From contig JAAYPO010000050.1 of the NCBI GenBank assembly GCA_012519745.1, positions 664-64,663 on the forward strand: a stretch of DNA of 64,000 bases, given 5' to 3'. This stretch comes from Clostridiaceae bacterium (lineage in GTDB: Bacteria; Bacillota; Clostridia; Acetivibrionales; DTU013). Made by a program: the position numbers and the translations under genes. The notes beneath the pieces are model-generated. The model did no database searches and was not told the DNA's origin. It saw only the letters and a program-made list of their open reading frames with translations. Positions 1 to 64,000 of the stretch are shown here, piece by piece (position 1 is the first letter of the stretch; each line of letters begins with the position of its first letter).

Positions 1-97
1 GCATCGGGCAGAGTAGGCATACGGGCAGAGCAGGCATACGGGCAGAGCAGGCATACGGGCAGAGCAGGCATACGGGCAGAGCAGGCATACGGGCAGA
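1..97. repeat. 17-bp tandem array (GCATACGGGCAGAGCAG, about 5.5 copies) that runs off the left edge and ends just upstream of the next gene's RBS
   Basis: Read directly. Full units at 17-33, 34-50, 51-67 and 68-84, with degenerate or partial copies at 1-16 and 85-97. AGGAGG at 102-107 and ATG at 113 follow immediately. Confidence 0.9.
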
Positions 98-112
98 TTG
101 CAGGAGGTTTGT

Positions 113-2215
113 ATGAAACCGGGATCTCCAATGAAAAAGTATATTTTTGCTGGTGGCATATGCTTTCTTGTGATCGCAGCTATTGTGACGGGTTTGATTT
201 TTGCGGCTTGGAATAAGGGGCAGGACACAGTCGCCGGGAAAGATGCCGGACAGGATCTGACCGGAGGGACAACTGGAAGTGTACAGGATCCGAACGGCGC
301 GGCTAGCGGGTCCGGGGGAAACTCTACCGGCGCGGCAAATGGTGAGCAGGGCTCGGCCGGACAAACCGGGCAGGCCGGACAAACCGGGCAGGCCGGAACA
401 ACGGGCGGAGAGCAGGATCCGGCAGGTCAGGATGATGATGAAAATTACGATGTGATCTTGAATATTTATACCACCGACAGGAACCTTCACAAGATAATCG
501 ATGTTTATGCTCAAAAGCACTGGGACTTTACTTACGACCTGAATATATATAATGACGAGTGGGTATTCGGCCCGACCGATGTCGCGGAGCTGGCCGGGAA
601 AGCCCTTGTCGGCAGCAATGGGAGAGAGGTGGACATTTATTGTCTGCCGGTTGCCTATGCGCCGAGATTTATTAAGGGTGAATACTCTGGCTTTGCATGT
701 ACTTACAGGGATCTTGGGATCGATGTTGACGCCGCATTGAAAAAAGCTGATATACCGGAGTGCATTGTTGAAGATGGATCGAATCCTGACGGTGAACTGA
801 TCGCCCTTCCGTATCTGGCTGAGACTTCAGTATTTGTGTACCGCCGTTCTGTTGCAAAGGAGGTATGGGGGACGGACGACCCGGACAGGATCGCCGCCAT
901 CATTGGATCGGGCACAGAAAAATGGGATAAGTTCATTGAAGCGGCACAGTCCCTGAGTGAGCACGGATACTATATAGTGTCCGGTTTCGGCAGTCTGGAG
1001 CAGATGATCGATACTACCTCAGCGAATATAAAAGGGCAGGCCGGAAGCTTTGAAATAGATCCGGGATGGCTGGAATATATGGATGTTTCAAAGCTTTTGC
1101 TTGACAATGGCTGTATAAAGCATACAAAAAGCTGGTGGAACGAGTGGTGGGATGACCTTAACGGCGCGGATAAGGTGTTTGGATTTGTAACATCCACAGA
1201 CACATTCCAATTCATGGGCATTGAGGAAACAGCCGGTGACTGGGCTGTCTGCATTCCTCCGTTCAATACCCGTGCACCATATAATACAGGCATAATGGTA
1301 AGCAGGAATTCACCGAACAGGGATCTGCTGGGACCGCTTATCGAGTGGATCACTCTTGACAGTTCGGAAGACGGTCTTCAATATATCGTGGCAAATGCTG
1401 GGAGCGATGTCGCCTTGCCACATTTCACTTACACAAATGTGAAAATGTCTGTCGTCTCCGGGACAATCATGAAGAAGGTGGATGGCAGCCGCAGCATCCT
1501 TGGAGGACAAAACATAAATCAGCTGGTATATGATGCATTGAGGGGATCTAAAGGATTATATCAGACAAATTTCTATGCAAATGATATTTTCCAGGGCTGG
1601 TTGAATATGATGCATACCTATATTGACGAAGAAAAGGACAGGGGAGCCGTTATTGAGGACTACCTCACCCAGGTCAGGACGGCCGGCGAGGTGATAATGC
1701 CGGGAATGGATCCGTCATTGAGGGAGAAGGTAGAATGGAAGGATGAGAATTTTAAGGCGGCTGTGAGGGAGCAGCTGCATTTGTCAAAATACGCGGATAT
1801 CGATAAATATTCTTTGATCAGTGTAACCGAATTGGACCTGTCAGGCAGGAACATTAAGAGCCTGGAGGATATCGTACATTTTAAGAACCTCGGAAAGCTG
1901 TATTGCAGCAACAATCAAATTACAGATATCAGTTGCCTCAAGGAGCTTAAAAAGCTGAGGAGGATAGATTTGTCCGGAAACGATATCAGCGACATCAGCA
2001 GCCTCGGTGATATGAAATATCTGAAAGAGCTTTATCTCAGCAACAATAGAATCAGCGATGTCAGTGGTCTGAAAGGATTGCCATTGCTGGAGACATTGGA
2101 TCTGTCGGGAAATGCGGTCAGTGATATCAGCAGCCTGAAAAAGCTGGCGAAGCTGAAAAACTTGAATTTGGATGGAAACAATATGACCGACAGGTCGCCA
2201 ACTGAAGTAAAATAA
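113..2215 (+). CDS. Membrane-anchored surface protein: N-terminal TM helix, Gly/Gln-rich linker, family-1 solute-binding-protein-like domain, C-terminal internalin-type leucine-rich repeats
   Basis: ORF 98-2215. The ATG at 113 sits 5 nt after AGGAGG. TM segment KKYIFAGGICFLVIAAIVTGLIFAA. About six 22-aa LRRs (LDLSGNxISDISSLxxLxxLxx) at nt ~1811-2189. Central domain is ~60% identical to both modules of ORF 14985-17834. Confidence 0.8.
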   Translation: MKPGSPMKKYIFAGGICFLVIAAIVTGLIFAAWNKGQDTVAGKDAGQDLTGGTTGSVQDPNGAASGSGGNSTGAANGEQGSAGQTGQAGQTGQAGTTGGEQDPAGQDDDENYDVILNIYTTDRNLHKIIDVYAQKHWDFTYDLNIYNDEWVFGPTDVAELAGKALVGSNGREVDIYCLPVAYAPRFIKGEYSGFACTYRDLGIDVDAALKKADIPECIVEDGSNPDGELIALPYLAETSVFVYRRSVAKEVWGTDDPDRIAAIIGSGTEKWDKFIEAAQSLSEHGYYIVSGFGSLEQMIDTTSANIKGQAGSFEIDPGWLEYMDVSKLLLDNGCIKHTKSWWNEWWDDLNGADKVFGFVTSTDTFQFMGIEETAGDWAVCIPPFNTRAPYNTGIMVSRNSPNRDLLGPLIEWITLDSSEDGLQYIVANAGSDVALPHFTYTNVKMSVVSGTIMKKVDGSRSILGGQNINQLVYDALRGSKGLYQTNFYANDIFQGWLNMMHTYIDEEKDRGAVIEDYLTQVRTAGEVIMPGMDPSLREKVEWKDENFKAAVREQLHLSKYADIDKYSLISVTELDLSGRNIKSLEDIVHFKNLGKLYCSNNQITDISCLKELKKLRRIDLSGNDISDISSLGDMKYLKELYLSNNRISDVSGLKGLPLLETLDLSGNAVSDISSLKKLAKLKNLNLDGNNMTDRSPTEVK

Positions 2216-2291
2216 GACAGAATCCAACTCTTGCCTCCTTGAGGAATGTAATATATAATGAAAATGGAACGTTAAATTTTTTAGACGAGGT

Positions 2292-4538
2292 ATGTGTTCG
2301 CTTATGGTTACGATGAAGGATGTTGCCAAGTTGGCAGGAGTATCCCACGGAACGGTTTCAAATGTATTGAACGGGGCAAAGGGAGTCAGCGTAGACAAGA
2401 TAAAGAGGGTCGAGGCGGCCATAAAAAAGCTTGGATACAACAGAAATGCTTTAGCGATCAACCTGAAGACTACAAAAGCGCAAAAAAGCATATATGTAGT
2501 GCTGCCAAATATCAGTGACTTTGCATATGAGGATATTTTTCACGGAATATGCAAAGGTGCGGATAATGCCGGATATTCCGTGAGCATTTTTACAAGCGGC
2601 GAGCTGCCCTATAGGGAAAAAGAAGCTTTGAACCGTGCATTGATGTTTAACGTGGACGGTGTATTGCTTATAACCTGCCAGCCCGATGACGCAAAATTCT
2701 TCGAAAAGATGCAGCGCAACAATCTGAATATCGTGTGTATGCATAGAGAAATAGCAGGAGGCGGATTCGACTTCGTCGGGGTCGATTTCAGAGGCCGGGT
2801 GGTGGACAGCATTAAAAAGCAGCTGGAGCTGGGCTTTCAGAAAATCGCCATTATCACGGGTCCAAAAAAATATTCATTTGATGCTGCCTGTGTGGATGCA
2901 TATTTTAACGGAATGTTCAATGCGGGCATGGAGATACGAAATCAATACATCACCATAACCGATGGCGACAGGGAGAGTGTGATGCGCGCGGCGATCAGGC
3001 TGCTGAACTCCAATGATCGTCCGGAGGTCATATATGTGAGCGGGGAGCTTCTGGCAGAGGGCTTGAAGAAGGCAATAGAGCTCACTTCGATGCCGGGGAT
3101 GAAAAACCCGAAATTAATAGTGCTCAACAGCAGAAGGTGGACACGGACACGGAATGAGAATGAGGATTATATCGACCTGCCTTATGGCGAGGTGGGCGAA
3201 ACGGCCATGCAGCTGCTGATTGACAGCATTGAAAAGGAAAACGCCTTAAAAAAAGTAAAAATAATGGTCGATTCACAAAAAAGTGCAGCAATGCCTATGA
3301 CGATCTCGAATATTGCCGGGAAAGACTCAAAGAGACTGAGGGTACTGCTTCACAACGATCATGCAGGCAGAGCAGTGGAAGCCCTGAGCAATGATTTCAA
3401 GAAAAGGACAGGGCTGGATCTGCAGATAGACCTGGTAAACTACAGAGATCTGATCGAAGAGATAAAGGCAAGCAGGGATACCGGAAAATATGATGCTTTC
3501 TGCATCGATGTACCATGGATAAAGGAGCTTGTCGTCGAGGGGTGCGTGCAGGAGCTCGATGAATATATCAAGGCCGACTGGCAGCTTGAAAATAAGTTTC
3601 AGAGGGATATCTTCGAAGAGTATTCCGTATATGAAGGTAAAATACATGTGCTGCCGTTCAGCTTCACGTCACAGCTGCTGTTTTACAGGAAGGATCTGTT
3701 TGAGAATCTGAAAAACAAGCGGCTATACTATGAATGGTACAAGGAAGAGCTGAAGGTGCCGAGTACCTGGCAGGAGTACAACAAGGTGGCCAGATTTTTT
3801 ACCAGGCAGTTCAATCCCGATTCCGATGTCCTGTATGGGACTGCTCTTGGAGGCAGGATACCGACAGGCGCCACAAGTGAGTTTTTGATACGGGCATGGG
3901 CGTTTGGAGGAGATATATTCAATGAAGATAAAATCGTAATACGCAGCAGGGAATGTGTAGATGCACTCAAAAACTATATAGAATGCTTCAGTTATGCTCA
4001 TCCTGATTCCCACGACAGATGGTGGGATGATGAGGCCAGGGATTTCTATGAAGGCAATTCAGCGATGATGGTCCAGTATTCCGACCAGGTCACTATATTA
4101 AGAGATGCAAATAAATCAACGGTTGTCGGCAAGACGGGCTTTGATATCGTTCCGGGGAAGATATCGCTGTTTGGCGGCTGGTCCATTGGGATGAACAAGA
4201 ATTCCAAGGCTAAGGAAGAGGCATTTGAGTTTATAAAATGGACAATAGCGGACGACATGGCAATGGCCAATGCGGTGCTTGGCAGGATGGTGCCATACAA
4301 CAGCATACGCGACAGTTACGAATTGATGGCCCTTTACCCATGGCACAGGGATACCTTCAAATCCTTTGCATCCATCAAAAAGAGGATGATACCCCAGAAT
4401 AAGCGCGGTGAGTGCTTATCGGAGCGGTTGTTTGAAAAAATAACGGGCGAGGCAGTCCATGCTGCAATACTGAAAAAATGTTCTGCGGAAGAGGCAATTG
4501 AAAAAATTTATGAGGATCTGTCAGAGGTTCTGAAATAG
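2292..4538 (+). CDS. LacI-family transcriptional regulator (HTH + type-I periplasmic-binding-fold core) fused to a C-terminal ABC-type family-1 solute-binding domain, with no signal peptide
   Basis: N-terminus MKDVAKLAGVSHGTVSNVLNG is the LacI HTH, and residues ~65-335 are the LacI sugar-binding core. Residues ~345-748 carry SBP_bac_1-like motifs (YEGKIHVLPFSFTSQLLFYRKDLFE, PSTWQEYNKVARFF). Start is ambiguous among ATG 2292, 2304 and 2313. Confidence 0.8.
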   Translation: MCSLMVTMKDVAKLAGVSHGTVSNVLNGAKGVSVDKIKRVEAAIKKLGYNRNALAINLKTTKAQKSIYVVLPNISDFAYEDIFHGICKGADNAGYSVSIFTSGELPYREKEALNRALMFNVDGVLLITCQPDDAKFFEKMQRNNLNIVCMHREIAGGGFDFVGVDFRGRVVDSIKKQLELGFQKIAIITGPKKYSFDAACVDAYFNGMFNAGMEIRNQYITITDGDRESVMRAAIRLLNSNDRPEVIYVSGELLAEGLKKAIELTSMPGMKNPKLIVLNSRRWTRTRNENEDYIDLPYGEVGETAMQLLIDSIEKENALKKVKIMVDSQKSAAMPMTISNIAGKDSKRLRVLLHNDHAGRAVEALSNDFKKRTGLDLQIDLVNYRDLIEEIKASRDTGKYDAFCIDVPWIKELVVEGCVQELDEYIKADWQLENKFQRDIFEEYSVYEGKIHVLPFSFTSQLLFYRKDLFENLKNKRLYYEWYKEELKVPSTWQEYNKVARFFTRQFNPDSDVLYGTALGGRIPTGATSEFLIRAWAFGGDIFNEDKIVIRSRECVDALKNYIECFSYAHPDSHDRWWDDEARDFYEGNSAMMVQYSDQVTILRDANKSTVVGKTGFDIVPGKISLFGGWSIGMNKNSKAKEEAFEFIKWTIADDMAMANAVLGRMVPYNSIRDSYELMALYPWHRDTFKSFASIKKRMIPQNKRGECLSERLFEKITGEAVHAAILKKCSAEEAIEKIYEDLSEVLK

Positions 4539-4563
4539 CAGTTTTTAAACAATAGTATTTTTG

Positions 4564-4589
4564 GGCGCATCCAGATGCGCCTTTTTTTA
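4564..4589 (+). terminator. Rho-independent terminator after the LacI-SBP gene
   Basis: GGCGCAT-CCAG-ATGCGCC hairpin followed by a run of seven T. Confidence 0.75.
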
Positions 4590-4601
4590 TAATTAAAAAT
4601 A

Positions 4602-4630
4602 TTGACACGTTCAAATTTTAGTAGTATCAT
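4602..4630 (+). promoter_or_regulatory. Sigma-A type promoter for the transketolase/ABC/kinase operon
   Basis: TTGACA (4602-4607), 17-nt spacer, TATCAT (4625-4630). A leader of about 250 nt follows before the ATG at 4885. Confidence 0.55.
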
Positions 4631-4884
4631 GGATGTATAAGAGATTAAATGCTTGAATACGCGTAATAATAAGCAGTATCTACAATACTATTCCGGGAGT
4701 GATGTGAAGCTCAACAAATTGTAACGTATATAAAGCCAGTGGAAAACTGGGCGATTCTAAATGATTCGGGTTATAAAACTTCAATTTTTCTTTAATGATG
4801 AGCAATAATTTAAGCATCAGATAGTATAAGGTAAACAAATTTGGGACGTATCAAAATACGCGGTTTTGTGAAGGGGTTGTTCTA

Positions 4885-5721
4885 ATGGATTCATTGAGAG
4901 TAAAAGAATTACGGTCCAGAGCATGGAACATCAGGTATACCGGTCTCAAAATGGTAAAAAACGCACGTTCAGGTCACATAGGAGGCGCATTCTCGCTATC
5001 CGAAATCATGTCTGTATTATATTTCGATAAAATGAATATTCGAACTGAAGAACCGGAATGGGAAGATCGGGATCGTTTTGTGCTCTCAAAGGGACATGCT
5101 ACAGTGGCGTTGTATCCAACTTTAGCGTTGAGGGGCTTTTTTCCCGTAGAGGTGCTGGACACATTCCGCAAAGCGGATGGTAACCTGTCAGGACACGCTG
5201 AAATGAGACATGTGCCGGGAGTAGACATGTCTACGGGTTCTCTCGGACAAGGCCTGTCGGCGGCTGTCGGCATGGCGCTGGCAGGAAAGTATGCAGGCAG
5301 GGATTACTATACCTATGCCGTCGTTGGTGACGGTGAGATACAGGAAGGGCAGATATGGGAGGCACTTATGTTTTCGGCGGCCAAAGGGCTGGATAATCTG
5401 ATCGTCATACTGGACTGCAATAAGGTCCAGTTGGATGGAACGGTACAGGAGATATTGGGCACAGGAGATTTGAAAGCTAAGTTTGAAGCCTTTGGACTGC
5501 ATACGCTGGTGATAGATGGTCACTCTGTCGAGGAAATCGCCGAAGCTATTGACACGGCAAAGGCTTGCAGTGGTAAACCCCATATCATTATTGCTAATAC
5601 CATAAAGGGCAAGGGAGTATCCTTTATGGAAGGCAAGAACCAGTGGCATGGCAAGACGCCCAACGACGAGGAATTTGAGCGGGCATTCGAAGATCTTGAA
5701 AAAGGAAGAAGCGAGGTATAG
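4885..5721 (+). CDS. Transketolase, N-terminal (TPP-binding) subunit
   Basis: Split-transketolase N-half motifs: GHIGGAFS, LSKGHA, GSLGQGLS, GDGEIQEGQIWEA. RBS GAAGGGG lies upstream. Confidence 0.92.
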   Translation: MDSLRVKELRSRAWNIRYTGLKMVKNARSGHIGGAFSLSEIMSVLYFDKMNIRTEEPEWEDRDRFVLSKGHATVALYPTLALRGFFPVEVLDTFRKADGNLSGHAEMRHVPGVDMSTGSLGQGLSAAVGMALAGKYAGRDYYTYAVVGDGEIQEGQIWEALMFSAAKGLDNLIVILDCNKVQLDGTVQEILGTGDLKAKFEAFGLHTLVIDGHSVEEIAEAIDTAKACSGKPHIIIANTIKGKGVSFMEGKNQWHGKTPNDEEFERAFEDLEKGRSEV

Positions 5722-5724
5722 ACA

Positions 5725-6693
5725 ATGGGAGAGAAGATTGCAACCAGAAATGCTTATGGACAGGCCCTGGCGGATGCGGGAGCCGAAAACAGGGATATCG
5801 TTGTTTTGGATGCTGATGTCAGTACCTGTACGATGTCCTGCATGTTTGGGGAAAAATATCCCGACCGCTTTTTCAACGTGGGGATCGCTGAAGCCAATAT
5901 GGTAGGAATTGCAGCGGGTATGGCGACCTGCGGACTGAAGCCCTTTGTAAATACCTTTGCAATGTTCATGGCGGGCAGGACCTTTGATCAGATAAGAAAC
6001 TCAGTGGCCTATCCGGGGCTGGATGTGAAGATCGTCGGCACTCATGCAGGACTCACGGTAGGGGAGGACGGTGCTACACACCAATGTCTGGAGGATCTGG
6101 CACTGATGCGGAGCATACCGGGAATGACGGTGATCTGCCCTGCCGACGGAAATGAGACAAGAGAGGCGGTAAAGGCGATCGTAAAGCACAATGGGCCGAC
6201 ATATCTGAGACTGGGAAGAATGGCACTGGAGACCGTCACGGATATACCGGGCTACAGTTTTGAATTAGGAAAGGCAGTTGAACTGCGCAAGGGAACTGAT
6301 GTGACGATAATGGCAACGGGAATTATGACGGCAAGGGCTCTGAAAGCTGCGCAAGAGCTGGCGAAGGAAGGCATTGAGACCCGGGTGCTGAACTTCCACA
6401 CGATCAAGCCCATTGACAGGGAAGCAGTGATCAAAGCAGCAAGAGAGACCGGTGCGATCGTCACGGCAGAGGAGCACAATGTTTTGGGCGGTCTGGGAGG
6501 AGCTGTCTCGGAGGTCGTTACAGAGAGCCTGCCGGTGCCGGTAATGAAGGTTGGAACCAAGGATACCTTCGGAAGATCGGGCAATGCGGATCTGCTGCTT
6601 GAGATATATGGACTTACATCTGACAGCATTGCAGAAAATGCAAGACTTGCAATAAAAGCGAAGCCAAAGGGCAGTCATTTGGGGGCATATTAA
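5725..6693 (+). CDS. Transketolase, C-terminal (pyrimidine-binding) subunit
   Basis: ATRNAYGQAL, FFNVGIAEANMVGIAAG, GEDGATHQ. Starts 3 nt after the N-subunit stop. Confidence 0.92.
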   Translation: MGEKIATRNAYGQALADAGAENRDIVVLDADVSTCTMSCMFGEKYPDRFFNVGIAEANMVGIAAGMATCGLKPFVNTFAMFMAGRTFDQIRNSVAYPGLDVKIVGTHAGLTVGEDGATHQCLEDLALMRSIPGMTVICPADGNETREAVKAIVKHNGPTYLRLGRMALETVTDIPGYSFELGKAVELRKGTDVTIMATGIMTARALKAAQELAKEGIETRVLNFHTIKPIDREAVIKAARETGAIVTAEEHNVLGGLGGAVSEVVTESLPVPVMKVGTKDTFGRSGNADLLLEIYGLTSDSIAENARLAIKAKPKGSHLGAY

Positions 6694-6749
6694 AAAATTC
6701 ATCATTAATAACGCTGCAATAGAAATTTATTCTGGAGGTATTAATTAAT

Positions 6750-7535
6750 ATGGCAGTTAAGAATGCAATGGATCTATTTTCATTGAAGGGACGCAATGCT
6801 ATAGTGACAGGCGGCGGTCAGGGGCTTGGAAAATCTATGGCGATCGCTCTGGCTCAGGCAGGTGCGGATATTATTATTGCAGCCAGACGTATCGAGACGG
6901 CTCTTGAGACACAGAAGATCATAGAGGCCGAGGGAGTCAAATGCACAGTCATCAAGGGCGACATGAGAAATGAAGATGATGTTAAAAGAATGGTTGCCCA
7001 GGTGATGGACGAGTACGGAAAGATCGATATCCTGTTCAACAATGCGGGTACGTGGCGCGGAGATAACGCTGAAAAGGTTACGACTGAAGACTGGAAGGAG
7101 GTTATCGATGTCAATCTGAATGGTCCGTTCATTGTTTCCAGGGAAGTGGGCAATGTAATGCTCAAGCAGGGCAAGGGAAGTATTGTCAATATTGCTTCCA
7201 TGTCCGGAATGATCGTTAATACGCCTCAGAACCAATGTGCCTATAATGCATCAAAGGGCGGGCTGATCATGCTGACCAAGTCAATGGCTGCTGAATGGGC
7301 GACCCGCGGTGTAAGGGTAAATGCTCTTTGTCCTGGGTATATACGAACTGAGATGAGCGAGGAAAGGTACCAGAGAAAGGATCCGGCAATAGAACGCTGG
7401 TTTTCCATGACGCCGATGGGGCGCTCGGGACGGACGGATGAACTGATGGGGATCGCCATATATCTGGCATCCGACGCTTCCAGCTTTGTGACCGGGGCCA
7501 CCTATCTGGTGGACGGAGGCTATACGGCCTGGTAA
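6750..7535 (+). CDS. Short-chain dehydrogenase/reductase (sugar or polyol dehydrogenase type)
   Basis: TGGGQGLG Rossmann motif, NNAG, and catalytic Y-NAS-K (AYNASKGG). Confidence 0.88.
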   Translation: MAVKNAMDLFSLKGRNAIVTGGGQGLGKSMAIALAQAGADIIIAARRIETALETQKIIEAEGVKCTVIKGDMRNEDDVKRMVAQVMDEYGKIDILFNNAGTWRGDNAEKVTTEDWKEVIDVNLNGPFIVSREVGNVMLKQGKGSIVNIASMSGMIVNTPQNQCAYNASKGGLIMLTKSMAAEWATRGVRVNALCPGYIRTEMSEERYQRKDPAIERWFSMTPMGRSGRTDELMGIAIYLASDASSFVTGATYLVDGGYTAW

Positions 7536-7615
7536 TATTCGGAGGGTTTGGCTTAAAATTTGACTCGATAAAGAGTCAGTTTAAGAATAAAATTAAATCA
7601 GTGGAGGAAAAAACA

Positions 7616-8584
7616 ATGAGGAAAATCATTAGTATCCTGCTTGCCATATTAATGGTAGCAACATTCGCAGCATGCGGACAGACATCCAAAGATCCGGCAG
7701 CACAGCCCGCAACACCGAATACAACAACACCTGATACAACAGACGCAAAACCGATCAAGATCGGCGTATCTGTAGCAGACCAGTCCAATCCGTTCTACAT
7801 TGAGATACTTGACGGTATGAAGTCTGCAATGAAAAAGGGTGACGAGCTGATCGTCATGGATGCCGGCTTTGATCCTGCCAAGCAGATCACAGACATAGAG
7901 GATATGATACAGCAGGGCGTAAGCGTAATGCTGATAGACCCTGTTGACTCCAAGGGTATCCAGGCTTCCTTGAATGCATGTGAAGCTGCAAATATTCCGG
8001 TGATCGCTTACAACTCTCCTGTTGATGACTCAAGCAAGGTCGTTTCAACAGTTGCTTCAGACAACTTCATGGCCGGACAGCTGATTGGAGAAGAACTGGG
8101 CAAAGCGCTAAATGGCAAAGGCAAGGTCGTAATGCTCACTTACAATGTAGCACAGGTTTGTCTTGACAGGGCTAATGGTTTCAAGGATTCCATTGGAAAG
8201 TATCCGGAAATAGAGATCGTAGCAGAACAGGAAATACAGCCGGGCGTTGATACCGCTCTGCCGGTAATGGAGAATATGCTCCAGTCCTATCCTGATCTGA
8301 ATGGTGCATTTGCTCTGAATGATCCTTCTGCCATTGGTTGTGCCGCTGCTGTAGAAGCCGCAAATCTTCTTGACAAAATAAAGATCGTAGGTGTTGATGG
8401 CTCTGATGACGGTAAAACAGCTATTCTTGCAGGCAAGATCCTTGCATCTGCAGCTCAGCATCCTATTGATATAGGTTCCATCAGCATTGAAACTGCGTAC
8501 AAGGTACTTGTAGATAAATCATCGGTAGAAGCAGATATCAAGGTTCCGGTTGAATTGGTCACCAAAGACAATGCCGGTAAATAA
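7616..8584 (+). CDS. Ribose/monosaccharide-type ABC transporter substrate-binding lipoprotein
   Basis: ATG at 7616 lies 8 nt after GGAGG. Lipobox LMVATFAAC. Type-I PBP motifs (KIGVSVADQSNPFY, VDGSDDG) as in the RbsB family. Confidence 0.88.
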   Translation: MRKIISILLAILMVATFAACGQTSKDPAAQPATPNTTTPDTTDAKPIKIGVSVADQSNPFYIEILDGMKSAMKKGDELIVMDAGFDPAKQITDIEDMIQQGVSVMLIDPVDSKGIQASLNACEAANIPVIAYNSPVDDSSKVVSTVASDNFMAGQLIGEELGKALNGKGKVVMLTYNVAQVCLDRANGFKDSIGKYPEIEIVAEQEIQPGVDTALPVMENMLQSYPDLNGAFALNDPSAIGCAAAVEAANLLDKIKIVGVDGSDDGKTAILAGKILASAAQHPIDIGSISIETAYKVLVDKSSVEADIKVPVELVTKDNAGK

Positions 8585-8608
8585 TTTGATTCCAGGTTGA
8601 ACTAAACA

Positions 8609-8648
8609 GGCGGCATTGCGGTGAAAGCCGCAATGCTGCCATGATTTT
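8609..8648 (+). terminator. Intercistronic hairpin / partial terminator between the SBP and ATPase genes
   Basis: 13-bp stem GGCGGCATTGCGG / CCGCAATGCTGCC (one G-U pair), TGAAAG loop, then ATGATTTT. Confidence 0.5.
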
Positions 8649-8697
8649 CAACAGCTGCGGGATTCCGGCTATATTTATTGGAACACTGGAGGTAGGA

Positions 8698-10227
8698 ATG
8701 GCAAATCAATATTTCATGGAAATGCAGCAGATATGCAAGACCTTTCCCGGAGCAAAGGTGCTCAATAATGTCGAGCTCAGGCTCAAGGCCGGTGAAGTGC
8801 GGGCGCTGATGGGGGAAAATGGAGCCGGTAAATCCACCCTGATAAAGATCCTGGGCGGGATCTACAGCAAGGATCAGGGCTGCGGCTGTATTAAAATCAA
8901 TGGTAAGGAAGTTGAAATCAACTCTGTACATGACGCAAAAGCTCACGGGATAAGTATCATTCATCAGGAAATCAGTCTTGCAGAAAACATGACAGTGGCT
9001 GACAACCTTTTTATGGGTGAAGAACTGTTGAAAAAGGTAAGATGCTTTGTTGATGACAAGGAGATGATCAATAAGGCACAGCAGGTCATTGACAGTATGG
9101 GCATGGACATAGATGTGCGTACAAAGGTGGGCGACCTGAGCATAGCAAAACAGCAGATGGTGGAGATATGCAGAGCTTTGATGTATGATTCAAAGCTTAT
9201 AGTAATGGATGAGCCCACATCTTCGCTGACACAGACAGAAATCGAGCAGCTTTTTATTCAGATAGAGAAGCTGAAGAAAAACGGAATAGCCATCATTTAC
9301 ATTTCTCATAGGATGGACGAAATATTCAGGATCGCGGACTCCATTACGGTACTCCGGGATGGTGAGCTGATAGGAACCGATCTGGCAGCCAGCCTGGATA
9401 GGGATAAGCTTATTGCCATGATGGTTGGACGCGAATTAATGGAAGTTTACAAAAATGACGAAAAACCCGAACCGGGCGATGAGTGCCTGGTTGTTAAAAA
9501 ATTTGAAAATAAATACCTGAAGGATGTCAGTTTCTCACTGCGCAGGGGCGAGATCCTCGGGTTTGCAGGACTTGTAGGCGCGGGACGCACCGAGCTGGCC
9601 AGAGCCATTTTCGGGATCGACAAGGTCGACTCGGGAGAGATATTCATCGAGGGAGAAAGAGCAATCATCAGAAGGCCGCAGGATGCCATTGCCAGGAGGA
9701 TCGCATATATTCCCGAAAACCGGAAGCTCGAGGGGTTGTTCCTGACAAATAATATCAGGTACAATGTTTCGATTTCCGTACTCGACAAATTTATTAAGCT
9801 CATCGGCGTGAATAAAAAGACTGAACAGGGTATTCTTGATGAGCATCAGGGATCCTTGTCGATCAGGATGACTTCAGGTGAGCAAAAGGTTCAGCAATTG
9901 TCCGGAGGCAATCAACAGAAGGTGCTGGTTGCGAAATGGCTGGCTACCGATCCACAGATACTTATATTGGACGAGCCTACCAGAGGGATCGATGTCGGGG
10001 CAAAGGCCGCGATATACCAGCTGATCTACACACTTGCCAGACAGGGCGTAGCTATAATGCTGATTTCTTCCGAGATGGAGGAAATCATTAACATGAGCAC
10101 CAGGATCGTGGTGATGCACGAGGGTGAGAAAGCCGGTGAACTGGAGAATAAAGGGACGTCGGAAACAATGCAGGAAAAAATTATGCTGCTTGCATCAGGA
10201 GGTAAAATAAATGGAGAAGGGAATTAG
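8698..10227 (+). CDS. Sugar ABC transporter ATP-binding protein (two fused ABC cassettes, RbsA/MglA type)
   Basis: Walker A GENGAGKST and GLVGAGRTE; signatures LSIAKQQ and LSGGNQQK. The ATG at 8698 has GGAGG 5 nt upstream, whereas the track start at 8641 lies inside the hairpin. Confidence 0.9.
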   Translation: MANQYFMEMQQICKTFPGAKVLNNVELRLKAGEVRALMGENGAGKSTLIKILGGIYSKDQGCGCIKINGKEVEINSVHDAKAHGISIIHQEISLAENMTVADNLFMGEELLKKVRCFVDDKEMINKAQQVIDSMGMDIDVRTKVGDLSIAKQQMVEICRALMYDSKLIVMDEPTSSLTQTEIEQLFIQIEKLKKNGIAIIYISHRMDEIFRIADSITVLRDGELIGTDLAASLDRDKLIAMMVGRELMEVYKNDEKPEPGDECLVVKKFENKYLKDVSFSLRRGEILGFAGLVGAGRTELARAIFGIDKVDSGEIFIEGERAIIRRPQDAIARRIAYIPENRKLEGLFLTNNIRYNVSISVLDKFIKLIGVNKKTEQGILDEHQGSLSIRMTSGEQKVQQLSGGNQQKVLVAKWLATDPQILILDEPTRGIDVGAKAAIYQLIYTLARQGVAIMLISSEMEEIINMSTRIVVMHEGEKAGELENKGTSETMQEKIMLLASGGKINGEGN

Positions 10228-11206
10228 CTCTGAAACAAGGATCAAGAATAGTAATATCTATGCCAACCCGGTCGTGCGTTATTTTAAAGATAATCTGGGT
10301 ATATTGCTCGCACTGTTTGTAATGTGTCTTATACTTTCAATAGCAACAGATTCCTTCTTCGATGGAAAGAACATGCTGACGGTATTGCGCCAGATTTGTA
10401 TAAATGCGCTGCTGGCATTCGGGATGACCTTTGTTCTGATCATCGGCGGAATTGACCTTACGGTAGGCTCGGTCGTCGGCGCCAGCGGTGTGGCTGTTGT
10501 CATGCTGATGGAGGCCGGTGTCGGTATGATCCCCGCTATCCTGATAGCATTGGCCCTTGGCGCGGTCATCGGCCTGATAAACGGTACGATCATTGCATTG
10601 ACCGGAATGCCTGCATTTATAGTGACTCTTTCGATGATGGGTTCGATCCGGGGACTGGCATACATTATAACAGACGGCAGATCTAAAGCCAGCAGCAATC
10701 AGACATTCACATCCATGGGAAACGGTTATCTGCTCGGAATACCGATTCCGATCTATATATTGGCGGTAGTAATGATCATCGTATCGATCATTCTTTATAA
10801 GACGAAGTTCGGCAGGAGGATGTATGCTATCGGCGGGAATCCTACAGCCGCTAAATATACAGGTATAAATATCAAAGGCATTACCATAAAGGTGTACGTA
10901 CTGTCTGCAGTACTGTCTGCGCTGGCCGGCATAATCCTTGCTTCGAGGATGTTTTCAGGCCAGCCCACCGCAGGCCAGGGATATGAATCGGATGCCATTG
11001 CGGCTGCCGTTCTTGGCGGCACAAGCTTTTCCGGAGGAATCGGAACGATCGGAGGAACCCTTATCGGTGCTCTTGTAATCGGTGTGCTCAGTAATGGACT
11101 GAACCTGCTCCATATTCCTTCCTACGTGCAGATGGTAATAAAGGGCATTGTCATTATTTTAGCAGTCGGTTTTGATATCATCAAAAACAGGAATAATCGT
11201 AAATAA
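10211..11206 (+). CDS. Sugar ABC transporter permease (RbsC/BPD_transp_2 type)
   Basis: About 10 hydrophobic segments. GGIDLTVGSV and AAAVLGGTSFSGGIGTIGGT motifs. Overlaps the end of the ATPase gene by 17 nt. Confidence 0.88.
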   Translation: MEKGISSETRIKNSNIYANPVVRYFKDNLGILLALFVMCLILSIATDSFFDGKNMLTVLRQICINALLAFGMTFVLIIGGIDLTVGSVVGASGVAVVMLMEAGVGMIPAILIALALGAVIGLINGTIIALTGMPAFIVTLSMMGSIRGLAYIITDGRSKASSNQTFTSMGNGYLLGIPIPIYILAVVMIIVSIILYKTKFGRRMYAIGGNPTAAKYTGINIKGITIKVYVLSAVLSALAGIILASRMFSGQPTAGQGYESDAIAAAVLGGTSFSGGIGTIGGTLIGALVIGVLSNGLNLLHIPSYVQMVIKGIVIILAVGFDIIKNRNNRK

Positions 11207-11248
11207 GCAGGGTGCCGAAAATAAGACGGGCTTGGGAGAATTGAGAAT

Positions 11249-12895
11249 ATGAACAGGGGTCCATATGTAATAGGAGTAGATTTTGGTACAGATTCCGCAC
11301 GCGCGCTTGTTATAGACGGGCTCAGCGGAAAAGTATCAGGTCAGGCTCAGCATTTATATAAAAGGTGGAGCGAGGGCAAATATCAAAATCCGGATATCAG
11401 CATGTACCGGCAGCATCCTCTTGACTATGTGGAGGCATTTGAAGCCGCAGTATGTAAAGCGCTGGATGAAGCGGGCGCAGATGTCCGGCGGCATGTCGCA
11501 TGTATATCCATCGATACGACAGGCTCGACGCCGTGCCCTGTGAACAGGGAGGGTGTCCCGCTGGCTCTTTTGGATGAGTTCAGTGAAAATGAAAACGCAA
11601 TGTTCCACCTTTGGAAGGACCACACAGCAATAGCTGAGGCTATTGAGATAAATGAGGCGTTCTCTGATTATAATGGAATTGATTATACAAGATATCAGGG
11701 AACATATAGCTCTGAATGGTATTGGGCAAAGATCCTGCACACCTCCAGGGTTGACAGCGGCGTCAAGGCGGCTGCATATTCGTGGGTGGAGCATTGTGAC
11801 TGGCTGACGGGTCTGTTGGCTGGGAAAACGGAACCGTCGACGATGTACCGCTGCTCTTGCGCAGCAGGCCACAAGGCTTTGTGGCACAGCGCGTGGGGAG
11901 GGCTGCCGGCAGTTGGATGCCTTAATGGCATAGATCCATATCTGGGCGAGGTGGCTTTGTCATATGGCAGAAACGTACAGCCATCGGACCGCCCTGTGGG
12001 TAAAATAACCCGCGAATGGGCCGAACGGCTGGGTGTACCTGAAGATACGCTCATCGGCGGAACATCGTTTGATGCGCATGCGGGAGCTGTAGGTGCAGGA
12101 GTCGGGAAGAATATACTTGTCACGAATGTCGGCACATCTACCGTGGATATGATGGTTGAGAAAGCTGCTGCGCTTGAGGGAAAGAATCTTAAGTATGCCT
12201 GCGGTCAGGCAGAAAATTCGATCATACCGGGCTATGTCGGGATAGAGGCAGGTCAGGCTGCATTCGGGGATATTTTTGCATGGTTCAGGAAGCTGCTGAT
12301 GTGGCCTGTCAAAAGTATGGGCCTTGTGAGCGAAAGCACAGTACAGGATATTGAGGAGAACCTTCTTGCGGCGATTTCCGAAGAGGCGGAAATGGTGGAT
12401 GTCGGCAGTGCCATAACTGCACTGGACTGGTTTAACGGAAGAAGATATCCAAGTACGAATGAAATGGTCAAGGGCGCATTTAGTGAACTCACATTGGGGA
12501 CAAGCGCGCCTCAGCTTTATCAGGCGCTGGTACATGCAGCAGTTTTCGGCCTGAAGCGCATCGTTGAAGCCTTCAGGAATGAAGGGCTGCAGATAGACGA
12601 AGTCATTGCAGTAGGCGGCATCGCACAAAAATCACCGTACATCATGCAGACAATGGCTGACGTTATTGGCTGCAGGGTAAATGTATCTGCTGCAACACAG
12701 GCGTGCGCCAGAGGCGCTGCTATTTATGCCGCAGTGTCCTGCGGGTTGTACGATACGATAGAAGCAGCGCAGAAACAACTCTGCGAAGACTATATCAGAT
12801 CATACACACCGGACCCTGAAAAAGGTGAAGCATATTTGAAGCTCTATGAGAGGTATTGTGCATTAGGCGGCTTTGTTGAAGAAAGCACAAAATGA
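11249..12895 (+). CDS. araB: FGGY-family pentulose kinase, AraB-like ribulokinase
   Basis: IGVDFGTDSARA, SSEWYWAKILH, PGYVGIEAGQAAFGD, ALDWFNGRR and GGIAQKSPYIMQ closely follow the L-ribulokinase pattern. Length is 548 aa. Confidence 0.8.
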   Translation: MNRGPYVIGVDFGTDSARALVIDGLSGKVSGQAQHLYKRWSEGKYQNPDISMYRQHPLDYVEAFEAAVCKALDEAGADVRRHVACISIDTTGSTPCPVNREGVPLALLDEFSENENAMFHLWKDHTAIAEAIEINEAFSDYNGIDYTRYQGTYSSEWYWAKILHTSRVDSGVKAAAYSWVEHCDWLTGLLAGKTEPSTMYRCSCAAGHKALWHSAWGGLPAVGCLNGIDPYLGEVALSYGRNVQPSDRPVGKITREWAERLGVPEDTLIGGTSFDAHAGAVGAGVGKNILVTNVGTSTVDMMVEKAAALEGKNLKYACGQAENSIIPGYVGIEAGQAAFGDIFAWFRKLLMWPVKSMGLVSESTVQDIEENLLAAISEEAEMVDVGSAITALDWFNGRRYPSTNEMVKGAFSELTLGTSAPQLYQALVHAAVFGLKRIVEAFRNEGLQIDEVIAVGGIAQKSPYIMQTMADVIGCRVNVSAATQACARGAAIYAAVSCGLYDTIEAAQKQLCEDYIRSYTPDPEKGEAYLKLYERYCALGGFVEESTK

Positions 12896-12972
12896 TACGG
12901 TTCAGGACTATTATCATGACGCGCTGTTGACCATAGCAGGACTGCTTGAGCAGCCTGCGCCGTATGGATGTC

Positions 12973-13347
12973 CTAAGAATTTATGTAAAAGTCCAGTATA
13001 TCTTCTATGCTGATTATCCCTCTGACAGTCTCGCCTTCCAATACCGGCATGGCTATGATATTGTTTTCTCTCAGCGTTCTTGCCACGGTCAGCAGATCGT
13101 CATCCACGGATGCAGATATCACTTTTTTGGTCATGACCCACTCCACAGGGCATTTCTCGATATGGCCGGGAGTTGTCAGGAATCTGTATATATCGGCCTT
13201 TACCACCATGCCGACCAATCTGCCCATATTGTCGACGACTGGTGCTCCGTTCACCTTCATGCTGCTCATTTTTTCGAGAGCGGCATCGATTGTCTCATCC
13301 TCCCGGATCGTGATGAAATTTCTTTTCATCAATTTGTATATTTTCAA
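12973..13347 (-). CDS. CBS-domain pair protein
   Basis: 124 aa made of two CBS motifs (MKRNFITIRED..., VMTKKVISASVDD...GIISIEDIL). Confidence 0.8.
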   Translation of the reverse strand: MKIYKLMKRNFITIREDETIDAALEKMSSMKVNGAPVVDNMGRLVGMVVKADIYRFLTTPGHIEKCPVEWVMTKKVISASVDDDLLTVARTLRENNIIAMPVLEGETVRGIISIEDILDFYINS

Positions 13348-13534
13348 CTCACCACCGCCTTAATATATTATATATATGCATTATATCATAAAATAGTATA
13401 TTCTGGCGAAATATTGTATTGGAGAGGATCATCTTCAAATTGATATCGGAAAAGCATGTGGTATAATACTGATGACAAGCATGTCAGTTAGATAATTATT
13501 GTATATTGTGAATAGATAGAGAGGTTTGTGGAAA

Positions 13535-14974
13535 ATGAGAAAGACGAAAATCATATGTACCCTTGGACCGGCTGTCGGAGATGAGCAGATCCTAAGGGAG
13601 CTCATAGCCGAAGGGATTGATGTAGCCAGGCTGAATTTCTCCCACGGCAGTCATGAGGAGCATTTGGAGAGGGTACGGATCTTTAAGAAGGTCAGAGAAG
13701 AAACGGGCAAGCCCGTGGCTTTGCTTTTGGATACCAAAGGGCCGGAAATAAGGATCGGGCGGTTTGAAACCGGCATGGTCGAGCTGTGCCCGGATGAAAT
13801 ATTCACATTGACTACCCGGGAATATGTGGGTACTAAGGAGAAGGTCCATGTCAACTATAAAAATCTGCCAAGGATAGTAAAGAAGGGTGACAGAATACTT
13901 ATCGATGATGGCCTTGTGGAGATGGTCGTTGTTGAATGCACAGCAGAAGATGTCATATGCAGGGTCCTTAATAACGGTGTCATCAAGGATAACAAGAGCG
14001 TTAATGTCCCGGGGGCAAGGCTGGATATGCCCTATCTCAGCGAGAGAGATGCACAGGATATCCTCTTTGCCATCAGAAACGATTTTGATTATATAGCAGC
14101 TTCATTTGCACGGACGGCAGCGGACATCCTGGATGTCAGAAGCTTCCTGGAAAAGAATGACGGCAAGGGCATCCAGATCATTGCGAAGATAGAGAATGAA
14201 GAGGGCGTAAGCAACATTGATGAGATACTTGCTGTCAGTGACGGGATCATGGTGGCCCGTGGGGATATGGGTGTTGAGATCAACTATAATGAGCTTCCCC
14301 GGATCCAGAAAATGCTCATAAAGAAGGCCATGTTTTATGGGAAAAAATCTATTACGGCAACTCAGATGCTGGATTCCATGATCACCAGGCCCAGGCCTAC
14401 CAGAGCCGAGATCAGTGATGTGGCAAATGCCATATATGACGGGACCAGCGCCATCATGCTCTCCGGGGAGACATCAGTAGGGAGTTATCCCGTTGAAAGC
14501 GTCAGGACCATGGCGAAAATCGCGAAAAGCACCGAATCTGCGATACACTATAAAAAGCGCTTTAATCAAATGGAGCATGGAGAAGCTATTATAAATGTCG
14601 TGACCAATGCCATCAGCCGTGCTACCTGCACCACTGCCCACGACTTGGATGCCGCAGCAATCGTTACATTGACAGAGACCGGGAGCACCGCACGGATGAT
14701 TTCAAAGTTCCGGCCTATGTGCCCTATCATAGGCTGTACTACAAATGAGAGGGTATGCAGGCAATTGTCCATGTCATGGGGTGTCACACCTGTTTTATTT
14801 GAAGAAAAACAGACCAGCGACGAGCTTTTTGAACACGCGATCGAAAAGGCCGTAGAAACGGGTATTGTCAAATACGGAGATCTGGTGGTGCTGACTGCCG
14901 GTCTTCCTATGGGCATGTCCGGTACCACCAATACCTTGAAGGTCCAGACTATTACACCCCAGGGAAACAGATAA
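13535..14974 (+). CDS. pyk: Pyruvate kinase
   Basis: MRKTKIICTLGPA, ARLNFSHG, DTKGPEIR, MVARGDMGVE, ATQMLDSM. The ATG at 13535 follows GAGAGG. Confidence 0.95.
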   Translation: MRKTKIICTLGPAVGDEQILRELIAEGIDVARLNFSHGSHEEHLERVRIFKKVREETGKPVALLLDTKGPEIRIGRFETGMVELCPDEIFTLTTREYVGTKEKVHVNYKNLPRIVKKGDRILIDDGLVEMVVVECTAEDVICRVLNNGVIKDNKSVNVPGARLDMPYLSERDAQDILFAIRNDFDYIAASFARTAADILDVRSFLEKNDGKGIQIIAKIENEEGVSNIDEILAVSDGIMVARGDMGVEINYNELPRIQKMLIKKAMFYGKKSITATQMLDSMITRPRPTRAEISDVANAIYDGTSAIMLSGETSVGSYPVESVRTMAKIAKSTESAIHYKKRFNQMEHGEAIINVVTNAISRATCTTAHDLDAAAIVTLTETGSTARMISKFRPMCPIIGCTTNERVCRQLSMSWGVTPVLFEEKQTSDELFEHAIEKAVETGIVKYGDLVVLTAGLPMGMSGTTNTLKVQTITPQGNR

Positions 14975-14984
14975 ATGCAAAGAG

Positions 14985-17834
14985 GTGTCAGACTTGAAAA
15001 AACGTATCATTGCAGCTTCTATTATTGTCCTTATCGCTGCTGTCGTAGTTGCCATTGCTGTGATAGCTCCACGGAATTTGGCAATTGGTGATATTTCGCA
15101 GACAAATGGGGGTCAGGGTGAAGCAGACGGAGGCGGAGGCGGGGATTCCGCAGGCGCAGGCGGGGATGCCGCAGGTGGAAGGAAGCAGTTGAGAATATTT
15201 ACCCTCGATAAGGAGCTTGAGGTAATAATCAAGCAATATGTGAAAATGCATCCGGAGTTTGACTATGATATAGTCTGCCGGGAAAATGATATTGACTTTT
15301 TCTACGATCTGAACTACAGCCTGCAAAACATCGAGAGCACCGATGTGGACCTCTACTGTGTCCCTGCTGTATATGCCCAGTGGTATATAAAGGGGGACTA
15401 TTCCAGGTTTGCAAGTACGTATGAAGAGCTTGGCATCGATGTGGGCCCCGCTTTGGAGAAGGCCGATATACCGCATGAGATAGTGGATGCAGGGACCCGG
15501 CCGGATGGTGAATTGATAGCGCTTCCTTTTAAAAAGAATATCAACCTTTTCATGTATCGACGTTCTATTGCCAAAGATGTATGGGGAACAGACGATCCGG
15601 ATAAGATCGCAGATATCATAGGTGCAGGCACCGGAAAATGGGACGGGTTCCTGAAGGCGGCGCAGACCTTGAAGGAACACGGCTGTTATATGCTGCCTGA
15701 CTGCCAGAAGCTCTCCGGCTTGGTGACAACGGGCATATCCGAAGATATGCTTGCCAACGGGAGCTATGATGTGGATCCAAAGTGGGTAGAATATATGGAC
15801 ATTTCAAAACACCTCCTTGATAAGGGCTTTGCAAAAAATACACTGCCCTGGACAGAGGAATGGATCGGGAATCTGAATGGCAAAGGCGATAAGCCGGTAT
15901 TTGCCGCGTTCATAGGAGATAACCATATAAGGGAGCTGTCTGACCTGCTCAAGAGCAGAGATGGTGAATGGGCAGTATGCCTGCCTCCGGTCAGTGTGGA
16001 CACAGGCTTCTATACAGGCTTTGAGGATATGGATCACTATACAGGGATCATGGTCAATAAGAACTCGCCAAATAAAGATGCGCTGGGGCCCCTTATAGAA
16101 TGGATCACACTGGACTGCTCCAAAACAGGACTGCAATATAGTCTGGCAAATGATACTTTTTACAGTCGTGCCGGTGGTGACGAGCAGCGGAAATATGGCG
16201 GAAAGAGGTCTGTCGTTTCGGGGACTGTTCTGAAAAACACAAATAACGCCAATGCATTTCTGGGCGGGCAAAATATCAACACCTTGATATATGAGGCACT
16301 GCAAACGCCGGCGGGCAAGCATCATGCTCCGGGCATGGAGCTGTTCAGGCTTTGGTATTATGAGACAGAGGCGTATCTCAGAGGGGAAAAGGACAGACAG
16401 ACCGCTTTTGCAGACTATATAAAAGCGGCAAAGGAATATGAACAGAGCAGCCGGGATATGCTGCAGGTGAACGGGTTTCATTATTCCGCCGACGGAAGAT
16501 TATATTCTCTCATCGGCAGCAGAGAGCTGAATGTATACTCTTACGACGGTGTACTGCCGGAGTTGATAAAGGAATATGTCAGGAGCCATCCGGAGTTCAA
16601 TTTCAAGGTGAACTGGTATCATTACGCATTGGTGGACGATTTTTACACTCTTGGTGCCATAAATGACAACCTGCACAGCAGCAGCGGGGAAGTGGTGGAC
16701 ATATACTGCATCCCTAATGTTTATTCACATGAGTACATCAAGGGAGAATACGCAAAACATGCAAGTACATATAGAGAGCTTGGCATCGATATCGACACGG
16801 CCTTACAAAAGGCTGACATCCCTCAGTATGTGATCGATGCCGGAACGAATCCGGCCGGTGAAGTGATCGCACTGCCATATCAGGCAGGAGTAAATGTATT
16901 TATGTACCGGCACTCCATTGCAAAGGATGTCTGGGGAACGGATGATCCGGACAGGATCGCGGAGATCATCGGCTCAGGCACCGGAAAATGGGACAGGTTC
17001 CTGGAAGCGGCGCAAACACTGAAGGAGCACGGCTGTTATATAGTACCGGGATACCGGGATATCTCGGAAATGATCGATACCGGGATCACTGGCTCCGGCC
17101 GGGCAGCGGACAGCGGCTTTGGTATAAACCCCATGTGGGAAGAATTCATGGATGTCTCAAAACAGATGCGGGACAAGGGTTATATAAATGACAAGAGATG
17201 GTGGTCTGAGGAATGGACAGATGCCCTGAAGGGGAAGGCTGATAAACCTGTATTTGGTGCCGTCATGCCCTTTGAATATCTGGAAAGTCTGGCAAGATCC
17301 GATTACTATCTGAAGAGCACCGCCGGCGACTGGGCGGTATGCGTGCCTCCGTTTAAAACCAAAGCCGGCTTTTACACCGGGATAATGGTCAATAAGGATT
17401 CACCGAATAAAAGGGCATTGAAGCCGTTGGTTGAATGGCTGACATTGGACTGTTCACAGGAAGGTCTCCAGTATCGCCTGACTAATGATACACTATTTGC
17501 TAAAGACAGCCAGACGCATCAAAATTACGGTGGAAAAAAGGCTGTGGTTTGCGGGACCATACTTAGGAATACAAATTGCAGCATTGACTTCCTGGGCGGG
17601 CAGGATATCAATCCTGTGATATACGATGCTCTGAATACTCCAACCGGAACACATGAGCATTATGGCCTGGAAGGTGCAGTTTCCGGCCATTGGCTGGACA
17701 AGACAGCAGCGTATATCAACGAAGAGGTGGACAAGGAAACTGCTATAGCAGGTTTGGCGGATGCGGCAAAGGAGTCCGAAAGATTGTATAAGAGCCTGCT
17801 TGATCAGTATGGAGTATCATTTCTGCTTCCCTGA
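14985..17834 (+). CDS. Membrane-anchored protein with two tandem SBP-like modules, paralog of ORF 113-2215
   Basis: N-terminal TM (IIAASIIVLIAAVVVAIAVIA) and a Gly-rich linker. The block D[IL]YC.P..Y...YIKG.Y...ASTY.ELGID...AL.KADIP...DAGT.P.GE.IALP...WGTDDPD.IA.IIG.GTGKWD.FL.AAQTLKEHGCY occurs twice. TTG at 14994 (8 nt after AGAGG) is a likelier start than GTG at 14985. Confidence 0.8.
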   Translation: MSDLKKRIIAASIIVLIAAVVVAIAVIAPRNLAIGDISQTNGGQGEADGGGGGDSAGAGGDAAGGRKQLRIFTLDKELEVIIKQYVKMHPEFDYDIVCRENDIDFFYDLNYSLQNIESTDVDLYCVPAVYAQWYIKGDYSRFASTYEELGIDVGPALEKADIPHEIVDAGTRPDGELIALPFKKNINLFMYRRSIAKDVWGTDDPDKIADIIGAGTGKWDGFLKAAQTLKEHGCYMLPDCQKLSGLVTTGISEDMLANGSYDVDPKWVEYMDISKHLLDKGFAKNTLPWTEEWIGNLNGKGDKPVFAAFIGDNHIRELSDLLKSRDGEWAVCLPPVSVDTGFYTGFEDMDHYTGIMVNKNSPNKDALGPLIEWITLDCSKTGLQYSLANDTFYSRAGGDEQRKYGGKRSVVSGTVLKNTNNANAFLGGQNINTLIYEALQTPAGKHHAPGMELFRLWYYETEAYLRGEKDRQTAFADYIKAAKEYEQSSRDMLQVNGFHYSADGRLYSLIGSRELNVYSYDGVLPELIKEYVRSHPEFNFKVNWYHYALVDDFYTLGAINDNLHSSSGEVVDIYCIPNVYSHEYIKGEYAKHASTYRELGIDIDTALQKADIPQYVIDAGTNPAGEVIALPYQAGVNVFMYRHSIAKDVWGTDDPDRIAEIIGSGTGKWDRFLEAAQTLKEHGCYIVPGYRDISEMIDTGITGSGRAADSGFGINPMWEEFMDVSKQMRDKGYINDKRWWSEEWTDALKGKADKPVFGAVMPFEYLESLARSDYYLKSTAGDWAVCVPPFKTKAGFYTGIMVNKDSPNKRALKPLVEWLTLDCSQEGLQYRLTNDTLFAKDSQTHQNYGGKKAVVCGTILRNTNCSIDFLGGQDINPVIYDALNTPTGTHEHYGLEGAVSGHWLDKTAAYINEEVDKETAIAGLADAAKESERLYKSLLDQYGVSFLLP

Positions 17835-17869
17835 TGCAGCCTGTGTATTACCACGGTTAAAGTAATTAT

Positions 17870-17898
17870 TTGACAAATCACCAAAAATTGAGTAGTAT
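17870..17898 (+). promoter_or_regulatory. Candidate promoter of the MoxR/Bat-like operon, overlapping the upstream terminator
   Basis: TTGACA (17870-17875), 17-nt spacer, TAGTAT (17893-17898). Confidence 0.4.
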
Positions 17899-17938
17899 TT
17901 TGTTGATAAAGGTAATGTAAACAAAATACTACTTTTTT
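17891..17938 (+). terminator. Rho-independent terminator after ORF 14985-17834
   Basis: Perfect 13-bp stem AGTAGTATTTTGT / ACAAAATACTACT with a 17-nt loop, followed by TTTTT. Confidence 0.8.
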
Positions 17939-17956
17939 GCGTCAAGGGGGACCAAA

Positions 17957-18910
17957 ATGGAGAGCGTCAGTTTTATTGAAGAGAAGAAACTCATTGATGC
18001 CCTTAAAGCCGAAATAGGCAAAGTGATCATAGGGCAGGATTACATTGTTGACAGGATCCTTGTGGGCATTCTGACAGGAGGCCATATATTGCTCGAAGGG
18101 GTCCCCGGACTTGCCAAATCCCTCATCGCCAGCACTATTGCAAAAGCAGTGGGGGTCGACTACAGGAGGATCCAATTCACACCTGACCTGCTGCCTGCAG
18201 ATATTGTGGGTACTGAGATATATAAGCAGAATACAGGTGAATTTGTCATTAAAAAAGGACCTATTTTTGCAAATCTCATCCTGGCCGATGAGATAAACCG
18301 TGCTCCCGCCAAGGTTCAGTCCGCATTGCTTGAGGCAATGCAGGAGGGGCAGGTGACCATCGGGGAAGAGACCTACGAGCTTGAAAAGCCGTTTATTGTC
18401 ATCGCCACCCAGAATCCTCTGGAGCAGCAGGGCACATATCCGCTGCCGGAAGCCCAGCAGGACCGTTTTATGCTCAAGCTGAAGGTGGGCTACCCCATGC
18501 CGGAGGAGGAGAAGAAGATCATTAAGCGCTTTACCGGCGGTGTTAAGGAAGAGTCGGAGATAAAGCCTGTTTTGTCCCGTGATGATATTTTTGAAATGAG
18601 GAAGAAAGTCGACTGTATATATGTCGACGACAGCATCGAAAATTACGTATTGAATATAGTGTTCAAGACCAGGAGCAAGTCGCAGTATATATCCTGCGGT
18701 GCTTCGCCCCGGGCATCCATAAGCCTGATCAAGGCGGCAAAGGGCATGGCGTTCCTGAACGGCCGCAATTTTGTGACCCCGGACGATATCAAGTCCATGG
18801 TGTTCCATGTGCTCCGCCACAGGATCATAATGTCCTACGAGGCCGAAGCGGAGGACATTATGGTGGAGAGACTCATCAGTGAGATCATGGAACAGGTGAA
18901 CCTGCCATAG
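17957..18910 (+). CDS. MoxR-family AAA+ ATPase
   Basis: GVPGLAKS Walker A, ILADEINRAPAKVQSALLEAMQE Walker B/sensor region, ATQNPLEQQGTYPLPEAQQDRF. Confidence 0.93.
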   Translation: MESVSFIEEKKLIDALKAEIGKVIIGQDYIVDRILVGILTGGHILLEGVPGLAKSLIASTIAKAVGVDYRRIQFTPDLLPADIVGTEIYKQNTGEFVIKKGPIFANLILADEINRAPAKVQSALLEAMQEGQVTIGEETYELEKPFIVIATQNPLEQQGTYPLPEAQQDRFMLKLKVGYPMPEEEKKIIKRFTGGVKEESEIKPVLSRDDIFEMRKKVDCIYVDDSIENYVLNIVFKTRSKSQYISCGASPRASISLIKAAKGMAFLNGRNFVTPDDIKSMVFHVLRHRIIMSYEAEAEDIMVERLISEIMEQVNLP

Positions 18911-18912
18911 CA

Positions 18913-19764
18913 ATGGCTGAGACGGGCATTAAGGGGGCAACTGAAGTGAAGCCGGGAGAGCTTAACAAAAAAATAAGGCGTATTGAGATCACCTCGAGAA
19001 AGCTGGTGGAGGAAAGCTTCACAGGTGACTATCGTTCCGGCTTCAGGGGCAAGGGCATGGAGTTTGACAGCATCCGGCAGTATTACCCCGGTGATGATGT
19101 CAGGAACATCGACTGGAATGTCTCAGCAAGGCAGAACAAGGTTTTTGTCAAGCAGTTTTGCGAGGAGCGCGAGATGAACCTGTTCCTTCTGATAGACATG
19201 TCCGGGTCCAATAATTTCGGAAACAAAAAGGATATCATCGCAGAATTGGGTGCAATGCTTGCGTTTACGGCATGCATGAACAATGACAAGGTAGGGGCTG
19301 TTTTATTCACCAAGAAAGTTGAGAAATTCATACCCTCCAAAAACGGAAGAGAGCATGTCCTTGCCATAATCGAGAATATACTTGAGTTCGAGCCGGAATC
19401 CTCCGAAACCAGTATCTCCGAAGCGCTGAAGTTTTTCGGTCTGATTGAAAAAAAGAAAAGCATCGTATTTATCATATCCGATTTTTTGGATCAGGGGTAT
19501 GAGAAGGATCTGAAAATCATTTCCAAACGCCATGATCTGATCCTGGTACGGGTCATCGACAGAGCGGAACAGTACATACCCCATGGGGCCGTATTTGCCT
19601 TTGAGGATCTTGAAACCGGCGAGATCGTGGAGCTGAACAGCATTGGCAGGGAACTCAGGCTGGAGGAGCAGGAGATGAAGGGGAGGAATGTAATCACTGT
19701 CTACACTGATGAGGATTATATCGATCCCTTCAGACAATTTTTCAGAAGAAGGGCCAGAAGATGA
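18913..19764 (+). CDS. DUF58 (vWA-fold) protein, the usual MoxR partner
   Basis: YYPGDDVRNIDWNVSARQNKVFVKQF is the DUF58 signature, and LLIDMSGS is MIDAS-like. Starts 2 nt after the MoxR stop. Confidence 0.88.
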   Translation: MAETGIKGATEVKPGELNKKIRRIEITSRKLVEESFTGDYRSGFRGKGMEFDSIRQYYPGDDVRNIDWNVSARQNKVFVKQFCEEREMNLFLLIDMSGSNNFGNKKDIIAELGAMLAFTACMNNDKVGAVLFTKKVEKFIPSKNGREHVLAIIENILEFEPESSETSISEALKFFGLIEKKKSIVFIISDFLDQGYEKDLKIISKRHDLILVRVIDRAEQYIPHGAVFAFEDLETGEIVELNSIGRELRLEEQEMKGRNVITVYTDEDYIDPFRQFFRRRARR

Positions 19765-20636
19765 ATAGAACAAAGATGATGTTTCTGCTTATGATACTGA
19801 TCATGTTTTTTTCACCGATACATGCCTTTGCGGCTGAAGCTGAGCGCAATATTTATATAGGGGATATCATTGAACTGAAGATCTCATCGCAGGAGCTGAC
19901 CGAAGAGGTGATAAGAGAGAAGTTCAAAGAGTTTGAAATAGTCGGAATCGTTGAGGGATCAGACCACTTCATTGTAAAGCTGCGGACCTTTGAAACGGGT
20001 GAGAAGAAAGTCGTTCTGGGAGACAAGGAAATAGTGGTGGTTGTCAAGTCAACTCTGCAGGAGATCCAGTCGGAAGGACCTATGGAGGGAGGACTGGAGC
20101 CGGCAGCACCTGCTCCCACAGTACCGTGGCTTTACATTTTTATAGCCCTGCTTGCCGTTACCGGCGTTACCGGCTTTGTTTCACTGAGGGGTCGTTTCGC
20201 GATAAAGAATAAGGTCCGGCTGGACCCTTATCATCACTTTATAAGTCGGAGCAATGACTTGCTTTATGAGGACAGTGAGTTTTTTGTCAAGCTGACATGC
20301 TATTTCAAGGAATATGTCCAAGCTGTTTATCACATTAGAATAAAAGGCATGACATCATCCGAGATGCTTTATACCATAGATAAGCTGCCCCGTCTGCAGG
20401 ATGTGAAGAAGGAGCTTGGAGATTGGCTCAGGGAGTGCGACTTTTTTAAGTTTACAGGGACTGTTGCATCAAGAGTACGGAAGCAGGAAATGCAAAGGAG
20501 GCTGGCAGAGCTGGCAGGCAGGATAAAGACAGCCAATCAAGCTGTGGTACGAGCTCCGCAAGGGGCTGGCAACCGAGCTGTGGGTCGAGCTCCGCAAGGG
20601 GCCGCAAAGGGAACTGAAAAAGGAGCCGCATCGTAA
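19761..20636 (+). CDS. Signal-peptide + single-TM protein with a DUF4381-like cytoplasmic tail (third gene of a Bat-type operon)
   Basis: Signal peptide ...PIHAFAAE, TM WLYIFIALLAVTGVTGFV, tail with MTSSEML...CDFFKFTG. ATGA overlap with DUF58. C-terminus carries a 36-nt x2 repeat (20541-20612). Confidence 0.6.
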   Translation: MNRTKMMFLLMILIMFFSPIHAFAAEAERNIYIGDIIELKISSQELTEEVIREKFKEFEIVGIVEGSDHFIVKLRTFETGEKKVVLGDKEIVVVVKSTLQEIQSEGPMEGGLEPAAPAPTVPWLYIFIALLAVTGVTGFVSLRGRFAIKNKVRLDPYHHFISRSNDLLYEDSEFFVKLTCYFKEYVQAVYHIRIKGMTSSEMLYTIDKLPRLQDVKKELGDWLRECDFFKFTGTVASRVRKQEMQRRLAELAGRIKTANQAVVRAPQGAGNRAVGRAPQGAAKGTEKGAAS

Positions 20637-21598
20637 TGAGGATTTTGAACTGGCCTTTTTTATTGCTGATACCGCTGATCATATTTTTATTCTTTTTCTA
20701 TAAAAAGAAAGGGGCCGCATTGAAGTTCCCCAGTATCAACATGCTTATGTCCGGGGGCATGAAAAGGACGATACTGCACAAAATCGGAAGATATCTGATG
20801 GTTTTGGGACTTTTGGCAGCAACCGCAGCGATGGCCAGGCCCCAGAGCGTGAATGTATACGGCACAGGAAGCCAGAGCGGTATAGATATCGTTGTTTTGC
20901 TTGATGTATCTATTTCGATGCAGTCTATTGATTTTAAACCAAACCGCCTTGAGGTCGCAAAAGATACAATAGACAGCTTTATTACCAAAAGGTCTCAGGA
21001 CAGGATCGCATTGGTCGTTTTCAAGGCTACAGCCCACACTCTTATCCCATTGACTCATGACCACAACATACTCAGGGACACACTCAGGGATACCGGCGAC
21101 GATTCGGTGGTGGAAGATGGAACAGCTATAGGCATGGCGATGGTAGTGGGGCTGAACAGACTCAAGAACAGTGACGCTGCTTCAAAAGTCATTATATTGG
21201 TAACGGACGGAGAAAACAATTCAGGCGACGTCAATCCGGGCACGGCAGCGGAAATGGCCAGGGAGCTCGGTATAAAGGTCTATCCTATTGGAGTCGGTAC
21301 AGATAAAATGATTCTTCCGATAGAAGGAACCAACGATTACGAAACATATCCCAACGGAATTGACGAAGACCTGATGAAGCATATAGCTGAGATCACCGGG
21401 GGCAAGTATTATAGGGTAAACAAATCACATGTGCTTTCGGATGTTTTTTCGGACATCGATAAATTGGAAAAAACCGAGTTCGAACAGGGTGTTGCCTACG
21501 AATACACAGAGCTGGGCTTTGTGTATATAAAGATTGCGTTGATATTCCTTGCACTGGGGATCTTCATGGATCGTTTCCTGTATATCCGGATCCCCTGA
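20636..21598 (+). CDS. vWA-domain membrane protein, BatA-like
   Basis: N-terminal TM pair, MIDAS DIVVLLDVSISM...TAIG...TDGENN, C-terminal TM. 1-nt overlap with the upstream stop. Confidence 0.85.
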   Translation: MRILNWPFLLLIPLIIFLFFFYKKKGAALKFPSINMLMSGGMKRTILHKIGRYLMVLGLLAATAAMARPQSVNVYGTGSQSGIDIVVLLDVSISMQSIDFKPNRLEVAKDTIDSFITKRSQDRIALVVFKATAHTLIPLTHDHNILRDTLRDTGDDSVVEDGTAIGMAMVVGLNRLKNSDAASKVIILVTDGENNSGDVNPGTAAEMARELGIKVYPIGVGTDKMILPIEGTNDYETYPNGIDEDLMKHIAEITGGKYYRVNKSHVLSDVFSDIDKLEKTEFEQGVAYEYTELGFVYIKIALIFLALGIFMDRFLYIRIP

Positions 21599-21656
21599 GC
21601 CCGCGGTGCGGCGCAGATATCGAGGGGTCATGTGAGATGAAAGGCAGGCAAGAGCA

Positions 21657-22646
21657 GTGAGCAGCATTGAAATTGGAAACCCTCAAAACTACATATATGC
21701 ATTGATTCCGGTCTTTTGCGCGGTGATACTGCTGATGTCTCTTTTAAAAAAGAGAAGGATACTGGACGCGATGCGGATCGGTATTCGGACGCGTTTTAAG
21801 ATTACCCGGCTCGTTTTGATGGTGTCAGGCATATGTCTGATGTTCGCTGCGCTGCTGGGGCCTCAGAAGCTGGAGGGTTTTACTGAGATCCGGACCCAGG
21901 GGCTTGATATCTATTTACTGATAGATACATCCAACAGTATGCGGGTCCAGGATGTCCAGCCCGATAGGATCGGCAGAGCAAAAAGGATAGCGGATATCCT
22001 GATGAATAATCTCAAGGGCGACAGGATCGGTCTCATTCCTTTTTCATCCGAAGCCTATGTCCAAATGCCCCTTACCGATGACTACGATATGGCCCGTATG
22101 TTTCTGGATGTAGTAGATACCAAAATGGTCGGAAATGGAGGCACTGATTTCGGACCTGCCGTCAGACTGGCCTACGAGTCATTTGATGAGGCCAGAGGAG
22201 CGGATAAGGTAATGATCATACTAAGCGACGGTGAGGACCGCAATAGCAGCGAACCGGATGTATTGGAGCAGATCAATGACAGCCGTCTCAGAGTCTATAC
22301 TATTGGCATCGGTACTGAAGAAGGCGGGAAAATCCCCATATACAGCATTGACGAGGTCACGGTCCTCGGTTATATCTATGATGATGAATATAACGACATC
22401 ATATCAAAGCTCCAGACTTCAGGGCTGAAGAAACTTGCGGCTGACAGCGGAGGCAAATATTACGAGTCGACGGCCTCAGGGATCGAGATCAATGCACTCA
22501 TTGATGATATGGCGACGCTGAAGAGAGATTCTCAGAATGTTAAGAGGATAAATAATTACACACAGTTATACCAGTATTTCCTGGGCTTCGGACTTCTTTT
22601 GTTCCTGGCGGGGTATTTTCTGCCTGAGACAGGGAGGGTGAAATGA
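21657..22646 (+). CDS. vWA-domain membrane protein, BatB-like
   Basis: TM helices, MIDAS DIYLLIDTSNSM...GGTDFG...SDGEDRN, C-terminal TM. GTG start. Confidence 0.82.
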   Translation: MSSIEIGNPQNYIYALIPVFCAVILLMSLLKKRRILDAMRIGIRTRFKITRLVLMVSGICLMFAALLGPQKLEGFTEIRTQGLDIYLLIDTSNSMRVQDVQPDRIGRAKRIADILMNNLKGDRIGLIPFSSEAYVQMPLTDDYDMARMFLDVVDTKMVGNGGTDFGPAVRLAYESFDEARGADKVMIILSDGEDRNSSEPDVLEQINDSRLRVYTIGIGTEEGGKIPIYSIDEVTVLGYIYDDEYNDIISKLQTSGLKKLAADSGGKYYESTASGIEINALIDDMATLKRDSQNVKRINNYTQLYQYFLGFGLLLFLAGYFLPETGRVK

Positions 22647-23434
22647 AGAAGATATTTTACGTTTCAGGAAGTCTTGCTGCAATATTGCTCGTTTTGTTCC
22701 TGATCGGGGCTATAGATTTCAGTGAGAGCAAGAGAGATAAAGCGCTGTCCCAAGGAAACCGCCTGATGGAGTCCGGCAGGTACCGGGAGGCCCTTGAGGC
22801 ATATGAAAGGGGACTTGAGGATCATCCCAGGGATGCTGAGTTGAACTACAATTCCGGACATGCGCTTTACAGTATGGGCGATTACAGCGGTGCGGAGAAG
22901 TACTATGAGGCGTCCGAGCTTCCCGTGCCTGACAGATATCTGAAAATGGGCAACTGTCGACTCAATCAGGGTGACTACGGGCGGGCAGCGAAGTATTATA
23001 TGCAGGGCATATTGGAATTTCCTCAGGATGTTCCACTGAAGTATAATTATGAATTTGCTCAGGAGCAAATCCAGCAGACGGAGCAGCAGGGCGACGGCGA
23101 AGGCGAGCAGGGCGACGGCGAGGGCGGGCAGGACGACGGCGAAGGCGAGCAGGGCGACGGCGAGGGCGAGCAGGACGACGGCGAAGGCGGGCAGGACGGC
23201 GGCGAAGGCGGGCAGGACGACGGCGAAGGCGAGCAGGGCGACGGCGAAGGCGAGCAGGACGATGGGCAGGGCGAGCAGCAGGGCATCGGCGAAGATGATG
23301 CTGAAGCAGAGCAAAGGCAGACTAGAAGCGTAATCGAACACGTCCTGGAAGCACTTGAAAAGCAGGAAGCGGATAGCCTCAAGAATAACAGGAACAGGAA
23401 TCACATTTATGAGGAGGGGCAATATGAATGGTAG
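22643..23434 (+). CDS. TPR-repeat protein with an acidic G/D/E/Q repeat tail, BatC-like
   Basis: N-terminal TM, TPR-like helices (YREALEAYERGLEDHPRDAELNYNSGHALYSMGDYSGAEKYY), then (GDGEGEQ)n. ATGA overlap with the upstream gene. Confidence 0.75.
   Translation: MKKIFYVSGSLAAILLVLFLIGAIDFSESKRDKALSQGNRLMESGRYREALEAYERGLEDHPRDAELNYNSGHALYSMGDYSGAEKYYEASELPVPDRYLKMGNCRLNQGDYGRAAKYYMQGILEFPQDVPLKYNYEFAQEQIQQTEQQGDGEGEQGDGEGGQDDGEGEQGDGEGEQDDGEGGQDGGEGGQDDGEGEQGDGEGEQDDGQGEQQGIGEDDAEAEQRQTRSVIEHVLEALEKQEADSLKNNRNRNHIYEEGQYEW
23090..23278 (+). repeat. In-frame 21-nt tandem repeat (9 copies) encoding GDGEGEQ-type heptads inside the BatC-like gene
   Basis: GGCGACGGCGAAGGCGAGCAG and close variants, read directly. 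The repeat creates spurious ORFs in other frames and on the other strand. Confidence 0.9.
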
Positions 23435-25109
23435 GAGGCTGCTGGCCACAATAACACTTGCTTTATTGATAATAGCTGTAATGGGCGTATCGGGTACAGG
23501 CGTATTGGCTGATGAAGAGCCTCAATTCATTCTTGAAATAAATGACCCCGTTATAGATGTGGAAGCATATACGACATTGACTCTCACCGTGGTAAACGCA
23601 AAAGGTGCAAAGCTTTTGGAGTTCGTTGGAACGAATTGGTTTTATATGCCGTACAATGACAGCTTTTTTACCAACAAAGAGCAAGATGGCAAAACGGCTT
23701 ATCTGGAAAATGAAAGCTATCGTATCTATCCCTACTATGCAGGGCAGTTCAAATTATGGGCATTGATCGAGTACGAGGGAAAGACCTATATGACGAACAA
23801 GGTCCAGCTGAATGTCACCGACAGCAGCTCTGCCGACAGCGGACAGCCCCGGAAAGCCTCTTTGAACACCATGCTTACTAAAAACCAGGTTTATATCGGA
23901 CAAAAAACTGTTTTGGCATATGAGGTGTATTCAATATATGATCTCAACCACTGGTATTTTTTAGATGACCTGCAGATCAACGATGTTTTGCTTGCCGGAA
24001 CACCGGAGGAGAAGCTGAGATCGGAAAAAGCTGTTTATGACGGTGCGGAATATAACAGGACCGAAGTTGAAATATCCTACTTGACACCTATAAAATCCGG
24101 GATATTCACTGTTCCCGGACGCAGTTTCTATGGATACATTTCTGAGACGGAACAGCTGAGTAGTGATGAATACACAGTCAGAGAATTCAGTGAGCCGAAG
24201 GAGCTGATTGTAAGGCCGCTCCCGACTAAGAATCAGCCGACGGATTTTTCATGGATAATCGGAAAGCCAGAGATCGATGCCAGGTATAATACTCTCAATG
24301 CCGCTGACGGCAGCACGATCCTGCTAACAGTGACTGTATCCGGAGACTGTAACATAGACAGCCTGAAAAAAATATTCAAAGAAGATCCTCCCGGTTTCTC
24401 TGCATATGAGACTGTAAAGATGTATACGGAGAGCCTCGAAGACAACAGGTACAACGCCAGGAAGGAATTTGAGATCACGCTGATCCCAAAGGAAAACGGA
24501 ACACTCACTATAGATCCGGTGCACATATCCTACTTCGATCCGGATTCAGGCAGTTACAAGACAGCGGAGATACCGGGGCTAAGTGTCACAGTCGAAGGTG
24601 CTGACAGAATCATGCAGCCGGATGAGATCCGCTCGGGAGGGGACCGGCCGGAGGACCATGTTGTTGAAACGGTCAGAATAGAGCAGATAAGCTACGCTCC
24701 GAAGGACGATGGGTTCTGGGTGCTGCGGATCAGCAAGACTGTAGCGCTTGTTATCATTATAATGATACCGGTGATGGGAGCTGTGGCGTTTTTGCTGATA
24801 AAGCGCCCAGCAATACGCCCGGCAAAGCGTGATGAGCAGCTTGATGATATTTATGCACAGCTTGTCAAGGCCGGAGATGAAAATGAAATATACAATCACT
24901 TCAACAGCATGATAAGACACTGCTTCGGTGTGAGCCCGAAGGCAAGCTCCAGAAGTGAGATAGCTGAAGGGATCCAGGATAAACGGTTTGTCGATCCCAT
25001 ACTTGAGGTGATGGAGTACATTGAAAAAGAGAAATTCGTACCGGGAAAGGTCGATAATGAATTGCTTAAAATGATAAAAGAAGTGTATAAAAGTCTAAAG
25101 CGAAGGTAG
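23424..25109 (+). CDS. BatD-like (oxygen-tolerance family) membrane protein
   Basis: The ATG at 23424 follows GAGGAGGGG. Signal/TM LLATITLALLIIAV, a long beta-rich ectodomain, TM ALVIIIMIPVMGAVAFLLI, and a cytoplasmic tail resembling that of ORF 19761. Confidence 0.65.
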   Translation: MNGRRLLATITLALLIIAVMGVSGTGVLADEEPQFILEINDPVIDVEAYTTLTLTVVNAKGAKLLEFVGTNWFYMPYNDSFFTNKEQDGKTAYLENESYRIYPYYAGQFKLWALIEYEGKTYMTNKVQLNVTDSSSADSGQPRKASLNTMLTKNQVYIGQKTVLAYEVYSIYDLNHWYFLDDLQINDVLLAGTPEEKLRSEKAVYDGAEYNRTEVEISYLTPIKSGIFTVPGRSFYGYISETEQLSSDEYTVREFSEPKELIVRPLPTKNQPTDFSWIIGKPEIDARYNTLNAADGSTILLTVTVSGDCNIDSLKKIFKEDPPGFSAYETVKMYTESLEDNRYNARKEFEITLIPKENGTLTIDPVHISYFDPDSGSYKTAEIPGLSVTVEGADRIMQPDEIRSGGDRPEDHVVETVRIEQISYAPKDDGFWVLRISKTVALVIIIMIPVMGAVAFLLIKRPAIRPAKRDEQLDDIYAQLVKAGDENEIYNHFNSMIRHCFGVSPKASSRSEIAEGIQDKRFVDPILEVMEYIEKEKFVPGKVDNELLKMIKEVYKSLKRR

Positions 25110-25166
25110 CTTGCAGAATACAAGATGATTGCCGGCTATGCCGACAGATGTCTTTATAGTTTGTAA

Positions 25167-25194
25167 TTGAATGTTTTATAAACATTGGTATAAT
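25167..25194 (+). promoter_or_regulatory. Candidate extended -10 promoter for the GH43 gene
   Basis: TTGAAT, 16-nt spacer, TGGTATAAT (TGnTATAAT at 25186-25194). Confidence 0.5.
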
Positions 25195-25239
25195 ATAAAT
25201 GATTGTACGAATACAATAATTCATTTAGGAGAGGATACG

Positions 25240-26220
25240 ATGAACAATTCTGCAAAACCCAACAAGCCGCTGGTAACTCATATTTACACGGCGGATCCCT
25301 CTGCTCATGTGTTTGAGGGCAAACTCTACATTTATCCTTCCCACGATCTTGATCTGGATATCGAATCAAATGACAACGGTGACCAGTACATGATGGAGGA
25401 CTATCACGTATTGTCCATGGACAGTATCGATTCACCTTGTGTGGATGAGGGAGAAGCGCTGAATATTAAGGATATTCCATGGGCCTCCATACAATTATGG
25501 GCACCGGACGCTGCCTATAAAAATGGTACCTATTACCTTTACTTTCCTGTCAGAGATAAGGAAGGTATATTCCGTCTCGGCGTTGCTACCAGTCCTAACC
25601 CTGCGGGACCTTTCACCCCTCAAAACGAACCTATCAAAGGCAGCTTTAGCATAGACCCGGCTGTCCTGGTGGACGATGACGGCAAGGCATATATGTACTT
25701 TGGCGGACTTTGGGGAGGACAGCTTGAAAAGTGGAAGACAAACAGCTACGATCCCAATGGCACAGAGCCGGCGGCATCAGAGCCCGCACTCGGGCCCAGG
25801 GTCGCGGAGCTCAGTGATGATATGCTGAGCCTTAAGGAAGCGCCCATGGAAATATCCATCGTTGACGAGGACGGCAGCCCGCTTCTGGCCGGTGACGAGG
25901 AAAGAAGGTACTTTGAGGGTCCATGGGTACATAAGTACAACGACTATTATTATCTGTCCTACTCAACCGGAACGACCCACTATATCGTTTACGGCATCAG
26001 TAAAAATCCAAAAGGTCCTTTTGTGTACAAAGGTAAAATACTCACTCCTGTGATTGGCTGGACGACTCACCATTCAATAGTTGAGTTCAAAGGAAAATGG
26101 TATCTGTTCTACCATGACAGCTCTCTGTCGGGTGGTAAGGACAACAAGCGCTGCGTTAAGTTCACAGAATTGAAGTATAATGAAGATGGGACTATACAGA
26201 CCATCGATCCGTATAAGTAA
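25240..26220 (+). CDS. Glycoside hydrolase family 43 (beta-xylosidase / alpha-L-arabinofuranosidase type)
   Basis: YTADPSAHVFEGKLYIYPSHD, LWAPDAAYKNGTYYLYFP, FSIDPAVLVDDDGKAYMYFGG, YFEGPWVHKYNDYYYLSYS. The ATG at 25240 follows AGGAGAGG. Confidence 0.88.
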   Translation: MNNSAKPNKPLVTHIYTADPSAHVFEGKLYIYPSHDLDLDIESNDNGDQYMMEDYHVLSMDSIDSPCVDEGEALNIKDIPWASIQLWAPDAAYKNGTYYLYFPVRDKEGIFRLGVATSPNPAGPFTPQNEPIKGSFSIDPAVLVDDDGKAYMYFGGLWGGQLEKWKTNSYDPNGTEPAASEPALGPRVAELSDDMLSLKEAPMEISIVDEDGSPLLAGDEERRYFEGPWVHKYNDYYYLSYSTGTTHYIVYGISKNPKGPFVYKGKILTPVIGWTTHHSIVEFKGKWYLFYHDSSLSGGKDNKRCVKFTELKYNEDGTIQTIDPYK

Positions 26221-26409
26221 GATAGACAGGCTTATGTAAGATTTAATTGTCCCGGTCACAGGGAAGCGGTGCTTCGGTCCAGTCGGAGGTACCCTTCCCG
26301 GACAGTCCGGGAAAATGTTTTTGAAAGTTCCCTTCCAAAAGCCACGCCAATGTGACATCATTTGTATATTACAATGTTCATGATATATTGTTGAGAAAGA
26401 GGCGATATT

Positions 26410-26805
26410 ATGCCATGGTGTCCAAAGTGTATTATCGAGTACAGGGACGGCATTGACAAATGCAGTGAATGCGGCGTTGAATTGATTGACGAGCTTGTAT
26501 CTGATGATCCCAGATCTGATCAAAACTCCAAGGAAGCATTTCTGATGACTGCCGCCGGGAATATAGAGGCGGACCTCATAGAATCCATCCTGAAAGACAA
26601 TGATATCCCCGTCCTGCGCAAATACAGGGAGGCAGGAGGGTATATGATGGTTTTCATGGGCGGCACTATATATGACATAGATATGTACGTGCCTGATACG
26701 CTGCTGGACAAAGCAAGAGATGTACTCAACACAAGCAGGAGCGCGTCTGCTGATATGCTGTTCCCGGACAATATTGAACAGTATGATCCCGATGAGGAGA
26801 GATAA
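26410..26805 (+). CDS. Small zinc-ribbon + DUF2007-like protein
   Basis: N-terminus CPKC...CSEC, followed by a DUF2007-like segment (EADLIESILKDNDIPVL...DMYVPDTLLDKARDVL). Confidence 0.6.
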   Translation: MPWCPKCIIEYRDGIDKCSECGVELIDELVSDDPRSDQNSKEAFLMTAAGNIEADLIESILKDNDIPVLRKYREAGGYMMVFMGGTIYDIDMYVPDTLLDKARDVLNTSRSASADMLFPDNIEQYDPDEER

Positions 26806-27286
26806 AACAGAAAGTGCGGCCGGCGCCTCCAGATTAGCCAAGGCAGTAAAAATTTGCTGGATCATCCTTTTTATACTGTATCTTCTGCTGCTGCTATTCC
26901 TAACCATGTACAGCCGGCACTACGGCCGGGGGTATGTCCGTCGCAGCATGAACCTTGTTCCGCTCAGGACGATACTGCAATACTTGAATGCCAAGATCAA
27001 CCGGAACATAATTGTGACAAATCTGCTTGGTAATATTGTCGCTTTTATGCCCATGGGCTTTTTGCTTCCCCTGTTATCCAAAAAGCTTTCCGGCTTCTTC
27101 AGGTCTGTACTTGCAACTGCCGGAGCTTCACTTTTAATCGAGGCTGCACAGTATATAGCCGGTGTCGGCGCTGCTGATATCGATGATATTATCTTGAATA
27201 CTTTAGGCGGTGTACTTGGATTTCTTGTTTTTCTGGTATGCCGATCGCTATACGACAGAGTTGCGGCCGCTCGGCAAAAGCATTGA
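26783..27286 (+). CDS. VanZ-family membrane protein
   Basis: 4 TM segments, NLVPLRTI, GNIVAFMPMGFLLP, DIDDIILNTLGGVLGF. Start is ATG 26783 or 26792, overlapping the upstream gene by 14-23 nt. Confidence 0.75.
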   Translation: MIPMRRDKTESAAGASRLAKAVKICWIILFILYLLLLLFLTMYSRHYGRGYVRRSMNLVPLRTILQYLNAKINRNIIVTNLLGNIVAFMPMGFLLPLLSKKLSGFFRSVLATAGASLLIEAAQYIAGVGAADIDDIILNTLGGVLGFLVFLVCRSLYDRVAAARQKH

Positions 27287-27333
27287 GAGGATAAAGAGTA
27301 TGGGAGTCAAGTGAATCTATCCGGAAAATGGAG

Positions 27334-27362
27334 AGCTGTTCGCGTTATGAACGGCTTTTTTG
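27334..27362 (+). terminator. Rho-independent terminator after vanZ
   Basis: AGCTGTTC / GAACGGCT stem followed by TTTTTT. Confidence 0.6.
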
Positions 27363-27615
27363 TTGCGTACGGCATGAGCGCAGTTCTGACACATGAGCGC
27401 AGTTCAAACATTTGGATGGAACATTTTTATGTTTTTTTATGTCTGAAGTATAGAAGTGCTATCTAAGTATCCTATCTATTCTACAAAATCCCAGAATGTG
27501 TACAAATAATCGACAAAAATACAAAATAATAAAATTTATGGAACTTTTACTCTATTGCTCCAATCTAATCTAGTATATAGAGAGATAAATAGATAAAAAA
27601 AGGAGGAAACAAAAA

Positions 27616-29265
27616 ATGAAAAAGAGAGTAAAGGTATTATTGGCGACTCTGTTAACGGCAGCAATGGCACTGACCATGGCAGGGTGCGGAAGCATGCGGA
27701 AAGATGGATATTACGCAACGACCACAGATACTATGTATGCTCCTGCAAATTCCCCAAATTATTCAGTTTGCAGAACACCGTCTCCCGGCATGACTGTGGA
27801 TTCAGAAATGGATGCTCAGATGGATGAAGGAATGGATGGTGAGATGGCCCAGAAGGAGTTTAATACTGAGGAGTACAGCTCCATCGAAGAGAACCGGCCG
27901 ATGAAGGTCAGCATGTCGCCGCTTTCCACATTTTCCATCGATGTGGACACAGCTTCATACAGCAATATCAGGCGCTTCATTGAGAATGGGATCCGACCGC
28001 CTGCAGATGCAGTCAGGATCGAGGAGATGATCAACTATTTTACATATGATCTGCCTCAGCCTGACGGCGAAGTTCCGTTTTCTGTAACGACGGAGCTGGG
28101 AAAATGCCCGTGGAACGAGGACAACTATCTTGCAATGATCGCACTTCAGGGAAAAAGCGTCAAGAACGAAGACCTGCCGAAGTCAAACCTGGTATTCCTG
28201 TTCGATGTATCAGGGTCAATGGATTCACCCGACAAGCTGCCATTGCTTAAGTCATCCTTCCAGCTGCTTGTCGAACAGCTTGGTGAAAATGACAGAGTGT
28301 CCATCGTGGTTTACGCAGGCGCATCCGGTGTTGTACTTGACAGCGCGCGCGGCGATGAGAAAGAGGAGATACTCGAGGCACTTAACGGCCTGTATGCAGG
28401 AGGCTCCACAGCAGGGGGCGAAGGTATAAAGCTTGCATATAAGATAGCAAAGAAGAATTATATATCCGGCGGGAACAATCGTGTAATACTGGCAACGGAC
28501 GGCGATTTCAATGTGGGTGTCAGCAGTGAGGGCGAGCTTGTCAGGCTGATAGAGAAGAAGCGGAAGGAAGGCGTATTTCTCAGCGTGCTTGGTTTCGGTA
28601 CGGGAAACATCAAGGATAACAAGATGGAGGCGCTGGCTGACAAGGGCGACGGAAATTACGCATATATCGACAGCCTGTTGGAGGCAAAAAAGGTACTGGT
28701 AAATGAAATGGGCGGAACTCTTTTGACGATAGCAAAGGACGTGAAGATACAGGTGGAGTTCAATCCTGCAAAGGTAAAGGAATACAGGCTTGTCGGCTAT
28801 GACAACAGGATGCTGCGCAATGAGGATTTTGACGATGACACGAAGGATGCCGGTGAGATCGGTGCAGGTCACAGCGTTACAGCCTTCTATGAGATCGTAC
28901 CTTACAAAGCCGGTGAGGAGATAGAAAGCCCGCAGCTGAAGTATCAGTCGGCGGAAGTAAGGCAGGAGTGGGAGAACGAGTGGATGGAAGTAAGGCTGCG
29001 TTATAAGAAGCCCGACTCTGATATAAGCCAGAAGCTTGTGCAGACTGTCACAAGCAGTGAAATCAGGGAGAATCCCTCAGAGAACTTTGTGTTTGCATCT
29101 GCTGTAGCTGAGCTCGGGTTGCTGCTAAAGGATTCCCAGTACAAGGGCGCATCATCCTTTGACAATGTGATGAAGCGTGCCGAGAGCTCGATAGGAAGGG
29201 ATGCAGAGAACTACAGGAGCAACTTCCTCGAACTCGTTGGCAAGGCAAAGCGTGTTATGGATTAA
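27616..29265 (+). CDS. YfbK-like vWA lipoprotein (N-terminal vWA-associated domain, vWA domain, DUF3520-like C-terminus)
   Basis: Lipobox LTMAGC, STFSIDVDTASYSNIRRFI, MIDAS LVFLFDVSGSM...GGSTAGG...TDGDFN, C-terminus EVRLRYKKPDS. Confidence 0.85.
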   Translation: MKKRVKVLLATLLTAAMALTMAGCGSMRKDGYYATTTDTMYAPANSPNYSVCRTPSPGMTVDSEMDAQMDEGMDGEMAQKEFNTEEYSSIEENRPMKVSMSPLSTFSIDVDTASYSNIRRFIENGIRPPADAVRIEEMINYFTYDLPQPDGEVPFSVTTELGKCPWNEDNYLAMIALQGKSVKNEDLPKSNLVFLFDVSGSMDSPDKLPLLKSSFQLLVEQLGENDRVSIVVYAGASGVVLDSARGDEKEEILEALNGLYAGGSTAGGEGIKLAYKIAKKNYISGGNNRVILATDGDFNVGVSSEGELVRLIEKKRKEGVFLSVLGFGTGNIKDNKMEALADKGDGNYAYIDSLLEAKKVLVNEMGGTLLTIAKDVKIQVEFNPAKVKEYRLVGYDNRMLRNEDFDDDTKDAGEIGAGHSVTAFYEIVPYKAGEEIESPQLKYQSAEVRQEWENEWMEVRLRYKKPDSDISQKLVQTVTSSEIRENPSENFVFASAVAELGLLLKDSQYKGASSFDNVMKRAESSIGRDAENYRSNFLELVGKAKRVMD

Positions 29266-29294
29266 GGCATGCTTGATATATGTCTTGAATCTTT

Positions 29295-29525
29295 CCTTGC
29301 AAGGTTTGGATCTTCCATGTACACGTGATGGATTTTCCCTTACAAGGTTTGAAGCTTCCAGATACAAGTGATGGATAATCCTTTACCGGGTTTGAAGCTT
29401 CCCTTGCAAGATCTGGATCTTCCATGTACATGTGATGGATAATCCTTACAAGATTTGAAGCTTCTCATGCAAGATCTGGATCTTCCATGTACACGTGATG
29501 GATTTTCCCTTACAAGGTTTGAATA
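29295..29525. repeat. Degenerate ~43-bp tandem repeat (about 5 units) built from two palindrome-containing modules
   Basis: Units such as CCTTGCAAGGTTTGGATCTTC + CATGTACACGTGATGGATTTTC. They contain CCTTGCAAGG (a perfect 10-bp palindrome) and CACGTG. Confidence 0.85.
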
Positions 29526-29537
29526 GGATTATTTGAA

Positions 29538-29585
29538 ATCAGCCTGGCGTGCTGCTTTGAGCATATGTCAGGCTGATATTTTTTG
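29538..29585 (+). terminator. Rho-independent terminator (probably for the YfbK-like gene, downstream of the repeat array)
   Basis: ATCAGCCTG ... CAGGCTGAT stem (9 bp, 22-nt loop) followed by ATTTTTTG. Confidence 0.55.
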
Positions 29586-29685
29586 TGGGTGAGGCCAAAA
29601 GACCGCTTCTGATTAATCATCCTTAAGACTGTCCCTTTCTAATCATCCATACGGCGGCTTCCTGAACGACGGGAGGAGTTACTGT

Positions 29686-29824
29686 GTTCCAAATTTCAAG
29701 TAAAGGGTGTACAAAAATCAATGGAGCTCAACATAATGCCAGCACCAATGCCTTACGTTAACCGTTTTATTGTATAATTACAATATTCGCTCACAGAAAT
29801 AACACTTTACTTGAAATTTGGAAC
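29686..29824. repeat. Inverted-repeat element: 20-bp perfect arms (GTTCCAAATTTCAAGTAAAG) flanking a ~95-bp AT-rich core
   Basis: Left arm 29686-29710, right arm 29801-29824 (reverse complement). Core contains TTTTATTGTATAATTA. The TTCAAGTAA(A/G)GG arm motif and the TTTTATTGTAAT core motif recur at 54561-54700. Confidence 0.8.
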
Positions 29825-29924
29825 AACTTGCTTGGGAAATAGATTATTGCCCGAGCAGTAGAGGGAAAAATCAGTGAACAACCGATCATTTTATATATCT
29901 GCCAATCAAATGATCATTGTTTCC

Positions 29925-30297
29925 TCCGTGTCTGCAGCGCTCGGCGGTAGGGCCGCCTACATCCTGCAGTTTCACCGTGTCCGTCGGGAGATCCACCTGC
30001 GTCCACTGGTTTCCGTCGCATCCATCCTCCGCGTCCGTCGGGAGGGCCGCCTGCATCCGTCGCATCCATCCTCCGCGTCCGTCGAGAGGGCCGCCTGTGT
30101 CCTCCGGATTCCGCAGCGCTCGTCGGTAGGGCCGCTGTGTCCTCCGGGTTCCGCTGGTTTCGCCGCATCTGAGGTGAGGGTCGCCTGCATCCTGCGGTTT
30201 CACCGTGTCCGTCGGGAGATCCACCCGCGTCCACTGGTTTCACTGCATCCGTCGGGCGGGGTGCCTGGTTCCGCTGCGCTTGGTGGTTTCAGCCGGG
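29925..30297. repeat. GC-rich (~65-70%) island of interspersed imperfect repeats with no credible coding frame
   Basis: ATCCTGC(A)G(T)TTCACCGTGTCCGTCGGGAGATCCACC.GCGTCCACTGGTTTC occurs at ~29960-30012 and ~30188-30241. GCAGCGCTCG.CGGTAGGGCCGC occurs at ~29934 and ~30112. CCGCGTCCGTCG.GAGGGCCGCCTG is in tandem at ~30029-30095. Confidence 0.8.
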
Positions 30298-30368
30298 ACA
30301 ATATTGTGCTAAAATATAACGAGGCGAATGATGGGGCCAGCCCCACCTCTGCAGGCGGCGTGGTACCG

Positions 30369-30708
30369 ATTGCCTTTCAGATCCCGCTTGGCGAGAAACC
30401 TGCAGGAAGATGAAGTGGGCATATCTCCCGCTTTGGTGGTGGGTACTGCTTTGCCTTTCAGATGTTTTCTTTCGATTGCGCAGGGGAATGAAGTGGGCGT
30501 ATCTCCTGCTTGGCGAAAAAACCGCAAGGGAATGAAGTGGGCGTATCTCCTGCTTGGCGAGAGATCCACAGGGGGATGAAGTGGGCGTGTCTCCCGCTTG
30601 GCGAGAAACCTACAGGAAGATGAAGCAGGCGTATCTCCTGCTTGGCGAGAGATCCACAGGAAGATGAAGTGGGCGTATCTCCTGTTTGGTGAGAAAGCCG
30701 CAAGGGAA
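30369..30708. repeat. 44-bp tandem repeat array (about 7 units) ending ~28 nt before the LUD gene start
   Basis: Unit ATCTCCTGCTTGGCGAGAGATCCACAGGAAGATGAAGTGGGCGT. Five well-conserved units lie at 30501-30708, with more degenerate ones upstream. Confidence 0.9.
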
Positions 30709-30736
30709 TATTATATGGAATGGAGATGGATAGCAA

Positions 30737-31423
30737 ATGGATGAGAATCTGAAGTCGATCATTGAAAAAAGGATATCCAAAACGATGAAGAATCTGGAAA
30801 GAAACAATATGATGGTATGCTTTGTCGAGAAGAAGGCCGACGTCATCAACAAGGTGGCAGAATTGATAAAGGAAGGCGAGACGGTCTCTGTAGGAGGCTC
30901 CATGACCTTGTTTGAATGCGGAGTGATCGATCATCTTCGCTCCGGCAGGTACGATTTTCAGGATCGCTATGAGGAGGGCCTGACAAGGGCCGAGATCGAG
31001 GAAATATACAGGAAGGCATTTTTTGCAGATACCTATATCAGCAGCACGAATGCTGTAACAGAGAACGGAGAGCTTTATAATGTCGATGGCAACAGCAACA
31101 GGGTCGCAGCAATTTGCTACGGTCCTAAGTCTGTGATCATTATTGTCGGATACAACAAAATCATCGACGATATCGATTCGGCTGTCAGCAGAGTGAAAAG
31201 AACCGCAGCGCCTGCGAATTGTGTGAGGCTGTCATGTAAGACTTACTGCAGTGAAAAAGGCGAGTGCATGTCGCTCCAATCCTATGGCAATGACAAAGAC
31301 AGCGGGATGGCATCCGGCTGCAACAGTCCGGCCCGTATTTGCTGCAGCTATGTCGTGTCAGGTTACCAGCGGGTGAAAGACAGAATCAAGGTGATCATCG
31401 TCGGCGAGGAACTTGGATATTGA
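30737..31423 (+). CDS. LUD-domain (LutC/YkgG-like, DUF162) protein with a Cys-rich C-terminus
   Basis: SVGGSMTLFECGV, SSTNAVTENGELYNVDGNSNRVAA, GPKSVIIIVGYNKI. C-terminus has CVRLSCKTYC...C...C. Confidence 0.75.
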   Translation: MDENLKSIIEKRISKTMKNLERNNMMVCFVEKKADVINKVAELIKEGETVSVGGSMTLFECGVIDHLRSGRYDFQDRYEEGLTRAEIEEIYRKAFFADTYISSTNAVTENGELYNVDGNSNRVAAICYGPKSVIIIVGYNKIIDDIDSAVSRVKRTAAPANCVRLSCKTYCSEKGECMSLQSYGNDKDSGMASGCNSPARICCSYVVSGYQRVKDRIKVIIVGEELGY

Positions 31424-31533
31424 ACACAGCGAAATCAACAGCGAAAACAACAGCGAAAACAACAGCGAAATCAACAGCGAAATCAACAGCGGAATCAACA
31501 GCGGAATCAACAGCATGTTCAACAGCAAGGTCA
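31424..31533. repeat. 12-bp tandem repeat (CAACAGCGAAAT, about 9 copies) starting immediately after the LUD stop codon
   Basis: Read directly. Units drift from GAAAT to GGAAT to more degenerate forms. Confidence 0.9.
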
Positions 31534-31613
31534 ATTATTGATAAGTTGCAACGTTTTGGTTATTTGTTACGTCTAACATGTGTACGAACAATTAACCAAA
31601 GGAGTTGAGAAAG

Positions 31614-32588
31614 ATGAAAAAAAGAAATATCGCAGCGGGAATACTGTCCGCAGCAGTGCTTATAATGTCGGCCGCCGGTGCTTTTGCAGCATCAGATGAG
31701 GCGGTGCAGGCCGGTGCGGACAATGGATATATTGCTCCGATTAGCCTGGATCTTGTTGAACATAGGCAGCTGCACTATAGGCAATTCAGGGGCACTGTCA
31801 AGGAAATAACAGATTACAAGGCTATAGAAGGCGCCAAGTTCATATCGGTGGAAAGCAGCTCGGGAGAACCGGCCAACATTATAGCAGATGAAACTACATA
31901 TGTTTTCGGTAATGAGAAAATAGCAGCAGGCTCTGAGATAACCGCATATTATGATGCCAATGCATTCATGATCATGATCTATCCGCCGCAGTACAAGGCT
32001 GAGGTCATTGTAGTCGAGAATGACAGCAGGAATGTCAAGGTGGATCTGTTCGATGAGGAACTGGTCAGTGCTGACGGATCACTTAAGCTGATGAATATCT
32101 CAGAGGTGAAGGATATCGTCAATGAAGACGGGACAGCATATGAAGGTGACCTGAAGAATAAGGTGCTGGCGGCTGTATATACCATATCGACAAAAAGCAT
32201 TCCTGCTCAGACGACGCCCCAAAAAATAGTCGTGCTTGATAAAGCAGCCGATTCGGACCGGCAGTCAGAAGAAAAAACTGATGAAGCGGCTGTGAGTGTA
32301 TCGGGGAGAGATGTATTTGTTTATGGCGAAAAAATCAAGGCGCCCGCTGCCTTTGTCAGCAACAGTGGAGTGCAGATGATCCCGCTGCGTGCAGCAGCAG
32401 AGGCTATGGGATATGAAGTGACCTGGAACGGTGCTGAACGGAGTGTTTTACTCGGCAGTGATATCAAGTTTAAGGTCGGAGAGGACAGCTTTGCAATAAA
32501 CGGTACTGAAGTGAAGCTGGCGGAGGCCTCGCTGATTATAGACGGCAGGACCTTTGTACCGATGGGTTTCTTTGATACAGTGAAGTAA
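31614..32588 (+). CDS. Secreted protein with a C-terminal copper-amine-oxidase N-terminal-like (stalk) domain
   Basis: The ATG at 31614 follows AAAGGAG. Signal peptide ...SAAGAFAAS. C-terminus VQMIPLRAAAEAMGYEVTWNGAERSVLL...IDGRTFVPMGFF. Confidence 0.7.
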   Translation: MKKRNIAAGILSAAVLIMSAAGAFAASDEAVQAGADNGYIAPISLDLVEHRQLHYRQFRGTVKEITDYKAIEGAKFISVESSSGEPANIIADETTYVFGNEKIAAGSEITAYYDANAFMIMIYPPQYKAEVIVVENDSRNVKVDLFDEELVSADGSLKLMNISEVKDIVNEDGTAYEGDLKNKVLAAVYTISTKSIPAQTTPQKIVVLDKAADSDRQSEEKTDEAAVSVSGRDVFVYGEKIKAPAAFVSNSGVQMIPLRAAAEAMGYEVTWNGAERSVLLGSDIKFKVGEDSFAINGTEVKLAEASLIIDGRTFVPMGFFDTVK

Positions 32589-32633
32589 CAGGGCCGGTAA
32601 AACTATATATTAACTAATGATCACTCTTTATGT

Positions 32634-32668
32634 AACCCAGCATAATATGATATTATGCTGGGTTTTCT
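32634..32668 (+). terminator. Rho-independent terminator
   Basis: 14-bp stem AACCCAGCATAATA / TATTATGCTGGGTT with a TGA loop, followed by TTCT. Confidence 0.7.
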
Positions 32669-32691
32669 ATTATCTGATTTTCAAAAAATGA

Positions 32692-33630
32692 GTGGGGTCT
32701 ATGTTGTTCAGGGAGGAGTATATCCGACTGTCACTGGAGTTGAACCTGTTTTTTGGAAGGATAGCCAAAGAGCATTCAATATTTATTGAGACTTCCTTTA
32801 CCGGGAAGGATCAGAATCTGGCCCGTGAAGCCGACAGCCTGAAGGTCCAGTTCGAGACATTGCTGTCGGAAGCCATTTCACTGGCAAATGGAGCGGTCAG
32901 CCAGGAGACGCTGAACGCACAGGAATTTATCACGCCGCATACACTTGATGCCGAACGGGTGTCGCAACTTTATACATGGGTGCCGATTAACAGCAGCTTG
33001 ACGCAGGCAGAGGCAGGACTGGCCGGAAACGGCGGCATGGTATATTCACCGGCTCTTAAACAGAGGGTTTTCATGCTCAATCAGAAGGCTGTCATCCTTA
33101 CCACCGCATTGTTGAATTTTAAAACCAGGATATTGAACAATGTGCTTGCATGCAAGCTCTTCACAACGAATTATCCGCTGCTGCTGGATCATATCATAAG
33201 GGAAGCAAAATTCTACCTGAAGGCATTGAACAAGCTGCAGAACAGGGAGGACGCAGGCAATGCGAGAGATCTGCTTGAGCAGGAGGTTTTCTGGAACAGG
33301 ATAATGGCAGAGCATTCGTTTTTTATCAGGGGATTGCTGGATCCGACAGAGAATGAGCTGATAAGCACTGCCAATGATCTTGGAGAGGAATTTAATAAAC
33401 TGACAAGAAAGGCTATCGCTGCAACGGAGCAAACTGCTCTTTTGCCCGGGGTGACAGCTGAGACCTAAAAGGCTGCAAAGGATATAAAGGCCTTTAAGAA
33501 CGCCGGCACAGAAGGCCTGATCAACTGTAAGATCAAAGCGATCGCATACCCGCTGCTGGGAGACCATGTTTTAAGGGAGGCCAATCACTATCTGAGGATC
33601 CTGAGGCAAAGCTCATTCGTGCAGGCATAA
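32692..33630 (+). pseudogene. DUF2935-family gene interrupted by an in-frame TAA at 33466-33468
   Basis: First half-repeat runs EHSIFIE...YPLLLDHIIREAKFYLKAL. The second starts FWNRIMAEHSFFIRG, but its matching end AYPLLGDHVLREANHYLRIL lies in the same frame after the TAA (33469-33627, next stop 33628-33630). Likely start is ATG 32701. Confidence 0.7.
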
Positions 33631-33682
33631 TAAAAAGCATATGGAAATGCATGTATGCGCCGGGTGCAAGTTCAAAATACCA

Positions 33683-33711
33683 TTGACCTTTTTGGTTTGA
33701 TGTTGTACAAT
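33683..33711 (+). promoter_or_regulatory. Sigma-A promoter for trkAH
   Basis: TTGACC (33683-33688), 17-nt spacer, TACAAT (33706-33711), then a leader of about 185 nt. Confidence 0.6.
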
Positions 33712-33900
33712 TCAAAGAATAAGAACAGTTGTTAATTATATCCATATTATGTAAATTGGTGGTGGGGGACTTACAGGAGTACCTCGCCTTTTATTCGCAT
33801 GTGAAGCCGCTGCCTTTGAACATCAACAACTGAGCATCAACAACGTATTTTATACGGCAAAGGTATAAGAGGTATGAAAAGCCTGTAACAGGAGAAGAAA

Positions 33901-35280
33901 ATGAAGATCATTATTATTGGGGATGGAAAAGTCGGATATGCTCTTGCAGAGAATTTGTCAAAGGAAAACAATGATGTCACTATAATCGACAAGGATCCCG
34001 AGGCTTTGAAAAAGGCAAGTGAATACCTGGATGTTATGTGTATCAGAGGCAATGGTGTAAGTACGAAGATACTGATGGAGGCCGGAGTGGATGATGCTGA
34101 TCTGCTTATAGCGGCCACTACCAGCGATGAGATGAACATGGTCTGCTGTCTTACTGCAAAGAAGCTTGGAGCGGATCATACAATAGCAAGGATCAGGGAT
34201 CCGGAATACGCCAGCGAGCTTTCCGAGCTAAAGAGGGATCTTGGTCTTGATATGGTCATAAATCCTGAGCTTGCCTGCGCCAATGAAATAGGAAGGGTGT
34301 TGAGCTACCCCTCCGCTGTGAATGTGGAGCCTTTTGCAAAAGGCCGTGTGGAGCTGGTGGAAATGAAGGTCGTTGAAGGTATGTCCCTGATCGGTATGAA
34401 GCTGAAGGACATATCGGGTAAAATCACTTCATCCATATTGATTGGTGCTGTTCTCCGTGACGGCGAGGTGATCATTCCAAACGGAGATTTTCAAATCAAT
34501 GAAAACGATATGCTTTATGTTGTCGGCCGGCCATACAATGTGTACAGTTTCTGCAGCCGCGTCGGATTGAATAATGACAAGGTCAGGACTGTCATGATCA
34601 TAGGCGGCGGCAGGGTGGCCTTTTATCTGGCCCAGTACCTGAATGAAGCCGGAGTGAAGGCAAAAATCATAGAAATCGACAGGGAGAGGTGCTATGAGCT
34701 TTCAGAGCATCTTCCCGACACACTGATCATCCATGGGGACGGTTCTGATGAAGAGCTGCTCAACTCTGAGAACCTCAGTGATATGGATGCCGTTGTGACC
34801 CTGACAGGACGGGACGAGGAGAATCTGCTGACAGCACTATTTGCAAGGCAATGCGGTGTCCAGAAGGTCATAGCAAAAATAAACAGGATCAATTATGCCA
34901 CACTCATAAAAAGCATGGGTGTGGATAGTGTTGTCAGCCCAAAGCAGATAACGGCCAACGGGATAATACAGTTTGTCAGAGGCTTGAAGAATGCTATGGG
35001 CAATCCGGTGGAGACCCTTTACAAGATCATTGGCGGCAAGGCAGAGGCAATTGAGTTTATTGCCGGACAGACAACGAAATTCCTGAATATACCGCTGCAT
35101 TATCTCAAGCTGGTGGAGGGTGTCCTATTTGCCGCCATAGTGAGAAAAAACGAGATCATTATACCCCATGGCAAGGATATGGTGAAGCTTGGTGATAGTG
35201 TAATCCTCATTGTTAAGGACAAGCAATTCTCAGATTTTAACGACGTTATTGCACCTGGAGGATTGCCGGATGAACTATAG
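33901..35280 (+). CDS. trkA: Trk potassium uptake system, NAD-binding peripheral subunit TrkA (two RCK units)
   Basis: MKIIIIGDGKVGYALA and MIIGGGRVAFYLA Rossmann motifs, each followed by an RCK_C segment. 459 aa. Confidence 0.92.
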   Translation: MKIIIIGDGKVGYALAENLSKENNDVTIIDKDPEALKKASEYLDVMCIRGNGVSTKILMEAGVDDADLLIAATTSDEMNMVCCLTAKKLGADHTIARIRDPEYASELSELKRDLGLDMVINPELACANEIGRVLSYPSAVNVEPFAKGRVELVEMKVVEGMSLIGMKLKDISGKITSSILIGAVLRDGEVIIPNGDFQINENDMLYVVGRPYNVYSFCSRVGLNNDKVRTVMIIGGGRVAFYLAQYLNEAGVKAKIIEIDRERCYELSEHLPDTLIIHGDGSDEELLNSENLSDMDAVVTLTGRDEENLLTALFARQCGVQKVIAKINRINYATLIKSMGVDSVVSPKQITANGIIQFVRGLKNAMGNPVETLYKIIGGKAEAIEFIAGQTTKFLNIPLHYLKLVEGVLFAAIVRKNEIIIPHGKDMVKLGDSVILIVKDKQFSDFNDVIAPGGLPDEL

Positions 35281-36721
35281 GATGATTTTCAGCAGCCTCG
35301 GCACTGTATTGTGCATAGAGGCAGCGCTTATGATTCCTTCTCTGATGGTTTCGCTCATATACAACCAGAATGATGTATATGCGTTTTTGATTTCGATGGT
35401 GATACTGCTGGCTGTCGGTTGCCTGCTCCACCTGCTGAAACCGAAGGACACCCAGATGTATGCCAGGGACGGGTTTGCGATAGTATCATTGTCATGGCTC
35501 TTCGTGTCGGTCTTCGGGGCATTGCCCTTCTTGATCAGCGGGGCTATACCTGCTCCTATCGATGCCTTTTTTGAATCGGTGTCAGGTTTTTCTACCACCG
35601 GAGCAACGATATTGACGCAAGTGGAAAGCCTGCCCAGGGGCATAATGTTCTGGAGGAGCTTCACCCACTGGGTCGGCGGCATGGGAGTTCTGGCATTGAT
35701 GCTGGCCGTATTGCCGTCAGTCAAGGCCAGTACGGTCCATATCATGGTGGCGGAAAGCCCCGGACCCAATCCCGGTAAACTGGTGCCCAAGATAGGGCAG
35801 ACCGTTAAGATACTTTACATCATATACACAGCCATGACGCTGGTGCAGATAATTCTCCTGCTGATATCAGGTATGCCGCTGTATGACTCCATCGTCAATT
35901 CTCTGGGGACCGCCGGGACTGGCGGATTTTCAGTAAAAAACGCCAGCATAGGTGCTTACAATAATGTATTTGCTGAAGTTATCATTTTGGTGTTCATGCT
36001 TCTGTTCGGAACGAATTTCGCACTTCATTATCAGGCTATAAAGGGTAATATCAGGTCGTATTTCCGTGACACGGAGTTCAGGTTTTATCTGGGCCTGGTC
36101 CTTGTTTCAATACTTCTTATTGCGGTCAATATCACAGGAAAAGTGTTCGGCTCATTCTGGGAATCCCTCAGGCATTCGTCATTTCAGGTCGGTTCCGTAA
36201 TAACTACCACCGGCTATGCCACAGCTGATTTCAACCTGTGGCCTTCATTCAGCAAAGCCATACTTGTAATGCTGATGTTCATCGGCGCCGCCGCAGGCTC
36301 GACAGGAGGCGGCATAAAGTGTATACGCATCATACTGCTGATAAAGGTGATGCGTCGTGAGGTATATAAAATAATCCATCCCAGATCCATATATACTGTA
36401 AAAATAAATGGGAAGGCTGTGGATGAGGATGTATTGACCGGAGTCATGGCATTTTTCTATGCCTTCATTTTCATTTTTGTTGCGGCCTTGCTGATAGTTT
36501 CACTGGAAGGCAAGGACTTGATTTCGAACTTTACGGCGGTTACGGCAACGATAGGCAATATAGGGCCGGGCCTTGGCATTGTTGGCCCGACGGGGAATTT
36601 CTCGTCCTATTCGGCCCTGAGCAAGGCTGTTTTCTCATTTTGCATGATAGCCGGAAGGCTGGAGATCTTTCCGGTGATGCTGCTGTTTGCCCCGACCTTC
36701 TGGAAGAGGGTAAATATATAG
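35270..36721 (+). CDS. trkH: Trk potassium uptake system membrane subunit TrkH
   Basis: The ATG at 35270 lies 7 nt after GGAGGA and overlaps the trkA end. Motifs SGFSTTGAT, GTAGTGGFS, TTTGYAT, GPGLG (selectivity-filter-like repeats). Confidence 0.92.
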   Translation: MNYRMIFSSLGTVLCIEAALMIPSLMVSLIYNQNDVYAFLISMVILLAVGCLLHLLKPKDTQMYARDGFAIVSLSWLFVSVFGALPFLISGAIPAPIDAFFESVSGFSTTGATILTQVESLPRGIMFWRSFTHWVGGMGVLALMLAVLPSVKASTVHIMVAESPGPNPGKLVPKIGQTVKILYIIYTAMTLVQIILLLISGMPLYDSIVNSLGTAGTGGFSVKNASIGAYNNVFAEVIILVFMLLFGTNFALHYQAIKGNIRSYFRDTEFRFYLGLVLVSILLIAVNITGKVFGSFWESLRHSSFQVGSVITTTGYATADFNLWPSFSKAILVMLMFIGAAAGSTGGGIKCIRIILLIKVMRREVYKIIHPRSIYTVKINGKAVDEDVLTGVMAFFYAFIFIFVAALLIVSLEGKDLISNFTAVTATIGNIGPGLGIVGPTGNFSSYSALSKAVFSFCMIAGRLEIFPVMLLFAPTFWKRVNI

Positions 36722-36767
36722 AAACAGATGAAAGACCCAAATGGCTTCAAAATAGGTCATAAATATA

Positions 36768-36798
36768 GGAGACAGGGGACATCCCCCTGTCTCCTTTT
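36768..36798. terminator. Bidirectional rho-independent terminator between trkH (+) and the Zn-ribbon/vWA operon (-)
   Basis: GGAGACAGGGG-ACAT-CCCCTGTCTCC, flanked by an A/T run on the left and TTTT on the right. Confidence 0.85.
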
Positions 36799-36806
36799 CG
36801 TCAGGA

Positions 36807-37256
36807 TCACAGCAGTTTATTGCCGCATTCGCCACAGAAACGTGTGTTGGGCGGGTTTTCAGTGCCGCAGCTGCTGCATGCGGAGGAGCCCAGCTTTGCG
36901 CCGCATTCACCGCAGAACTTCACGCCCTCCTGGTTTTCGCTGCCACATTCAGGACATCTGAGAGCCTGTGCCCTTTTTTCCATTGCTTCCTTTTCATCCT
37001 GGGTGGCCTTCATCTGGCTCTGGACCTGTGCGATCCTTCTTTGCAGCGTTTGGATCTCAAGGACTAGATCGCCGAATTCCGGGTCGCTGCTCACATTGCT
37101 GAACACCCTTTTTCCAATGACTGCATAAGCCTGCGTTTCCTGCTGCTGCAGATCATTCAGCTCATTCCCCAGCTGAAACAGCTTTGTATTTGGATCGTCC
37201 TGAGGCATAAATGAGCTGAAGCCTTTCAGTAAACCGCCTAAAATGTCATTTGCCAT
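36807..37256 (-). CDS. Soluble coiled-coil + double zinc-ribbon protein
   Basis: 149 aa with no TM or signal peptide. Central heptad-like helix (LVLEIQTLQRRIAQVQSQMKATQDEKEAMEKRAQAL). C-terminus CPEC...CGEC...CSSC...CGEC. RBS GGGAGG. Confidence 0.75.
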   Translation of the reverse strand: MANDILGGLLKGFSSFMPQDDPNTKLFQLGNELNDLQQQETQAYAVIGKRVFSNVSSDPEFGDLVLEIQTLQRRIAQVQSQMKATQDEKEAMEKRAQALRCPECGSENQEGVKFCGECGAKLGSSACSSCGTENPPNTRFCGECGNKLL

Positions 37257-37281
37257 AATCTTTACCTCCCATTTGATCTAA

Positions 37282-40200
37282 TTACTTTCTGCATAGCTCA
37301 AAGTAGAACTCGGCAGCTTTGTTGAAGCCGTCGCCAAAGCCTGGGATGATATTCACACTCATACTGGCCTCGAATTCCATATTACATAGGTTTGCCACAT
37401 TGATATTCCCTGTAACAGGTCCGCCTCCTACACTGAGCCCGCCTTCGCCGAAGGAAACATCAAATCCTCCGATATTTCCCGAAGTAATGTCATTCAGTCC
37501 GGATTCATCTTTTATGATATCCTTCAAAGTACCTACCGGGTCCTCATAGCAGGCTTGGACCTTGGAGACATGCTTTCCGATCTCCTTTGTTGTTATCTCA
37601 GCAGCTTTGAGCACATTTTCATAATCAGCGTACTTCAGAGAGTAGGCTGCGACTGCCCAGACAGCGGTTTCGACCCCGAAGAAGGTGCCGGCCATGAATT
37701 GTGCGCCGCCCTTTACGACGGCCCTCATCAATGTCTGGATATAGCCTGCTCCCATATGCTCTCCTGTATCGGATACTGAAATGGTCTCATAGGTCTCCGG
37801 ATTTATTTCAAGCCACATCCAGCGTTTTTCACCGCCGAATTCAGTTGGTTTGTCGGTGGCAAAAATAATATTTCTAGTGTTCAAAACACTGCTTATCAGA
37901 CGTTCCGGGAAACCATATTCGCGCATAGGTCCGGCAAATTCCTCCCGCTCTGCCCCGACGGGTATGTATACCAGCCTGGTCCCGCTGGGAGCACTTTGCC
38001 ACAATTTCTGGAAGTTTGTATTTTTGTCTCCCGGTATCATTTCGCCCTCCAGTAATGATGCGAATATGCCGGCTCCGACATTATATGCGTTCTGGGTATC
38101 TATATCTCCGCTGTGGCATTGGTTCAGTGACTGCAGCAGGTCCATCGATGTTCTGAGTATTCCGTCCTTACTGCTCAAACGGGAGGAGACGACAATACAG
38201 CGCGGCTGGCTTGTACGTCCCAGCGTCAGGGCCATTTTAGCGCCTACCTCCTTGTCGTGTACAGTCTGGCCTGTGATGAACCGATTTATTATATTTCGTC
38301 CATACCACCCCAGTGCGGACAAGGCACTGGGATCCCTGGCTGCCTTATACTCACTGGAGGATGCTGCCTCAAGTGATCTTGCGGCATCCTCAGGCAGGTC
38401 GGGGAGATTTACTGCTACATTGAGGTAAACACTGTCCGGCCCATCTCTTTCGGGTATCGAGCTCACATGAGTGAACTTGCTCTCAGAGAACTCTATATCC
38501 ACCTTTATGGCGATTATTTTACACTGGCCGGAATCCACCGAATACTGTTCGGATTGCAGGCCGCCGGGTGCGCTGATGGCAGCAGTGAACAAAGGACCTT
38601 CGCCTTTCCCGATCTCTAAGAAGCCGATTTCTGCCGTATCCGTGCTGAGATCGGCCAATGAGACTGTCATACTGGTCAGCTCTATGTCCTCAAGTATTGT
38701 GGTGGACGAATCTCCGCCGCCTCCAAGTACATTGGATATATCGTTGAGGGATGTAGACGCTGTGTTGCCCTTTGACTCCGTCATTGCCCATACTGTGATT
38801 TTTGCGTCTACAGGCTTGTATTCATCGATATCCTGATGTGTCGTGATGTAAACCAGTCCCTCCAGCTCGCTTATGTCCTTCATAAACGGGATCACAAGCA
38901 ATTTGGTGCCGGTTCCGTCATTGTATGCCAGACCGGGAACAAATTCGGTTTTCAGTTCATTAACGCCTGACAATTCCTTGAGTCTGGCCTTGCCCTCTTC
39001 AGTGAGGGCTATCAGTCTGGATCGAGGCACAAATCCGCATTTTGCCAGCATGCTGCCGGCCAGCTGACCAATATCCCATTCAGTGCCCCAGCCCTGTGTA
39101 AGCACAGCCTCGGGGGAGTAGAGGTAGCGCCATTTGTCATCGGCAGACGGCAGCCATTTTAATGACTGCAGTGTGCTAAATACCTGACTGAGCTCTTTGA
39201 TGGATCTTAATTTTGATATACCATGTGTTACAATGGTCGGGGCAGGTATATGGTTCTTACCGTCCGGCTGGATGAAATCGATGGTTTTTGTATATCCGGT
39301 CAATCCCTCTGAGGACTTGTATGACTGATATTTCTGCTCTGCCTTTTTGACCGCCTCCGACAGCTGCTTTTGGAATTCCTCGTCAAAGAGCATGATATCG
39401 GTTTTTTGCACCAGAAGCTCTGATGAACTGTATGCAGATCTGGCCATCGGCTCGTTCAGATCGGTGAAATAACCGGACTTGAGGACCCAGTCATGCTCCT
39501 CGTCCGGCAGCGTAAACAATACCAGGCCTCTTCGCTGCATCCCGCTGTACACACCCCAGTTTTCATCAATGCCATAAAGCAGGTCGGCTGTTGCCGAATA
39601 CGGGAGCAATACACCGTCCGTTGTGCTTGTATTTCCGAAGTCATCAAATCCGATACTGCCGGTGGATGAGCTGATATCATTATAGGATTCCTCATCCTCG
39701 TAGTACTCTTCTTCTTTGTATTCTTCTTCCTCGTAGTACTCATCATCCTGGTCTTCTTCGTATTCTTCTTCCTCATCGGAGCCTTCTGCAGTCTGCCGGG
39801 CCACAGATGAAAGGTCCATCCTGCCCGAGCCGGCAAGATCTTTGCGGACCAGATAGAGGATGTCCTCCGGGATGACCGCACCTTCCGTGCCCGGGGGACA
39901 GGAGAAGGTAACGTCTGCTACGACCCATCCCGGGCCGAAGTATTCAACCTGATCAAGGGTAGTCAGCTGGTTCACTCTCAGCTGCAAGCCCTGAGAGGAT
40001 AATGAGGGTTTGTTTACGGCATTGCCATAGGCCTTGCCCTGTATGATGGGCAGCTCCAGGCTGGCATCCCGCAGGTCTGCCCAAAGCATGGATTTTGTCC
40101 CTGACAGGGCTTTTGCCACGGGATATGCAAAGCGCACCTTGTTTACAGAGGATGGGGCCAGCTTTACAGGAGACATGAAGCCAAGGGGCAGAGCTGCCGT

Positions 40201-43200
40201 TGCATTACTCAGCCTGGTCATCAAAGAGCCGCTGTTGGTATCGATCTTGAGCATGAACCGTTCGGCGGGTTCGATATCCAGCAGTGCCTGTACCTTTGAG
40301 TCGAACTGTGCCTCGATTACCCTGAAGGCTGTTTTGTCAGCCGCCTTGTAAATATCGATGGTCTCGGTATCTTTTACTGCAGTGACCTTTATTGTAAACG
40401 CATCGGTGATATCAGCCGGAGCCGCTGTGGGCATGCTGTCAAGCTGCAATAGCTCAGTGCTCATCCTTCCTGTCAGCGGCATATGGACATGCCCCTCCGA
40501 GACATCGTAAAAGTGGAGTGATGCCTGGGTCACGGGATCTTGCGGCACAATGAACATTATCATGCCGGATGCGCTTTGTCCTGCCGGGATGGTAATGGCA
40601 GGATCCCCCGGCACGGTTATGGGCTTTTCTGTCAGCCATGTGGCATCAGAGGCCGGGAAGCTTCCGTTGTTGTTGATTGTTATATAAAAGTGATTATGAA
40701 AGCTTGGTATTTCATATGTGATATTATTGGGGGTCACATTCTTCATATCCAGCTCAAGGGCAAGGAAGCATTTGCCATAGGGAGCCTCCAGACCTCTGAA
40801 CTTATCAAAATAGAAGGCGTCCCCTACAGTTATCTCCATTGCGTTGTTTTTTGCTTTCTTGTTGTAAGAAACACGCCTGTTCATTATGGATTCTTCGCCA
40901 GGCTTGCTGGTACCGGTCAGGCGAGAGGCAACCTCTTTGTCATACTGCTTCACAGCAGTGCCGACAGTAAGCATCACAGGCTGGGGATCGGCTGCTTTTC
41001 CTGATTTGGCGGGCCTTGAGAATTCCACATCCACTGAGGAGGCATATTTGAAGGATGCGCCTGATGCTGTCTGCTCATTTATCGAAACGGTCAGGTGCAC
41101 ATTTGGCGAACCCGATCCCGAAGTGATAAGACCCAGTATTTCTTCAAGGGAAGACCTTAAGCCTTCGGCATCCTCGCTTACCACATAACGCCCGCCTGAC
41201 AGCTGGGCAGCCCTTTCGAAGACTTCCTTTTTGTCCTCTACACCCATACCGGCCCAGAGCACTAATATATTATCCTTCTTTATTTCCCCGAGCAGCTTCT
41301 CAAAATCGGCCTGATCATCTTCTTCCACTTCAAGAGCGGCATCTGTCATGAATACCATTACTCTTTTGCTGGTCGGTACGGACATCAGGTTCAGGTAACC
41401 CACTCTGATTGCTTCCAGTATGGGGGTGCCTCCGGCGGCATTAAGGGAGCCAAGGCCATGGAGCATCCTCACTTTATCGCTTGTGGTCATCTGCTGCTGT
41501 TTTATTATACTGCCCCCGAGGGCGCCGGTCTGGAAGCTTGTCATCTGGAAAAGGCTCTGTTCCGGCAGCTTCATTATGAAATCGTGGAACAGTACCTTGG
41601 TCCTATCCATGCGATAGCCGCAGCCCTCGTCTTCTTCAGGGTCCGTATCCATGGAGCCCGAGGCGTCCAATATCAGGCTTATGACAGGCTTGTCCGAAAG
41701 AGCGGACTCTGTGGGGCGCTTGTATTTCATTACAAAGGAATTGCCGAATTTGCTGCCGATAGCCTCAAATACATTGTCCAGTGCCTTGCTGTCCCTGGCA
41801 TCATAGTATTCACCGCCTGAGGCTGCTGCAAAATCCTTAAGGGCCTGCTTGTCGGCTCCTTCTCTGAAGCCGATGGTATACAGAGGTATCCCGGCTTCTT
41901 TTATACAATAGATGACATCATCCTTGGTGGAGCCGCTGCCTTCGCCCTGGCCGTCGATACTGGAATCTGCTCCGTCCGCAAACAGTACGACTGCAGGTCG
42001 GGTCTTGTCTTGGAGCAGCTGTATCCCCTCTATGGTAGCATCAAACAGCACGGTGGAGCCGGATGCCTTTACCGAGGAGAGGCTTTTTATGACAGCCTCC
42101 TTGGTATCGCCTTTAAGTACACGGACAGTTGAGTCAAAATCGATGACCTTTATATAGGTTTTATCCGGCAGACTGTTTATGAATTTTTTAGCAGACTCTA
42201 TGGTTGCGGTCATATGACTGCCCATGGAGCCGGAGGAGTCCAGCACAAGGACTACGCTCGGAGGTGATATCTGCCGCGTGATATCCAGTATCTCGACCTG
42301 CTTTCCGCCTTCGGTAATGACTGTGTTCTTTTTATCGGGGAAAACATCTCTGTTTTGCGGGTCCTCTACCAGCATGGATATGGAGGCAGTATCACCCTCA
42401 TCCTTTGTTTCGGTGATAACTATGCCCCCTGTCAGGTCGCCGGGTTCGGCAAAATACTGGCTGAGGGTCGTATATGCGCTGCCAAGCGAATCGGGTATGG
42501 TCAAGACTGTCTCCTGTCCCGAGCTCACCGGTACAAGTCTGGAAATACACGAGTCCATTCCCGTTGCATCTGTTGGGAGCATGACGTTCCAGTAGCCGGC
42601 AGGGAGCCAAAAAAGGGTATCGCCTTCGGGGGTTATATCTCCCTCCATAGAGTACTCCTGTCCATATTCATATTCCATACCGTTTTGGGGTTCGACCTTA
42701 GCATTCATGAAGGGAACACCGCGAACCTTCAGCGCGCCAAGCTCGTCACCCTGTTTTATCTCAGGGATCTCTCCCAGTTCATTGAGCTTGAAGGTGAATT
42801 CTGCCGGCGCCTGTCCATCCTCCCACCTGAAGCACCAGGTGAGGGGATCGGAGGTCTGCGGCAGATCGTCGAGGACGAATTTGTTGGACTTGAGGGCTGA
42901 AAGCTCCCGCCTGTAAAAAACATTCCTCGTAAGTATGCCGGTTTTGGCAGTGCCTGTCAGTTCAAGGTGGAGTGCGCCTGAGGGAACATATATCTCAGCC
43001 GATTGAAACTTTTTGCCCTCTGTTTGTGTCACAAAGGTCACCGTAGGATCATACTCATCGGGATCCACAGCAGTTGAGAGCTTCGTTTCCCTTCCTGCCT
43101 GGACCCGGGGTTCCTTTACGACGATAAGGGTGTAGCCCTCATCCTCCAGAACGGCATCGCCCCACCAAAGGCTATTTTCATCCTTGCTGTACGTAAAGGT

Positions 43201-43596
43201 GAGCCTGTCGCCGAATGCGCTGGAGTAGATGTTACCGCCAAGCTCGGCAACATATTCCTTCAGAAACTCCAGCGGGATACCTGACGGGTCAGCGACTAGA
43301 AGCACCCAGATCTCGCCAAGGACTGTCTTCTGATTTTCTACAAAGTTTTCTATGTACTTCAGATTATGGGAGCCCTTTGAATAAGATGTACCGGAATAGA
43401 GATCCTGGGAGCCGAGGGGATTGATTTCCGGAACAGGGATATCCCATACACCCACCGGACCTCTTTTTGGACCCTCCACATTTGCGGTGGTCTTCTTGCC
43501 TCCGTCTTTATCAGCGTCCTTGCGTTTAAACAGACAGCCTGAAAAACTGCCCACAAGCAAGGCCGTGATTAGAAATACTGATATGATTTTTTTCAT
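37282..43596 (-). CDS. Giant (2104 aa) lipoprotein with two complete vWA/MIDAS domains, Ig-like beta modules, an acidic E/Y tract, a degenerate transglutaminase-like motif and a ~600-aa unassigned C-terminal region
   Basis: Lipobox LLVGSFSGC. vWA 1 at aa ~447-617 (VVLVLDSSGSMG...GSTVL...FADGAD). vWA 2 at aa ~637-825 (ISLILDASGSMD...AGGTPI...FMTDAA). DUF4352-like modules at aa ~930-1370. EEEEYEEDQDDEYYEEEEYKEEEYYEDEE at aa 1274-1302. Confidence 0.85.
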   Translation of the reverse strand: MKKIISVFLITALLVGSFSGCLFKRKDADKDGGKKTTANVEGPKRGPVGVWDIPVPEINPLGSQDLYSGTSYSKGSHNLKYIENFVENQKTVLGEIWVLLVADPSGIPLEFLKEYVAELGGNIYSSAFGDRLTFTYSKDENSLWWGDAVLEDEGYTLIVVKEPRVQAGRETKLSTAVDPDEYDPTVTFVTQTEGKKFQSAEIYVPSGALHLELTGTAKTGILTRNVFYRRELSALKSNKFVLDDLPQTSDPLTWCFRWEDGQAPAEFTFKLNELGEIPEIKQGDELGALKVRGVPFMNAKVEPQNGMEYEYGQEYSMEGDITPEGDTLFWLPAGYWNVMLPTDATGMDSCISRLVPVSSGQETVLTIPDSLGSAYTTLSQYFAEPGDLTGGIVITETKDEGDTASISMLVEDPQNRDVFPDKKNTVITEGGKQVEILDITRQISPPSVVLVLDSSGSMGSHMTATIESAKKFINSLPDKTYIKVIDFDSTVRVLKGDTKEAVIKSLSSVKASGSTVLFDATIEGIQLLQDKTRPAVVLFADGADSSIDGQGEGSGSTKDDVIYCIKEAGIPLYTIGFREGADKQALKDFAAASGGEYYDARDSKALDNVFEAIGSKFGNSFVMKYKRPTESALSDKPVISLILDASGSMDTDPEEDEGCGYRMDRTKVLFHDFIMKLPEQSLFQMTSFQTGALGGSIIKQQQMTTSDKVRMLHGLGSLNAAGGTPILEAIRVGYLNLMSVPTSKRVMVFMTDAALEVEEDDQADFEKLLGEIKKDNILVLWAGMGVEDKKEVFERAAQLSGGRYVVSEDAEGLRSSLEEILGLITSGSGSPNVHLTVSINEQTASGASFKYASSVDVEFSRPAKSGKAADPQPVMLTVGTAVKQYDKEVASRLTGTSKPGEESIMNRRVSYNKKAKNNAMEITVGDAFYFDKFRGLEAPYGKCFLALELDMKNVTPNNITYEIPSFHNHFYITINNNGSFPASDATWLTEKPITVPGDPAITIPAGQSASGMIMFIVPQDPVTQASLHFYDVSEGHVHMPLTGRMSTELLQLDSMPTAAPADITDAFTIKVTAVKDTETIDIYKAADKTAFRVIEAQFDSKVQALLDIEPAERFMLKIDTNSGSLMTRLSNATAALPLGFMSPVKLAPSSVNKVRFAYPVAKALSGTKSMLWADLRDASLELPIIQGKAYGNAVNKPSLSSQGLQLRVNQLTTLDQVEYFGPGWVVADVTFSCPPGTEGAVIPEDILYLVRKDLAGSGRMDLSSVARQTAEGSDEEEEYEEDQDDEYYEEEEYKEEEYYEDEESYNDISSSTGSIGFDDFGNTSTTDGVLLPYSATADLLYGIDENWGVYSGMQRRGLVLFTLPDEEHDWVLKSGYFTDLNEPMARSAYSSSELLVQKTDIMLFDEEFQKQLSEAVKKAEQKYQSYKSSEGLTGYTKTIDFIQPDGKNHIPAPTIVTHGISKLRSIKELSQVFSTLQSLKWLPSADDKWRYLYSPEAVLTQGWGTEWDIGQLAGSMLAKCGFVPRSRLIALTEEGKARLKELSGVNELKTEFVPGLAYNDGTGTKLLVIPFMKDISELEGLVYITTHQDIDEYKPVDAKITVWAMTESKGNTASTSLNDISNVLGGGGDSSTTILEDIELTSMTVSLADLSTDTAEIGFLEIGKGEGPLFTAAISAPGGLQSEQYSVDSGQCKIIAIKVDIEFSESKFTHVSSIPERDGPDSVYLNVAVNLPDLPEDAARSLEAASSSEYKAARDPSALSALGWYGRNIINRFITGQTVHDKEVGAKMALTLGRTSQPRCIVVSSRLSSKDGILRTSMDLLQSLNQCHSGDIDTQNAYNVGAGIFASLLEGEMIPGDKNTNFQKLWQSAPSGTRLVYIPVGAEREEFAGPMREYGFPERLISSVLNTRNIIFATDKPTEFGGEKRWMWLEINPETYETISVSDTGEHMGAGYIQTLMRAVVKGGAQFMAGTFFGVETAVWAVAAYSLKYADYENVLKAAEITTKEIGKHVSKVQACYEDPVGTLKDIIKDESGLNDITSGNIGGFDVSFGEGGLSVGGGPVTGNINVANLCNMEFEASMSVNIIPGFGDGFNKAAEFYFELCRK

Positions 43597-43670
43597 AGTA
43601 ATAACATACCCCCTATACTCTAGTCAGCTGATGACTGACATACATCAGAGATTTGGCGGCTGTTCCGGCG

Positions 43671-44336
43671 TTAAAGCCTGGTGCCGCACTCTCCACAGAA
43701 TTTGACACCCTGTGCGATTTTTTCGCCGCAGTTGGGACATTTGTTCAGCGACAGATTCTGTCCGCAGTTGTTGCAGAACTTGCCTCCGCCGGAAGGCTTT
43801 CCGCAGTTGGGACAGGTGATGGTCTTGCTTTCGATGGGGCCCCGGAAGACATTGGCTGTTTCGGCTGCCTCTTCGATCTGCTGTACCATTCTGGTTGCCT
43901 TTGCTTTGGCAACGGCAACGTTCTGGCGCGGGGCACATTCAACGCACATGCCTTCGTCCTCGTTGAAATCCGAGTCGCAGATCCACTGGCGGCAGCCATG
44001 GCAGCGGTTGAAATGCTGCTTTGCTTCATTTTGGGCCTTTATGAAGGCTGCCTCATGCTCTTTCTGCCATTCCGGGCTCATGCCGTGGAATCTTTCGGAC
44101 AGCACATCGCTGCCATAGCCTGCACTTCTTGCAACATCGCCTATCGCGCCTCCGAAAAGGCTTCCCAGCGCTCTTGCGCCGCCGGAAATACCACGCAGCA
44201 GCGAGCCCTTCTTATATGTTTCCGACTCGATGAAGGATGATTTAAAGCCGTCGTTGCAGAGGTCACAGTAAAAGGTGAACTGGAAGCCGGCTTCAGTGCT
44301 GTTATCTTCATAGTTGCGGGTGAATGAGTTTAGCAT
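43671..44336 (-). CDS. Soluble multi-zinc-ribbon protein (221 aa)
   Basis: CDLC, CHGC...CVEC, then C-terminal CPNC...CNNC...CPNC...CGEC (double zinc ribbon). Gly-rich segment GGARALGSLFGGAIG. No TM or signal peptide. Confidence 0.7.
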   Translation of the reverse strand: MLNSFTRNYEDNSTEAGFQFTFYCDLCNDGFKSSFIESETYKKGSLLRGISGGARALGSLFGGAIGDVARSAGYGSDVLSERFHGMSPEWQKEHEAAFIKAQNEAKQHFNRCHGCRQWICDSDFNEDEGMCVECAPRQNVAVAKAKATRMVQQIEEAAETANVFRGPIESKTITCPNCGKPSGGGKFCNNCGQNLSLNKCPNCGEKIAQGVKFCGECGTRL

Positions 44337-44372
44337 AATGAGATCTCCTCCTGTGGAATTATTTATATTTGA

Positions 44373-44705
44373 CTATTTTTTTGAAATGACTTTACCGCAT
44401 GCCGTGCATTTTTTGTTCTCAAAAAACTGTCTGCTTTGACAGCGTTTGTTGGGGCATTGGGTCATCAGGCTCTCTCCGCAATGCTCGCAGCTCTCCTGAA
44501 CAAATGTTTTTTCCATGCATTTGGGGCAGAGGATATAAAGGGGTCTTCCGCATCCCCGGCATACAGCATCTCCCTTGCCGACCTCAAGAAGGCAGGCCGG
44601 ACAGCTGTAGATAAAAGGACTCATGCTGCCGCATTTCGGACAGAAATGTGAATCTCTGGGAAGATAATTCCCGCAATGAATGCATGGCTCTTTATAAAAT
44701 GCCAC
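44373..44705 (-). CDS. Small protein made almost entirely of four tandem zinc ribbons (110 aa)
   Basis: Eight Cys pairs (seven CxxC plus CPNKRC): CIHC, CPKC, CPAC, CRGC, CPKC, CEHC, CPNKRC, CTAC. GTG start preceded by GAGGTG. Confidence 0.65.
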   Translation of the reverse strand: MAFYKEPCIHCGNYLPRDSHFCPKCGSMSPFIYSCPACLLEVGKGDAVCRGCGRPLYILCPKCMEKTFVQESCEHCGESLMTQCPNKRCQSRQFFENKKCTACGKVISKK

Positions 44706-44849
44706 GGTATCACCTCACTTTCCTACATAATATATTATAAAGAAACAAATGAGTGAAGTAATCACCTAAATGACAATATATGCAGCAATGGGGGGTGATT
44801 TTAGGGGTGATTTTTCAAAAACATGAACAAAAACTGCCGATGCATAACA

Positions 44850-45422
44850 TTAAAAGGAAGGGAGGAAGCCGTATATCACCATGCCGACAATCCCTGCGGC
44901 AAGCATGGCATATATCGGGTTCAGCTTGAATTTTCTCAGCAGGAACAGAGAGACCGCAAAAAGGCCTGCGGCAATAAAATCCAGATCGGACAGCCTGAAT
45001 GTGTAATCGTCACTGTCGAATAAAACCGTCAGCAGTATGGAATACCCGGCTGAAGCGATCAATGCAACAACTGCCGGCCTCAGTCCCTTTATGATTCCTT
45101 GTACCATGTCAAGGCCCTTGAACCTGTAATACAGCACAGCCAGTGTCAGCACAATGATGCAGGAGGGGGTGACACAGCCTGCTGTGGCAATGACAGCCCC
45201 CGGCAGACCTGCCACCTTTGTACCTACGAAGGTCGAAGCGTTGATGGCAATGGGGCCGGGAGTCATTTGAGAGATGGTCAGTATGTCCATAAATTCCGCC
45301 GGTGTCAGCCAGGAATTTATTTTCAGTACCTGCTCCTGGATGAGGGGAAGGGATGCATAGCCGCCTCCAAAGCTGAACAATCCAACAAGAAAGAAGCTCC
45401 AAAACAGCTGAAGATATATCAA
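44850..45422 (-). CDS. chrA: Chromate transporter family protein (second half-size ChrA)
   Basis: FSFGGGYASLPLIQ, LTISQMTPGPIAINASTFVG. Confidence 0.85.
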   Translation of the reverse strand: MIYLQLFWSFFLVGLFSFGGGYASLPLIQEQVLKINSWLTPAEFMDILTISQMTPGPIAINASTFVGTKVAGLPGAVIATAGCVTPSCIIVLTLAVLYYRFKGLDMVQGIIKGLRPAVVALIASAGYSILLTVLFDSDDYTFRLSDLDFIAAGLFAVSLFLLRKFKLNPIYAMLAAGIVGMVIYGFLPSF

Positions 45423-46066
45423 TCCGATCCCTCCTTTTTACCTGCGCTGCCACCTGTACCGCTGCCCTCGGCGCAGCTTTCGTCTTTGCCGGAGTCCGGG
45501 GAAGAACGGGCATCATGCTTTGAGCGGAGGGTGGTGTATGCTCCAAGGATCCCGCAAAACAACAGGATGATGACTATGTTGATCTTTAGAAGTACTGCCG
45601 CAATAAATGACAGTGCCATCACTATGATGGCTAACAGCCGCCTGTTTCTGATGATCCGGGCAGCCATTTCTATCACCACATCAACGATGACCGCTGCTAC
45701 GCCGGCCTGCATTCCCTTGAAAAGGGCTTTGACCAGATGGTTGTCTCTAAATGCGATATAGAAATAGGATATGATGGTGATGACTATCAGCGGAGGAAGA
45801 ACTGTCCCTGTAACGGTCAGCAAAGCACCCGGTATGCCGGCCATCCTGTATCCGACAAGGATGGATGTATTGATAGCGATAGGACCAGGCGCTGACTGCC
45901 CTATTGCCACGAGGTCCAGCATTTCATCTTCCTCGATCCACTTCAGTTCCTTGACAAAACGCTTCTGCATCAGCGGAACTATGACATAACCGCCGCCGAA
46001 GGTAAAGGCGCTTAATGTAAATGTTGAAGAAAACAGTCTCCAATAAAAGTGTCTGTCCTTTTTCAC
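45419..46066 (-). CDS. chrA: Chromate transporter family protein (first half-size ChrA)
   Basis: FTFGGGYVIVPLM, AIGQSAPGPIAINTSILVG. GTG at 46066 is preceded by GGGAGA, and the track ORF extends to 46123. 4-nt overlap with the downstream half. Confidence 0.82.
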   Translation of the reverse strand: MKKDRHFYWRLFSSTFTLSAFTFGGGYVIVPLMQKRFVKELKWIEEDEMLDLVAIGQSAPGPIAINTSILVGYRMAGIPGALLTVTGTVLPPLIVITIISYFYIAFRDNHLVKALFKGMQAGVAAVIVDVVIEMAARIIRNRRLLAIIVMALSFIAAVLLKINIVIILLFCGILGAYTTLRSKHDARSSPDSGKDESCAEGSGTGGSAGKKEGSD

Positions 46067-46184
46067 TGCGATTCTCCCATATGTATAACTGTATATAAGT
46101 AGTATAACGTTAACATAAGACAATTCATATAGGGATTTTCATAATATACGACAAACGGCAGAATATTCTGCCGTCCCGTTCATG

Positions 46185-46373
46185 CTATTCTACCTTTATT
46201 ACCGATGTAGGGCATCCTTCTTCGGCTTCCTTTGCGCTTTCCTCAGCACCTGCAGGTACTTCCTCCACATAGACCTCGGCAAGCCCGTCATCGGCCATTC
46301 GGAACACATCAGGGCAGGTAGTTACACAAAGCTCACAGGCAATACAGCCATCTCTGTCGATCGATGCTTTCAT
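46185..46373 (-). CDS. Small single-cluster ferredoxin
   Basis: 62 aa: DRDGCIACELCVTTCPDVF...EEGCPTSVIKVE. Confidence 0.85.
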   Translation of the reverse strand: MKASIDRDGCIACELCVTTCPDVFRMADDGLAEVYVEEVPAGAEESAKEAEEGCPTSVIKVE

Positions 46374-46596
46374 TTTATATTGCTCCCTTCTGCATATTGA
46401 TCAGCCTTATAATTGGATATTATCCCTCAAAGGCTGATTTAATATTTTTATTGCAATATGTTATAATTTCCAACATAACCGTCCCGTGAAACAAATAATT
46501 TGTTTTCGGCGTCTGAATATAACGAGGGTTGAAACGCGCAGAGGTGAGAGGCGGCGAGGGAGATGCCGATCAAATATCGAATCCGAAAGGACAGGC

Positions 46597-47676
46597 ATGA
46601 ATAAGAAGCTCACTGTTTTGATTATTATTTTTGCATTATTATTGGCCGCAGAGGTGATTTTTATCGGCTTTGGCGGATCCGGACAGCCTGGCGGAACTGA
46701 TGCGGCCCGCAGGGATGAGAGCGTGCCGGGTGATATCAGTGCGAGTACAGCGATGTCAGGGACTGCTTCCGGCGTGAGTGACACAGAGGATGCATCCGAC
46801 ACCGATGCTGTCAGCGAGGCTATAGCCGCTGCTGATGAAGCCGGGCTTGATAAAGCCGGCCGGGATAAAGCCGACCCGGATGTGGATACAGATGATGAGC
46901 GCCCGGTCGATGATTTAATATCGCTTATCAACGTGGACGGCACCACAGCAGCAGAAAGGATATCTCCACCGTCAGGCTTCGAAAGACCGCCCCTGGATGA
47001 GGGCTCCTTCGGTGAATACCTGCGGAACCTGGCACTAAAGCCCCATGGCTCCCGGGTCAAGTATTATGACGGCGCAACAAAGCCCTGGGATGTACATGTG
47101 GCGGTAGTGGACATGGATGTGGGCAAGAGAGATCTGCAGCAGTGCGCTGACGCTGTCATCAGACTCAGGGCTGAATACCTTTATGAGAATGGCAAGTACG
47201 ATGAGATACACTTCAACTTCACCAACGGATTCAATGCAAAATACAGTAAATGGATCCAGGGCTACAGGATCAGCGTAACGGGCAATAAAGCCGTATGGGT
47301 GGAGAAAGGCAGCAAAGGTACCGATTATGAGAGCTTCAGGAAATATCTCGACGTGGTTTTTACATACGCGGGGACCTTGTCCCTGTCACAGGAGATGAAA
47401 AAAATCGACCTTGAGGAGATGCAGCCGGGGGATGTGTTTTTAAAGGGCGGCTCTCCGGGCCATTGTGTGATAATAATCGACATGGCGGAGAACCCACAAA
47501 CAGGGGAGAAGGTATTTCTGACAGCCCAGAGCTATATGCCTGCCCAGGATATCCATATACTGAAGAATCCTGCAAACGAGGACGGCAACCCCTGGTACCC
47601 GGTGCAATTCGGTGATGAGCTCGTCACTCCGGAGTGGACATTCTCAAAGGATCAGTTATACAGGTTTGCCGAGTGA
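46597..47676 (+). CDS. Membrane-anchored DUF4846-like protein
   Basis: ATG at 46597 gives MNKKLTVLIIIFALLLAAEV, followed by an acidic linker. VGKRDLQQCADAVIRLRAEYLY and PGDVFLKGGSPGHCVIIIDM motifs recalled from DUF4846 (family assignment is from memory only). Confidence 0.6.
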   Translation: MNKKLTVLIIIFALLLAAEVIFIGFGGSGQPGGTDAARRDESVPGDISASTAMSGTASGVSDTEDASDTDAVSEAIAAADEAGLDKAGRDKADPDVDTDDERPVDDLISLINVDGTTAAERISPPSGFERPPLDEGSFGEYLRNLALKPHGSRVKYYDGATKPWDVHVAVVDMDVGKRDLQQCADAVIRLRAEYLYENGKYDEIHFNFTNGFNAKYSKWIQGYRISVTGNKAVWVEKGSKGTDYESFRKYLDVVFTYAGTLSLSQEMKKIDLEEMQPGDVFLKGGSPGHCVIIIDMAENPQTGEKVFLTAQSYMPAQDIHILKNPANEDGNPWYPVQFGDELVTPEWTFSKDQLYRFAE

Positions 47677-47703
47677 TACTGCCGGAGACAGAAAGCCCGG
47701 ATG

Positions 47704-48660
47704 TCATTTCAGCCTGTTTCTGGGAGAGGCTCCGAATAATTTTTTATAGGCTCTGACAAAATTTGAATAATCGTTGAAGCCGCATTGCTCAGAGGCCTGC
47801 ATTGCAGGAACACCGCTTTTTATCAGCGTGTCCGCCTTGATCAGCCTTTTTTGCCGGATATAGCTGTGGACCGAATATCCTGTGAACTGTTTGAATTTGT
47901 GCATCAGATGATACCTGCTCATATAAAACCTTGCAGCCAGCAAGTCTATCGTCAGATCTTCCTGCAGATTTGCGTTGATATAGTCCAGTATATTCCTAAT
48001 ATATATGTCAGTGCTGATATCCTTGATATCACAGCTTCCTCCGCCTTTTATCAACTCCCTTGTCAGCACTATCATCAACTGGAGCAGGATGGCGTTCTTG
48101 AGCAGCACAGAGCCGAATTCCATGCTTTTACAGGCTTCCTCCAGCCTGCTGCAAAGTACCCGTGCATATCCCATTGTTTTACCGTCGAGCCGCAGCAGGT
48201 TGTTTTTCGCACTTGTCAGATCAAAGCATGTGAAAAGGTCACAGTCTCTGCTATGGCTTGATAAAAATCCAGGATCCACCCATATTACAATGCGCTCGTA
48301 TATGACGGAGGGGTCGATGACGGGCTTGTGCAGCTCGCTGCTGCTGACGAACAGGATATCCCAGGGCCTTAGTCTGTATGCATTGCCTTCTATCAGGTAT
48401 GTGACGTTTCCGGAAATAAACACGATTATTTTATTGAAATCATGATAATGATATTCGAATTGGATGTTTTTCATGTCACTGAGATGAAAGAGCGCGAAAT
48501 CGCCCTTCAGATATCCTCTCTTGGCATCCACCGATAAGTCAGTCTCCACAGCTATCACTCCACACGGGATTACTTGCTCTATCCGCACGATATGCAAACT
48601 ACAGAGCATTTTGTGCCATTTATACAGTAAAAAATCTGAATAATATATACCAGAAGCCAA
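47704..48660 (-). CDS. AraC-family transcriptional regulator (cupin sensor + HTH)
   Basis: KRGYLKGDFALFHLSD...HYHDFNKI cupin part, and a C-terminal AraC HTH (ARFYMSRYHLMHKFKQFTGYSVHSYIRQKRL...GFNDYSNFVRAYKKLFG). The true start is probably internal: GTG ~48549 (8 nt after GGAG) or ATG 48609. Confidence 0.85.
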   Translation of the reverse strand: MASGIYYSDFLLYKWHKMLCSLHIVRIEQVIPCGVIAVETDLSVDAKRGYLKGDFALFHLSDMKNIQFEYHYHDFNKIIVFISGNVTYLIEGNAYRLRPWDILFVSSSELHKPVIDPSVIYERIVIWVDPGFLSSHSRDCDLFTCFDLTSAKNNLLRLDGKTMGYARVLCSRLEEACKSMEFGSVLLKNAILLQLMIVLTRELIKGGGSCDIKDISTDIYIRNILDYINANLQEDLTIDLLAARFYMSRYHLMHKFKQFTGYSVHSYIRQKRLIKADTLIKSGVPAMQASEQCGFNDYSNFVRAYKKLFGASPRNRLK

Positions 48661-48734
48661 TATACCGGACTAATGCTTGAACTACAAATAGTTCCGATTA
48701 TGTAAACAGCCGAGATCAGGGAGAAGGTGCATCT

Positions 48735-49694
48735 ATGAGCTTTATAAAAGAAAACAATGCTGCCGGCTATATATTGCTCAATGCCTTGATGTGGGGCTCG
48801 TCATATATATGGTCGAAGCTTCTTATCGGCTATCTGCCATTCTATACGATCCTGTTCCTTTACTCTTTTGGCGGACTTCTTTTTTTGACCGTACTGTTTT
48901 TTGGCAGGTTGAGAAAAATGAATAAAAAGACTGTACTGACGAGTATGGGAATCAGCCTTTTTTCCGTACTCAGCAATATTTCGTGCATGATGGCTCTGGG
49001 CAGTACCAGCAGTTCAAATACCGCATTTATCGTACAGATGTCAGTGGTGCTGACGCCAATGATCATGGCGTTTGCACAAAGAAAGCTTCCTTCGCTGCGT
49101 TCAGTGATAAGCGCACTGACAGCAGTTCCGGGACTGCTTTTGTTAACAGTTGACTTCAGCAGCTTCAGGCTGGATCCCGGTGATTTGTTCGCGCTTGCCA
49201 ATGCTTTGTTCTTCTCATTATACCTTGCCTCACAGAAGTTGTTTGCATCAAAGACCGACCCAGCTCAATTTTCATTTATACAGCATGTCACAAGCACGGT
49301 CATATTTCTTGGTATGGCTGTGATCTTTGACAGAAATCAGACAGGTTTGGCCAATATGGATGCAACAGCCTATTTTGTGCTGGTGTTGAGCATACTCATA
49401 TCGGTCACGACGATCCTTATCCAGTCCAGTGCTCTGAAATTTGTCAAGCCGGAAAGGGCGACGGTCATATATACCCTGGAGCCTGTCACTACAACAGTAC
49501 TTGCATACTTTGTCATAGGTGAAGGTGTTGGCGGCATTTCTGCAATAGCCGGGTGTATGCTTATAATTGCAGCCGTTGTAATAACTGTTCCATTCAGATC
49601 GATGGGCAAAATGAGAGGTTTGCGGCAGAGCATAGCCGGCAGGAGTAAAGGGCAGCACTCGCCGCTGAAAAAAGAACAGTACACAACCGGCTGA
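48735..49694 (+). CDS. DMT-superfamily (EamA) transporter
   Basis: 10 predicted TM segments in two EamA-like halves. Confidence 0.8.
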   Translation: MSFIKENNAAGYILLNALMWGSSYIWSKLLIGYLPFYTILFLYSFGGLLFLTVLFFGRLRKMNKKTVLTSMGISLFSVLSNISCMMALGSTSSSNTAFIVQMSVVLTPMIMAFAQRKLPSLRSVISALTAVPGLLLLTVDFSSFRLDPGDLFALANALFFSLYLASQKLFASKTDPAQFSFIQHVTSTVIFLGMAVIFDRNQTGLANMDATAYFVLVLSILISVTTILIQSSALKFVKPERATVIYTLEPVTTTVLAYFVIGEGVGGISAIAGCMLIIAAVVITVPFRSMGKMRGLRQSIAGRSKGQHSPLKKEQYTTG

Positions 49695-49825
49695 AAAAAA
49701 GGTAAAATGTATCCGGGGATATTGTAAAGCAGCTATAATGTGATATTTTCATTTTTCCCCATTACTTGCAAATTTGAGCGAGGCGCACAATTAAACAATC
49801 ATCAAAGTGATCGAAGGGGGAAAAT

Positions 49826-50581
49826 ATGACCAAATTCATATCATGGAATGTAAATGGGATCAGAGCCTGCCTGACCAAAGGCTTCATGGATTTCTTCCGG
49901 GCTGTGGATGCCGATGTGTTCTGCCTGCAGGAGACAAAGGTATCACAAGGACAGCTGCAGCTTGAGCTGGAGGGGTATTATCAGTTTTGGAACTATGCAC
50001 AGCAGAAGGGCTATTCCGGCACAGCTGTTTTCACAAAGACCGAGCCGGTGAGTGTCGCATATGGCATCGATATCGATGAGCATGATAATGAGGGCAGGGT
50101 AATTACAGTGGAATACGAAGGCTACTATCTTGTAACGGTATATACTCCGAATTCGCAAAGGGAATTGGCCCGTCTGCCGTACAGAATGGAATGGGAGGAT
50201 GCCTTCAGGAGCTATCTTAAAAAGCTTGAAGACAGCAAGCCCGTAGTCCTTTGCGGGGATCTGAACGTGGCGCATATGGACATAGATATAAAAAATCCGA
50301 AATCCAACAGAAGAAACGCCGGTTTCACCGACGAGGAGCGCGGAAAGTTCACAGAACTGCTGGATGCCGGCTTTATCGACACCTTTAGGCATTTTTATCC
50401 TGACAAGGAAAATGCGTATACCTGGTGGTCTTACATGTTCAATGCCCGTCAAAACAATGTTGGCTGGCGGATAGACTATTTCTGTGTATCGGAGGCCTTG
50501 AAGGATCGTCTTGAAGGAGCTGCCATCCATGCTGACATAATGGGCTCGGATCATTGTCCTGTGGAATTGTGCCTTAAATGA
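49826..50581 (+). CDS. xth: Exodeoxyribonuclease III (AP endonuclease)
   Basis: [45 protein letters not shown]. Confidence 0.93.
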
Positions 50582-50727
50582 ATTAAAAAAGGACCTGATA
50601 ATCAAGACAGCGGCCATAACGATGAAAAGTCCGGTCCCGGTGATCAAAAGACCAACCCGCAATGATTTAAAGACCGACCCCGATGATGAAAGGTCCGGCC
50701 CGGTGATCTGGAGACCGTCACCTACGA

Positions 50728-53115
50728 TCACCTCCAGAAGTCATTGAGGACATCTGTGAGGCTGCAGCCGTCGGAGGCTCTGGCTATAGGGCTCCATTCC
50801 GGCGGGAGCAGTTCGCGGTAGATGTGGTAGGAGAAGCGTTCATCGAGCAGTATCACTACGCCCATATCCTCTTCAGTGCGGATAACGCGGCCTGCAGCCT
50901 GCAGTACACGGTTGATGCCCGGATAGGTATAGGCATATTCGAAGCCGTTTCCGGCTTGCTCGTCAAAGTGCCTGCGGATTATGTTCCTCTCATTGCATAT
51001 CTGTGGAAGGCCGACGCCCACAATGATCGCGCCTGACAGCCGGTCTCCCGTAAGGTCTATGCCTTCTCCGAAAACGCCTCCCATTACTGCGAACCCTGCC
51101 AGACTCGATTCACCTGTGTTTTCAAACTCAAGCAGGAACTCCTGCCTCGCAGCCTCCGACATGCCCGGTGTCTGGTACAGTGTACGGATGCCGTGGCTTA
51201 TCCCCATGAATCTGTAATAGACCTCATTTAGATATTCGAAGGAAGGAAAGAATACCATATAGTTGCCGGGTCTTGCTGTGACCGTATCAAGCACTGCTTT
51301 GGCAATTTTGTCATAAGAGAACTGCCTTGTTTTGTACTTTGTCGATATGGAATCATCAACATATACGCACAGGTTCTCCTTTGGAAATGGAGATGGTATT
51401 GTCAGAGACCGTGCATCACCGCCGCTGAGCATCCCAATGAAGTATTCCATGGGAGAGAGGGTGGCAGAGAACAATATTGATGCCCTTCCCTTGTCCATTA
51501 CATCCCTCAGCAGCTTTGAGGGGTCTATGCAAAACAGCTTGATCCTGAAATCCGCCGATGATTTGTCAAAGCATGTGACGTATTTATCGTCATAAAGCTC
51601 GGTGATCTTCATGAAATGGAGGCTGTCATAATAGACTTCCAGCAGCGTGTCCATGAAGGAAACCGGCGGATTGCGGGACAGCCAGCTTTCCATTATGCCT
51701 GTGAAGCCTTCCAGCAGCCTGTGCAGTTCGTCGGGCCGTTTTCTTCTTACACGGTAAAACCCCTTCCCGTGGTCATCATCCTCTTCCACCATTGATTTTG
51801 ACGTATCGAGAAAATACCTGTATATCCTGTCCAGAGAATCATAGATTTCCGGCAGCTCATCCTTTGCAGCCTTTTTCAGCCTGAAAAATGCCCTTTTCGA
51901 GAGCTCTGCCGAATACATGTCCCTTGCCCTGTCCACCAGGTTGTGGGCTTCATCCACAAGGAAGCAGTAGTCGCCCCGCCTTGTGAAGTATCTTTTCAGA
52001 TACACCCTGGGGTCAAAGAGGTAATTGTAATCACAGATAATGACATCGTATAAAAGGGACAGGTCAAGTGACAGCTCAAAGGGGCACAGTTTGTATTTTC
52101 GAGCATAATGCTCGATAGTCGGCCTGTCCAGTGTGTCCTCCTCCAATGTGTCTGCCATCGCCTTTTTGATCTTGCCGTAATAGTTCGTGGTGTATTCGCA
52201 GTTTTCGGTATTGCAGATCTGCTCCTGACAAAAGCATATCTTTTCTTTTGCTGTTAGTGTTATGGATTTGATACTAAGACCCTTTTGCCTCATATCGGCC
52301 AGGGATTTTTCAGCCAGGCTTCTGGTGGTGGTTTTTGCGGTAAGATAAAATATTTTTGATATCAGGCCATCGCCCATGGCCTTTACCGAGGGATACAGTG
52401 AGGCAATGGTCTTGCCTGTGCCTGTGGGCGCCTGGGCAAACAGCAGTTCATTGTTTTCTATGGTGTCATATACATTTTCCATAAACTCCAGCTGGCCCTG
52501 ACGGTATGATGCATATGGAAAGTCTAGCCCGCTGATGGAGCTGTCCCTTGAGATGCTCCACCCGTTGACGGTTTCCTGCCATGCCAGGTAGTCATTGGCC
52601 AGAGGCATGAAAAAATCTTCAAGGGTATCGAAGCTGTACAGATCAATAAAGGATTTATCCCGTTTCTCATCCAGCTGGAAATAGGTCAGACGCACTGCTA
52701 TGTAGTCAAGCCCGTTCCTTTTAGCCAGCATGAAGGCATAGCATTTGGCCTGTGCCCAGTGCAGAGGATTGTACTCGTGCTCTATGAGATCGAGAGGGAG
52801 TGTGGTGGTTTTGATCTCGTGTATAGTCGTACCGGAAGCATCCGTAAGCAGGCCGTCTATCCTGCCGCTTACCTCAAGCAGCAGTTTGGAGCCCTCCAAT
52901 TGGAAAGTGATCGGCACTTCGGCATCATAAGTCTCGCTGTCTGAAAGCTCTTCTTTTACCAGCTTCCTGACGGCAGTGTGGCCCCTGGTGCCCTCTGCTG
53001 CTCTTGACGGTGAATACCCGCCTGCAGTTAGGTCTCCTGACTGGAGTGAATATTCGACAAGCTCCTGCACCGATACATAGATCTTTTTTTTACTCTGCAT
53101 GTCTGCGCCCTTCAT
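50728..53115 (-). CDS. DinG/Rad3-family (XPD-like) DNA helicase with an N-terminal PD-(D/E)XK RecB/Cas4-like nuclease domain
   Basis: Helicase: AQAPTGTGKT, DEAHNL, a Cys cluster CFCQEQICNTENCEY (Fe-S-like), GVFGEGID, QAAGRVIR. N-terminal ~190 aa: GRIDGL...IHEIKTT...HWAQAKCY (D, ExK, QxxxY). Confidence 0.8.
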   Translation of the reverse strand: MKGADMQSKKKIYVSVQELVEYSLQSGDLTAGGYSPSRAAEGTRGHTAVRKLVKEELSDSETYDAEVPITFQLEGSKLLLEVSGRIDGLLTDASGTTIHEIKTTTLPLDLIEHEYNPLHWAQAKCYAFMLAKRNGLDYIAVRLTYFQLDEKRDKSFIDLYSFDTLEDFFMPLANDYLAWQETVNGWSISRDSSISGLDFPYASYRQGQLEFMENVYDTIENNELLFAQAPTGTGKTIASLYPSVKAMGDGLISKIFYLTAKTTTRSLAEKSLADMRQKGLSIKSITLTAKEKICFCQEQICNTENCEYTTNYYGKIKKAMADTLEEDTLDRPTIEHYARKYKLCPFELSLDLSLLYDVIICDYNYLFDPRVYLKRYFTRRGDYCFLVDEAHNLVDRARDMYSAELSKRAFFRLKKAAKDELPEIYDSLDRIYRYFLDTSKSMVEEDDDHGKGFYRVRRKRPDELHRLLEGFTGIMESWLSRNPPVSFMDTLLEVYYDSLHFMKITELYDDKYVTCFDKSSADFRIKLFCIDPSKLLRDVMDKGRASILFSATLSPMEYFIGMLSGGDARSLTIPSPFPKENLCVYVDDSISTKYKTRQFSYDKIAKAVLDTVTARPGNYMVFFPSFEYLNEVYYRFMGISHGIRTLYQTPGMSEAARQEFLLEFENTGESSLAGFAVMGGVFGEGIDLTGDRLSGAIIVGVGLPQICNERNIIRRHFDEQAGNGFEYAYTYPGINRVLQAAGRVIRTEEDMGVVILLDERFSYHIYRELLPPEWSPIARASDGCSLTDVLNDFWR

Positions 53116-53247
53116 GTTTTACTGAACCGTTTTGCTGCCCTTTGACTGCGGGGACAGGGATATATTTTGCCACGTTATACAAACCGGCATTTTCTAGTAT
53201 AATATAGTTATCAGTTAATGAAAAGGCAAACAAGGAGAGATTACATA

Positions 53248-53868
53248 GTGGATATCAACAAGTCAAGATACGAACTCACAGCTGTGAAGCCCGACCAGTA
53301 CCCTGTTGTGGAAATGCCTGAGATAGCGCTTGTAGGCAGGTCCAATGTGGGAAAGTCATCCATCATCAATACGCTGCTGAACAGAAGAGGGCTTGCAAGA
53401 GTTTCCTCTGAGCCGGGAAAGACGAGAGGCATCAATTTTTACAATATCGACGATACCTTGTATTTTGTCGATTTGCCGGGTTATGGCTTTGCAAAGGTTT
53501 CAAAGGCAGAGAAGGCCGCCTGGGGAAGGATGATCGAAACCTACCTGAACAAACGAAAGCAGCTGAAAATGGTACTGATGCTGGTGGATATCAGACATCA
53601 GCCCACGGCGGATGACAGGATGATGTACAATTGGATCGTGGAAATGGGCCTGGCACATATGGTCATTGCAACCAAAGCGGACAAGATAACCCGCGGCCGG
53701 ATACAGGGCAGATTGTCCGAGATCAGAAAGACTCTGGACATCAGGCCGGGAGCAGAGCTCATCGCATATTCATCTGAGACCAGGCAGGGCAGGGACCAGG
53801 TGTGGAAGGAGATCGAGGGGGCCATCATCCAACAGGCAGTGATCGCTCCGCCTGCAGCCGATCTATGA
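53248..53868 (+). CDS. engB: Ribosome-biogenesis GTPase EngB/YsxC
   Basis: GRSNVGKSSIIN (G1), DLPGYG (G3), TKADK (G4). GTG at 53248 lies 9 nt after AAGGAGAG. Confidence 0.9.
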   Translation: MDINKSRYELTAVKPDQYPVVEMPEIALVGRSNVGKSSIINTLLNRRGLARVSSEPGKTRGINFYNIDDTLYFVDLPGYGFAKVSKAEKAAWGRMIETYLNKRKQLKMVLMLVDIRHQPTADDRMMYNWIVEMGLAHMVIATKADKITRGRIQGRLSEIRKTLDIRPGAELIAYSSETRQGRDQVWKEIEGAIIQQAVIAPPAADL

Positions 53869-53882
53869 ATGAGGAACGGAAC

Positions 53883-54386
53883 ATGAGAATATATTCCTTT
53901 GCCCCGATAGTTGATGCAAACTGCAGGGTGCTTATCCTTGGCACGATGCCGGGAGTGATGTCTCTAAAAAAGCAGCAATATTACGGATTTGAACGAAATG
54001 CGTTCTGGAGGATCATTTATGATCTGTTTGACTCAGAACCGGACGAGGATTACGGTTTGCGCAAGGAATTCCTGCTAAGACACGGAATTGCCTTGTGGGA
54101 TGTACTCAAGGCATGTGAGCGGGAGGGCAGCAGCGACAGTGAAATAAGAGAACCAGAGCCCAATGATTTCGGAAGCCTCTATCAGAAGTATCCGGGGATA
54201 AGGGCTGTGTGCTTCAACGGGGGTCCTGCCGCCAGGTTTTACCAGCGATATGTTGTGAAGAAGGGAGTAGCGGGGAACCTGGACTTTTACCACCTTCCGT
54301 CAACCAGCCCGGCGTATACGCTGCCCTTCGAAAAAAAGCTGGAGCAGTGGCAGTTGGTACGAAAGCTGATAGACACATCAATATAG
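53883..54386 (+). CDS. DNA-deoxyinosine (hypoxanthine) glycosylase, UDG superfamily
   Basis: MRIYSFAPIVDANCRVLILGTMPGVMSLKKQQYYGFERNAFWRI...LPSTSPAY. ATG follows GAGGA. Confidence 0.75.
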   Translation: MRIYSFAPIVDANCRVLILGTMPGVMSLKKQQYYGFERNAFWRIIYDLFDSEPDEDYGLRKEFLLRHGIALWDVLKACEREGSSDSEIREPEPNDFGSLYQKYPGIRAVCFNGGPAARFYQRYVVKKGVAGNLDFYHLPSTSPAYTLPFEKKLEQWQLVRKLIDTSI

Positions 54387-54478
54387 ACGATTCTACAGAG
54401 CATAGACCCAAATTCTAGTATAGTTGTTCTTCGATATGTTGGATGGACCAAATGAGAGGACGGAGTCTTCGGCCTGGG

Positions 54479-54775
54479 TGGATGTATTTCAAGTAGGAGC
54501 AACTACACCTCAGCCAACATGGATGAAATTAAAGTAAGGGCACTACACCTTAGTCCAAACGGATGAATTTTCAAGTAAGGGCAGAATCAATAAATATTTT
54601 ATTGTAATTATTCCATATTGAGATGACATAATTCTCGATATTCATCATTATGTCACCATATAGCAGCAAACCAGCAGCCCTTACTTGAAAAATCATCCAC
54701 TTGGATGCAAACCAGCAGCCCTTACTTGAAAAATCATCCACTTGGACGTAAATCAGCATCCCTTACTTGAAAAAT
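54479..54775. repeat. Dyad-symmetric repeat block: three ~41-bp units forward, a ~75-bp AT-rich core, three units in reverse orientation
   Basis: Left arm GGATGAATTTTCAAGTAAGGGC (x3, degenerate). Right arm GCAAACCAGCAGCCCTTACTTGAAAAATCATCCACTTGGAT occurs as two near-identical copies (54665-54746) plus one degenerate copy. Confidence 0.85.
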
Positions 54776-54850
54776 GGGCAGTCGGGCAGTCGGGCAGTCG
54801 GGCAGTCGGGCAGTCGGGCAGTTGGGCAGTTGGGAAGTTGAGCAGTCGGC
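54776..54850. repeat. 8-bp microsatellite (GTCGGGCA: 5 perfect + 4 degenerate copies)
   Basis: Read directly. Lies ~170 nt upstream of the SH3b gene start. Confidence 0.9.
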
Positions 54851-55020
54851 AACAATCTTCTTCATTTGGACTTTTATATCTTTCACAATTTTTTTTCACA
54901 GGATGTCATCTATTTTTAAGGATTCTGTAACCAAAAAACACCATGATTTTGTTATAATATAAATATATGTGGAGTATTTAGGAGGAATCCTGCCTGTCAC
55001 AAATGAGAAGGGGGTCAAAC

Positions 55021-55596
55021 ATGAAACTCAGATTTAAAATAACGGCAACCGCAGTTATAGTTCTCCTTGTAATATCATTGAGCCTTAATATTGTATCCGC
55101 AGTAAATCAGTCGGCTGTACCGGGCTCGGACAAGGATCCCATCGTCAGCAAGAGCTATGTGGATGCAGCCGTTAAAGAGCTGTCCACTAAAATACAGATG
55201 CTCATTGAACTAAATGATGTCCTAAAGAGCCAGAATGCTCAACTGACAACTGAATTGACCAAACAGGAAAAAACGATAAAGACACTGCAGGATGAGATCA
55301 ATGCGATAAAATCCGGAACAACACCGGTGAAGACCGATCCGTCGACAGGAACCGGAAGCGGAGGGACCGCGAAGCCTGAAGATACCAAACCACCGGCTAC
55401 CCTTGGCAAGGCGGTTGTCAATACGGCGGTCCTGAATCTGAGGTCACAGCCCAACACCAAATCGACTATCCTTGGAAAGCTTCTGAAAAACGAAACGGTA
55501 ACGCTGATCTCAAAGGAAAGCAACGGGTGGTATAAAATAACCACATCAAGTGGTAAGACCGGATATGTATTGGGCACACTAATAACACTTAAATAA
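55021..55596 (+). CDS. Membrane-anchored coiled-coil + bacterial SH3 domain protein
   Basis: ATG follows AGGGGG. TM ITATAVIVLLVISLSLNIV. C-terminal SH3b: AVVNTAVLNLRSQPNTKSTILGKLLKNETVTLISKESNGWYKITTSSGKTGYV. Confidence 0.75.
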   Translation: MKLRFKITATAVIVLLVISLSLNIVSAVNQSAVPGSDKDPIVSKSYVDAAVKELSTKIQMLIELNDVLKSQNAQLTTELTKQEKTIKTLQDEINAIKSGTTPVKTDPSTGTGSGGTAKPEDTKPPATLGKAVVNTAVLNLRSQPNTKSTILGKLLKNETVTLISKESNGWYKITTSSGKTGYVLGTLITLK

Positions 55597-55718
55597 TGGT
55601 ACTGCAAGCCCTGACAGATTGATGTGATCTTGGGTCGGAGGGATGGAGTGCGTTTTTCAATGGCTCTTTTGGAACCATTTACTGACAGGCTGTGGTGATT
55701 TTTGGTCGGAGGGACTGT

Positions 55719-56342
55719 GTGAACAGGATAAGGCGAGTTGAAGTTATTTCAAGAGTAAAAAAGAAGTCAAAATTAGTGAGAATAATTTGGACACTGATTT
55801 TTGCCTGCATTCTACAGTTTGCCGTCATACTTAGCCTGATCTATATTGAGGGCGTATCGGATAACGAGACAGGAACTGATTACCTGGTAATACTCGGTGC
55901 GGGGCTTGAGGGCGAAACACCTTCATTATCGCTGCTTGAGAGACTTAGGGCAGGCAGCCGATACCTGAGGGAGCATCCGGACACCACTGTCATAGTTTCA
56001 GGAGGGCAGGGCAGAGGAGAGGATATCACCGAGGCCGAGGCGATGAGGCGCTATCTGGTGAAAAACGGTATCGAAGAAAACAGGATCATAATGGAGTCAA
56101 GAGCTACGAGCACCATGGAGAACTTCAGGTATTCCAGACAGCTCATCGAGGAGAGGACCGGCGGGCATGTCGGGGAGATAACCTTTATAACCAACAAATA
56201 TCATATATTCCGTTCCAGGATACTTGCCCGCAGAAACGGTTTGACAGCCTATGCACTGGCGTCCGAAGATTTTGACGGCGTTTGGGCCAAGTATCTGCGT
56301 GAATATTTCGCATTCGTCAAATCAATGATATTCGACTGGTGA
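55719..56342 (+). CDS. YdcF/DUF218 (SanA/ElyC-like) family protein
   Basis: LVILGAGLEGETPS, VSGGQGRGEDITEAEAMRRYL, ESRATSTMEN. GTG at 55719 lies 5 nt after GGAGGG. The track ORF starts at 55692. Confidence 0.78.
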   Translation: MNRIRRVEVISRVKKKSKLVRIIWTLIFACILQFAVILSLIYIEGVSDNETGTDYLVILGAGLEGETPSLSLLERLRAGSRYLREHPDTTVIVSGGQGRGEDITEAEAMRRYLVKNGIEENRIIMESRATSTMENFRYSRQLIEERTGGHVGEITFITNKYHIFRSRILARRNGLTAYALASEDFDGVWAKYLREYFAFVKSMIFDW

Positions 56343-56563
56343 TGAAAATGATATACAGATCATCTGTCATACATGTGGAATGCATGCAGACAGAGCATGC
56401 CAGAGAGGTGCTTTCACCGGTGGGAGCACTAGATCCATTTCGTAACTAAATTTTAACCTGATCTTAACAAATTGTTCAAAAATACTTCGAAAATATGACA
56501 TAAAATAGTGGTATATATAGTTGTAGAATAATATAAGAGTTATTTTTACAGGAGGTCTTTTGT

Positions 56564-57928
56564 ATGTATAACGATTTTGGTCACCACAACTCTGACTATC
56601 AATATAACAGACCGCCCAGAAACAAGGGGGGTATTGCCAGGTACATAGCGGTCATCCTTATTACGTCTCTTATCAGCAGCACGACAGTCGGCGTACTGCT
56701 TTATAGTAAATTTTCAGCGGATCTGAAGCAGTCTGCCTTGTATGCCATGGAAGCAGCAGATAATCAACAGGGAGAGGCAAAGGCGGTGCAGACAGTCAAT
56801 GGACGGGGAGATGCGGTACAGTATTCAGACATCGGACGGAAGGGTCCGGATGGAAAGGATGTCGTTGATGCTGCAGAGGCTCTGACAGAAGACGACCGTG
56901 GCTCCACAGCTACAGATGTGCTGCAGGGAAGCGGCAATAGCAGCGGCGGCATCATGAACACGGCTCTTCCGAAAGGATCCGCCGTAACGGCGATCGCAAG
57001 GGAGGCCGGGCCGGCTATCGTCGGTATAAGGATGACGATATTGGGGACCAGGTACAACTACTTTGGCAGCACCAACAGCCAGATAGGGGAAGGCTCGGGG
57101 ATAATAATCAGAAAAGACGGCTATATAATGACAAATTATCATGTGGTCTATGGAGCAGATCCAAAGAACGCCACCAGCAGCAGAACGATACTCGAGGTTT
57201 TCCTGCCGGACGGAAGAGAGGCAAAGGCCGAATTTAAAGGCGGCGATGAGAAGACAGATCTGGCTGTGATCAAGATAGATCTGAAAGATCTTCCCATCGC
57301 AGAGCTGGGTGACTCGTCAAAGCTGGAGGTAGGTGAGCTGGCTGTTGCAATAGGCAATCCTCTGGGCATGGAGTTTGCAGGATCGGTTACCGTGGGAGTG
57401 ATAAGTGCGCTGAACAGAACTATGGAGATGGAGAACAGGACGCTTAACCTGATACAGACCGACGCGGCAATAAATGAAGGAAACAGCGGCGGAGCCCTTT
57501 TGAACTCCCAGGGACAGGTCATCGGCATCAATTCCGTCAAAATTGCCGCCTCAGGAGTGGAAGGTCTTGGCTTTGCAATACCTATCAACGATGCATGGCC
57601 CATCATCGACCAACTCATCAGATACGGCTATGTGAAGGGAAGACCGCTCATAGGCATCTCGGGGAGGGAGATCTCCAGTGTATATGCCAGCTATTACGGG
57701 CTTTCAAAGGGTATATATGTGACTGAAGTCACTGGGGGAAGCGGCGCATACAAGGCCGGAATCAAGCCGGGAGACATAATCGTAGCAATGGCAGGCAAAA
57801 CCATAGAGACTGTAAAGGACCTGGATAAGGTCAAGGAGGCGTATAAACCCGGAGATACCGTGACGGTGACGGTGGACCGTGACGGTAAGAAGCTGGATCT
57901 GAGGCTCACCTTTGGAGAAGAGACTTAA
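56564..57928 (+). CDS. HtrA/DegP-family serine protease (trypsin-like + PDZ), membrane-anchored
   Basis: TM IAVILITSLISSTTVGVLL. Triad context TNYHVV, DLAVIK, GNSGGAL. C-terminal PDZ (GIYVTEV...AGIKPGDIIVAMAG). Confidence 0.9.
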   Translation: MYNDFGHHNSDYQYNRPPRNKGGIARYIAVILITSLISSTTVGVLLYSKFSADLKQSALYAMEAADNQQGEAKAVQTVNGRGDAVQYSDIGRKGPDGKDVVDAAEALTEDDRGSTATDVLQGSGNSSGGIMNTALPKGSAVTAIAREAGPAIVGIRMTILGTRYNYFGSTNSQIGEGSGIIIRKDGYIMTNYHVVYGADPKNATSSRTILEVFLPDGREAKAEFKGGDEKTDLAVIKIDLKDLPIAELGDSSKLEVGELAVAIGNPLGMEFAGSVTVGVISALNRTMEMENRTLNLIQTDAAINEGNSGGALLNSQGQVIGINSVKIAASGVEGLGFAIPINDAWPIIDQLIRYGYVKGRPLIGISGREISSVYASYYGLSKGIYVTEVTGGSGAYKAGIKPGDIIVAMAGKTIETVKDLDKVKEAYKPGDTVTVTVDRDGKKLDLRLTFGEET

Positions 57929-58008
57929 GATAGCGGAAAGTTAGCCGGATATATGTCCTGAATGGACACGGCAGCGGGTCCATAGGACCTTGCTGCTTTA
58001 TATATAAA

Positions 58009-58041
58009 GATCCCGGGGCCTTTGGACCCCGGGATTTTTTG
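58009..58041. terminator. Bidirectional rho-independent terminator between htrA (+) and murA (-)
   Basis: ATCCCGGGG ... CCCCGGGAT stem, with TTTTT downstream and an A/T run upstream. Confidence 0.8.
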
Positions 58042-58068
58042 CTGTGATCATTGGAGGCTCAGGTGTTG

Positions 58069-59361
58069 CTAGATACCGGAAATCGACGTGTCCCGTTCTC
58101 TTAGACCGTCTCCCGTCAGCAAAGAGATATCCGCACCCAGAAGCCTGAAATCCCTGACTATATCCTCGTATCCACGCTCTATATGCTCGACTCCGGTAAT
58201 CCTGGTGGTGCCTTCCGCCATGAGTCCGGCCAGTACCAGTGCAGTTCCTGCCCTGATATCACCGGCATGTACCCAGGTGCCGGTAAGACGCCTGTGGCTG
58301 TTGATGCGGGCGATCCCATTCCTCACGGTTATATCGGCTCCCATTCTGTTGAGCTGATCGCAGTGATTGAAGCGTTTTGGATATATGCGGTCGGATATGG
58401 TGCTCCTGCCAAGGGCCTTGAGCAGCAAAACCGTTACAGGCTGCTGGAAATCGCTTTCAAACATGGGGTATTTGCCGGTGCGTATCCTTGTGGCTCTGAT
58501 CCTGCCCTCGCCATGGGCGGTAATGCTGTTTTCTGTCTGCTCAAAGGAAAGTCCTATTTCGGTCAGCTTTGATATACACGGCTGGAGGTGTTCGGGTATG
58601 ACATCCTTAACGGTAACGGTGCTGCCTGATATGCCTGCTCCTATGAGATATGCTCCGGATATGAGCCTGTCAGGCGAGCAGGTGTGATCGCAGCCGCCCA
58701 GCTGCCGCACTCCCTGGATACGTATGGTATCTGTACCGGCACCATATATTTTGGCGCCCATTCTGTTGAGCATAACTGCGGTGTCCACCACCTCAGGGTC
58801 CTTTGCAGCATTGTAAAGGGTGGTCTTGCCGTTGGCAAGCACAGCTGCCAGCATCACATTGACTGTAGCACCACAGGTGACTACATCAAAAAAGATTTCT
58901 GCTCCGTTTAAGGTATCGGCTTCGAGCAAATAGTGGTCCGAGTGCATCTCTGCTCTTGCTCCCAGAGCCTTGAGACCTTTGATGTGCTGATCTATAGGCC
59001 GTGATACGAAATTGTCCCCTCCCGGATAGCCTATGGATACCCTGCGGTGCTTTGCCAGCAGAGCTCCGGCGAAATAATAGGCTGCACGGAACGAGGAAGA
59101 CAGCTTTGTGTCGATTTCCGCCGAATGGATAGGACGTGGGTCTACAATATAGGTCCCATTGGTTTTTTCATATACCGCACCTATACTGCTCAATATTTGA
59201 AGAACTACTTTTATGTCTGAAATATCAGGAATATTTGAAATATGTACAGGTTCATCAGCCAGACAGCATGCTGCCAGCAGTGCAAGGGAACTGTTTTTTG
59301 AACCGGGGGCCCTGATCTTGCCTTTCAGTGGTTTGGAGCTGTTTACTTCAAGCCATCTCAT
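58069..59361 (-). CDS. murA: UDP-N-acetylglucosamine 1-carboxyvinyltransferase
   Basis: From MRWLEVNSSKPLKGKIRAPGSKNSSLALLAA. Full EPSP-synthase-fold length (~430 aa). The track ORF extends to 59436. Confidence 0.88.
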   Translation of the reverse strand: MRWLEVNSSKPLKGKIRAPGSKNSSLALLAACCLADEPVHISNIPDISDIKVVLQILSSIGAVYEKTNGTYIVDPRPIHSAEIDTKLSSSFRAAYYFAGALLAKHRRVSIGYPGGDNFVSRPIDQHIKGLKALGARAEMHSDHYLLEADTLNGAEIFFDVVTCGATVNVMLAAVLANGKTTLYNAAKDPEVVDTAVMLNRMGAKIYGAGTDTIRIQGVRQLGGCDHTCSPDRLISGAYLIGAGISGSTVTVKDVIPEHLQPCISKLTEIGLSFEQTENSITAHGEGRIRATRIRTGKYPMFESDFQQPVTVLLLKALGRSTISDRIYPKRFNHCDQLNRMGADITVRNGIARINSHRRLTGTWVHAGDIRAGTALVLAGLMAEGTTRITGVEHIERGYEDIVRDFRLLGADISLLTGDGLRERDTSISGI

Positions 59362-59499
59362 TTGTTTTCCCGCTTTCGTTATTATTTTCGTATAACTACC
59401 TTTATTATACCCGTTATTACCGAAAATGTTAATCAAAATTTTAACATAATGTTTAGAAAAGTGCTAGAGATTGCTGTTAAAATATAGCAACATGTGCAC

Positions 59500-60570
59500 T
59501 TAATCTGAAATCCTGAAAAACATCGTATAATAACTGGTGGTATAGTCCTGGTTGCTGCCTGTGATCCTGGATGAATTGTCGTGTCCGGTGACATCGATGT
59601 CTTTTGCCCCTATGGTGTCCATGGCAGTCAGCAGCGTGATGACCGAAGGCACCGAATCCAGATTGTCATTGTTCATTCTCCCCAATTCATCGAAATTTCG
59701 GGAGCTTATTGCGGCAAGTGTCATCTCATCCATCCGGTCTGCCTCTATAACATTCAGGTAATGCGAAAAATCAATAGAAGCCAGAATAACAGCATCGGGT
59801 CTGTAAGTGACTATTTCAGCCAGCAGTGCTCCGAGCTCCTTTGATTGCTCTTGCGTATAACTGCCGTGCAGCAGCACGGGGACTATTTTTGTGTCGGGCA
59901 TATAATACTTGATGTACGGTACCAGTGAGGATATGGAATGCTCATCCTCCATCAGCCTATTGTTCTCAGAAGCGTTGATCCTGTCCGTCAGCACTTTTGT
60001 CAGCTTGCTGTCGGCCTTCAGTGTGCCGAAGGCTGTCAGCCAGTCTGCAGATGAGGTGTGGACCTCATTGGACCCGACCAGCCTGTGGTTTGGTCCCAGC
60101 AATATGATAGTGCCGGGAGGATCCTGGGCCAGATCGTCAAAGAAGGCTGCTATCATTCTGCCGGCCAGCAGGTGATGGGGAACAATACCGCCCTTTGCAG
60201 GGCTCCTGGCAGTATTTACGGGTCCGGCGGCAATGTTTTCCGTTGGGACCGCTTGGTTTACCGATTTGAGGAAATCCCTTTCATTATAGTACCTGCAGCT
60301 GAGGGCAGGAACAGCACTGTCATCGGACCCTGCGCTGTCATCGTATCCCGCGCTTTCGGCGGCTCCGTCCACTCCGACGACTCTATCCGATCCGACGACT
60401 CCGTCCGCTCCGACGACTCTATCCGCTCCGGCGGCTCCGGCAGGATCGGCCGTCCCGGCGGATACCTCTGCCGGTGAAAACACTTTGCTGGATATGGCTC
60501 CGCCGGCCCCAAAAAGGCAAAGCACAGCTGCAAGCACTATGAATAATGTTTTGCAGCCATGCATTTTCAT
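59500..60570 (-). CDS. Exported MEMO-like / AmmeMemoRadiSam system protein B homolog
   Basis: ATG at 60570 follows GGGAGGG. Signal/anchor CKTLFIVLAAVLCLFGAGG. Repeat linker GADRVVGADGVVGSDRVVG. Core motifs GGIVPHHLLAG, LGPNH, IDFSHY. Confidence 0.7.
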   Translation of the reverse strand: MKMHGCKTLFIVLAAVLCLFGAGGAISSKVFSPAEVSAGTADPAGAAGADRVVGADGVVGSDRVVGVDGAAESAGYDDSAGSDDSAVPALSCRYYNERDFLKSVNQAVPTENIAAGPVNTARSPAKGGIVPHHLLAGRMIAAFFDDLAQDPPGTIILLGPNHRLVGSNEVHTSSADWLTAFGTLKADSKLTKVLTDRINASENNRLMEDEHSISSLVPYIKYYMPDTKIVPVLLHGSYTQEQSKELGALLAEIVTYRPDAVILASIDFSHYLNVIEADRMDEMTLAAISSRNFDELGRMNNDNLDSVPSVITLLTAMDTIGAKDIDVTGHDNSSRITGSNQDYTTSYYTMFFRISD

Positions 60571-60680
60571 TTTGTTCCCTCCCATCGGTCATCACCATTG
60601 TCACAACTATTTGCGGTGTTTTTGATTTGCCGGCAAAGGGATGTTCCCACCCCGAAGCCTATCCAAAGCTTACTATAACC

Positions 60681-63600
60681 TTATTTGCTGACCGTTATCT
60701 TCATTTTGTCCGAAAAACCTGCGATATCCTTGTCTGTATGGCGTACAGCAGCACTGTCTGCAGTATATGAGCCAGGGGTCACTGCCTTTGCATAGTATTC
60801 GATCTTGTTGGTTCTGTTTCGCTTTGTCTTATCGTAATAGTAGCCGAAAACTACCTTCTGGCCTATAACTTCGTTGGGATACCACCGGTATATGTCGCTG
60901 CTTCGATCGACATACACCGCAGACACATACTTGAGGCCGGCAGGAAGTATATCGGTGACCTCGTAATACCCGTCCGGGGCGTTTTCATCAATATCCAGAG
61001 TAAGTGTCACTTTGACGGTCTCAGAGCGCTGGAAGTCTGTTGCTGACCCTGGTATGTTTCTATGCTCATAGATCCTGCTGATACCAACGATATCGCTGTT
61101 GTTTTTCATATGCTCACTGATAGGTACCGTATATGAGCTTGCTGCCTGTATTTTGCCTGTTATATTACTGAATTTGACAGCCGCCAGCTTCTCCGGTGTG
61201 AGAGTCAGCCTGAAGGAGCTGCCCCTTTGCAGTTCCACATGCCTTTTGACGCCGTCCAGCTCATATGTGAAGCTGTTGACCAGTGACGCATCCTTTATAT
61301 AATTGGAGACAAATATCATTCGCTCCATATTCACCAGAAGGGTGGATGTGGAATTGGTGGTTATATAGTTGAACAGCTTCATTTTTTCAGGGGCATTGGT
61401 TTTCAGCGCAATAAATGTACAAAGCGCCGTAAGATCGATGCTGTCATCCCTGCTGCCGCTATCGATCCAGGCAAAGGTGTCGGTGACAGTTCCCGAGCTT
61501 TCCATTGCAGCCTTCAGTATCTCAGCCGCCCCTTGATGGTCTCCGGCGTCTGCAAGGGCTGCTCCCAGCACAAGCTTCGACTTCAGGGCCAGATTTTCGT
61601 CTTTGAGGATCGTTCGTATGTCGAGCAGCACCGGCTCTTTCAGTGCGGCAAGGCCCCAGTAAGCATATATTACATCCTCGGGTACTGTTTCATCGTTTTC
61701 GATGAGCCTTCTGAAATAGAAGGTCAGAGCGCCGCGATCGATGCCGTCGGCTGCCAGTGAGCACATTTTCGCCGACAGCTCCGGGCTGCTGCTGTCATAG
61801 GTCAGAAGGGCCAGACCACCGTCGTTCATCTGATAATCCGATATATCAGGCTCATCCTGACCATAGAGTTCCTTGTTGAAGTAGTTCTGCAGCAATTTTC
61901 CGGATACCTTTCTTGCCAGGACCTGATCAAGCCTTACGCCCCAGTTTCTCCAGTACAGCTGATGCAGCTCGTGGTACAGGATGGAGGAGTCTTCGTTGTA
62001 AAACTCCAATGTAGTAAGGCCTTTTGCTTTGTTCGAAAAAACTGCGCTGTCAGATAGTTCGACGATATCGGTAACTGTGGTTTCGAGTATGCTGTCAGAT
62101 ACTGTGAAGCTGCGTTCCATGGCGTCAGACAGACCGCCGCCTGATCCTTCGATCCTCACCGTGTAGGTGCCCTGTGCTAATGGATCGAGATGTATCTCCT
62201 CAAAGCTGTTTGCGGTCCCCTTTGCGGAGTACGATTCCTTTTGTTGTCCGTCAGCTCCGAAAATCGTTACCTTAAAGCTTGTTTCATCGTTGGGAGCCAG
62301 TTTTTCGCCATTTGCCCTGACCATTATAGATGGTTTGTCTCCGGTCATGAAAGTTTTGTTGAATATACTGTCAACAAAGAAGGGCAGCTTTGATGATATA
62401 TTTGTTATCGTACTGCCGGCATAAAGGTCTTTTGTGACAGCCTGGGCAGTTATCCTCCAGGAGGTGAGGTTGTCGGGCATTTTGAATGTGACCTCCGCAT
62501 TTCCGTCTGCACCGGTACGGACAGCAGCGAACACTGCCGTGTCTCTGAAATCCTTCCTGACGCTTTGATCCATGCCTTCTCCGCCGCCTTCGGCCCCTGC
62601 TCCGCCGAAATTGTCCGTGGGGTCATATGAAAGATATTCGGAAACAAAGCCCGAGCTTACCATCGTGTCGTATAGTGAGCCAAGCGTATCCACATATTGA
62701 TCGAACATCGCAAAATATGCTTCATCCACAAGGCTTACATTGACCTCGGCGGCTGCAGGCTTACCTGCTGCGTCCTTTACCAGGACGGAGAGCCTGACGT
62801 CATCACCGGGCTTGTAGCTTTCCTTGTCAGGCTTCACCTCTATATTGAGATTTTTCTCGGACTTGTCATATCTGAACACTGCCATGCCTGCTTTGTATAT
62901 CCCGTTGTTTTCAAAACAGACTCCCTTTACATAAATGTTGGGAATGAATTTTTCTTCAAAGCTGAAGCTGTATGCAGCGTTATCGGATACCCTGTAATCG
63001 AGGATGCCATTTTGCATGCGTACGAACAGGTACCTTCTGTCTCTGCCGGTATAGGGCTCTTCCCTGTTGTATTTTATTTCGGCTGTGACCTGCTCGCCGA
63101 GCTTGTAGCGCTTATCCCAATCCGATGGCAGTGTGTAGGCGTCTGTGTTGTACGGATCGAAGCCTTTCCAGTTGTAAACATAATGGGAATCCTTTATCAG
63201 ACGGCCTTCGGAGTCATTGCAGTATACTTCGACATAGTAGCTCTTATCATTTTCTGAGGCATACTGTATTTCATATTTGCCGTTTACTGTATTGAAGCTG
63301 TATTCCCGGAGCAGCCTTTGCTCCTCATTATATTGATATATATCGCGTCTCACCTTGTTGATATGGTCGTAGTAGTCCCCTGTTTTTGTCTTTACATAAT
63401 ATCTTTCATAAAGTCTGGCTGTTACAGGTATATCAACGCTATCACCTCTGAAATCATCCTGGGTGTAATAGCTGTCCATATCGTCAAGGCCTGAAATATC
63501 GATCCTGCTGGTGGCAAATGACAATGTGCCGGTCCCGTTTTCTGTCTTTGAGCTGACCTCTATCATCGTATCCTTGGGAAATACACGGACATCACTGTAT

Positions 63601-64000
63601 TGTATCGATTGCTGTTCCTCTGCCTCTGCGTTCTTTACGGTCAGCATAAGGTAGACAGGCCACCAGCCCAATTCCGGCGTTTGCGGCACTACAGCAAATT
63701 GCGTTTTTCCGTTGCTGTCGCAAACCAGCGTTCCGCTTTTGCCTGCCACTCCGGTGACTATTTTGGTGTATTCCAGCTTAAGGCCTGAGGCGGGCGTACC
63801 CTCGAAGAAGGAGGTCGTAATATCGTAATTTACCGTGTCCCATGCATACATATGGTTTTTGTCGGGAGTGACATCGATGGTATATGAGGGCTTTGTATAA
63901 TCCATCACCTGCATGAAATGACTGAATAATACCTTGTCGCCAGCCTTTAGCCGTACTTCATAGGATCCCGGATTGAAGTTGTCGAGCTTCAGACTGCCTG
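60681..64000 (-). CDS. Alpha-2-macroglobulin-family protein lacking a recognisable CxEQ thioester motif; 5' end lies outside the window
   Basis: FRDTAVFAAVRTGADGNAEVTFKMPDNLTSWRITAQAV is the A2M hallmark. Multiple MG-like beta modules. The reading frame stays open from 63914 to the window edge (...SLKLDNFNPGSYEVRLKAGDKVLFSHF-MQV). Confidence 0.8.
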   Translation of the reverse strand, partial: GSLKLDNFNPGSYEVRLKAGDKVLFSHFMQVMDYTKPSYTIDVTPDKNHMYAWDTVNYDITTSFFEGTPASGLKLEYTKIVTGVAGKSGTLVCDSNGKTQFAVVPQTPELGWWPVYLMLTVKNAEAEEQQSIQYSDVRVFPKDTMIEVSSKTENGTGTLSFATSRIDISGLDDMDSYYTQDDFRGDSVDIPVTARLYERYYVKTKTGDYYDHINKVRRDIYQYNEEQRLLREYSFNTVNGKYEIQYASENDKSYYVEVYCNDSEGRLIKDSHYVYNWKGFDPYNTDAYTLPSDWDKRYKLGEQVTAEIKYNREEPYTGRDRRYLFVRMQNGILDYRVSDNAAYSFSFEEKFIPNIYVKGVCFENNGIYKAGMAVFRYDKSEKNLNIEVKPDKESYKPGDDVRLSVLVKDAAGKPAAAEVNVSLVDEAYFAMFDQYVDTLGSLYDTMVSSGFVSEYLSYDPTDNFGGAGAEGGGEGMDQSVRKDFRDTAVFAAVRTGADGNAEVTFKMPDNLTSWRITAQAVTKDLYAGSTITNISSKLPFFVDSIFNKTFMTGDKPSIMVRANGEKLAPNDETSFKVTIFGADGQQKESYSAKGTANSFEEIHLDPLAQGTYTVRIEGSGGGLSDAMERSFTVSDSILETTVTDIVELSDSAVFSNKAKGLTTLEFYNEDSSILYHELHQLYWRNWGVRLDQVLARKVSGKLLQNYFNKELYGQDEPDISDYQMNDGGLALLTYDSSSPELSAKMCSLAADGIDRGALTFYFRRLIENDETVPEDVIYAYWGLAALKEPVLLDIRTILKDENLALKSKLVLGAALADAGDHQGAAEILKAAMESSGTVTDTFAWIDSGSRDDSIDLTALCTFIALKTNAPEKMKLFNYITTNSTSTLLVNMERMIFVSNYIKDASLVNSFTYELDGVKRHVELQRGSSFRLTLTPEKLAAVKFSNITGKIQAASSYTVPISEHMKNNSDIVGISRIYEHRNIPGSATDFQRSETVKVTLTLDIDENAPDGYYEVTDILPAGLKYVSAVYVDRSSDIYRWYPNEVIGQKVVFGYYYDKTKRNRTNKIEYYAKAVTPGSYTADSAAVRHTDKDIAGFSDKMKITVSK

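Follow-up and report, generated by a model that had tools for sequence, protein, structure and literature searches.

A widespread zinc-ribbon gene module of Clostridia and the rare, predicted giant double-vWA lipoprotein whose gene it carries

Proteins that combine zinc ribbons of the PF12773 or PF13240 families with a transmembrane (TM) helix and an extracellular domain have been described in Gram-positive bacteria, the YARHG proteins being one example (PMC3355149). The four-gene cassette analyzed here uses the same Pfam ribbon families (PF12773, PF13240 and PF13248). Like the YARHG-type proteins, it pairs cytoplasmic ribbons with an extracytoplasmic domain and is biased toward Firmicutes, and both are uncharacterized. 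However, its ribbons and ectodomain are on separate polypeptides that no TM helix links, its ectodomain is a 2,100-aa double-vWA protein, and its ribbon genes usually occur without an ectodomain gene. A second precedent comes from Bacillus subtilis, in which the zinc-ribbon protein YdjG belongs to the PspA-YdjGHI (SamGHI) system, a membrane-proximal scaffold that recruits soluble coiled-coil/SPFH proteins (PMC8581546, PMC9239133). We liken the two by description and as an analogy only: this system places zinc-ribbon proteins at the inner face of the membrane, but YdjG is itself a membrane protein and the cassette has no PspA, SPFH or YdjH-like gene.

Two further groups resemble the giant protein of the cassette, g3. 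The BatA/BatB-type “aerotolerance” operons also encode extracytoplasmic proteins that are anchored in the membrane and contain two vWA domains, in association with Ig-like (BatD-like) modules, and both they and the cassette are envelope-associated and uncharacterized. In contrast to these operons, the cassette lacks a MoxR ATPase, DUF58 and the BatA N-terminal domain, and g3 unites both vWA domains in a single giant chain that also bears a unique C-terminal module of 800 aa. An operon of this MoxR-DUF58-vWA type lies at ~18.9-25.1 kb of the window, by which we mean the whole 64,000-nucleotide stretch of DNA that was analyzed. Bacterial alpha-2-macroglobulins are giant periplasmic lipoproteins anchored to the membrane, and one of them is encoded at 60681-63914 of the window. 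They share with g3 their size class, lipid or TM anchoring at the outer face of the cytoplasmic membrane and multi-beta-sandwich build. However, g3 has vWA domains instead of A2M, MG and thioester domains, and this is a likeness of layout, not of family. As the first-pass annotation had supposed, no characterized system matching the cassette was found in PADLOC, NCBIfam, PHROGs, the PDB or the literature.

The cassette consists of four co-directional genes on the minus strand, encoding 110, 221, 2104 and 149 aa:

44734..44739, minus strand: perfect -10 hexamer TATAAT, read from the sequence, 28 nt 5' of the g1 GTG
44705-44373, minus strand: g1, 110-aa ORF with a GTG start
44336-43671, minus strand: g2, 221-aa ORF
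43596-37282, minus strand: g3, 2104-aa ORF
37256-36807, minus strand: g4, 149-aa ORF
36767..36795, strand-neutral: GC-rich hairpin of 13 pairs (8 GC), between convergent g4 and trkH

The coordinates of the genes and the gaps of 36, 74 and 25 nt between them are as first annotated. Each gene is preceded by a Shine-Dalgarno-like purine run, and from the 25-74-nt gaps we infer that g1 to g4 are co-transcribed. The TATAAT noted upstream is indeed a perfect hexamer (44739-44734), but with the poor -35 that accompanies it, it counts as no more than a candidate promoter. A consensus scan against shuffles found 11 promoter-like sites in the region where 9.1 are expected, which is no enrichment over chance. 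The hairpin after the last gene (36795-36767), already judged strong, is the strongest terminator-like site of the region. Just past it the plus strand reads TTTTCGTC, which makes bidirectional termination with trkH plausible, and the hairpin is a probable terminator common to g4 and trkH. The genes flanking the cassette are housekeeping genes (trkAH, chrA).

Pfam DZR passes its cut-off in g1, g2 and g4, reaching 49.5 bits in g1 (cut-off 27.3), which is built of four zinc ribbons in tandem. The C-terminal double zinc ribbon ascribed to g2 is present (residues 173-221), and we can add a helical linker and, before it, a Cys-rich N-terminal domain (residues ~1-140) with seven Cys that are invariant in the alignment (C24, C27, C112, C115, C120, C131 and C134). 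A PDB profile search with g2 returned nothing but generic zinc ribbons. In g4, the conserved motif at the N terminus reads MxNDxxGGLLKGxxxFMPxDDP, a coiled coil with a YxxIG motif spans residues ~30-98, and the protein ends in a double zinc ribbon (99-149). No hydrophobic segment was found in any of the three by hydropathy (Kyte-Doolittle maximum <=1.0), and all are predicted to be cytoplasmic. This agrees with the original view that the small proteins lack a signal peptide or TM helix and that the giant is exported.

The features of g3 are as follows:

43534..43596, minus strand: signal peptide and lipobox, residues 1-21, ending ...SFSGC
42262..43464, minus strand: N-terminal all-beta region, residues ~45-445, several beta-sandwich modules
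41722..42255, minus strand: vWA domain 1, residues 448-625, full MIDAS
41107..41691, minus strand: vWA domain 2, residues 636-830, full MIDAS
40513..40863, minus strand: Ig-like module, residues 912-1028, weak DUF4352 similarity
39652..39786, minus strand: acidic E/D/Y-rich low-complexity insert, residues 1271-1315
37285..39669, minus strand: family-exclusive C-terminal module, residues 1310-2104

The signal peptide is the sole segment of g3 with a Kyte-Doolittle value above 1.6 (peak 2.27 at residues 4-22), and by hydropathy there is no TM segment or cytoplasmic tail besides the lipid anchor. The protein is read as the precursor of a giant, membrane-anchored extracytoplasmic double-vWA lipoprotein. 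It has 99 full-length homologues, each ~2,000 aa. The lipobox is kept in Clostridial members, other lineages have a TM anchor or signal peptide instead, and anchoring in diderm relatives is predicted to be at the inner membrane. The all-beta region was modeled with AlphaFold at pLDDT 86 (mb8221cc5771f) and gave weak, generic beta-sandwich matches in Foldseek (CPE C-terminal domain, GOLD, CUB). Pfam VWA matches the first vWA domain at residues 448-611 (65.5 bits, E 9e-18), and the second was detected at ~636-830 through a second stretch of VWA_2, TIGR00868 and TIGR03788. Both had been called MIDAS-complete, and both motifs (D453/S455/S457/T515/D541 and D644/S646/S648/T724/D752) are invariant in an alignment of 33 family members. 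DUF4352 (PF11611) scores under its cut-off on residues 912-1028 (E 0.016) and is also annotated on several homologues.

Among 1.84 billion representatives, the C-terminal module was found in just 211, in every case within the same architecture or in fragments. Some 600 aa of g3 had been described as free of recognizable motifs, and this is only partly so. In a model of the module (md3ea4a21c055; pLDDT 74 overall, 80-95 across fragment residues ~140-640), residues ~1450-1610 take up a transglutaminase/papain-like fold, accompanied by beta domains and, toward the C terminus, by a helical hairpin (1954-2031). The best Foldseek match is the CPR-C4 protease 7ob6 (E 0.019, probability 1.0), followed by BDI_1141, PeiP/PeiW, NATs and TG2. 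A family motif, QGWG-x-E...LA...L..G, resembles the Cys-helix of the transglutaminase/papain fold. In contrast to these proteins, the nucleophile position is T/S/N/D/E/G/A/H and is Cys in none of 33 sequences. The fold is transglutaminase-like and Cys-less, with weak Foldseek E-values (0.02 or worse), and its probable role is that of a binding module without catalytic activity.

The small genes have a life of their own. With 1,767 clusters at 90% identity for g2 and 981 clusters for g4, their families are 10-20 times the size of the giant family (99). Among the best 80 of the metagenomic g2 matches listed, some of which come from near-duplicate loci, g1 lies directly upstream of g2 in 59 of 71 loci (orthologues 52-78% identical) and g4 is adjacent in ~30 of 48. 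A giant gene is present in just 2 of 51. The commonest order is g4-g1-g2, and stand-alone trios of this kind occur in L086, L088 and L090, with orthologues 46-72% identical; a solitary g4 is found in Acetobacterium paludosum. The genes that recur beside the trio have an envelope theme: they encode DUF4870/HOTT membrane proteins, in some cases with zinc ribbons fused at the N terminus, as well as small lipoproteins and LuxR-type regulators bound to the membrane. On the related contig L094, the locus is collinear with 47679-30700 of the window (~17 kb) minus exactly g3, with ~4 nt in place of the 6.4-kb g3 interval. From these gene neighborhoods, g1 and g2 appear to be an obligate pair, usually joined by g4, in an autonomous module that is widespread in Clostridia and almost always free of any giant.

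Looking outward from the giant, the flanks could be read at 22 loci, and at 14 of these no zinc-ribbon gene lies beside it; the giant therefore does not need g4 adjacent. Outside two Firmicutes clades most giant genes lack such a neighbor, and the Clostridial giants of L013, L015, L023, L173 and L174 have no g4-type one. The full g1-g2-g3-g4 cassette persists in L003 and L095, in other genomic contexts and with giants 57% and 45% identical. In L006, the giant is preceded at 41 nt by a g4-like coiled-coil gene, which the strict HMM recognizes at E 1.3e-7. The giants of L001, L011, L021 and L172 are preceded, at 8-69 nt, by a gene for a coiled coil plus one ribbon. The strict N-terminal g4 HMM missed this latter, Paenibacillaceae-type protein, but hhalign matches it to the g4 family (93.5% probability, E 2e-7). 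This one profile-profile result and the common architecture suggest homology to g4. The two groups of giants with an abutting g4-type gene are separate clades on the giant tree, and the gene is found both upstream and downstream, at a spacing of 8-93 nt. Of the three small proteins, only g4 appears to be encoded next to the giant repeatedly across distant lineages, and its abutting the giant in two separate clades makes the link probably functional.

These neighborhoods support the earlier proposal of a dedicated four-gene system only in part; it was to fall if, among other things, the ribbon genes and the vWA gene did not stay together in relatives. Synteny holds in L003 and L095, and the g4 link extends to a second distant clade; synteny fails in L094 and in 49 of the 51 loci above. 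The further idea that the trio exists to serve the giant is not supported, given how few loci contain a giant and how many giants are ribbon-less. The cassette is best described, on sequence grounds, as a widespread, uncharacterized three-gene Clostridia module carrying a rare giant, with only g4 repeatedly linked to it.

The explanation that we favor, with a probability of about one half for the whole, is a mosaic operon of two independently conserved units. One would be a cytoplasmic zinc-ribbon module, the g1+g2 pair usually with coiled-coil g4; the other, a rare ~2,000-aa family on the outer face of the cytoplasmic membrane, held by a lipid or N-terminal TM anchor. In the window lineage, the giant gene lies inside a g1-g2-g4 operon, after g2 and ahead of g4, and can be lost with the rest of the locus undisturbed. 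To the observed modularity, topology, intact MIDAS sites and recurrent g4-giant adjacency, this explanation adds roles at the membrane. The giant may be a non-enzymatic, metal-ion-dependent binding scaffold acting in the wall or periplasmic zone, not as a distal adhesin. At the inner face, g4 (with g1/g2 where present) may form a zinc-ribbon/coiled-coil assembly that is co-expressed with and functionally tied to envelope proteins. The cassette would then divide among several polypeptides what Gram-positives commonly combine in a single “zinc-ribbon pair - TM helix - extracellular domain” protein, and its zinc-ribbon proteins would not serve as secretion machinery dedicated to the giant. It is hard to see how g4 could touch mature g3 directly because g3 has no TM segment or cytoplasmic tail and the window cassette has no gene for DUF4870 or a zinc-ribbon-TM protein as a bridge.

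It is also possible, if unlikely, that the giant gene came to lie, or was kept, in a well-expressed g1-g2-g4 operon whose promoter it merely borrows, the giant and the zinc-ribbon proteins having no functional relation. The clean presence/absence of g3 in an otherwise identical locus (L094), the 49 giant-free loci, the many giants without zinc-ribbon neighbors and the otherwise heterogeneous neighbors of g1-g2, such as NRPS and two-component systems, would all fit. However, such hitch-hiking accounts poorly for a g4-type gene abutting giants on either side in two separate clades, since chance adjacency can be roughly put at ~1e-3 per event (few copies per ~6,000-gene genome), or for a g1-g2-g3-g4 order that holds although the giant diverges to 45% identity.

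Dedicated biogenesis, in line with the chaperoning or secretion role raised in the first-pass annotation, is a more doubtful proposition. Here g4, with or without g1/g2, would be a cytoplasmic chaperone or targeting factor that maintains the 2,104-aa precursor in an export-competent state or passes it on to the Sec/lipoprotein pathway, elsewhere serving other exported neighbors, possibly with Tic20-like DUF4870/HOTT proteins. The export of the giant from a compartment in which the small proteins stay, the g4-type genes immediately 5' of giants (8-69 nt) and the lipoproteins and HOTT proteins recurring beside the trio are in its favor, the last being distant Tic20 homologues (PMC11628618). But most giants, including the five Clostridial ones named above, lack a g4-type neighbor, DUF4870 genes are absent from the window cassette, HOTT proteins are uncharacterized themselves (PMC11628618), and Pfam, NCBIfam and PDB profile searches found no similarity of the small proteins to known chaperones or secretion components.

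Slightly less probable again is a regulatory role, in which the zinc-ribbon proteins would regulate the expression of neighboring envelope genes by binding nucleic acid, acting as soluble equivalents of membrane-tethered transcription factors, the function hypothesized for DZR-TM-YARHG proteins (PMC3355149). Nucleic-acid binding is frequent among zinc ribbons, and three different LuxR/GerE-type regulators recur next to the trio. Against this, profile searches of the cassette proteins found no DNA-binding family above cut-off, an obligate array of three ribbon-only proteins would be unusual for a regulator, and the dedicated GerE regulators nearby suggest that the trio is regulated, not regulating. 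An anti-phage or inter-bacterial conflict system, with the vWA giant as sensor or effector and the zinc-ribbon proteins as regulators, is disfavored and very improbable: some conflict systems contain vWA and zinc-ribbon domains and the giant gene is polymorphic for presence (L094), but PADLOC gave coiled-coil noise only, PHROGs generic domain matches only and plasmid and phage searches nothing, ATPase, nuclease and toxin domains are absent, the flanks are housekeeping genes and the giant is extracytoplasmic.

Finally, the acidic insert of g3 is shared by the window protein, P0003, P0006 and P0024 and by none of the 29 remaining aligned members, and it is lineage-specific.

All four genes of the cassette were recovered as minus-strand open reading frames where the first-pass annotation had placed them, with the reported intergenic gaps of 36 (g1/g2), 74 (g2/g3) and 25 nt (g3/g4), between flanking chrA and trkH genes.

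The four-gene cassette
44705-44373, minus strand: g1, 110-aa ORF
44336-43671, minus strand: g2, 221-aa ORF
43596-37282, minus strand: g3, 2104-aa ORF, the giant
37256-36807, minus strand: g4, 149-aa ORF

A purine-rich ribosome-binding site precedes every start. The TATAAT described upstream of g1 is present at 44739-44734, but it has a weak -35 element, and the cassette region shows no excess of promoter-like sites over shuffled sequence. The strong terminator proposed after the last gene corresponds to a 13-bp hairpin at 36795-36767, which ranks first among the terminator-like sites of the region and is common to g4 and the convergent trkH. Together, the gaps, the ribosome-binding sites, the one -10 element and the one hairpin predict a single g1-g4 transcript from ~44727 to ~36768. 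An Rfam search of the entire window matched no RNA family. Both GC skew and AT skew change sign at ~36 kb (window ~34000-38000), at the convergent trkH/g4 boundary, probably reflecting the change of coding strand.

The domain description of the cassette proved accurate when checked against Pfam, NCBIfam and homologue alignments. A double zinc ribbon was called from a profile match above the gathering score and four CxxC-type knuckles per double ribbon. Pfam DZR (PF12773) matches g1, g2 and g4 with 49.5, 35.8 and 50.5 bits, respectively, against a cut-off of 27.3, and the cysteine positions of the double ribbon are invariant in the family alignments A2 (for g2) and A6. None of the three small proteins contains a transmembrane (TM) segment by hydropathy (maximum Kyte-Doolittle value 1.0 or less), as had been claimed.

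Pfam, NCBIfam, hydropathy and an alignment of 33 homologues likewise agree that g3 is a lipoprotein with two vWA domains, each with a complete metal-ion-dependent adhesion site (MIDAS). The first domain (residues 448-611) scores 65.5 bits against PF00092 (cut-off 23.8), and the second (residues 627-830) is covered by a second stretch of VWA_2 and by TIGR00868/TIGR03788; both MIDAS sets (DxSxS...T...D) are unchanged across the 33 homologues. The lipoprotein signal, MKKIISVFLITALLVGSFSGC, has a hydropathy peak of 2.27 and is the sole membrane-grade segment in g3. Its lipobox, judged against the pattern [LVI..][ASTVI][GAS]C, has an atypical F at -3. The box is kept in Clostridial homologues, and the n- and h-regions of the signal peptide together with the lipobox predict a bacterial lipoprotein processed as an Lgt/Lsp substrate. 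We rejected g3 as a sortase-anchored vWA adhesin or pilus tip protein: its C-terminus, ...FNKAAEFYFELCRK, has neither an LPXTG motif nor a terminal TM segment, no sortase gene was found in the cassette flanks, and the TIGR03788 match covers the vWA domain alone with a score far under the cut-off. Helix 1967-1985 was considered as a second TM segment leading to a cytoplasmic tail for g4. Its hydropathy of 1.26 is below threshold, a conserved acidic or polar residue sits in its middle, and the segment is modeled as a helical hairpin, so we rejected this reading; a re-entrant or membrane-surface role is possible.

The giant family comprises 99 clusters of full-length proteins of ~2,000 aa from Clostridia, Peptococcaceae, Desulfitobacterium, Paenibacillus/Cohnella, Sedimentibacter, Caldiserica, Riflebacteria and Frateuria, and matching genes also occur at loci from Opitutaceae and Desulfobacteraceae metagenome-assembled genomes (MAGs). 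All homologues are annotated merely as "VWA domain-containing" or "hypothetical". A contig scan with the full-length alignment yielded ~20 true family members among 80 loci because it keyed on generic vWA MIDAS peptides. The C-terminal 795 aa of g3 were far more discriminating in HMMER: all 211 matches among 1.84 billion representatives lie at the same position in a ~2,000-aa protein or are fragments, and this module is thus exclusive to the giant family. The rare giants constitute one block of genomic dark matter, an envelope protein family with an 800-aa module of its own. An acidic, E/D/Y-rich low-complexity insert occupies g3 residues 1271-1315 (window 39652-39786, minus strand), where D and E make up 24 of the 45 positions and Tyr is frequent; among the aligned family members, comparable inserts occur only in homologues P0003, P0006 and P0024 and are absent from the other 29.

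AlphaFold models of g3 regions were built from the family alignments. Residues 25-445 form a chain of beta-sandwiches (pLDDT 86) with generic structural neighbors only. Residues 1310-2104 are multidomain, with an overall pLDDT of 74 and values of 80-95 over most of the region, and their best PDB neighbors in Foldseek (CPR-C4 protease, BDI_1141, PeiP/PeiW, NATs and TG2) all have the transglutaminase/papain fold. The statistics are weak (best E 0.019), and the TM-scores are low because the query holds several domains. Where the core helix begins, the position of the catalytic cysteine is taken by T1505 in g3 and by Cys in none of the 33 members, so that the putative transglutaminase-like domain most likely serves in binding. 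Nothing recognizable as an enzymatic function was found in the cassette. Giant N-termini carry a lipobox in Clostridia, an uncleaved TM anchor in Paenibacillaceae and Frateuria, and a signal peptide elsewhere. In diderm hosts, such anchors would place the giant in the periplasm, attached to the inner membrane, which speaks for a function within the envelope and against one as a distal adhesin.

The window and the homologous locus L094 form a natural presence/absence pair. L094, from a bioreactor metagenome, has a g2 84% identical to that of the window and is collinear with window positions 47679-30700, through DUF4846, ferredoxin, two chrA genes, g1, g2, g4, trkH, trkA and beyond. The g3 interval, 6.4 kb in the window, is about 4 nt in L094, where g2 and g4 are spaced by ~21 nt with a ribosome-binding site between them. 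Because the more distant loci L003 and L095 (g2 79-82% and giants 45-57% identical) retain g1-g2-g3-g4, loss of g3 in the L094 lineage is the more parsimonious history. Whether lost or gained, the giant is not required by the other genes of the operon, and the two loci offer a ready-made natural control for functional work.

The zinc-ribbon genes also have a wide distribution of their own. There are 1,767 matches in the g2 family and 981 in the g4 family, both far more than the giant's 99 clusters; upwards of 120 of the g2 matches align full-length at 63% identity or better. Contiguous g4-g1-g2 with no giant occurs in g2-homologue neighborhoods from a Bacillota MAG, a Christensenella MAG and a metagenome, and in Acetobacterium paludosum g4 stands alone, without either partner. 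Among the best 80 loci in a metagenome scan with the g2 alignment, some of them near-duplicates, g1 lies directly upstream of g2 at 59 of the 71 with enough flank, g4 adjoins g1-g2 in ~30 of 48 (mostly upstream, three times downstream), and a giant gene is found at 2 of 51. The synteny expected of relatives thus holds at L003 and L095 but fails at L094 and at nearly all of these g2 loci. From these sequence neighborhoods, we read g1, g2 and g4 as a module in its own right. It makes up a second block of dark matter, a very common three-gene Clostridial module whose sequence clusters number in the thousands across gut, digester and fermentation metagenomes. Neither module is characterized in the libraries or literature we searched.

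Several genes recur beside this trio: DUF4870/HOTT membrane proteins, small lipoproteins (DUF6591 and others), AIM24 (L006, L090), a divergent pair of a membrane-bound GerE protein and SBP_bac_8, and other GerE regulators.

Recurrent neighbors of the trio at homologous loci
L086 9782-10949, L088 9821-10303, L090 7235-7585, L006 3753-4139: DUF4870/HOTT
L003 14992-18187, L088 4415-7506, L090 3138-6211, L095 4634-7967, L100 4400-7435: GerE/LuxR and SBP_bac_8 pair
L088 7890-8144, L095 8098-8466, L006 3390-3728; also L103, L117, L127, L129, L165, L171: short paralogues of the g2 N-domain

A DUF4870/HOTT (Tic20-like) protein stands immediately beside the trio at 15 of the 80 loci; in L086 and L088 it carries a fused N-terminal zinc ribbon of the g2/g4 type. 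HOTT proteins are uncharacterized distant homologues of Tic20 (PMC11628618). The opposite-strand pair, a ~545-aa membrane-bound GerE/LuxR regulator and a ~470-aa SBP_bac_8 protein, flanks the module at 13 of the 80 metagenomic loci and several others, and may regulate it; it is absent beside the window cassette. The short g2 paralogues (84-123 aa, Cys-rich, without the C-terminal double ribbon) often lie a little upstream of the trio, and their existence marks the g2 N-domain as an independent unit. At loci lacking g4, a ~418-aa protein with no Pfam match is found directly upstream of g1 (L160 5287-6543 and similar); its cluster spans 25 loci, and over-long ORF calls may inflate its size. A 2,055-aa ORF upstream of g1-g2 in L098, considered as a further giant cargo, is an NRPS.

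Seen from the giant's side, a zinc-ribbon or coiled-coil neighbor is present at 8 of 22 loci with readable flanks. The order g1-g2-g3-...-g4 is found in the window, L003 and L095; in L095, a conserved lipoprotein stands between the giant and g4. L006 has a g4-like coiled-coil gene 41 nt upstream of its giant, together with DUF4870, AIM24, a lipoprotein and a short paralogue of the g2 N-domain. At four loci of the Paenibacillaceae type (L001, L011, L021, L172), a 119-aa coiled-coil and single-ribbon gene precedes the giant by 8-69 nt. For P0003, P0004, P0008 and P0011, a like arrangement is suggested by adjacent locus tags and contigs of equal length. Cultured carriers of a g4-type gene together with the giant include Paenibacillus thermotolerans, P. 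daejeonensis, Cohnella sp. LGH and Desulfitobacterium dichloroeliminans. Our initial g4 N-terminal HMM contained L001 and L006, so its Paenibacillaceae-type matches were circular and we discounted them; a strict HMM missed these upstream proteins. Direct hhalign comparison with the g4 family gave 93.5% probability (E 2e-7) across the YxxIG motif, the coiled coil and the first ribbon, and on this alignment and the shared architecture the Paenibacillaceae-type protein is a probable g4 homologue. In a neighbor-joining tree of the 22 giants, the two g4-associated groups form separate clades with g4-less lineages between them. Since chance adjacency is unlikely to have arisen twice, the best reading is that g4-type proteins are functionally linked to the giant. 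No tie of g1/g2 to the giant was seen outside the window's own clade among these loci. The remaining 14 giants lack any zinc-ribbon or coiled-coil neighbor; they come from Frateuria, Riflebacteria, Opitutaceae, Desulfobacteraceae, Sedimentibacter and several Clostridia. The idea of one dedicated system is only partly borne out, given the giant-less trios, L094 and the neighborless giants. Downstream of the giant, the sister loci L095 (17516-18487) and L006 (13125-13568) share the conserved lipoprotein, with the motif VYFFEESY..R.G..F.R..SEFRQEKDGS. The 93-nt giant/g4 spacer of L003 contains a long perfect hairpin at 14460-14500 (GGCGATATAGCGGCA...TGCTGCTATATCGCC); having no T-run, it may serve in RNA processing or attenuation instead of termination.

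We consider a mosaic operon the best-supported explanation, with a probability of about one half. A non-catalytic scaffold on the membrane's outer face, binding by way of its MIDAS, would be co-expressed with a cytoplasmic zinc-ribbon/coiled-coil assembly drawn from the broader envelope-associated Clostridial module, as a split counterpart of the Gram-positive "zinc-ribbon pair - TM - extracellular domain" proteins. Those of the YARHG type (PMC3355149) hold ribbons, TM segment and ectodomain in one chain, whereas here the ectodomain is encoded separately and g1, g2 and g4 lack TM segments; the resemblance would be one of logic only. By hydropathy, the lipid-anchored g3 has no cytoplasmic tail, which makes direct communication with a cytoplasmic protein hard to envisage. 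The cassette is a variant of this zinc-ribbon/ectodomain pairing theme and a conserved-hypothetical operon. With a g4-type gene repeatedly adjoining an exported giant, it supplies a concrete case of an unexplained Gram-positive pairing of cytoplasmic ribbons with extracytoplasmic domains, and the g4-giant pair with its natural g3 indel is a well-defined entry point into the common module.

Plain hitch-hiking of the giant in a zinc-ribbon operon, which L094 and the giant-less trios would fit, is a minority possibility set against the recurrence of g4 in two clades. More doubtful is a broader proposal, in which g4-type proteins are cytoplasmic partners of giant vWA proteins and g1/g2/g4 with DUF4870/HOTT form a new Clostridial envelope-lipoprotein pathway (insertion, assembly or transmembrane signaling) with the giant as its largest client. 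A dedicated biogenesis factor, to which the g4 adjacency might point, is improbable alongside so many neighborless giants, and nucleic-acid-binding regulators, for which the soluble ribbons could be taken, are a slimmer prospect again. A conflict system is scarcely credible: PADLOC-DB has no match for g1-g3 and only coiled-coil matches of g4 to LmuB at E>0.01, PADLOC, PHROGs, plasmid and phage searches lend no support, and the latter two found no plasmid or phage carriage. Nothing in this analysis points to a known virulence, defense or resistance function.

The earlier statement that no characterized system matches the cassette stands after NCBIfam, PADLOC, PHROGs, PDB and literature searches, the databases returning generic vWA and zinc-ribbon matches only. 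B. subtilis YdjG/PspA offers an earlier example of a zinc-ribbon protein in a scaffold close to the membrane (PMC8581546, PMC9239133). The PspA-YdjGHI/Sam membrane-stress module, unlike the cassette, has PspA/IM30 and SPFH genes and a membrane-integral zinc-ribbon protein; Pfam found neither PspA/IM30 nor SPFH in the cassette or the trio neighborhoods examined. With no components in common, we rejected this identification and keep the likeness as an analogy only. Bat/MoxR-vWA operons differ in having an adjacent MoxR AAA+ ATPase, DUF58 and the BatA N-terminal TM domain, and this assignment was also rejected, as the cassette's neighbors are chrA and trkH and g3 has no BatA or DUF58 match.

The window does hold a Bat-type operon elsewhere, along with other envelope genes.

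Other loci in the window
14985-17834, plus strand: 949-aa membrane protein, C-terminal third an SBP_bac_8 solute-binding domain
18913-25109, plus strand: Bat-type "aerotolerance" operon, whole span
18913-19764, plus strand: DUF58 gene of this operon
20636-21598, plus strand: BatA-like vWA gene of this operon
21657-22646, plus strand: second vWA gene of this operon
23355-25109, plus strand: BatD-domain protein of this operon
27616-29265, plus strand: YfbK-type vWA lipoprotein (vWF_A, VWA and YfbK_C)
50728-53115, minus strand: DinG/XPD-type helicase with N-terminal PD-(D/E)XK nuclease domain
60681-63914, minus strand: bacterial alpha-2-macroglobulin-like protein, 1,077 aa (A2M_BRD, A2M, weak bMG10)

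The Bat-type operon also includes a 291-aa gene without assignment, listed between DUF58 and the BatA-like vWA gene, and a MoxR gene presumably lies just upstream, at ~17.9-18.9 kb. Three separate vWA loci (this operon, the YfbK-type gene and g3) therefore fall within a 26-kb span inside the window, and the alpha-2-macroglobulin-like protein is another giant envelope protein of the same stretch.
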